The notes beneath the pieces are model-generated. The model saw only the letters and a list, made by a program, of their open reading frames with translations, did no database searches and was not told where the DNA came from. Below are positions 1 to 35,722 of a DNA stretch of 35,722 bases, piece by piece (the first letter of the stretch is position 1; each line of letters begins with the position of its first letter). The stretch lies in NCBI GenBank assembly GCA_963827235.1, contig CAWHAE010000003.1:1-35722 (forward strand), written 5' to 3'. The DNA is from an uncultured bacterium. Its GTDB lineage: Bacteria; Chloroflexota; UBA5177; JANWHV01. A program made the position numbers and the translations under genes.

Positions 1-663
1 GTCAGCGTGCTCTGCCGGCGCAGTTCGACCTCAGCTTCCTCGATCAGGGAGTTCAGCGTCGCCTGCAGCGCCCGGCACCCTGGTTCCTCAACGCGCAGCC
101 GCTCACCTGCTGAGACGGGCAGCTGATCCCACCAGGCACGGTTCGCCTGGCTGAACACGTCACCCTCGGGCGGCACGATTCGGTGCCGCAGCAAGACCGC
201 CTGCAGCCGGTTCCCCGCCTGCACGCGCTGAGCTACCAGCCGGCGCCGGTGCATGGCCAGGCCGCGCAGTTCCCGTACGGCCACGGGCGGCACCCATACC
301 GCTGGGACCACCTGCGCCGCGAGCAAGCGTGCCAGAGTGATCGCGTCACGCGCGTCCGTCTTGACGCGCGCCTGACTGATCAGTTCGATCGCTGCGGCAT
401 TGGCCACCGTCACCGTCCCAACGTGGGGAGCCAGCAGATCATAGAGATGCCACGCGTTTGACGTGGCCTCGAGGACGACCGCCGCATCCTGCGCGGTCAG
501 GTGCCCGGTGACCCAGGCCGCAAAGTCCACGATCGCGACGCGACGCGGCTGCAGGACCACCGTTTGCCGCCTGTCGACCGCAACAACCACGAGATAGTGC
601 TTGTGGACGTCGATGCCGACATAGCGCGACTGGCTCCTCTGCCTGTGGACCTGCATCGGACAT
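1..663 (-). CDS. IS110-family DEDD transposase/recombinase, N-terminal part (runs off window start)
   Basis: Manual translation from ATG 656: MQVHRQRSQSRYVGIDVHKHYLVVVAVD...VVLEATSNAW...RVKTDARDAITLARLL, with the GIDxxK, LEAT and KTDxxDA motifs of the IS110 RuvC-like domain. The RBS (AAAGGAG) precedes ATG 663, which is out of frame, so a 1-nt indel near the start is possible. Absent from the ORF track because its stop lies outside the window. Confidence 0.9.
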
Positions 664-945
664 CGTGCGCTCCTTTCTTCCCCCAGGGGAGGACGCGTTG
701 AGCCCACGGGCGCGCTGGTTTCGGGCAACACAGTGTTCCAGACAGGGTTACGAGCTTGGTGGCGGCGCCACCATCTCAGTTAAGGGGATCCGAACGGGTG
801 ACCAAACAACGAAACGGGCTCTAACGGCACCATATCACCCCTCGGCCAGCCCTGCACTGTGCACCCTCGCCAGCGCTCCCGTCAGCTCAACAGGGGCGAG
901 GGTACCAAACGAACGCTGCACCCCGCCTCGCACCACATCCTAACA
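664..945 (-). ncRNA. IS110 non-coding end, candidate bridge/seek RNA
   Basis: ~280 nt with no credible ORF upstream of the IS110 gene. Nested inverted repeats: 861-871/895-905, 757-763/767-773, 700-705/816-821 and 718-723/810-815. IS110 elements are known to encode bridge RNAs in their non-coding ends. Boundaries are approximate. Confidence 0.6.
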
Positions 946-1209
946 ACGATTCCTGCAAATTGGGGCCAGTTGACCATATCGAAGGCCGAGGGTCACCGCC
1001 GGCTCGTTGAGAAGATCGGCTGGTGGGTTAGGTTCAGCGGCGCTAGGCTGAGAGGACGTAGGTATCCGTACACGCGCTGCTCTCTTCGAAGTTCCGCTAC
1101 GCTCTACAGCTCGCAAACCCACCGAGGCGACCGCCAGTGCGGTTGATGTCTTCTGCGCCCAGTTCGACCAACACGGCCACCGCCGCTACTAACCAGGAGG
1201 CCAGCGACG

Positions 1210-1863
1210 ATGTCGTCCATCAAGGGAGAGCTCGTCACCGAGACGTTCGCGTACGATGGTGGTCGTCAAGTCACGGTCTATATCCCACCTGATCCGCCCG
1301 AGGCAGTCGTGTTCGCCGGTGACGGCCAGTTGATCGCGCCATGGGGCGGAGCCCTCGAGGCGGCCGACGCACCGCCCACGATGATCGTCGGTGCACACCG
1401 GCTGGACGATGAGACGCTGCGGCTCCATGAGTACTCACCGGCGTTTGACCCGGTGCGGTTCGCAGCACACGAGCAGTTCTTTGTCGAGGACCTGCGCCGA
1501 TGGGTGGGGTCGCGTTTCGCAGTGGCGCTGCCCACCGAGCGCACCGCGGTGTTCGGTGTCTCGGCGAGTGGCGAGCTCGCGCTCGCCCTTGGCCTTCGCC
1601 ATCCGGACGTCTACGGTGCAATCTTCTGCGCCTCGCCAGGCGGGGGATACCGCCCGCCAGCGGCTCTGCCGCGATCGGTGCCGCGCGCGTATCTGGTCGC
1701 CGGCACCCTGGAGCCGTTCTTCCTCAAGAACGCGACGCGCTGGGCGAGAGCGCTGCGCGATGCACATGCGGACGTCGTCATGACCCAGAGGGTCGGATCG
1801 CACGGCGACGCATTCTGGCGAGAAGAGTTTCCGCTTATGGTGGCGTGGGCGTTTGGACGATGA
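1210..1863 (+). CDS. Alpha/beta-hydrolase (putative esterase family)
   Basis: AGGAGG RBS; nucleophile elbow G-V-S-A-S-G; C-terminal GSHGDAFW catalytic-His motif. Confidence 0.85.
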   Translation: MSSIKGELVTETFAYDGGRQVTVYIPPDPPEAVVFAGDGQLIAPWGGALEAADAPPTMIVGAHRLDDETLRLHEYSPAFDPVRFAAHEQFFVEDLRRWVGSRFAVALPTERTAVFGVSASGELALALGLRHPDVYGAIFCASPGGGYRPPAALPRSVPRAYLVAGTLEPFFLKNATRWARALRDAHADVVMTQRVGSHGDAFWREEFPLMVAWAFGR

Positions 1864-2355
1864 CGCAGCGCCACGTTTAGCTGGCCAGAACCCGCGTATA
1901 TCCTGCAACCTATCCAGTCGACAAGTCGACAAGTCGGCAAGAGCGCGGCACTATCGTGGTTCGAGGTAGCCGGCCAGTGCCGAGGCCTCGCGATCTACGG
2001 CAGGATTATGCCCGGTAGTCGTCCTGTGTGAGCGAATGGCCGCAAGTCCAAGCTAATATAGCCACCCACTTTCCGTTCAGCACCGCGCGTGCGGGGCGCC
2101 TTCCCTCACCAGCTGCGGTCCGAGCTATCCAGCGTCCGCACGTCCGCTTGCGATCAGATGGTGGTAGGGCGATGGCCATGAGCTCGCCGGCAAGAAGCGC
2201 GTTCATCAGTCTGCTTGGGACTGGCCACATGAGACACGATGTTGCTGGCGAATTCGGACAAGAGCGAGTGACGTGGGAGAGGATGGCTCACTACGCAGTC
2301 GGCACATAGTATAGAGGGATGTCGCACGCCATCCTACAGCCCCCCGGAGCCTCCC

Positions 2356-4002
2356 ATGTCGCTACGACCTGCTGCTGACCAGCTGATCCCAGAGGATACC
2401 GTTCGCATTGCCCAGGCTGCCTTTCCGAAGGGGAGTGTGTACATGCGCATGCGCGATGCGCTGGGCCCCATCTACACCGACAGTGCGTTCGCGCCGCTCT
2501 TCCCGCCCGCGGGGTCAGCCGGCCGAGTCGCCTGCCCGTTTGGCGCTGGTCACCGTCATGCAGTTTGCGGAAGGTCTCACCGATCGGCAGGCGGCGGATG
2601 CAGTCCGCAGTCGGATTGACTGGAAGTACGCGCTCGGGCTGGAGCTGGCCGATGGCGGCTTTGATGCCTCGATTCTGAGCGAGTTCCGCACGCGGCTGCT
2701 GACCGGCGATCCAGCCGAGGTGCTCTTTGAGCGGATGCTGCAGGTGTTGCGTGCCAACGGCTTCCTGAAAGAGCGCAGTCGCGCGCGCACCGACTCCACC
2801 CACGTTCTGGCGGCCATTCACACCCTCAGCCGTCTGGAGTGCGTAGGCGAGACGCTGCGACACGCCCTCGATGCGCTGGCAAGCGTGGCACCGGACTGGG
2901 TGCAGCAGTGGGTGCCAGACGCCTGGTACGGCCGCTACGGCCGGCGTTTCGACAACTATCGCCTACCTTCACCCAAGGCAGAGCGCGTTGCCTTGGCTGA
3001 GCAGATCGGCGCTGATGGGAGTGCCCTGCTGAGTGCGCTGCATGAGCCTACAGCACCGGACTGGCTGTGGCGTGTGCCCGCCGTGGAGACACTGCGCCGG
3101 GTGTGGCTGCAACAATTCGTTGTGCGCGAGGGGCAGCTGCGGTGGCGGACGTCAGAGGAGTTGCCGCCCAGTGCGCTGGTGATCCGCTCGCCCTATGACG
3201 TGGACGCCCGCTACAGCCAGAAGCGGCAGACCACATGGACCGGGTATCGGGCGCACTTGACCGAGACCTGTGATCCGGACCTCCCGTCGCTGATCACGAA
3301 CGTGGAGACCACGGACGCGACGGTCACCGACTACGAGATGACGCCGGTGATCCATCAGCACCTCGCCCAGCACGACCGACTACCTGGTGAGCATCTGGTG
3401 GATAGCGGCTACATGACTGCCGGTCACCTGGTGAGCAGCAGGGAGCAGGGCATCGACCTGGTGGGGCCGGTGGCCGATGACCCAAGCTGGCAGGCGCAGG
3501 CCGGGGAAGGCTTTGCGAGCACGGCGTTCGTGATCGACTGGCAGGCCCAGCAAGCACGCTGTCCGCAGGGCCACCTCAGCCAGAATTGGCAAGTGAAGAA
3601 CGAACAGCATGGTCCCGTGGTGCACTTCCGGTTTTCCCGGACGGCGTGTGCCGCCTGCCCAGTTCAGGTCAAATGCACGCGCGCGAAGACCACCCCGCGT
3701 GCGGTGACCGTGCACCTGCAACCGGCCTTTGAGGCGTTGCAGGCGGCACGGCAGCGCCAGAAGTCAGAGGAGTTCTGGCACCAGTACGCCCGCCGGGCCG
3801 GCGTGGAAGGGCTGATGGCGCAAAGCAACGCCGCGCGGACCTGCGTCACGCCAGGTATATCGGGCTGGCCAAGACCCACCTGCAGCATCTGTGTACTGCC
3901 CTCGGGCTGTACATCCTGCGCTTGGGTGCATGGCTGGCGGAGGCCAAACCGCACACCACCCGCCCGTCACCCTTTGCGGCGCTAGCGCCATCCATTGTGT
4001 GA
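2356..4002 (+). CDS. IS1182-family transposase (two apparent frameshifts)
   Basis: MSLRP..IPEDTVRIAQAAFPKGSVYMRMRDALG, then PARLALVTVMQFAEGLTDRQAADAVRSRIDWKYAL, RTDSTH, HLVDSGY, RRAGVEG. The C-terminus RYIGLAKTHLQHL...PFAALAPSIV* is in another frame and ends at 4002. Frameshifts near 2500 and 3830. Confidence 0.88.
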
Positions 4003-4100
4003 CGGAGCGAGTCGCACGAGATCAGGCGCAGGCTTGAGCACCGGGTGAGATCAGGTGTGCTCTCTGGCGGCCGTAGGCAACGGGCGTTGCACCTGGCTGG

Positions 4101-4823
4101 TCAACCGCCAGCTTCCGCCATCCATACCTCCATCTCCTCCTGGGTCGCGCCGCGCCAGACCCCTGATTGCTCGTCTTGGACAAGTGTCGGTTGATAGAGA
4201 CTGCCCCTAATCCAGAGGTCGAGCCACTCGGTGAAGTCGAGCCCGCTGGGAAACAGGGCCCTCTCATCTGTCGGACCCGGATTCGGATCCCAGCCCCACA
4301 TCGGGCCGTCATCCGCAGAACAGTCAATAAACGAGTAGATCGCGCAGCCCCAATGGCGGATCGGGAGCAGGCTCGGGCTGAGCAAGGCCCACCCGCCTTC
4401 GGGAATATCGCGAGCCAATCGCCAAAGATCAATGGCGTTGTGGCCCTGGTCATCTCTGTGTCCATCCCGAACCCCGAGCACTCCGTAGCCCGGACCAAAC
4501 CCGCCATTGCCAACCTCAAGGAAGAGCCGTCGGAGAAGATGGGGAAGCGGGAAGCCGACGAAAGCCTCTCCCTCAGCAACTGCTTCTGGGCGAGCGACGA
4601 TCAAGGGTGGCAAGCACTCGATAACACCAGCCCGAACCGCCTCGAGGTGATCTGCTGATCCTCTCGTGTACATGCGCTGTCGCGAGCCGTTCTTCAAGAC
4701 CCTGAAACAGGTACCACCTTCGAGCGCTGCGTCGGGCATACCAAAAAGCTCGTCCCGATACTCGCCCCGAGCAACCATCGTTGCCACGGCGTGAAAAACC
4801 GCATCTTCGCTCTCCAAAGTCAT
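4101..4823 (-). CDS. SMI1/KNR4 (SUKH superfamily) protein
   Basis: EAVAEGEAFVGFPLPHLLRRLFLEVGNGGFG...LLPIRHWGCAIYSFIDCS...DFTEWLDLW matches the SMI1/KNR4 pattern. Confidence 0.75.
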   Translation of the reverse strand: MTLESEDAVFHAVATMVARGEYRDELFGMPDAALEGGTCFRVLKNGSRQRMYTRGSADHLEAVRAGVIECLPPLIVARPEAVAEGEAFVGFPLPHLLRRLFLEVGNGGFGPGYGVLGVRDGHRDDQGHNAIDLWRLARDIPEGGWALLSPSLLPIRHWGCAIYSFIDCSADDGPMWGWDPNPGPTDERALFPSGLDFTEWLDLWIRGSLYQPTLVQDEQSGVWRGATQEEMEVWMAEAGG

Positions 4824-4943
4824 GGCTGAAGTATCGCAGGAGTGCGGGTGGGTCGTCTATCGGTATCTCGCCTTCGGGTGCCAACGCGCGGCCAAAGAGC
4901 GGCATCGTTTCCCGTAGAGATTCGCCAGCAACATCATGAGACT

Positions 4944-6080
4944 GGCTCTTCCGCATCAAGCGTGATCTTCGGGGCGAGCGGGCTGGCACAGGGTACACTG
5001 TGAGAACGAATTGCTCCTCACCATGTGCTAGAAGCCTGCCATCGTCCGTGTCCAACCCTGTACTTCCGTTCACCCTGCCCGGCAGCGTCGTAGACAATGT
5101 CTGTTCTACTGACACCGCCGTGTTCGTACTGGCGCTCACGATCGCGCCCGGCCAACCCTGTCCGGATTGCGGCCAGCATTCGACTCGCGCCCGCAGCCGC
5201 TGTCTGCGTCGCCTGCGCGACCTGCCGGCTGCGGATCGCACCCTGCAGCTCTCGCTGACGGTGCGCCGCTTCTTCTGCCTGAACCCATCTTGTTCCAGAC
5301 GTACGTTCGCCGAGCGTCTGCCCGGTCTGGCCCCGCTGCGAGCCCGGCGTACGCCGCGCTTAACCGCGTCCTTGCGCGCCATTGGCTTCGCCTGTGGCGC
5401 GGAGGCCGGCGCGCGCCTTGCCAGATGCCTACGTATGCCTACGAGCGGCGACACGCTCCTGCGCATACTCCGCGCCACGCCACCGCAGGTCTCGCCGCCA
5501 CCACACGTGATCGGCATTGACGATTTCGCCCTGCGCAAGGGCCGCGTCTATGGCACGATCGTGGTGGACCTCGAACGTCGGCGCCCTATCGACCTGCTCC
5601 CTGAGCGGACAGCGGCAGCTATCGCGGCACGGCTGCAGAGTGAGTCGCAGATCGCGGTCGTGGCACGCGATCGCGCGCAGGACTATGCGCGCGGCGTGAG
5701 TGACGGCGCACCGCAAGCACAGCAGGTGATCGACCGTTTCCATCTCCTCCTCAACCTGCGCCAGGTCGTCGAGCGCTTCGTGCATCGGATTCGACCGGAT
5801 CTGCGCCAACTGCTGGCCCAGGCTGATGCTAGAACACCGTCTACGCCGGCGTCGCTTGATTACCCACCCGCCCCACGCTACGATCCAGGCCCGACGCGAC
5901 TGCAGGTCCAAGCGGCGAAGCACGCCGAGCGCGAGCAACGCTTCTGTGCCCTCAAGGAGGCTCAAGAACGTGGGCTGAACCAGCCTCAGATCATGCGCCT
6001 GACCGGCCTCTCTCGCCCTACCGTGCGGCGATGGATGGCCGCCGACGTCCTACCACCCGAGCGGCGTGGCTACCGGCGCG
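4944..6080 (+). mobile_element. Truncated ISL3-family element (left end plus 5' part of transposase)
   Basis: Starts with GGCTCTTCCGCA, an ISL3-type left IR. ORF from 5000 has the CPDCG...RRFFCLNPSC zinc finger, VIGIDDFA, RDRA and IDRFHL. After ERRGYRR the sequence stops resembling a transposase, and I found no right IR. Confidence 0.85.
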
Positions 6081-6404
6081 ACGGGCATGGGCCAGATCAC
6101 AGAAGGCGCCTTCGTGATCAGCAACCTCGCCAGCAACGAGGCGGGTGCCGGCTGCAACACCGAGATGCGGCAGACGACCCTCACGGCTACGAACCACGAC
6201 AGACTGGTGCTGGACGCCACCGGCATCAGTTGCACGACGAGCAAGACGGCCGTCACCGCGGTGGATGCCTACCAGGTGGTGGGAGGGACCGGGCGGTACA
6301 GCGGCGCACGCGGCTTCGGCACTGACACCGCGAGCGTCATTATTGGCAAGACGGCTGCCTTCACGCTTACCGGTATCCTGTCCACCTCCGGCTCGCTGAT
6401 GTAA
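6080..6404 (+). pseudogene. 3' remnant of a small beta-rich secreted-type protein (GGTGRY.GA.G motif)
   Basis: VVGGTGRYSGARGFG motif recalls dirigent/allene-oxide-cyclase-like hypothetical proteins. The 5' end is replaced by ISL3 sequence. Confidence 0.5.
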
Positions 6405-6446
6405 GTCCGCCCGATGCGTGCCCGGTAGCTGGAGCCTCCCTCGCCG

Positions 6447-6689
6447 GTGAGAGGCGCAATGGGCAAGGCAGACCGCACAGATGGCAAAGGAGCGTCACCG
6501 TTGGGGACCGGGCAGCCACTGGCCGTCGCGGAGCTGGCACGGCGCGCGCAGGCCGCCCTAACGCAGGAGCAGCTCGCGTTGGCCGAGGAGCTGCTTCTAC
6601 GCCTGCTCGCTCACGCACCAAACGAGCCCGGCTGCGCCGCACAGCTCGCCGCGCTGTATGCACGGCGCGGCCGTCATGGCCGCCCATGA
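6447..6689 (+). pseudogene. Short TPR-like fragment
   Basis: AQAALTQEQLALAEELLLRLLAHAPNEPGCAAQLAALYARRG resembles one to two TPR motifs. Confidence 0.35.
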
Positions 6690-6829
6690 GCACCTAAGTG
6701 AAGTACCCGGCGGGGCACCACGGTAGGGTTCGCACACTGAGCTGAACTGGCCATGAAGGTCGCGATCGAGCCCTGCCCCAAGGAGAGGCTGGGTGGCGGC
6801 CTGCCGACGGACTGGAGGGAAGTGACTCG

Positions 6830-7310
6830 ATGAGATGGTATATGAGTGTCCCTGTAGCGGCCGCTCTGCTGGCCGGCACCGGCACGTGCCTAGGCCTGGG
6901 CACGCCAGCCCGAGTGGCGCCGGTCTATACGGTCGGGCATGTGCTGGCTGGACTGGCCCGGGACCCGGAAGCCTGGACGGATCGCACCTTCCTCCTCCGC
7001 GGCACCGGCGGAACCATCCTCGCCAGCACGGACGACGGCACCAGCTGGAGCAGCCGCACGTCCGGCACGAACGACAACCTGTGGGGCGTGGGCGTGGCCT
7101 GCCCGGGCACGAGCGCATGCTTTGCCGTGGGCAGTGCTGGGACGGATAGCGCGCGGCCGTCGGCGACCAAGCACGGTGCTGACTAACGCAGACAGACGCT
7201 GGAGTCACATGGACAAGGGCGGTCGTCGCGGGTGGCAGCGCCACGATACAGCTGCTGGGCGTCACCTGTGCCGGCGCGCACAGCTGCAAGACCGTGGGCC
7301 GGAGAGGCGG
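6830..7310 (+). pseudogene. Degenerate fragment of a Cys-containing BNR/YCF48-like propeller protein
   Basis: GTILASTDDGTSWSSRTSGTNDNLWGVGVACPGTSACFAVG, then AGVTW...LLGVTCAGAHSCKTVG in a shifted frame; same repeat type as 7500-9632. Confidence 0.6.
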
Positions 7311-7499
7311 AGATCCTGCGTCTCTGTTGAACGGCGGCTCGACGTCTGCGTGGCCCCGGGTCAACGCCTGGCTCGGATTTCGCTGGGTAGGGCCCCGGCA
7401 CTCCGGGCAGGGTGGGCCTTGCCACCCGCAGCCACTGAGCGAACGCGTGTCCGGACGGCCGGGTGATACGTCAAAGCGGCTTGACCCGCAGGCCCGGAC

Positions 7500-9632
7500 T
7501 CAGGACGTTCGGCTCATCGCGCCTGCCAGGATGGTGCCGTCCGAGCCGACCGCCAGGCACTGCGTGCTGGATGGACATGCGATCGCATGCAGGTTCGCGC
7601 TGACGCCGGTAGCACTGCTGGCCCAGGTGTTGCCGCCATCCGCGCTCGCCAAGACCGTGCCGCCATCGCTCACGGCCAGGCAGACGTTGCTCGAGGCGCA
7701 GGCGATGCCGTAGAGGAACTTGTCGACGCCGGAATCACGGGCGGCCCAGGTGCTGCCCGTGTCCGCGCTGGCGAGAATGGTGGCCTGGCCACCCGCCGAC
7801 TGGCCTACGGCCAGGCATGCAGTACTGCTTGGACAGGAAACGCCAAACAGTCTGGCGCTGGTAGCGTAAGCGTGATTGGACCAGCTCATCCCGCCGTCTC
7901 CGCTGACCAGGATAGTGCCCAGCTGCCCAACTGCCAGACAGGTGCTACTGGTCGGGCAGGCGATGCCTTGCAGCTCGGCGTCTGTGCCTGACCGCTGGCT
8001 GCTCCAGGTGTCACCCCCGTCTGTGCTGGCAATAACCGTGCCGCCGTTACCGACCGCAAAGCACCTGCTGCTTGTGGGACAGGCGATGGCGTTGAGCACG
8101 CTTTCGGTGCCGGGGCTCAGGCTACTCCAGTCAGCACCCCCGTCGGTGCTGGCCAGCATGCCGCCAATACCGGCGACCAGGCAGTGGCTGCTCGACGAGC
8201 AGGCCGCACCGAGCCACTGGTCGTCCGTGGTGCCAGCACTGGGCGCGCCGCTTTTCCATGTGTTTCCTCCATCCGTGCTGACAAGGATCGTGCCGCCGTC
8301 TCCCACGGCCAGGCACTCCGCACTGGTCAGGCAGGCAATGCCGTAGAGCCAGTTCATAGTGGGAGAAGGACGGCGGGTCCACGTCACGCTGACGGTCGGG
8401 GTTGTGCTCTGCCCAGGCGTGCCGGTCGCGGTGCCCGGGCCGGGTGTGCCGGCCGCCTGCGGCGCACCGGCCGCAGTGCCGGCCCGAATTGTGCCAGCGT
8501 TGCCCACGGCCAGGCACAGGCTGGTGCTGGGGCAGGCGATGCCGAACAGGCCGTACGTGGTGGCCGCGTTCACGCGCTGCCAGCTCGCGCCGCGATCGTC
8601 GCTCACGAGCAGGACACCGGGATAGGCATAGGCTACATGGCAGACAATGCCGCGGCTGATCGCATCGTAGTAACAGTCCGGCGAGCTGTTGTTCCAGCCG
8701 ACAGCCACGCAGGTACTGCCGCTTGGGCAGGTGATGCCGGCCAGGGCCGTGGCCCCGACGCCGTGCGGCAGGTGGCGGGTGGTCCAGCTGGCACCGCCGT
8801 CCTCGCTAGCCAGAATGGTGGAAAGACGGCCCACGGCGAGGCAGGCCTTACCCGCCGGGCAATCGACGCCATACAGGGCGACCCCGGTACCCGAGGCACG
8901 ATGGTGCCAGGTAGCACCGCCGTCCGCGCTGGCCAGCATCGTTCCCTTGTCGCCCACCGCCAGGCAGGCAGTGCTGGTCGAGCAGGTGACGCCGTACAGG
9001 GTGCTGCTCGTCCCTGAGGCACGGAGGTGCCAGGTGGTACCTCCATTTGCGCTGGCCAGCAGCGTGCCCTTGTCGCCCACGGCCAGGCAACTACTTCCGC
9101 TGGCGCACGTGACGGCATCCAGGTTGACACTCGTGTCCGAGGCGCGACGGTGCCAGGTAGCACCGCCGTCCGTACTGGCCAACATCGTGCCCTTGTCGCC
9201 GACTGCCAGGCACGACGTGCCGCCGCGGCAGACGACACCGGTCAGCGTGTTCGTCGTACCCGAGGCATGGCTTTGCCACGACAGGCCGCCATCCGCGCTG
9301 GCCAGAATCGTGCCTTTGTCACCGACGGCCACGCATTCGCTGCTACTCGCACAGGCGATGCCAAGCAGACCCTGGCTCGTACCGGAAGGGCGGGAGCTCC
9401 AGGGCGCAGGCGTGGCCGCAGGTGGGTTGGGCGAGACCTCGGCTGCGCGGGGTGTCCACGCGCCCGTGAACGCGGCCGGCCAGGCCGCTGTGTTCTGGCC
9501 ATTGCCGCTCGCCAGCGCACAGCCGGGACCCGCGGGGAGAAGATACAGCAGCACTGCGCACAGGGGGAGAAGCCTGCCCGTCGTGCCGGCCCGTACCCAC
9601 GTACCGACGACGGTTGCCCGACGCTTCGGCAT
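7500..9632 (-). CDS. Secreted tandem beta-propeller protein (BNR/YCF48-like, 7+7 repeats)
   Basis: GGAGG RBS before ATG 9632; hydrophobic signal-like N-terminus; 14 repeats of ~41 aa with consensus W..SGT..L.GIAC.....CLAVG..GTILAS.DGG.., split 7+7 by a Pro/Thr/Gly linker. Confidence 0.85.
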   Translation of the reverse strand: MPKRRATVVGTWVRAGTTGRLLPLCAVLLYLLPAGPGCALASGNGQNTAAWPAAFTGAWTPRAAEVSPNPPAATPAPWSSRPSGTSQGLLGIACASSSECVAVGDKGTILASADGGLSWQSHASGTTNTLTGVVCRGGTSCLAVGDKGTMLASTDGGATWHRRASDTSVNLDAVTCASGSSCLAVGDKGTLLASANGGTTWHLRASGTSSTLYGVTCSTSTACLAVGDKGTMLASADGGATWHHRASGTGVALYGVDCPAGKACLAVGRLSTILASEDGGASWTTRHLPHGVGATALAGITCPSGSTCVAVGWNNSSPDCYYDAISRGIVCHVAYAYPGVLLVSDDRGASWQRVNAATTYGLFGIACPSTSLCLAVGNAGTIRAGTAAGAPQAAGTPGPGTATGTPGQSTTPTVSVTWTRRPSPTMNWLYGIACLTSAECLAVGDGGTILVSTDGGNTWKSGAPSAGTTDDQWLGAACSSSSHCLVAGIGGMLASTDGGADWSSLSPGTESVLNAIACPTSSRCFAVGNGGTVIASTDGGDTWSSQRSGTDAELQGIACPTSSTCLAVGQLGTILVSGDGGMSWSNHAYATSARLFGVSCPSSTACLAVGQSAGGQATILASADTGSTWAARDSGVDKFLYGIACASSNVCLAVSDGGTVLASADGGNTWASSATGVSANLHAIACPSSTQCLAVGSDGTILAGAMSRTS

Positions 9633-9859
9633 AATCGGGCCTCCTTGGATCCTTGCGCTCAGCCCGCTCTCCAGGAGCTGCCGCGGAAGACCCCGGTGTT
9701 CACCCGCAGCCCTTTGGCACCGCGCTACATGGTGGCACCGTTGAGGCTGCCGGCCAGACCCAATTGTACTCCGCCTCAGAACCGGCCGCAACGATGCGGC
9801 CAGGCGACCTCGGCAGCGGGTATTGTGCCGGCGGTGCCCGTGCCGTTCCCGGACGCGTG

Positions 9860-10030
9860 AGAGCGCGCCCGCCAGACGAAGTTCCAGCCCACCCCTTCGC
9901 GCAGCGACAGCCAGGTCAGCGCCGCGCGCAGATTGTCGTGCTCGCTCTCCAGCCGGTCGAGCTAGGAGGCCAGATCCGGACCGCGCAGCCGTGGTACTAC
10001 CGCCTCAGTCAGAGCCAGATACTGCCCCAT
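9860..10030 (-). pseudogene. Remnant of an NB-ARC/TPR (AfsR/LuxR-type) regulator
   Basis: Minus strand reads ...RLRGPDLAS*LDRLESEHDNLRAALTWL, a motif typical of these ATPase regulators, with an in-frame stop. Confidence 0.6.
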
Positions 10031-10509
10031 GTGCCGGTCCCTCGGTGCCTCACCGCCAGAATGCATGGCCAGTCCGTGTCAGCCGCGGGCGGCGTTCAGC
10101 CTGTTGCGAGGCCCTTGCGAAACCCACTGATCTCGTCTCTCTAATCCCGGTGCACGGGACGCGTGGCGGAAACGACACTTGACTCATGGGTGTACGATTG
10201 TGGATGTAGTGGATGTTATGATCTGCGGTCTTTGAGAGGGTTTAGCGCCATTAGGTCCTGACGACGTAGCGAGCGTTAGCTCCTCCTGAGCCTTACCTTC
10301 GCTTGGCCACCCCGACTGCAGAGAGCCACTGGTGAAACCGGCCACGACGAGTGTCGCGCGCCGGTTTCTTGCTGTCTGAGGCGGGCAGCGGACATTCGGA
10401 TGCCGGGACCTGCGCACTGTACATGCGCGTTCAATGCGAGAGGATCAGGTCTTTAGAGACAGCGGCCTCTGGTATGGTGGCTGCGCGGCGCGAAAGGAGA
10501 TTTGGGGCA

Positions 10510-11310
10510 ATGATCACCAGGCGGTTCGTCATGCTTGTGGTCCGGCTCGTGTGCCTCGTCGTCCTTCTTATCGTCCCGGCCGGCGTGGCACGGCCGGCAC
10601 CTACTCGCGCCATCAGCCAACAGCGCCCAGCCGGCAGGGCCGACGACTCGGAGGAGGTTGGTTTTCAGGTTAGCGCCTTCAGTGCATGGGCTGATGAGAC
10701 ATGGGGCTGGTCGGTGACCAATCAGTCCAACAACTCAGGGTGGATGAAAGTCAACGGGGGCGCTAGCTGGACTGCGATCATGCGGGTTCCACGGTCTCGC
10801 AAGCCGGTGCTCACGATTTTTCCGATGCCGAATGGTTACATTGTGAATTTGCCACTGATTCCGGTTGCGGGTAGGTACAAGGTCGACTGGGTTTCGAAGA
10901 CCGAACAACACCCGCCGACTTCCTGTCATGATGCCGGCCCGTGGCCCAGCGCAGGCTCGTCTCTGGCTCTCGGGTTCGATGCTGCACCGTCAAACCCGAG
11001 ACACCCGGATCTCATCCACGAGGCCATCACCATCACCTGGCCCGATCTCTCTGAGGTTAGTACCGGTCAAAAGTGCTCCCCCGAGGGTTTCAACGCGCCT
11101 GACACGTGGTTCAAGAAGGTCGAGATGGTGGCAGATCTGGAGAAGGGTGAGCAGGTTACCCTGCAGGCCAGTGGGCGGATTCCTGTACCTGTGACGAGCA
11201 CAGAGGACTGCTATGGGTGTATCGGCTTCAAGGGCGATGGCGACTACACGTGGCATGCGGAGATGACTCTCATCCGACTGGTGCACCTCGCCCCACTTGC
11301 CGGGCAGTGA
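10510..11310 (+). CDS. Hypothetical secreted protein
   Basis: AAAGGAG RBS; basic plus hydrophobic signal peptide; mature part rich in Trp and beta-strand-like segments. Confidence 0.65.
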   Translation: MITRRFVMLVVRLVCLVVLLIVPAGVARPAPTRAISQQRPAGRADDSEEVGFQVSAFSAWADETWGWSVTNQSNNSGWMKVNGGASWTAIMRVPRSRKPVLTIFPMPNGYIVNLPLIPVAGRYKVDWVSKTEQHPPTSCHDAGPWPSAGSSLALGFDAAPSNPRHPDLIHEAITITWPDLSEVSTGQKCSPEGFNAPDTWFKKVEMVADLEKGEQVTLQASGRIPVPVTSTEDCYGCIGFKGDGDYTWHAEMTLIRLVHLAPLAGQ

Positions 11311-11535
11311 GCACAGCAGCGTTGAAGGCGCGACGTTGAGTACAGCGCGTTCCGGCGCCGGAAGGAGGTGCAGCAGCCTCCGGGATCCGTGTCTCATGCA
11401 CATCGGAGAGGGTAGCGCACAGCGGGCATGGACAACAGCACGAGATTGCCCGAGGTCCGATTTTCGACACGTAACTGCACTTGAGTCGGTTGACTCATAG
11501 GCAACTTGTCTAGTGGGTCACGCAGAAGGGCAACC

Positions 11536-12513
11536 ATGAATACAGTGAAGACGACGTTGGCCCGACTTGCAGCGGTATGCGTAGCCGCCGCCTTACTTAT
11601 CCCCGTGGCCGGAACAACCTATGCTGAGGGGACTACTCTGGTTACCAAACTCACGACGGACCTCGTCGCGCGCACAAACGGGGGAAATGTAGCCTTTGCC
11701 ACCAGCGACACGTCTTTGGGGGAAGGTCTTCCCGCCGGTCAGCCTGGGTGGGCACCGACGGGCAGCCTTCAGTATGGGGCCATGAAGCTCATTGATGGCC
11801 ATGCCTCCACGGCAAGCACGGACTGTGACGGGGGCTGCGACTGGGCAGGCAACAATTTGTCGCCGACAACCCCAATCGACCTGGTCTTTACCTTCGCCAA
11901 GACAAGCCCGATGACCATCGATAGCGTTGTGCTGTGGCAATCTAACTACAGTGAAGCCTTCACGATTCACCAGTATGAGCTCTTGGTATCCACCAGCGCC
12001 CTGCAACTTGTGAAGCCTGCAGATTACCTCACGCTCAAGCCGACGTTTAAGTCGGTGGGGACCTATCTACTCACGCCGCAGGTCGGAACGGGACAGGCCG
12101 CCAAGTTCTCTCCAGTGGATGCGCGGTACGTGATGATCCGAGTGTTGAGCACCGTGAGCGGTTCGACTGTTGCCTATCTAGGGGAAGTGCAGGTCTTCGG
12201 GCCGGCTACTGCATCCGGAACGGCCACAGCCGTGCCGGCCACACCAGGCAGCGGTGCGCTCAGCCTCAAGTTCCTCTCTGCCACGGTCAGCGCCGGCAGC
12301 CAGCAGGTGGCTCAGATCGTCGCATCGAAGAACGCTCTGGTTGCCATCGTGATCGACTATCCAAACGGCACGCAGGACGTCAAGCAGCAAAAGGCCGGTG
12401 CCGACGGCCACCTCATCTACATGTGGAGCACTCCCAAAGGAATCAAGGGCCAGGTGTCCATGACGGTGGTCAGCATGGGAAAGACGGCGACCGGCACGTT
12501 TACCGTCAGTTAG
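11536..12513 (+). CDS. Secreted protein with discoidin/F5-8-type carbohydrate-binding-like domain and C-terminal Ig-like domain
   Basis: Signal peptide; KLIDG...W...DLVFTF...IDSVVLW...YELLVS...FSPVDARYVMIRV...LGEVQVFG fits the F5/8 type C pattern. Confidence 0.7.
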   Translation: MNTVKTTLARLAAVCVAAALLIPVAGTTYAEGTTLVTKLTTDLVARTNGGNVAFATSDTSLGEGLPAGQPGWAPTGSLQYGAMKLIDGHASTASTDCDGGCDWAGNNLSPTTPIDLVFTFAKTSPMTIDSVVLWQSNYSEAFTIHQYELLVSTSALQLVKPADYLTLKPTFKSVGTYLLTPQVGTGQAAKFSPVDARYVMIRVLSTVSGSTVAYLGEVQVFGPATASGTATAVPATPGSGALSLKFLSATVSAGSQQVAQIVASKNALVAIVIDYPNGTQDVKQQKAGADGHLIYMWSTPKGIKGQVSMTVVSMGKTATGTFTVS

Positions 12514-12810
12514 GGCAAGGCCCGTATGGCCAAGTTGCAGCATAGCCGTTCGGGCCCATCATCGGGGTAGTGATACACATCCCGGTACGGTCCGCGAGCC
12601 CCACGTGAGCGCCATAGCGTGCCCATACCCACGCTTGTGACATGCGCACCTCCGCGGGTCTGGCAGCACCGTGGTCAGGGAGTCGCACATGCAGCGCCCG
12701 TTGTGGCAGGGATTGTGCCACTGGTTCCGTCTGTCACGCAGGCGATCAGGCGCGGGTGAGTGATGCTCAAGACCTCATTTATGCTGTTCGAAGACCCCAG
12801 CGTCCACGTA

Positions 12811-13635
12811 CTACCGCCGTTTTGAGGGAACGAGCGGGGCGAGCAGCGCTTGCAAGTGTAGCGACCAAGTCGCGATGCGCACGTTGGTGCCTTTCTCTTT
12901 CCCACTCCCACCCAGTTCGACATGGGATATGTTCTTACCCGTGAGCGTGGCTATAGAGGCGGGCGCAGGATACTGGTGTTTGGCGTTCTTCATAAGCACG
13001 CCCGTCAGCATTTGCTGGTAGCCGCCGATCTTGGCACCAGGGAACGTCTCCGGCTTGGGGTTGCTGCCACGGCCCCCGCAAGGTGTGGGGTTCTGGTCTA
13101 TCTTCTGGCGGGTCGCGTTCTCCTCCGCTTCAGGAATGAGGAAGGAGATGACGTACTGGCCCGCACCGGCCATGGAAAAGTCAACCGAAACGACGCCACG
13201 GCTCTCTTTCGGCTGCGGAATGTCGTACGTCCAGATCTCGCCGAACACATGGGTCCAGGTGCGCCAGGATCCGTTGCACTGCACTTTCGACGTTGTGGTC
13301 ACGATGTCCTTGTACGTCATGTGCTCGGAGATGGTGAATGTCGCGCTGGCTTCGTCCTGGGTGCCTTCATACGCCATGCCGGTTACTCGAACAGTTATCT
13401 TCGTGCTGCCTTTCCAGGTGAACACCTCTCTTCCTTTTGCACCCAGTCCCGCTATGGTGACTGGGGACCCCGTCACCTCCGTTGTGTCGAGTGTAGTTGT
13501 GTCCTTAATGATTCCCTCCCAGTACCTGGCAAGCCCTTCGCCCGTGGCGGCGCGCGGCATTGTCGAGGCAAGCGAGAGCAGTAGCACCGCGGCTGCAAGA
13601 AGCCTCTTCCACCGGAGATGGGCCTCGTTTGGCAT
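12811..13635 (-). CDS. Hypothetical secreted protein
   Basis: Purine-rich RBS (AAGGGGAGGG); signal peptide RWKRLLAAAVLLLSLASTMPRAA; Thr-rich mature region. Confidence 0.65.
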   Translation of the reverse strand: MPNEAHLRWKRLLAAAVLLLSLASTMPRAATGEGLARYWEGIIKDTTTLDTTEVTGSPVTIAGLGAKGREVFTWKGSTKITVRVTGMAYEGTQDEASATFTISEHMTYKDIVTTTSKVQCNGSWRTWTHVFGEIWTYDIPQPKESRGVVSVDFSMAGAGQYVISFLIPEAEENATRQKIDQNPTPCGGRGSNPKPETFPGAKIGGYQQMLTGVLMKNAKHQYPAPASIATLTGKNISHVELGGSGKEKGTNVRIATWSLHLQALLAPLVPSKRR

Positions 13636-14425
13636 GGTAGCCCTCCCCTTGTTGAGTAGATGTTCAGCCCATCCCGGATGAGCCTGGCGGCTCTCGGTCC
13701 GAGCCGGGCTCACTGCGCGGGCCGTGCCGTGCCGGAGCACGGCAGTTGCGCTGTCTTTCCATGGCCACTCTACACCTTCTTGGCCGCGATGGCACACCGA
13801 AATAGCCGGACAAATCGGATAGCGTCGCAGATCGGCCACTCGCGCGCCTGATAATCCTCAGGGAGGGGATCGCGGCGGCTGCGGCGCATGCGCATCAACC
13901 TTTAACACTGGAGAGCTGGATTGAGGAAGAACCGGTAGGTATCTGGACGCCGTTTGCGCGGATTCAGGCGGCAGCCGAAGCCAGGAAACGGTCCAGGATG
14001 GTCAAAGCCCGACGCAGGTGCGCCGGTGAGCGGAGGCGCGCTCACCGACTACTATCGGGAGCGGGATATGTTCGAGTTACTTGGAGCCGCGCTGATCCTG
14101 GACGGCTCGCGGAAGCGTCAGAACTCACACCACGGCAAGCCAGCTCTCCAGGGCAACTCGGGCCAACGCACTCGCCGCGCATGAAGATGCAGTGCACCTA
14201 CCGGATAGGCTGATTGCGAACCCCGTCCAGTGCCGAAGGGCGTCTCCCTGGCCGGCAACGCCAATCGGGCGGTGAGCCAGGATCGAGACTCGGCCGGCTC
14301 CTTCCAACCTGTTCTGTGCTACACCGATAACGTGATCTGTGACACACGGGTTGCTGCCACGGCCTGTGACCATGGCTACGAGCAATGACATGCTTCCGAC
14401 TAATCAGAAACCGGCGTAGTCTGGG

Positions 14426-15076
14426 ATGTACCAGGTGACAACGATGGATGGCGATAGCTCCGAGGCCACCAGCCAGCCGACGTCCCTGTCGTCGCGCGCG
14501 GCACGATTCGAATCCGCCTATGCCGGCACACCGCCATGGGACATCGGTCGCCCTCAGCCCGCGTTCCAGCGGCTCGCAGAGCGCGGTGACTTCCATGGGC
14601 GGGTGCTGGACATCGGCTGCGGGACCGGTGAGCATGCGCTCTTGGCGGCCAGTTTGGGCCTAGTCGCAACCGGCATCGATGCGGCACCTACGCCGATCGA
14701 ACGGGCGCGCCGCAAGGCGAAGGAGCGACGTCTCGACGTTCGGTTTCTCCACTGGAACGCGCTAGCCCTGCCGCAACTCGGAGAGCAGTTCGACACGGTC
14801 CTGGACTGCGGACTCTTTCACGTGTTCGACGACGCCGAGCGCGCGTGCTACGTGGAAAGCCTCAGTGCGGCCGTGGTGCGGGGTGGCCGCTACTACATGC
14901 TGTGCTTCAGCGATCGGCAGCCCGGTGACTGGGGTCCGCGGCGGGTGAGGCAAGAGGAGATCCGGCAGAGCTTCGCCGACGGCTGGGAGGTGTTGTCGAT
15001 CGAGGAATCTCGGTTCAAGGATGTGGGTGGCAACGACCACGCGATCGGGTGGCTTGCCACGAGTGTCCGCACCTGA
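14426..15076 (+). CDS. Class I SAM-dependent methyltransferase
   Basis: PPWDIGRPQP, VLDIGCGTG (motif I), FDTVLDCGLFH. Confidence 0.9.
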   Translation: MYQVTTMDGDSSEATSQPTSLSSRAARFESAYAGTPPWDIGRPQPAFQRLAERGDFHGRVLDIGCGTGEHALLAASLGLVATGIDAAPTPIERARRKAKERRLDVRFLHWNALALPQLGEQFDTVLDCGLFHVFDDAERACYVESLSAAVVRGGRYYMLCFSDRQPGDWGPRRVRQEEIRQSFADGWEVLSIEESRFKDVGGNDHAIGWLATSVRT

Positions 15077-15271
15077 CCTCCGCGACTGACCAGGAGAAGC
15101 TTGCTCCAGGTGACCAACTGCGGGCTCATGGTGGCGTGCCCGCGGCGAGCTACGTCCGCTCGGCTGCCCAACGAATCGTTACATCGCGGGTCAGCCGGGT
15201 TGATGGGCGCCAAGTGTCACTCCTTCCAGAGGTTTCGGTGCATGGATTAGCGTCCTCGGGTCAGCGAGGGC

Positions 15272-15790
15272 GCCCTACAGTCACAGATCGGATTCTGCCG
15301 TGATGATGAGGCGGCGCCGAACCGGCGGAGCTTCCGGGCCGAGTGCGTCGACAATCTGTTGCCACAACCCCTGACGGCACCAGAGCCGGTAGCGAACGAA
15401 CGCCGTGTTGAACTTGCCGTAGCAGGCGGGCATCTCGCGCCAGGGCGCCGGTGTACGGAGCACCCAGAGCATGCCGGAGAGCACCGTGCGGTGGTCATGG
15501 TTCGGCCGGCCCGCCGGACGGGCGTTGGGACCGCAGGCGATGGCGCACGCGCTCCCACTCCGCAGCCGTCTAGGCGCCATGGGCCGCAGGCAGCACCGCG
15601 ACGGGCGGCGGTGCCGTCGCGTGCCGCTGCATCTGCCACACGATATGGCAACGTTACGCCACGGCCTGACGGGCACGCCGCCACCTCGACCAGCCCAGCC
15701 GGAAGGTTCGCTCCTCTGCCGGCGCCTCCAGCGTGAGGAGTAGGCGTCGCACCTCTGGCACCGAGGGCAGGCCGGGCGCCAGGCGGTGCT
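15272..15790 (-). mobile_element. IS remnant: IS701-like transposase C-terminus followed by an IS5-type N-terminal (DUF4096-like) domain
   Basis: Minus strand SVPEVRRLLL...GWSRWRRARQA (IS701-like C-terminus, followed by a stop), then GRPNHDHRTVLSGMLWVLRTPAPWREMPACYG...YRLWCRQGLW. No DDE core present. Confidence 0.65.
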
Positions 15791-15799
15791 ACAATAGCG

Positions 15800-16104
15800 G
15801 GGCCGGCTTTGACATCGTCAACCCCGTGCAGACGTCGCCGGCCGTAATGCACCCGGTGGCGCTCCAGCGCAGGTACGGCGATCGCCTGGTGTTCTGGGGC
15901 GGCGGGATCGACACGCGGCAGGTGCTGCCGGTCGACACGCCGGAGGAGGTGTGCGGGATGGTCCACGAGCGCAGCAAGACATTTGGGCCCGGAGGCGGCT
16001 ATATGTTCAGCGCCATCCACAACGTGCAGGCCAACATCCCGATCGAGAACCTGCTGGCGCTGTGTCTGGCCGTCGCCGCCTGTCGGGGCTTTGCGCTGCA
16101 GTGA
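15800..16104 (+). pseudogene. C-terminal remnant of a uroporphyrinogen decarboxylase-family paralog
   Basis: GFDIVNPVQTS...FWGGGIDTRQVLP..TPEEV...GPGGGYMFSAIHNVQANIPIENL parallels the C-terminus of 16203-17492; the 5' part is missing next to the IS remnant. Confidence 0.8.
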
Positions 16105-16202
16105 GCCGGAGTGCTTTCCCCTACCCATGCCGCCGCACGATCAGTGTCGACCGTCGTGCGAGCACGGCCGCACATGCGGCCCAGGCTTGAAAGGAGCAGC
16201 CG

Positions 16203-17492
16203 ATGATGACCTCGCTCGAGCGTGTCACGCTGGCTCTTGCGCACCGTGAAGCAGACAGAGTGCCGCTCGACCTGGGCGCCACGGGTGCAACCGGGATGCA
16301 CGTGGATTCGGTGTATGCGCTCCGGCAGGCGCTTCGCCTCGATCCCCCCGGCACACCGGTTCGCGTAGTCGACCCCCTCCAGATGCTCGGCGAAATCGCG
16401 CCCGACCTGCAGGATACCCTGGGCGTGGACGTGGTGCGCCTCTTCCCGCCGAGGACGAACCTGGGCTTCAAGAATGAGGACTGGAATCCGTGGACGACGT
16501 TTGCCGGGACGCCGGTGCTGGTTCCCGGCAAGTTCAACACTCTGCTCGAGGCGAACGGCGATCTCCTGCAGTACCCGCGCGGCGATCGGTCGGCGCCGGC
16601 CAGCGCGCGCATGCCCGCGGGTCAATGTTTCTTCGATGCCATCATCCGGCAGGAGCCGATCGACGAAGAGCGGTTGAACGTGGAAGACAATCTCGAGCAG
16701 TATCCTTCTATCTCCGACGAGGATCTGGCGTATATGGCCCGCGAGATTGAACGGCTCGCACCGAGCAGCAAGGCAGTTCTCTGCTACTTTCCATTCACTG
16801 CCCTTGGGCATGTGGGTGAGGTGCCGGGTGTCGACCTTCCCCGTCCGCGCGGGATCCGGGATATCGAAGAGTATTACGTCAGCCACCACACGCGGCGCGG
16901 CTATATCTATGACCTGTTTGACCGCCAGACCGACCGCGGCATCCAGAACCTGGCCAAGATCTCTGCCGTAGTCGGCGACAGGCTGACGGTCGCCCAGATC
17001 ACATGCACCGACCTTGGCGCGCAGAACGGGCCGTTCATCTCGCCAAAGGACTATCGCGACCTCTACAAACCCTTCTTCACACGCATGACACGGTGGATTC
17101 ACGAGCACACAGGGTGGAAGGTGCTCCTGCACTCCTGCGGATCGATCTGGCGGCTGATGGACGATATCGTCGATACCGGCTTCGACATCCTCAACCCGGT
17201 GCAGACATCGGCCGCGCACATGGACCCGTTGGCGCTGAAGCAAAAGTATGGCGATCGGATCACCTTCTGGGGCGGCGGCATCGATACCCAGCGCGTGCTG
17301 CCGTTCGGCACGCCGGAGGAGATACGCGCCATGGTGCGCGAACGCATGGGGATATTCGGGCCGGGCGGAGGACTCGTGTTCGCCACGATCCATAACGTGC
17401 AGGCACGGATCCCGGTAGAGAACCTCGTTGCCCTCTTTCAGGCGGTCCGCGAATACCGGGGCTACCCTGTGGGCACGGCCGGCACTGCCTGA
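16203..17492 (+). CDS. Uroporphyrinogen decarboxylase (URO-D)/MtaA-CmuA-like family protein
   Basis: AAGGAG RBS; MTSLERV..AL.HREADRVPLDLG, DLGAQNGPFISP, LHSCG, FWGGGIDTQ, HNVQ. Not canonical HemE. Confidence 0.85.
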   Translation: MMTSLERVTLALAHREADRVPLDLGATGATGMHVDSVYALRQALRLDPPGTPVRVVDPLQMLGEIAPDLQDTLGVDVVRLFPPRTNLGFKNEDWNPWTTFAGTPVLVPGKFNTLLEANGDLLQYPRGDRSAPASARMPAGQCFFDAIIRQEPIDEERLNVEDNLEQYPSISDEDLAYMAREIERLAPSSKAVLCYFPFTALGHVGEVPGVDLPRPRGIRDIEEYYVSHHTRRGYIYDLFDRQTDRGIQNLAKISAVVGDRLTVAQITCTDLGAQNGPFISPKDYRDLYKPFFTRMTRWIHEHTGWKVLLHSCGSIWRLMDDIVDTGFDILNPVQTSAAHMDPLALKQKYGDRITFWGGGIDTQRVLPFGTPEEIRAMVRERMGIFGPGGGLVFATIHNVQARIPVENLVALFQAVREYRGYPVGTAGTA

Positions 17493-17808
17493 TCGCTCGC
17501 GCTCGAGCCGGCTGCGCAGACAACTCGGCAACAGGTACGGTGCCGGGCAAGCCACAGGCACTGTTTGGTGACGGGCCAGCCGCCGCCAACAATGTGCGAG
17601 CTGGCCGTAGGGGTTTCTGTCGTTACGGCACCGGCGGTTTGGGCCTGCACGTGCGTGAGATCACCATCACCTGCGACTACTGTCGAGAGCGAGCCACAGT
17701 CGCCGCCGCGGCCAGGGGCCGGCTGCCCCTGGTCTGCAGCGCCGACTGCCGCACGCAGGCACGGCAGTTGCAGAGCCAGGCCGAACGACTCACCCCGGGA
17801 CTACTGTG

Positions 17809-19426
17809 CTAGGACGATGACGTCGCCGCCGTCGCTACAACCGTCACCGTGCCCTGCGAGAGAGTCACCGTGTCCGCCCCAATGTCCACGTAGCACACGA
17901 GAGTGATGTAGTGTGTCCCAGGGCCGACCGTTTCCAGCCAGGTGTTGCTGAGGTTGCTGCTATCAACGCCGAAGTAGATACCGCTGAGCATCGTGTCTAG
18001 CCTGGTTTCTGTGGGTTGCGACGTGCCGCCCGCAGATATGTCTTTCAGCATGCACACCACGGAGTCCCACTGCGGATTGCCGCTGGTGGGGGGCAGCGAA
18101 GCCGTCACCGAGGAGTGCGCCACGAGATTCGTCAAGGAAGCCGACGTAGTAACCACAGCCGAGACCAGGTTCGTAAAGCCAGAACTGATGGTGAGATAGG
18201 CGTTCGCACCCATGTACTGAACCGCGGAGGCCGACAGTCCCGCGTTGCCCTGCGCCGCGGTGGGTCCGGTGGCGCCGGTGTCGCCCTGCAGCCCCTGCGA
18301 TCCGGTAGGCCTGGTAACGCCGGTGGTCGCCCTGCGGCCCCTGGGACCCGGTAGGACCGGTAACGCCGGTGGTGCCCTGCGGCCCCTGGGACCCGGTCGG
18401 CCCAGTAGCGCCGGTGATGCCCTGCTGTCCCTGCGATCCGGTAGGTCCGGTAACGCCGGTGGTGCCCTGCGGACCTTGCGGTCCGGTGAGTCCGGTGGCT
18501 CCTGTCGCACCTGTCGCCCCGTCCGTGCCCTGCGATCCGGTAGCACCGGTGGCACCAGCAGCACCCGTCGCCTCTGCAACACCTTGCGTTCCCGTCACAC
18601 CGGTGGCGCCTGCGGAGCCGACGGCACCGCTGGGGCCTTGCGACCCGGCGGAACCCCGTGGGCCGGCCGGCCCTGTCGCGCCCTGCGTTCCTGCAGCACC
18701 GGTTGCTCCGGCGGCACCCTGTTGCCCGATTGCTCCGGGTGCTCCAGCATCACCTTTAGCGCCGGCCGAGCCGACCAGCCGGGCGCCTGTAGCAGGCCAT
18801 CCGCTCGTGGTCTTCGGCCCGTAGAGCACTTCCGATGCGGTATCCAGCCAGAAGTCGCCCGCCTTGCCGCCGTCGGCGGTCGGAGGCGTGCTGCCACTCA
18901 GAAGGCTGGCACCGGCCATGCCCGCCGTGCCGGCAGGACCGGTAGCCCCTCGCGGACCCGCCGGCCCCTCTGGGCCGCTGGCCCCCACATCGCCATGCCG
19001 CGCCAGCATGTTCCATGGGCTATTCCGCGCGATGGAAGGAGCGACGGCATGGCCGGCAGCGTTGATGGGCCGCCGCACGGCCAACCAGGACGAGCCGTCG
19101 TAGAAGACGGCATCGCCCTTGGCATAGGATTTGTGGGAGCTGAACGCGCCACGCCAGACCATCGCGGGTGCGCTCTTGGGCTGCGTGGTACCGGTGCCCA
19201 GCCGATTGCTCCAGCTTGTTTGGGCCGGCAGCACGGAGACTGTGTACCGGATCGCCGCGGCGGGTTGCCTGGCGCGGGAGGACTTGAGGATGCGCTGCAC
19301 TTCGGAGCGTGCGAGGACGCCGGATTGTCCCATCGCAGGCGCGGACCCACCTGGCGTGGCCTGCGCTGAGTGCGACACTGTGCTGCCTCCGAGCGAGAGC
19401 GCCAGCGGAAATGCCACGAGGCTCAT
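17809..19426 (-). CDS. Collagen-like (Gly-X-Y) surface protein, frameshifted near 18320
   Basis: Signal-like N-terminus; WRGAF...[14 protein letters not shown] module; [16 protein letters not shown] motif; long G-X-Y run continuing after a frameshift ([19 protein letters not shown]) into a beta-rich C-terminal domain ending at 17809. Start uncertain. Confidence 0.8.
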
Positions 19427-19497
19427 GACGGCTTGCCTGGCACTTCCTCGGCGCAACGGATCACGGCACCAAGTAGGCAGCGCGTGAGTGGCGCTTG

Positions 19498-20010
19498 TCA
19501 AAGTGTTGTGGGCGGACAACGCAGCCGAGCCATCAGGTACACGTCGACGTAGCTTCCCTGGCGCAGGGCATAGCGCCGCGCCGTGCCCTCAATCGTGAAC
19601 CCGAACTTCTCGTACAGGTGCACGGCAGGCGCATTGTCGGTGTATACGGACAACTCGATGCGCTCGAGCCCCAGCCAGCAGTCGGCAAGCTCCACGAGTG
19701 CGCTCATCAGCGCCGTGCCGACACCGCGCCCCTGAAAGTCATCGTGCACCCCCATGCCTATGCTGCCGCAGTGCCGGCGGCGGGCCGCGGTCTCCACGTG
19801 CAAGCCCAAGCTTCCGACCACGCGGCCGTCTACCTCCGCCACAAGGCTGTACGCATCCGGCTCGGTCTGGTGTGCCATGCGCTCCCTTCTGGCCTCAACC
19901 GACTGGTAGGGAAGCTGCAGGGTGCCGGCTATGACGCCGGGACACTTGAAGACGGCGGCGAGCGCCTCAGCATCGCTTGGCTCGCGGGCACGGATCACAA
20001 TCGCGGACAC
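19498..20010 (-). CDS. GNAT N-acetyltransferase (YhhY/AaaT-like)
   Basis: GGGGAGGT RBS with GTG start; [39 protein letters not shown]. Confidence 0.9.
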
Positions 20011-20063
20011 ACGATACCTCCCCCGGACATAGGCGTAGGATAGCAGACGTTCGGCGCGACCGA

Positions 20064-21131
20064 TCAGGACGCGGCGTGCGGTAGGGCCGATCGTAGGAAG
20101 CTCAGCCAATTCGTGCTGAGCACGGCGTCACGGGCCGCTGCCGGGACCGCGGACCCGACCTGCCCCAGATCCGCTACCGTATCGATCTCGACGGGACTTT
20201 CCTCTCGGCCGAAGCCGCCGTCCAGGTCCGATCCGATACCAACGTGCTGCCATCCCACCAGACGAGCTACGTGGTGCGCATGCCGCGCCAGGTGTTCATG
20301 CAGGCTGACGGTGATGGAGCGGTCCGTGCGCCAGCGCGGTTCCAGGAAACCGTTATGCAGCACCAGTCCAATCACGCCGTTCCGTTCGGCGATCGCCCGG
20401 ATGATCGGGTCGCTCAAGTGCCGATCGGTGGGCGTCAAGGCTTGCGCATTCGCGTGGGTCGCACACACGCGGGGGCCCTGCAGGGCGAGCCCTTGCCAGA
20501 TGCCCACTTCGGTGAGATGCGACACATCCCAGATGAAGCCCAAGGCAGCCATCGCCTCGAGCAGGGTCACGCCGGCCGGCGTGAGTCCGCCCGTCCTGAA
20601 CGTCTCCCGGCCGCCCGCCACACCGCACCCATAGGCTGTATCGCCGTACGTCAGCCCGATCATCCGCAGCCCACGCTGCCACCAGCTCGGCAGGTCCCGG
20701 ATCTGCACGATCGGGTCGGCCCCTTCCATGAGCAGGACGAGGCCGGGCTTGCGATCCTGCCGCCAGCGCTCGAGGTGCAGCTCAAGTTCCGTGGCCGATT
20801 TGAGCAGCCGAACGCGCCCTTGCGCCTGCCACGTCTCGTACAGCGCGAGTTGGGTCAATGCATTCGCTTCGGCCTCCTCAGGCGTTCGATAGAGCGCGGC
20901 TTGCGGTTCAAAGTCCGCGCCGACGTCGGCTGCCAGGAACCCCGGCGTCAGCGTGGCCACTACGACGGCTATCCCGCCTCGCTGGAGATCCGGGAGCGAC
21001 ACCGTTGCCTGCCGCCTCGTGCGCCGTTCCCTCGCTCTGATCGTGGCTGCGCTCTCCGTGTAGTCACGACCGAACAGCGCTACATTCTCAGCCAGGTCGA
21101 GATGCGCGTCGACGATGGGTAGCATGATCAC
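20064..21131 (-). CDS. Membrane dipeptidase (peptidase M19 family)
   Basis: IVDAHLD, LLMEGAD, DVSHL, THANA, HVGIGSDLDGG. Confidence 0.9.
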   Translation of the reverse strand: MIMLPIVDAHLDLAENVALFGRDYTESAATIRARERRTRRQATVSLPDLQRGGIAVVVATLTPGFLAADVGADFEPQAALYRTPEEAEANALTQLALYETWQAQGRVRLLKSATELELHLERWRQDRKPGLVLLMEGADPIVQIRDLPSWWQRGLRMIGLTYGDTAYGCGVAGGRETFRTGGLTPAGVTLLEAMAALGFIWDVSHLTEVGIWQGLALQGPRVCATHANAQALTPTDRHLSDPIIRAIAERNGVIGLVLHNGFLEPRWRTDRSITVSLHEHLARHAHHVARLVGWQHVGIGSDLDGGFGREESPVEIDTVADLGQVGSAVPAAARDAVLSTNWLSFLRSALPHAAS

Positions 21132-21331
21132 GGCTGATCCTTTCGCACGGGTTCACGTATCGCCGGCACAGATGTAGCATACGAGCCTGCCCTCTCGCCA
21201 ATCGACCTCGTGCAGCCCTCATTCTCATCGCCATACCCATGCCAGGTGATCGCCGAGTCAACGAGCGGAACAGAGCTGGTTCTCGGAAGTCCACCATTCT
21301 GCGCGGTGGCTGCATTCCGCTGTGTCTGTGC

Positions 21332-21361
21332 TTGACAGCGTCCTCGGACAGCAGGTACATT
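21332..21361 (+). promoter_or_regulatory. Sigma70-type promoter upstream of the riboswitch
   Basis: TTGACA (21332-21337), 18-nt spacer, TACATT (21356-21361). Confidence 0.6.
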
Positions 21362-21380
21362 GCCGCCTGTTTCACATCCA

Positions 21381-21482
21381 CATCGGTGGTTGGTGGGAGA
21401 AGTCCGGTTCCATTCCGGCGCTGTCCCGCAACTGTACACCGGCCTTCCGCCGGCAAGCCAGGTCGCCCACAACTACCGGATG
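21381..21482 (+). promoter_or_regulatory. Cobalamin riboswitch (short variant)
   Basis: GGGAGAAGTCCGGTTCCATTCCGGCGCTGTCCCGCAACTGT...AAGCCAGG contains the conserved CCCGCAACTGT and B12-box elements; closing stem CATCGGTGGTTGGTGGG / CCCACAACTACCGGATG. Confidence 0.85.
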
Positions 21483-21512
21483 CCGTAGACCCTCGAAAGA
21501 AGGGGCAGGTAC

Positions 21513-22493
21513 ATGCTGCGATCGGCGTTCATCTCCTCTGCTGTGCTCGGCGCCCTCCGTGCTGCTGCTTTCAGCCCGCTGTCTGCGCGCCGCGGGAGCC
21601 TCACTACCATCTCCATCGCACTCAACTGGTTTAGAAACGTGGAATTCGCCGGTATCTGGACAGCGCAGGAGAAAGGCTGGTGGGCGCAAGCAGGCCTGGA
21701 AGTCACGACCAGGCCCTTTGACGGTACCAACGATCCCACGATCCTGGTTGCTGCGGGAAAGCTCCAATTCGGCATCCACGACGGCGCCTCGGTCATTCTC
21801 GCGCGTGTAGCGGGTTGCCCGATCAAAGCCCTCTGGGCATCGGGCCAGAGGTCGCCCTTCGCCTTCATCACCGTGCCAAAGAGCGGAATCACCAGCCCCA
21901 AGGATTTCAAGGGGAAACGGATTGGCTTTCCCGCCGATGGGCGCTACGTGCTGGATGTGATGCTCAATGCCGTCGGACTGAGCGAAGCAGATGTCGTACC
22001 TATCGTGGTCGGCTTGGACCCGGCCGTCCTGCTGGCCGGAAAGGTGGACGCCTATCTCGGCTACCTGACCGACGAGCCGATCGAGATTGCCCAGCGGTAT
22101 CACGTGAAGGTGAATGTGATCCCGGCCAGCGCCTATGGCTATGACTTCTACAGCGACGTGCTCTTCACGACCGATAGCATGATGCGGTCGAATCCCGCCC
22201 TGGTGAGGAGCGTCGTGGCCACGATCGACCGAGGCTGGAAGTATGCCCTGGCCCATCCGTCCGAGATTGCACGCTATGTGGTGCCGGCACTGGACTCCCA
22301 GGACTCGGTGTTGCAGCAGACGGCGGAGTTAGCGGCACTGGCCACGCTGGCCTCGGCGCCCGGCGCACCGGTCGGGAGCATGACGGCGAGCCGATGGCAA
22401 ACAGGGATTCGCTTGCTCGCCACGTACAAGAAGATCCGCGTCGCGGTGCCGGCCAACAGTGTCTACACAGCCCGATTCCTGCCGGCGACCTAA
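21513..22493 (+). CDS. ABC transporter substrate-binding protein, NMT1/THI5 (ThiY-like) family
   Basis: LNWFRNVEFAGIWTAQEKGWW...GLEV, PKDFKGKRIG, GKVDAYLGY, YGYDFYSDVLFT, RGWKYALAHP. Confidence 0.85.
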   Translation: MLRSAFISSAVLGALRAAAFSPLSARRGSLTTISIALNWFRNVEFAGIWTAQEKGWWAQAGLEVTTRPFDGTNDPTILVAAGKLQFGIHDGASVILARVAGCPIKALWASGQRSPFAFITVPKSGITSPKDFKGKRIGFPADGRYVLDVMLNAVGLSEADVVPIVVGLDPAVLLAGKVDAYLGYLTDEPIEIAQRYHVKVNVIPASAYGYDFYSDVLFTTDSMMRSNPALVRSVVATIDRGWKYALAHPSEIARYVVPALDSQDSVLQQTAELAALATLASAPGAPVGSMTASRWQTGIRLLATYKKIRVAVPANSVYTARFLPAT

Positions 22494-22569
22494 GGGCGTC
22501 CTGCAGGGCTGGAGCACGCTCAGCGATGCACTCCGCCGGTTAGCAGTGGCAGCGAGCCCAGGCAGCCTC

Positions 22570-23225
22570 GCCGAGCCGGTCGCAAACGGCTCCGCGGGTG
22601 CCGACCCCGAGGATGAAGCGCTGCTCGCCGACGCGGTCGGACCCGCGCTGCTGGTCGTACTCGACCAGCTGGCTCCCTCCCAGCGCCTCGCCTTTGTTCT
22701 GCACGACGTGTTCGCGGTGCCGTTCGACGAGATCGCTCCGATCGTGAAACGTTCCCCCGTTGCCACGAGGCAGCTCGCCAGCCGCGCACGCCGCCGCCTG
22801 CATGGAGCGCGTGCCTCGCACGGCACCGATAGCGGCCGCCAGCGAGTGGTCGTCGACGCGTTTCTGGCGGCAGCACGTACCGGGGAGTTCGCCGCCCTCC
22901 TGGCCCTGCTCGACTCCGGAGTCGTGGTGCGGTCCGATCGCGTGGCCGCGCAGATGGGTGCGCCGGAAGACGTCGCAGGCGCCACTGCCGTCGCCGAGTT
23001 CCTCTCCGGCCGCGCCGCCGCCGCGCAACCGGCCCTACTCGACGGCGCGGCAGGAGCGGTGTGGGCGCCACGCGGCACGGTTCGCGTCGCCCTCGCTTTC
23101 ACTACAAAGGCGGGAAGATCGTGGCCATCGACCTGGTCGCCGAGCCTGAGCGCCTGGATGCCTTCGACGTGGCGATCCTCGGCAGTGAGCAAGACGGGCC
23201 GGCACGCGGCGCCGGCTCGCCGTGA
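22570..23225 (+). pseudogene. ECF41-type sigma factor remnant (region 4 plus SnoaL-like extension)
   Basis: DPEDEALLADAVGPALLVVLDQLAP.QRLAFVLHDVFAVPFDEIA...RQLASRARRR, VVDAFLAAA; region 2 absent; frameshift near 23105. Confidence 0.8.
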
Positions 23226-23420
23226 TTCGACGGCTACGTGTCTCCGCGGCAAGCACCGGCAGTGAGCGCTCCCCGAGCTATTGCTTCGGCGGGCCCGCTC
23301 TCGAAGGCATGCCCGCGGGAACGTCGCCCTGCGGGCGCGGTACCATCGCTCGAACGGTATAATCGTTCAGTCGCGGCCAGCAGAATGGAAGCGACTGTGA
23401 TGGCATCGGGGGAGGGGCGC

Positions 23421-24515
23421 ATGGCTCGCCTGCGGATTGGGATAATCGGCACAGGCCGGAAAAAGGACCAACCGGACACCGAGGGTTTCTTCATGGCCTA
23501 CGAGCACGGGCGCGGCTACCGCGCGCTGACCGATCGCTGTGAGCTGGTCGCCTGCGCCGATATCATACCGGAGCACGCCCAGGCTTTTGCGGAGGCGTTC
23601 GGCATTGATGCGGACGGCGTGTACGCCGATTATCGCGAGATGCTGCGCCAGGCCAGGCTGGACATGGTGAGCATCTGCACCTGGCCGCATCTGCACGCTT
23701 CCATGGCGGTTGACTGTGCTCTGGCCGGGGTGCGCGCCGTGCACTGCGAGAAGCCCATGGCCTCCACGTGGGGAGCAGCGCGGCTGATGGCGCAAGAGTG
23801 CGCCCGCCGAAACGTGCAGCTGACGTTCAATCACATGCGGCGCTTCGGCAGACCTTTCACGCTGGCGCGCGACGCGCTCGCCGATGGCGCCATCGGTGAG
23901 CTGGACCGTATCGAGCTGGGATTCCCGGGCGATGTGTACGACATCGGGACGCACTGGATTGACCTCTGCGGCATGTTCGTCGGCGAGCGCCCGGCGACAT
24001 GGGTGATAGGACAGATCGACTATCGCCATGAGCGGCGAGTATTCGGCATGCCCTCGGAGGGCCAGGCGCTGGCGCACTGGCAGTACACCAACGGCGTCTC
24101 CGCCACGCTGATCTCCGGCCATGGTCAGGGCGGCGCGAGGTTCTGGCACCGGTTGGTGGGCACTGCCGGCATTCTCGAGATCGGCGTGCCCGACGAGCAG
24201 TCGCTGCGCATTCGGCGCGACGGAACCCCGTGGGAGACGCTCGCCACACAGGGCGAGACGGTGCACGGCGCAGCCAATCGCGACCGCCCGGACTACCATG
24301 AGCGTGCCATCGCGGACGCGGTGGAGGCGTTGCTCGGCGGACGGGAGCCCGAGCTGAGTGCCAAGCGCGCGCTCAACGCCGCGGAGATCGTGTTCGCGAT
24401 CTACGAGAGCAGCAGGCGGCGCGCTCGTGTCGATATGCCGCTCACGATCGACGACCACCCGCTCGTGAGCATGCTCGAGACCGGCGACATCAGACCGTTC
24501 GAGGGTGATGCATGA
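23421..24515 (+). CDS. Gfo/Idh/MocA-family oxidoreductase
   Basis: RIGIIGTG, DMVSICTWPHLH, HCEKPMA, DIGTHWID. Confidence 0.9.
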   Translation: MARLRIGIIGTGRKKDQPDTEGFFMAYEHGRGYRALTDRCELVACADIIPEHAQAFAEAFGIDADGVYADYREMLRQARLDMVSICTWPHLHASMAVDCALAGVRAVHCEKPMASTWGAARLMAQECARRNVQLTFNHMRRFGRPFTLARDALADGAIGELDRIELGFPGDVYDIGTHWIDLCGMFVGERPATWVIGQIDYRHERRVFGMPSEGQALAHWQYTNGVSATLISGHGQGGARFWHRLVGTAGILEIGVPDEQSLRIRRDGTPWETLATQGETVHGAANRDRPDYHERAIADAVEALLGGREPELSAKRALNAAEIVFAIYESSRRRARVDMPLTIDDHPLVSMLETGDIRPFEGDA

Positions 24516-24687
24516 CACCCGCGTGACAACGGGGCCGGCATATTCCGGGGCACCGGACGCGGGCTGCGGCACGGCGGCACCGTCGCCTTGCAGTTGACGG
24601 AGGAACAGCGGCTGCGAGCGACGCGGCCCGGTCATGTGCGTTACCGTGCTTGTATGCCTGCCGCGCCCGGTCGACCCCAGCTCTCCC

Positions 24688-25950
24688 TCAGCCCTTGAGG
24701 ATCGCCAGGAGCTGTTCGCAGCTCATTCCCTGGACGGCACCGATCGCCAGCAGGCGCTCGGCGTAGGTGCGTTCGGCAGGACTCACGCTTTCCGCGAAGC
24801 CCCGCAGTACCGCTGGCCAGGCCACTTGCGAGCGCGCCAGGATGGCCGCGATATCCGGCGGCAGCACCACGCCCAGCGCCTGTAGTCTGGCAATGACCTG
24901 GGCACCGTCCGATCTGTGATGGAGTCCATGAGGGCCGCCGTCTTGGTCGGGCGATGAGGGCGAGCCCGCGGCCGGCCATGAGTCGCTGTCTCCTGCAGCT
25001 CCGATAGAGGCTGACGGCGGAGGCACGACCCCCCGATCGGCCTGTGCAGGCTCAGCCAGGGTTGGAGCACGACCCTCCGCCTCCCGGCCATTCTCAGGCG
25101 CCAGACCGGGATCGTGCTGCGGCACGCCGCTTGAGGAGGAATTACCAAAGTTTGGTAATTCGATGCGTTGACGACGCCCGCCGGCGCGGCGGTCAGGCTT
25201 CGATGCATAGACTTCTCGCGGCCGAATTGTCTCGCCTAGGCGTGCGCGTTCCAACCAGGCGAGCCTTGCTTCCGTCAGGCGGATGCTGGCAATCGCCGCG
25301 GCCGCCGATTTGGAGAGCAAGCCGCTCTCGACCGCTTCCTCGACATCCTCGTAGCGCAGCAGTCGCAGTCGCTCGTCGACGTAGCCTTGCGATCGCTGGA
25401 CGCGCTCCGCTACGCCTTCGGTGGTTAGCTTCTCTATCCGCATTAGCTCCTTGAGCGCGCGAGCCTCCTCGACGGGCTCGAGATCCTCTCGCTGCAGATT
25501 CTCGATGAGCTGCAGGACCCGCTGCTCAGCCGCCCTGGTCTCCGTCACCACTACCGGCACGCGCGCCAGCCTGCGCCGCTCCTCATCGCTCGCGGCGCCG
25601 CTGATCGCCAGCCGAACGGCGGCGTACCGACGCCCTCCGGCCACGATCGTATAGCGCATGTCCCCGTCGCGGCCCAGCCCTTCCTGCCGCACAACGAGAG
25701 GCTGGAGCACGCCATACTGGACAATCGAGCGCGACAACTCCGCGAGACGATCGGGATGCATGTGCCTGCGGGGCTGCGCGGGATCCGGCGTGAGCTGGGC
25801 AATGTCCACCTCACGCGCACCAACCAGCAAACGATCGTTTCCAAGCTGGACGTTCGTGGGCGGGGTCGAGGGCTGAGCAGTGGCCACTCGCGGTCCGGTA
25901 GATATCAGCGGTCCCGCTACTCTCGGCCCGGTCTTCCGCGCCGCACTCAC
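24688..25950 (-). CDS. parB: ParB/Spo0J-family partition protein
   Basis: PDPAQPRR, GVLQPLVVR, IVAGGRRYAA (G for E in the GxRR CTPase motif), LIENLQREDL, followed by an HTH; overlaps the parA stop. Confidence 0.9.
   Translation of the reverse strand: MSAARKTGPRVAGPLISTGPRVATAQPSTPPTNVQLGNDRLLVGAREVDIAQLTPDPAQPRRHMHPDRLAELSRSIVQYGVLQPLVVRQEGLGRDGDMRYTIVAGGRRYAAVRLAISGAASDEERRRLARVPVVVTETRAAEQRVLQLIENLQREDLEPVEEARALKELMRIEKLTTEGVAERVQRSQGYVDERLRLLRYEDVEEAVESGLLSKSAAAAIASIRLTEARLAWLERARLGETIRPREVYASKPDRRAGGRRQRIELPNFGNSSSSGVPQHDPGLAPENGREAEGRAPTLAEPAQADRGVVPPPSASIGAAGDSDSWPAAGSPSSPDQDGGPHGLHHRSDGAQVIARLQALGVVLPPDIAAILARSQVAWPAVLRGFAESVSPAERTYAERLLAIGAVQGMSCEQLLAILKG
25140..25160. promoter_or_regulatory. 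parS-like palindrome inside parB
   Basis: AATTACCAAA-G-TTTGGTAATT, perfect 10-bp arms, AT-rich in GC-rich DNA; second copy at 29537-29553. Confidence 0.6.
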
Positions 25951-26720
25951 GTTATGGCCTCTACGGGAATCATGCGCGCAGCGAGCGACCGGAAAGCCGC
26001 CGCCGCGGCCGAGCGCGGGCTGCTCGCTACTACCGGCGTTCTCGCGTTGATCGCGCGCTCTACTAGCGGTGAATGGGGGATGGGATCGGCGATCAGTGCC
26101 CCATACGCCGATGTCAACGCCCGTAGCCCGTCCCGCTGTGGAGCTTCGTCCGCATGATAGTTGGACGGCAGAATAGACACGATCTCGGCGGTCACGAAAC
26201 GGTATCGGCGCAACTCCTCCTGGGTGGCGAAGATGTCGACGAGCGCGTCGATATCCTGCTGAGCCCCCGTCCGGGTCGGGACCACGGCCACATCCCCGGC
26301 CAACATCGCGGCAGTTTGCGTGAAGCCAAGGAGCGGGGCCGTGTCAATGACGATCGCGTCATAGTCTTCGCACACATCCTCAAGCAGGAGCCTCAGGCGC
26401 ATCGGGCCTGTAGGATTCTGCGCCAATGCCAGAGAGGTAGCCTCGATCGAGCGGTCGCCGGGAGCCAGGTCAAGCATTAGGCCAACGGGGCGGATAATGT
26501 CGCGAATGCCGCGCGGCATGTCCGCGATGCGGCTGCCGATTCCATACTCGGGCCTGACGGGCTCATCCGAAAGAGCGCGGGTCAAGCTCGCCTGGCTGTC
26601 GAGGTCCACCAGGAGGCAGCGGCGTCCGACGGCGACGAGGGCGCCGGCGAGATTATACGCCGTCGTCGTCTTGGCACTGCCACCCTTGCGACCCAGAACC
26701 GCAATCTGCACGGTGCTCAC
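25947..26720 (-). CDS. parA: ParA/Soj-family partition ATPase
   Basis: Deviant Walker A KGGSAKTT, LLVDLDSQ, IVIDTAP; GTG start at 26720 inferred. Confidence 0.9.
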   Translation of the reverse strand: MSTVQIAVLGRKGGSAKTTTAYNLAGALVAVGRRCLLVDLDSQASLTRALSDEPVRPEYGIGSRIADMPRGIRDIIRPVGLMLDLAPGDRSIEATSLALAQNPTGPMRLRLLLEDVCEDYDAIVIDTAPLLGFTQTAAMLAGDVAVVPTRTGAQQDIDALVDIFATQEELRRYRFVTAEIVSILPSNYHADEAPQRDGLRALTSAYGALIADPIPHSPLVERAINARTPVVASSPRSAAAAAFRSLAARMIPVEAIT

Positions 26721-26772
26721 AACGTCGCCCTGCCCTGCCTGGTGGTCCACGAAGGCTGGAATCGCTCTGTCG

Positions 26773-27066
26773 TCAACGCAAGGCCCTTCCACGACTCTCG
26801 CGAACGCGGCGCGGCTCATGCAGGGCCCGCGCGGCGAGGAACTCCTGCCCAAGGGCTTCGAGCGATTCCGTCTGCCCTGGAGTCTCCCTGGAGCCGTCGT
26901 CGAAGTGAGCGGCAAGCACCGATGCAATGACCTGGTTGCGGGAGAGTCCGGTCTGTGCTGCCTGCTGCTCGATCTGTTGCACGGTCCTGGTGCCGAGGTA
27001 CACGGTGATCGTGCGCTTTCGTTCATCGTCGGGCAGTCGCGGCCGACCAAGCTTGCCTCGAGCCAT
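26773..27066 (-). CDS. Ribbon-helix-helix (CopG-like) DNA-binding protein
   Basis: GRPR..DERKRTITVYL (strand), VQQIEQQAAQTG (helix), LSRNQVIASVL (helix); directly upstream of parA. Confidence 0.7.
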   Translation of the reverse strand: MARGKLGRPRLPDDERKRTITVYLGTRTVQQIEQQAAQTGLSRNQVIASVLAAHFDDGSRETPGQTESLEALGQEFLAARALHEPRRVRESRGRALR

Positions 27067-27085
27067 AGGATCCAGTTCCCTTGTG

Positions 27086-27115
27086 AGTATCTTTGTTTAA
27101 ACAAAGTTACCGCAA
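27086..27115 (-). promoter_or_regulatory. Putative promoter of RHH-parA-parB with an overlapping palindromic operator
   Basis: Minus strand TTGCGG-N18-GATACT; perfect 16-bp palindrome CTTTGTTTAAACAAAG (27091-27106) fills most of the spacer. Confidence 0.55.
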
Positions 27116-27158
27116 TCCGCGGCCGCATAAGCAGCTAGCTGTGGACAACTACTCGATT

Positions 27159-28568
27159 CTATCGTTCGCGTCTGCGAGCTTGGGCGCTTGGCGGCCACTG
27201 CCGGCTCTCAATTCGGGTACGCAGGAAGCCCGCCACATTCTCGATGCCTTTGCCGCGATCGCCATTGACATAGGCGAGCCAACCATGAATTCGCCTCAGC
27301 CCCTCAGGGTCGGCCGCGACATACCGTTGCACGAGGTCTTTGGTGAAATGTCGACTGAGTGCCTCGGCGACGCTGAAGGCCCCAAGCGCCGCATACGTGT
27401 CCTCCAGATCACGGCGCACTGCCGCGAGATAGGATCGCTTCTGCTCCTCTTCGGGTGTCCAGTCTTCCTCGCCCTGGCCAAGGAATTGCCGAGCCGAGTA
27501 GAAGACCTCCGTGCTCACACGCACACCCCAATTCCGCGCCGTGGCTTCGATGTCAGCCCGCGCCAGGTCACGTATGCACGTGACAGCGGCGTTGCTGTCG
27601 TCGGTCTCGAGGAGAACCTCGTCATCTGCCAACTCGTACGCACTGATTTCATCGTCGGTGCGAAGCACCACACCACCGCCCCCTTGGTGTTGGCTATCTT
27701 CCGGGGTTGCCTTGGCTGGGTCTACCTTAGTGGGAGTGTCCTTCGGGTCTTCCGAGGGAACCAAGCTGGTTCCCTCGGAGGTATACCGTGGACCGCGTGC
27801 GAACTCCGGTGGTACCGTCAGGAAACCAGCTTGGTCCGCCATGGCATGTCCGCGGTCCGCGTCGAAACCACGTGGGCGCGTCCCGGAACCACCTGGTTCG
27901 CTCAGGCTACTACCTGGTTCTCCGGCGAGACTACCTGGTTCGTCCATGGACTGCCTGCCATCGTTGGTGTCAGCGAGGCGCTCGGGATCCTGAGCGAAAG
28001 TCGCTTCCAGGAGACTCGACCAGTCGGAGCGAGAGCGCAGTCGAACATTCTTGCGTCGTAGAGGTTCCCAGTTGCGCGGCACGAGGTCCGCCGCGCGCTC
28101 AATTGCCTCCTCCAGCGTGCATCCTCCTGAGCGGAACGCGCCGACGAGGCTGGCCAGCCCCTCCTCGATTGGCAGCGGCTCCAAGAGGTAGTAGACATTG
28201 TTAGCCTTGCTGCCGTCCTCGTTCATTCCTCGCTGTACGTGGATCAGCTTCAGGTCGGAGAGCAGGGTCACCGCGCGCACGACCGTGGCTCGACCCTTCC
28301 CCCAGTGCCTGGCCAGGCGGGAGAGGGACGGCCAACAGTACTGGTCCTTGTTAGCCATGCAGGACAGGGAGCAGTATATGGCGAAGACGTCAGCACCCAG
28401 CAACGGCCCATACTCGTCGACGACCAGGTCGTGAACCCAGAAGCGCTCGTTAGTGCGCATATCACGCACCACGATGCCGCCTTCCAGCAGCGCTTCGTCG
28501 CTGCGTCCGACGCTCATGGGCGTAAGCGCTCGAGCGCTGGAAGACAGCCGGGCGCGATCGCCGGTCAT
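27159..28568 (-). CDS. Putative replication initiator with N-terminal HTH (HTH_36/phage-replisome-organizer-like)
   Basis: FWVHDLVVDEYGPLLGADVFAIYCSLSCMANKDQYCWPSLSRLA...RATVVRAV.LL.DLKLI...NNVYYLL; low-complexity middle; C-terminal IENVAGFLRTRIE. Start uncertain (28568 or 28625). Confidence 0.7.
   Translation of the reverse strand: MTGDRARLSSSARALTPMSVGRSDEALLEGGIVVRDMRTNERFWVHDLVVDEYGPLLGADVFAIYCSLSCMANKDQYCWPSLSRLARHWGKGRATVVRAVTLLSDLKLIHVQRGMNEDGSKANNVYYLLEPLPIEEGLASLVGAFRSGGCTLEEAIERAADLVPRNWEPLRRKNVRLRSRSDWSSLLEATFAQDPERLADTNDGRQSMDEPGSLAGEPGSSLSEPGGSGTRPRGFDADRGHAMADQAGFLTVPPEFARGPRYTSEGTSLVPSEDPKDTPTKVDPAKATPEDSQHQGGGGVVLRTDDEISAYELADDEVLLETDDSNAAVTCIRDLARADIEATARNWGVRVSTEVFYSARQFLGQGEEDWTPEEEQKRSYLAAVRRDLEDTYAALGAFSVAEALSRHFTKDLVQRYVAADPEGLRRIHGWLAYVNGDRGKGIENVAGFLRTRIESRQWPPSAQARRRER
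27755..27945. repeat. Intragenic ~21-bp degenerate repeat array (candidate iterons)
   Basis: ACCTGGTTC at 27891, 27912 and 27933; degenerate units continue leftwards at 20-22-bp spacing to the palindrome GGGAACCAAGCTGGTTCCC near 27756. Confidence 0.6.
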
Positions 28569-28626
28569 GACGAGCTCGCCAATCGCGCCGTGGTCAAACG
28601 CATGGCCCGGGCTGGTACCGCGCAAC

Positions 28627-28656
28627 TTGACAGTCGATCGGGCACCAGACTAATAT
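28627..28656 (+). promoter_or_regulatory. Sigma70-type promoter firing against the gene direction
   Basis: TTGACA (28627-28632), 18-nt spacer, TAATAT (28651-28656). Confidence 0.6.
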
Positions 28657-28661
28657 TGAGC

Positions 28662-28819
28662 GTAGAAAGACCACTCCCGAGGTGACGGCCAGTCACGTCA
28701 GGAAGTCTTGATTGGCTCTGCTGCTGGTGATGCACCGGGACCTCCAATCCACAGCATCACTAGACATTTCTACTGCTCGGTTGAAAACCTCTGCGTATGT
28801 CAGTACGCAGGGGTTTTTT
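28662..28819 (+). ncRNA. Candidate structured counter-transcribed small RNA (~160 nt)
   Basis: Bounded by the promoter above and a terminator. Stems: 28662-28668/28767-28773, 28682-28686/28692-28696, 28724-28733/28754-28763. The G-U pairs form only on the + strand. Confidence 0.6.
28784..28819 (+). terminator. Rho-independent terminator
   Basis: AAAACCTCTGCGTA-tgtcag-TACGCAGGGG-TTTTTT; hairpin with one G-U pair followed by T6. Confidence 0.8.
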
Positions 28820-28955
28820 GTTGGCACTTGCCTGGCTGGCAAGGTGACCACGAGCAGGCGGTCCTGTGACCGCTCGGCACGCAGCCGCCGCGCATTACGG
28901 TGGCAGGTCGTCGCGTCGTCTACTCATCACTGTCCTCCCACCCGGAGTCTCGCCA

Positions 28956-29396
28956 TCACGCCACTTGATGACCGGTCTGCGGCCTGGCCCTTGCGTGTTG
29001 CATCGAGCAGAGCTCATCCATCTCACGTGCCACCACACCGATATCCATGAAGAGAAAGGCGGACTGGCCGTCCAGGACTCGGACCGCCTCCGCTCTGTTG
29101 CGGAAGATGAAGACTTCACCGTTGAGCCCGACAAGGCTCAATTCACGCAGAGGATCAGTCGAGTGTTCCCGCAGCTTGTCCACTGCCCTGCGGATCATCT
29201 GTAGAGTGATGCCCTGGTCCTTCAGCCGCATCACGACGCGTATGCGTATGAGGTCATCGAAGCTGTAACGACGCTTCACCGCGCCGCCGCCACTGGGCTG
29301 CAAGAAGCCTGTCCAGGCCCAGTAGTCGAGCTGTCGGGCGGTTGCACCGGCGAGACGACAGGCCTGCCCGGTCGTAAAAAGCTCCTGTTGCTCCAA
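28956..29396 (-). CDS. MerR-family HTH regulator
   Basis: GGAGGT RBS with TTG start; FTTGQACRLAGATARQLDYWAWTGFLQPS...RRYSFDDLIRIRVVMRLKDQGITLQMIRRA. Confidence 0.85.
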   Translation of the reverse strand: MEQQELFTTGQACRLAGATARQLDYWAWTGFLQPSGGGAVKRRYSFDDLIRIRVVMRLKDQGITLQMIRRAVDKLREHSTDPLRELSLVGLNGEVFIFRNRAEAVRVLDGQSAFLFMDIGVVAREMDELCSMQHARARPQTGHQVA

Positions 29397-29420
29397 GGTT
29401 CTACCTCCGGCACCCAGACG

Positions 29421-29474
29421 CATCGCAACATACATGTTGTAATGGATTATAGGGGGGCAGAGGCGAGTGGTCAA
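29421..29474 (-). promoter_or_regulatory. merR promoter with dyad near the transcription start
   Basis: Minus strand TTGACC (29474-29469), 17-nt spacer, TATAAT (29451-29446); dyad CAT-CG-CAACAT-AC-ATGTTG-TA-ATG at 29421-29444. Confidence 0.7.
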
Positions 29475-29536
29475 AGCGCGGAATGCGAGCGCAGCACGGC
29501 CGGCAGCCAGGCGGTGAGCCGAGCGGCGCACCCGGA

Positions 29537-29553
29537 TTACCAAACTTTGGTAA
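29537..29553. promoter_or_regulatory. Second parS-like palindrome (intergenic)
   Basis: TTACCAAA-C-TTTGGTAA; same 17-mer as the core of 25140-25160, read on the opposite strand. Confidence 0.6.
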
Positions 29554-29908
29554 CTCCCGGCCGCGACGCCGAGTACTGCTGCAGGCAATCGTGCAGCGCG
29601 GTCGTGGCCGCGCTACCGGCGACGCCACGAAGTTCCCGCGCCGCTGGAGGTACGCGTGGTCGTTCGCAGAGGGCGCCGGAAGGCCGGCGCCGCATCGAAC
29701 AAGCGTGACCTGCGGGATCGCCGATGCTCGTGCGCATGCTGTTGGCGCGGCGACAGCCGGACACACCGCCTCCCTCCCCGTACGGGTCGCCATCGACTAG
29801 GGTGCCGGCTTGTCAATAGCCACCACGCCGGCCGGCACCTGGACCGAATCCTGAGCAGAAGCGCGGGCGTTTGCGCCGCCGGCGCTTCCGCTCTGTAGCG
29901 ATCGGGGT

Positions 29909-31042
29909 CTACATAACCATCTCCAGCGGCCATGGCGCGGTGCACGCCGACCACGTAATGGTGATCGGGGCATCTGGATCCGTCGGCAGTGTCTTGGGCT
30001 CATACTCGCCGATCATGCCTTCGGCACGCAGTCGATCGAGCGCCTTTGCCAGTGTGCGATTGCTGCCGCCCGTGCGCGTGTTCTGAATGCCGGCTATAGC
30101 GATCAGGCGCTCGCGCGCGATCACCAATGGCTTGCCGTGCAAGTCCATCTGACAGCGGGCCAGGTACTCACGCAGCACCGCCTGCGGCAAGGAGCGCGCG
30201 GTTGCAAGGGAACGCCCTCGATGGGACGGAACGCGGGGAATGAGTGTGTAATCAACACCCGGGCGACCCTCCCTGCTGCGCAGGCCGTCATACCACAGTT
30301 GATGAATGCGCACGCCGACGCGGTCTGGGAGGCCCTGCGCGAACACCTCGAGGATGTTCAGGTGCTGCGTCTCTTCACCGGCTTGATAGCCAACACTCTC
30401 CAGTAGCGGTGCAACCACGGCCTGCTGCTGGCGGCCGGCATTCTCGTGCCGGATGCCCACATGCGTGAGGTGCAGCGCCAGAAGGGTAGACGAGATCTGC
30501 CGGCGGTTCACAGAGTAGTGCCGGCCTTGTGCATCTCGGGCATACCCCATGCGGTCGAGCAGATCGTTGAGACTGACCGTGAACGCGGGGTTACGCCAGT
30601 TGGGCGGATCGTTCGCGATGGCATACAGGCACAGCATCAGCTCGCCCGCGAACGGGCCCAAAGCCGCTTTGGCGATCTCCACTGCAGCTTCACGCACGGA
30701 CTGTGGATCGTCCACGTCGGGAATGGGCACCACGACCATGGTACGTGCGCGATGCAATTCCCACCGCTCAGGGGCACTGCGACCCTGCTCGTCGAGCAAC
30801 GGTTGGTGGATGTCCGCTTGCGCCAGGAGGTAGCGATTGTCCACGCCGAACGCGCCATCGGTGCCTGCCTCCGCGGCAATTCGTCGTCGATAGACAAGCT
30901 CCGCCTTGCCCAGCCTGCCGCCGCTGACCTGGTCGACCTCGTGCACCGACCAATCAATGGGCATCGACGGCAACTGAATGTCGCACTCGGCGGGTCGCTC
31001 GGGCAGCCGTCGCGTAGGTTTGAACGTACGAGCGCCCGCCAT
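29909..31042 (-). CDS. Putative plasmid replication initiator (tandem winged-helix, Rep_3/TrfA-like)
   Basis: FTVSLNDLLDRMGY...NRRQISSTLLAL and LVIARERLIAIAGI...NRTLAKALDRLRAEGMI resemble the two winged-helix domains of iteron-binding Reps; lies just downstream of an iteron-like array. Family assignment is by eye. Confidence 0.55.
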   Translation of the reverse strand: MAGARTFKPTRRLPERPAECDIQLPSMPIDWSVHEVDQVSGGRLGKAELVYRRRIAAEAGTDGAFGVDNRYLLAQADIHQPLLDEQGRSAPERWELHRARTMVVVPIPDVDDPQSVREAAVEIAKAALGPFAGELMLCLYAIANDPPNWRNPAFTVSLNDLLDRMGYARDAQGRHYSVNRRQISSTLLALHLTHVGIRHENAGRQQQAVVAPLLESVGYQAGEETQHLNILEVFAQGLPDRVGVRIHQLWYDGLRSREGRPGVDYTLIPRVPSHRGRSLATARSLPQAVLREYLARCQMDLHGKPLVIARERLIAIAGIQNTRTGGSNRTLAKALDRLRAEGMIGEYEPKTLPTDPDAPITITWSACTAPWPLEMVM

Positions 31043-31154
31043 GGCACTTCCCTTCAGGCAGCGGTCCACCAGGCACGTGAGCCTGTATTGCACCGATTGA
31101 GGACTTCCTCCAAGCGTAGTATGTGCCGCCCAACCGCAGGCGATCAAGAGCTTT

Positions 31155-31320
31155 CCCGCGCCTTCACGCAAGTCGCATCCGCGCCTTCACGCGCCCGGTG
31201 CTCGCGCCTTCACGCATCTGGTGCCAGGAAGATCAAGCATACGGTGCTCGCGCCTTCACGCATCTGGTGCCTGCACCTTCACGCAACACGTGCTCGCTCG
31301 TTCACGCGCGGGGTGCCTGC
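31155..31320. repeat. Iteron-like array, 7 units at 23-bp period (candidate oriV)
   Basis: CCTTCACGC starts at 31161, 31184, 31207, 31253 and 31276; degenerate units at 31230 (AGATCAAGC) and 31299 (CGTTCACGC); consensus about GGTGCTCGCGCCTTCACGCATCT. Confidence 0.8.
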
Positions 31321-31447
31321 TGTTCGACCCCCCCCATAGCTGTCGTAGGACCATGGACTGGATGGAAGGACACTGTACTTGATGCCAAGGCTCCCTACGC
31401 GGCTATCCGACACGACGGCGGCTGTGCGCCGGAAAGTCTGAGCACGG

Positions 31448-31807
31448 CTAGGTCTGCGGCTGGCCACCGACCGCAATGATGATCGCGTTGACTGTTTCGT
31501 CCAGGATCGATGCTGGCACCGCTGTGCCAAGCGGCCCGTCGTGCAGAAAGTCGCGGTCGAGCGTTGCGATCTCTTCGCAGAAGAGTACGCTAGCGTGCAG
31601 CACACCACCCGTCCCCGCCTCCAGCGGCACGTGCGTCGGGCTTGCACGGCCAGTCGAGAAGATGGGCACCACAATGACGTCGTCAGACCGGCGGTTGCGC
31701 GTGTTTTCCGAGATCACGAGAGCTGGGCGCGGCTGATGCGGATCATTCGGCTGGCATGGCGTGTAGACGTACCACACGTCGCCGCGGCGAGGAAACGTTT
31801 CCGCCAT
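31448..31807 (-). CDS. mazF: PemK/MazF-family toxin
   Basis: MAETFPRRGDVWYV...PRPALVIS..RNRRSDDVIVVPI...SVLFCEEIATLDR..L; the true start is ATG 31807 within the longer tracked ORF. Confidence 0.85.
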   Translation of the reverse strand: MAETFPRRGDVWYVYTPCQPNDPHQPRPALVISENTRNRRSDDVIVVPIFSTGRASPTHVPLEAGTGGVLHASVLFCEEIATLDRDFLHDGPLGTAVPASILDETVNAIIIAVGGQPQT

Positions 31808-31808
31808 C

Positions 31809-31982
31809 TTAGCGGCGCGTCGCTGCGTACGTAGCAGCCGCGCGCCGAATGGCGCGCCATTCCAGCAGTTCTTGCTGCACGGTTGCGGACTCCGGCTCCT
31901 CGTACTGCCGCTCCAGCTCGGCTTGAACCTGCCGGCGCCGGAAGTCGCGCAGGGCCTCTTCCACCACGCGGCTGCGATTCGA
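31809..31982 (-). pseudogene. 5'-truncated RHH-type antitoxin
   Basis: Manual translation SNRSRVVEEALRDFRRRQVQAELERQYEEPESATVQQELLEWRAIRRAAATYAATRR*, with the stop 1 nt before the mazF ATG. Upstream DNA is an unrelated propeller fragment on the other strand. Confidence 0.65.
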
Positions 31983-32200
31983 GCCTTTGGGGAGTCTCCT
32001 GCAGCCAGATGCCGATTTGTCTCGCGGTAGGTGACGGTGGCACCATTCTCACCAGCACGGACGTGGGCGCAACCCGGAACATCAACTTCTCTGGCAACTG
32101 CCACCCGCTTTGGGGCCACGTCTGCCCAGACCTCCGCGCAGTAGCCTGCGTAACCGGCGGCACGTGTCTGAAGCTGGTCCGCCAAGCGGCTGGCCCTTGC
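31983..32200 (+). pseudogene. Another degenerate Cys-propeller repeat fragment
   Basis: LWGVSCSQMPICLAVGDGGTILTSTDVGAT...LRAVACVTGGTCL; same repeat type as 7500-9632. Confidence 0.65.
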
Positions 32201-32335
32201 CGAAGGCGGCCCGGTACATTTTCTGGCGAGAGCATGCGTGCCAACCTCCGCTAGGGTGTGAGGCGGGTAGCGCTGCGCCAACACTTCGACAGGCGCCGTG
32301 GATACCGCGAAGGTGAATGCCGTGGGAGGTACCGG

Positions 32336-33091
32336 ATGAGTCAAGGGTCTGAGCTCCGGCGCGGTGACAAGTCTGTTGGCCCCGGCAAGGCGCAGCCGCA
32401 CCGCTCCGATGCGACGCGGCCTGAAGCGAAATGCACAAATGTGCTCGGCGAGATTGACAGTATGCGAGCTGACCTGCTCAATGACGTGGACGCACGGTTC
32501 GCGCCTATGGTTCTCGAGCTGGAAACCGCTCTTCACACGTCGTCCGCAACCACGGCTCCGCTCGCGCGCCTATATCGGCAACAACTCGCGGCCCTCACGG
32601 AGGCGCAGAGGGACACGCGGCAACTGGTAGCCAAGCGCTTGGCCTTGACACGCCGAACATGCGAGGACCTCCAGAATCACGCGGGGTCAATCACGGCATC
32701 GCCGCGGGCATCAGTTGGCGGCGCGGCGGCTTCGGGTGGCCGCGCCGCATCCACGCAAAACAAGCTCGACCTCCACGGACTGGGAGCCGAAGAGGCGAAG
32801 AGGGTGGTCGACAGGTTCCTGCGTGAAGCCCATGACGGCAACGAGCTCCGCGTAATCGTCATCCACGGGCAGGGTAATCACAGCAAGGGCGGACCGGTTC
32901 TGCGCGCTGGTATTCGGGCCTATCTCTCACACCATCGGCTGGTCGAGCGGACGGAGACCGCTGGCCCCGCGGACGGCGGCGACGGCGCCACGATAGCATA
33001 CCTTCGTCGCGATATCCTGCCGGCCCGAGGTACTACTGCAACTCCATCACGAAGCTCGACGTTCCGCTCGCGCCGGACGTCGACGCCCTGA
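32336..33091 (+). CDS. Smr-domain protein with helical/coiled-coil N-terminus
   Basis: GGGAGGT RBS; KLDLHGL...VIVIHGQGNHS.GGPVLR..IR.YL...DGGDGATIAYL is the Smr signature. Confidence 0.85.
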   Translation: MSQGSELRRGDKSVGPGKAQPHRSDATRPEAKCTNVLGEIDSMRADLLNDVDARFAPMVLELETALHTSSATTAPLARLYRQQLAALTEAQRDTRQLVAKRLALTRRTCEDLQNHAGSITASPRASVGGAAASGGRAASTQNKLDLHGLGAEEAKRVVDRFLREAHDGNELRVIVIHGQGNHSKGGPVLRAGIRAYLSHHRLVERTETAGPADGGDGATIAYLRRDILPARGTTATPSRSSTFRSRRTSTP

Positions 33092-34535
33092 CGGCAGTGT
33101 GTGCAAGTGCGGGTGACGTGTCGGGCACTACGACTGTCTCATGCACCCCGGCATGGACGGAAGCATCACCATACTTCCCTGAAGAACACTGCCAATGTGA
33201 CGTCCGGCCTCGGCCACCGGGGACTGCCGCTCGGCGGGGGTCGGTGCCTCAGGCAACGAGCGTGCGATGACCGTCACGAGGCGAGCTCGGCGTTTCCAGT
33301 GGCTTCTGGCGGGACCCCGCTTGAGCCTTCGCCTGCCTGGGCGCCGGGGTGGGCCTCCTGAGCATTCGAGGCGCGGGCTCCTACTCTGGAGCAGCAGCTG
33401 CACGCTCGGCGCCCGTTGATTGGCGCCTGGTTTTGCACCGGCAAACCGTGCCCTTCTCAGGGACCATTGCCGGCAGTCGAGGCGACTGCCTCCACAGGGC
33501 ACATTGTGGTTCTGCTTCGCCGTGTCAGCAGGCTCGGCATGATTGATAGGCGTTCCACGCCGTGGTAATGGTTCTCGGCAGATATCGTGGCCGCCGGCAT
33601 GCCGTTACCCTACGTGTACGTCGGCTTCGACCACGGGGTCGCGGTAGTGACGGCGACTGCGCCCGTGATGATTGTAAGGCTTGCAGCGAGTGCAAGAGCG
33701 ACACGTGGTCTCACCAACCCATGCAACGTGGGTGTCGGGAAATTGGCTCCTGAACGCCAGAGTTCAGGGAGAAGAGGCGCGGCCAGCACGCCGAGTTCTG
33801 CGCGGACAGAGATCGTTGTCAGGGAACCGAGCGGTGTCCAGCCGGTGGCCAAAAGAGTTCGCCAATGACACTGAAGGCATTTGCCTGGCGGGCGATAGTG
33901 CTCGCCGCCCATTTCCGACAAAGGCGTGAGATGCGCAGGTCTGACTGCGACCAGGAGCACGGCCGTCGGACCGGCGTCGAATCGCGCTCCGTACGGAACC
34001 CGGGGATTACCGGAATGGCAGGTCGATGGCAACCCAGGTGACGCTCACAAGGCTTCAAGAGTGGACTAGAGCGGTCTGCTTCTGGTTTCGTCCGTTTGGC
34101 TGAGGGCACAGTCCGTTCCAAGACTGACATTGGAGGGGCTGGGGGCAGGCCTGGGCACTGCTGACATCGTGTTCGCGCATGTGCTCGCTCTGGAACATGT
34201 CTCATTCGGCGGCCTCACACGTCTTTGCGTGTTCTCCAGATACATGGTTGGCAAGCGCGCCACGCGGGATATGCGTGCGCGGTGTACGCCCCCTTCAATG
34301 CCAACTCGGGCGACGGTACCGCATAGCTCTGCCTTGCAGCGGCACAGCGTTGCGGGCGAATGCGACCCGAACTGGCTGTCGCTCATCGCGCCGGGCAAAC
34401 GAGCGGCTCCTCCGCTCTGAAGGGGCCCGGAAACACAATCTGCAGTGTGCGGTGCGACTCATCACAGAGTCTACGCGTTCGAGCCGTGCCGTTGGGGAAC
34501 CGGACCCGAAGACATCTTCTGGAGAGAGGTGGATA

Positions 34536-35722
34536 ATGGAGTGCTCGATCGTTCAAGTCAGATGGAGCACGCGATTGGCTTTGCGGCTGGTCGCGTGTTT
34601 GGTACTGCTAACGTTCTTACTGCTAGGCGTGCCGGCACAAGCTGCTGCTATTGCCACGGCGCCGGCGTCGATTTCAAGACTTCTGATCACCCCGTCGACC
34701 GTCGTGCCGGCGGGGCGCGTTCTCCTCACAGGCTCAGGTTTCTTTCCGGGTGAGCAAGTACTGTTGCGGCTGGACAACGTCCTTGTAGGAAACTGCTTCA
34801 CCAATGGGCACGGCACTTTCAGCACTGCACGCACCCTCAATACATCTCAGGGCACCCACACTGTGACGGTCGTTGGCAGCGTCAGCCACCGGGCGGCCTC
34901 CACAACGCTGCGGGTAGTTCAACCGGTTATCACGAGCACAGAGGTCGCTCCAAATACCGTTCATCGTGACGGCATCGTGCGTGTGAGTAGCACCAACTTC
35001 GTTCCCGGTGAGCTGGTCCTCATCCGCATCGGCAGCACACTCGTACAGGCAGCGACGGCAGACCACCGTGGGCGCATCGTTGATGTTGCTTGTACTGTGC
35101 CGAGCACGGCCGCCCACGGGGTAACCTACGTTACCAGCACTGGTTCGCGCAGCGAGCGTAGCTCGAGGGCTGCGTTGCGAATCACTCTGGTGCCATCAGC
35201 CAGCACGCAGCTCGCCCTTTCGTCGACGAGCCTTCATCGCGGAAGCACGGTCAGCGTCTCTGGTGGCGGCTTTCGGGCTGGGGAGATCGTGTTGATTCGC
35301 CTGGGCGGAGGACTCGTGCAAGCGGCAGTAGCCGATGCGCGCGGCAACTTTAGCAAGGCCAGATTCGGAGTGCCGGCGAATACCCCATATGGGAGGTTCC
35401 CGTCACGGCCACCGGCGCGCGTAGCGGGCGTCTGCGCTGGTGGAAGTGCGCATAACCATGGCGGTCAGCGCCGGGATCTCGGGCTCACCTACAGTGGTGG
35501 GGCGTCAGGGTATCGTCACGCTGTCTGGCTATGGCTTCCAGTCAGGCGAGATCGTGATTATCCGCCTCAACGGACAGGTGGTTCAGGCGGTCACCGCGGA
35601 TGGCCATGGGAGCTTTGTGCACACGAGCTTCCAGATTCCGGAGCGATTCCACAAGATCAAGGTGATGTTGCTGGCGAGCGGAGCGCGCAGCAGTCGTCAC
35701 GCCCAGATACGCATCGTGATCT
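34536..35722 (+). CDS. Secreted protein with about four Ig-like repeats (frameshift near 35400; runs off window)
   Basis: Manual translation: signal peptide (LALRLVACLVLLTFLLLGVPAQA), then repeats GSGFFPGEQVLLRL / STNFVPGELVLIRI / GGGFRAGEIVLIRL / GYGFQSGEIVIIRL, each followed by an A.A(D/N)..G-like segment. Not in the ORF track. Confidence 0.75.
   Translation, partial: MECSIVQVRWSTRLALRLVACLVLLTFLLLGVPAQAAAIATAPASISRLLITPSTVVPAGRVLLTGSGFFPGEQVLLRLDNVLVGNCFTNGHGTFSTARTLNTSQGTHTVTVVGSVSHRAASTTLRVVQPVITSTEVAPNTVHRDGIVRVSSTNFVPGELVLIRIGSTLVQAATADHRGRIVDVACTVPSTAAHGVTYVTSTGSRSERSSRAALRITLVPSASTQLALSSTSLHRGSTVSVSGGGFRAGEIVLIRLGGGLVQAAVADARGNFSKARFGVPANTPYGRFPSRPPARVAGVCAGGSAHNHGGQRRDLGLTYSGGASGYRHAVWLWLPVRRDRDYPPQRTGGSGGHRGWPWELCAHELPDSGAIPQDQGDVAGERSAQQSSRPDTHRD

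Follow-up and report, generated by a model that had tools for sequence, protein, structure and literature searches.

The window analyzed in this work, i.e., the whole stretch of 35,722 nucleotides, is a complete contig (35.7 kb, 65% G+C) of an 8-Mb genome assembly with a contamination of 9%. Two of its regions (positions 1-9004 and 28656-35722) match, with 98.7-99.0% identity, the two termini of C17, a 253-kb contig from this genome, and the window therefore bridges a circular replicon of approximately 273 kb. C17 contains about 398 additional bases near window position 31980, and the overlap of the two contigs reflects redundancy of the assembly or the presence of two closely similar variants of one replicon. 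The long ORFs surrounding the predicted small RNA that is the subject of this work (those for ParA, Rep, MerR, and the product of orf420) lie on the minus strand throughout, as the preliminary description of this DNA had stated, and the iteron array is likely the replication origin of the replicon (Table 1). For the MerR-family protein, the closest NCBIfam model was HspR, with a score under the cut-off of that model.

Table 1. Positions of the genes, signals, and predicted structures in the merR-rep region of the window.
Feature	Position	Strand	Basis or remark
ParA-type ATPase	25947-27128	-	downstream of rep
rep, 469 aa, N-terminal HTH_36	27159-28568	-	start set by alignment A1
Candidate leader ORF, 56 codons, GUG at 28735	28565-28735	-	GGAGG at 28745-28741
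-35 hexamer TTGACA	28627-28632	+	promoter scan; identical in 9/9 homologous sequences
-10 hexamer TAATAT	28651-28656	+	TAnnAT, 18-nt spacing in 9/9
Predicted small RNA, about 157 nt	28663-28819	+	start from the -10 hexamer (+/- 3 nt), end from the T-run
Hairpin 1, loop 28687-28691	28676-28702	+	consensus structure, alignment columns 21-47
Hairpin 2, stem GGUGAUGC/GCAUCAC(U), loop 28734-28753	28724-28763	+	consensus structure
Three-way junction	28773-28857	-	consensus, reaches beyond the small-RNA 3' end
Intrinsic terminator	stem 28783-28813 (G+C core 28788-28813), T6 28814-28819	+	
Micro-ORF MSRRRDDLPP-stop, GGGAGGA 5 nt upstream	28895-28927	-	downstream of merR
merR, MerR-family regulator	28956-29432	-	Pfam MerR_1, E = 1.1e-12
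merR promoter TTGACC-N17-TATAAT	29446-29474	-	promoter scan, 11/12 matches
orf420, 420 aa, no known family	29909-31171	-	
Iterons, about 8 direct repeats, 23-nt period, CGCGCCTTCACGC-N4-GGTGCY	31157-31340	none	upstream of orf420

The ParA ORF has a long N-terminal extension, and overlapping this part is a 97-aa ORF (26773-27066, minus strand) with weak matches to antitoxin-like or repressor-like families (E = 1e-4 to 7e-4). The annotated start of ParA may be placed too far upstream. In another part of the window (21370-21514, plus strand), the aptamer of an AdoCbl (cobalamin) riboswitch was recognized with 53.2 bits (cut-off, 50), which was the sole Rfam match of the whole window at the gathering score.

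The N-terminus of the Rep protein matches the Pfam HTH_36 family (E = 2.3e-08), and a search of NCBIfam gave no match for this protein. Nine PHROG families were matched (E = 2e-08 to 5e-04), six of them described as replication initiation proteins, two as O-like initiators, and one as a DnaD-like loader/DNA-binding protein. The context is also that of an initiator, with parA adjoining and with iterons placed 2.5 kb off or, in distant relatives, directly upstream of the gene. From these features we infer a replication initiator, for which the name rep is reasonable.

In the protein collection, 27 relatives of Rep were found, and the few with source names came from Chloroflexota MAGs. Searching of the genome contigs with the single Rep sequence found nothing and alignment A1 was used instead. 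The flanking DNA of the relatives was represented by 13 metagenome loci and two genome loci, the latter from genomes of the same genus, both of which were also matched in the DNA search at 73-74% identity. In the plasmid collection, no match to the intergenic region was found by blastn, and tblastn with Rep pointed only to three Azospirillum records, in which the HTH alone was aligned. Viral contigs screened for Rep relatives gave distant HTH matches only.

The preliminary description had delimited a plus-strand unit by a TTGACA-N18-TAATAT promoter and a T6 terminator, and both elements are present in the window and conserved among the homologs. The promoter scan of positions 27000-30200 on both strands (3.2 kb) indicated two sites, compared with 0.6 +/- 0.9 in shuffled sequences. 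One of them is the promoter of the small RNA (10/12 matches), which lies on the strand opposite to rep and 59 nt before its ATG, and the other is the minus-strand TTGACC-N17-TATAAT upstream of merR. The 18-nt spacer of the small-RNA promoter keeps its length in all nine sequences, and its sequence differs between lineages. At the other end of the unit, the terminator stem has 16 bp in the fold of the window, and the T-run following it consists of T5-T6 on the plus strand in 8/8 sequences, compared with 2-4 U on the minus strand. The 28783-28819 hairpin was absent from the output of the terminator scan, a probable reason being that the A-run preceding the stem can pair with the T-run. The unit thus delimited has its own promoter opposing rep within the leader, an intrinsic terminator that would define its 3' end, and conserved stem-loops whose loops would be available for kissing, i.e., the features of a countertranscript, and we consider it highly probable that the plus-strand RNA is transcribed.

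A small protein was also considered as the product of the plus-strand unit and rejected, since the longer frames pass the terminator without a stop and two of them reach positions 28869 and 29050; coding is also disfavored by a 1-nt indel that distinguishes close relatives in the loop of hairpin 2.

The small-RNA unit was present in every examined locus carrying merR-rep, which gave eight distinct full sequences and a truncated one. The loci in question are the window, L011, the group of L012, L014, L015, and L023, the pair of L013 and L016, and L010, whose contig stops 73 nt into the small RNA; L024 is identical to L014. Among these loci the Rep proteins are 48-56% identical and the MerR proteins 65-74%, and approximately five lineages are represented. 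The merR gene was found in all eight loci holding the whole small RNA. Three loci with Rep proteins of 40-42% identity (L017, L018, and L020) have neither merR nor the small RNA, and about six CTATGCCGAATCACAC repeats (iterons) are placed in them directly upstream of rep, after a homolog of orf420. To judge from this distribution, merR and the predicted small RNA form a pair that behaves as an inserted control cassette would.

The covariance model of the small RNA (R1) recognized one locus in its own 8-Mb genome, with no second or partial copy. The only other match was that of the redundant contig C17, which was rejected as a paralog, as the window spans both ends of this contig. Among 150 other genomes of the phylum, no true match was found, the match in genome G070 being a bare terminator. 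Of at least 120 viral-contig loci with the hairpin-2 pattern, the 80 listed were also searched with this model, and there was no match among them.

The plus strand of positions 28660-28821 folds with -67.3 kcal/mol (z = -4.56), and none of 200 shuffled sequences was as good; for the minus strand, -57.6 kcal/mol was obtained (z = -3.09). The consensus structure was calculated from alignment A2, comprising eight sequences without the truncated L010 and the duplicate L024. It consists of three hairpins with 35 pairs, in which 97.1% of the cells are paired, compared with 37-49% when the partners were slid. In five pairs both partners had changed, compared with 1.6 +/- 0.8 such pairs for shuffled sequences (0/500), a comparison that overstates the support, because only about five mutually related lineages contribute to it. 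The compensatory changes are confined to hairpin 1 (both partners changed in 2/9 pairs; 95.8% of cells paired) and to the terminator stem (3/14 pairs, 98.2% of cells). The comparison of homologous merR-rep loci, which had been proposed as a check of the preliminary description, thus revealed a conserved unit with compensatory changes in these two elements. The hairpin-2 stem shows no variation at 8/10 pairs across the eight sequences, so that no covariation evidence comes from this hairpin. Its loop contains CCUCC (28741-28745) and CCAAUC (28744-28749), with CUCC or UUCC preserved in 8/8 sequences.

Additional variation was found in a metagenome contig approximately 90% identical to the window. 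Its changes at positions 28694 and 28695 give two G-U pairs in hairpin 1, which are possible on the plus strand alone, and a G.G mismatch is replaced by U-G; a further change, 28808 C>G, disrupts one pair of the terminator. In the plus-strand consensus there are 33 G-U cells and two A-C cells, in agreement with the preliminary claim that G-U pairs favor this strand. The claim holds only in part, however, since the minus-strand consensus is nearly equal to it (32 pairs, with 19 G-U and four A-C cells; -34.3 vs. -39.7 kcal/mol for the plus strand), and for two of the eight sequences (L013 and L016) the better fold is that of the minus strand.

Two other elements of the fold described earlier are not conserved. 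The pairing of the RNA 5' end with 28767-28773 occurs in the minimum free energy fold of the window but is missing from the consensus of the eight homologs. GATTGG (28710-28715) and CCAATC (28744-28749) are indeed complementary, but the pseudoknot that they would form is not conserved and is no better than with shuffled linkers (a fraction of 0.13-0.44 of the shuffles equaled or surpassed it in the eight sequences); in the C17 copy, GATGG is read in place of GATTGG. With the closing stem and the pseudoknot both unsupported, the description of this RNA as more elaborately folded than a simple ctRNA is not upheld.

The stretch of the merR-rep spacer to which the predicted small RNA is complementary begins about 95 nt before the rep ATG and extends to about 250 nt before it. 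The ribosome-binding site of rep falls outside this stretch and is itself partly paired in most of the predicted folds. What lies opposite hairpin 2 is the beginning of a candidate leader ORF. The complement of this hairpin reads GGAG or GGAA, followed after 5-8 nt by GUG, in 8/8 sequences, with an invariant GUG CAU CAC. In seven of the eight sequences this frame is open over 56-82 codons, and in L011 over 48 codons (the L010 contig does not include its start). In the window, the TGA of this frame (28567-28565) overlaps the rep ATG as ATGA; the same arrangement is found in 4/8 sequences, and the stop is placed at +5, -8, and -19 nt relative to the rep ATG in three others and at -123 in L011. 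In dinucleotide-shuffled sequences the frame was still open in a fraction of 0.11-0.22 of the trials per sequence, open frames being common at 65% G+C, and therefore the case for the leader ORF is suggestive only; in L012 and L023, a second frame is open as well.

Pairing in trans between the hairpin-2 loop and the ribosome-binding site of rep was considered too and was no better than in shuffles (fraction 0.13-0.76).

A promoter scan of the intergenic region found no promoter of rep, and the likely source of a merR-rep transcript is the promoter of merR. This promoter was found by a regular expression in 6/8 sequences (the window, L011, and the four of the L012 group) and is followed, in the region 29426-29474 of the minus strand, by the palindrome CAACATGnATGTTG (CAACATGTATGTTG) at the likely start site, which is probably a site of autoregulation. 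Between the target of the small RNA and rep, no terminator-like site was found, so that attenuation of the pT181 or pIP501 type is unlikely.

These elements may be combined into the following model. The merR gene, the leader, and rep are assumed to be co-transcribed as one mRNA from the merR promoter, and a cis-encoded antisense RNA would start at a separate promoter of the sigma-70 type and stop at the intrinsic terminator. The CUCC/UUCC sequence in the loop of hairpin 2 (anti-Shine-Dalgarno) would meet the complementary mRNA loop with GGAG-N5-8-GUG, and the resulting RNA-mRNA duplex would block translation of the leader ORF. As the leader ORF ends on or beside the rep ATG, translation of Rep, dependent on that ORF, would then fall and the copy number would be limited. 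The parts of this model do not stand equally firm. That the small RNA controls rep in some manner is, in our opinion, probable, and the step of coupling through the leader ORF is tentative and somewhat doubtful. Taken as a whole, the locus is best explained by an approximately 157-nt countertranscript that represses rep and limits the copy number of the megaplasmid, a reading that we hold with a fair degree of confidence. The proposal of a copy-control antisense RNA made in the preliminary description is thereby retained as the best-supported one, given the conserved unit opposite the initiator leader, but without the elaborate fold attached to it.

The rep-sense strand carries elements of its own. 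In the consensus, the three-way junction is built of P1, a 7-bp stem formed by 28851-28857 with 28773-28779; P2, which is the inverted repeat CTTGCC-N5-GGCAAG at 28827-28843 (consensus CYTGCC-N5-GGCARG); and P3, the complement of the small-RNA terminator. In this structure, 91.7% of the cells are paired and 8/29 pairs are double-changed (3.6 +/- 1.2 in shuffles, 0/500), and the G-U pairs of P1 and P2 are possible on the minus strand only. As the sense structure extends past the 3' end of the small RNA, part of the conservation serves the mRNA; the P2 repeat could additionally act as an operator. Homologs of the micro-ORF were taken from the window, L011-L016, and L023. They have 9-13 codons, with sequences varying between lineages, and end with X-Pro-stop in 8/8 cases. 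The stop is located 50-54 nt before the inverted repeat and within a hairpin loop, both in 8/8 sequences. In its features, the putative micro-ORF looks like a stalling or termination-sensing leader. A promoter of the sigma-54 or sigma-70 type at the inverted repeat past the terminator was rejected, since its motifs are not kept in the alignment as inspected by eye.

The sense-strand parts were found in all four lineages in which they could be checked. The merR-rep spacer might then be an undescribed two-strand, multi-layer device, composed of the antisense RNA, the micro-ORF with the junction, and the rep-coupled leader ORF, which we consider unlikely in this complete form. If it were true, plasmid replication would respond not only to copy number but also to translation termination or to stalling that depends on proline. 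The invariant hairpin 2 might, in addition, be bound by a protein at the RNA level. The micro-ORF and the junction are the less ordinary parts of the locus and may be worth studying apart from the antisense RNA.

The same elements bear on the explanation in which only the rep-sense leader is functional, the hairpins and the "terminator" are its cis-regulatory parts, and the motifs of the plus strand yield no functional RNA. It would account for the conserved junction, whose P1 lies past the RNA 3' end and whose G-U pairs are restricted to the minus strand, for the Pro-stop of the micro-ORF at a fixed distance in 8/8 sequences, and for a minus-strand consensus fold that nearly equals the plus-strand one and surpasses it in L013 and L016. 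It leaves unexplained, however, why TTGACA and TAnnAT are kept at exactly 18 nt around a variable spacer in 9/9 sequences and why T5-T6 is present on the plus strand in 8/8 sequences against 2-4 U opposite, and the variant G-U pairs of hairpin 1 are possible on the plus strand alone; we therefore regard this explanation as improbable. Still less probable is that the inverted repeats (GTGATGC/GCATCAC and CTTGCC-N5-GGCAAG) are DNA operators of the MerR-family protein or of Rep. The arms of hairpin 2 are invariant, which exceeds the conservation of Rep (48-56%) or MerR (65-74%), merR always accompanies the element, and the predicted RNA does not include the second repeat, all of which would suit protein-binding sites. 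On the other hand, pairing is maintained in hairpin 1 and in the terminator despite changes of sequence, which argues for an RNA and not for a protein site, the hairpin-2 arms are separated by 19-21 nt, a gap wide for an operator of the MerR type, and the merR promoter has a different palindrome.

A plus-strand RNA might also exist and serve mainly another role, i.e., transcriptional interference, duplex-directed cleavage separating merR from rep, or action on a target elsewhere. Convergent promoters about 790 nt apart, a complementarity to the leader of approximately 157 nt that includes one strand of P1, and the lack of a terminator-like attenuator between the target and rep are compatible with such a role. 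Against such a role, the covariance model recognized no second or partial copy in the 8-Mb genome, the anti-Shine-Dalgarno motif of the loop faces a Shine-Dalgarno-GUG sequence, and pairing of the loop in trans with the rep ribosome-binding site remained at the level of shuffles; we give this possibility only a small chance.

The Rfam check proposed in the preliminary description revealed no family for the small RNA. With 4227 models, its region had no match at the gathering score, and the four matches within 28400-29100 (E = 0.21-4.4) reached 17-20 bits against cut-offs of 39-48, none of them belonging to a plasmid RNA family. The suggestion of a new structured RNA class may thus be kept as far as a new family is concerned, but the kind of RNA is already known. 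By position, parts, and likely logic, the predicted small RNA is a plasmid countertranscript outside the described families.

In the passages of PMC5717011 devoted to plasmid R1 (IncFII), copA is described as overlapping the copB-tap-repA spacer and acting on repA via the coupled tap; the regulator gene is co-transcribed with rep, and the leader frame stops at the rep start, so that the antisense RNA controls rep indirectly (PMC5717011). The order of parts given in those passages, i.e., regulator, antisense RNA, leader frame, and rep, is the same at the locus studied here, with a candidate ORF as the leader frame. The two systems differ in the RNA, which has about 157 nt and three hairpins here, whereas CopA has about 90 nt and two hairpins. 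They differ also in the regulator, which is of the MerR type and not CopB, and in Rep, which is an HTH_36/phage O-like protein. No second promoter in the style of CopB was found in the leader of the window, and the leader ORF is here only a candidate.

As far as the passages on pMV158 in the same source go, the copG-repB operon of this plasmid combines a repressor and rep, with a countertranscript against the intervening region, and the short RNAII acts directly on repB translation (PMC5717011). The palindrome at the operon promoter, with its possible autoregulation, is a feature shared with what is described there for pMV158, being found here at the merR promoter in 6/8 sequences. The predicted RNA differs from RNAII in that about 95 nt separate its nearest edge from the rep ATG, and the ribosome-binding site is left uncovered. 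Moreover, pMV158 is a rolling-circle plasmid, whereas iterons, ParA, and a replicon of approximately 273 kb are found here.

The ctRNA of repABC replicons is likewise a small antisense RNA in the operon, just upstream of the initiator and ending at an intrinsic terminator. It is about one-third the length of the RNA predicted here, which did not match the corresponding Rfam model, and the host in our case belongs, by source names, to Chloroflexota. The inc18 plasmid pIP501 combines the repressor CopR with RNAIII, a long multi-hairpin antisense RNA that attenuates transcription at a terminator preceding repR. A repressor protein alongside an antisense RNA of similar size is common to both systems, which differ in the terminator-like site, none having been found here from the target to rep.

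In the titles and abstract openings of the literature, nothing was found on the replication control of Chloroflexota plasmids, control RNAs included. The locus offers a testable control circuit for replicons of this phylum, composed of a regulator, an antisense RNA, a possible leader ORF, an initiator, and iterons, and its small RNA would supply a family absent from Rfam. If the proposed reading is right, the logic of R1 and pMV158, in which a repressor is combined with a countertranscript, occurs here, in a distant phylum, together with an unrelated initiator of phage-O-like type, and this would be a case of either convergence or module exchange.
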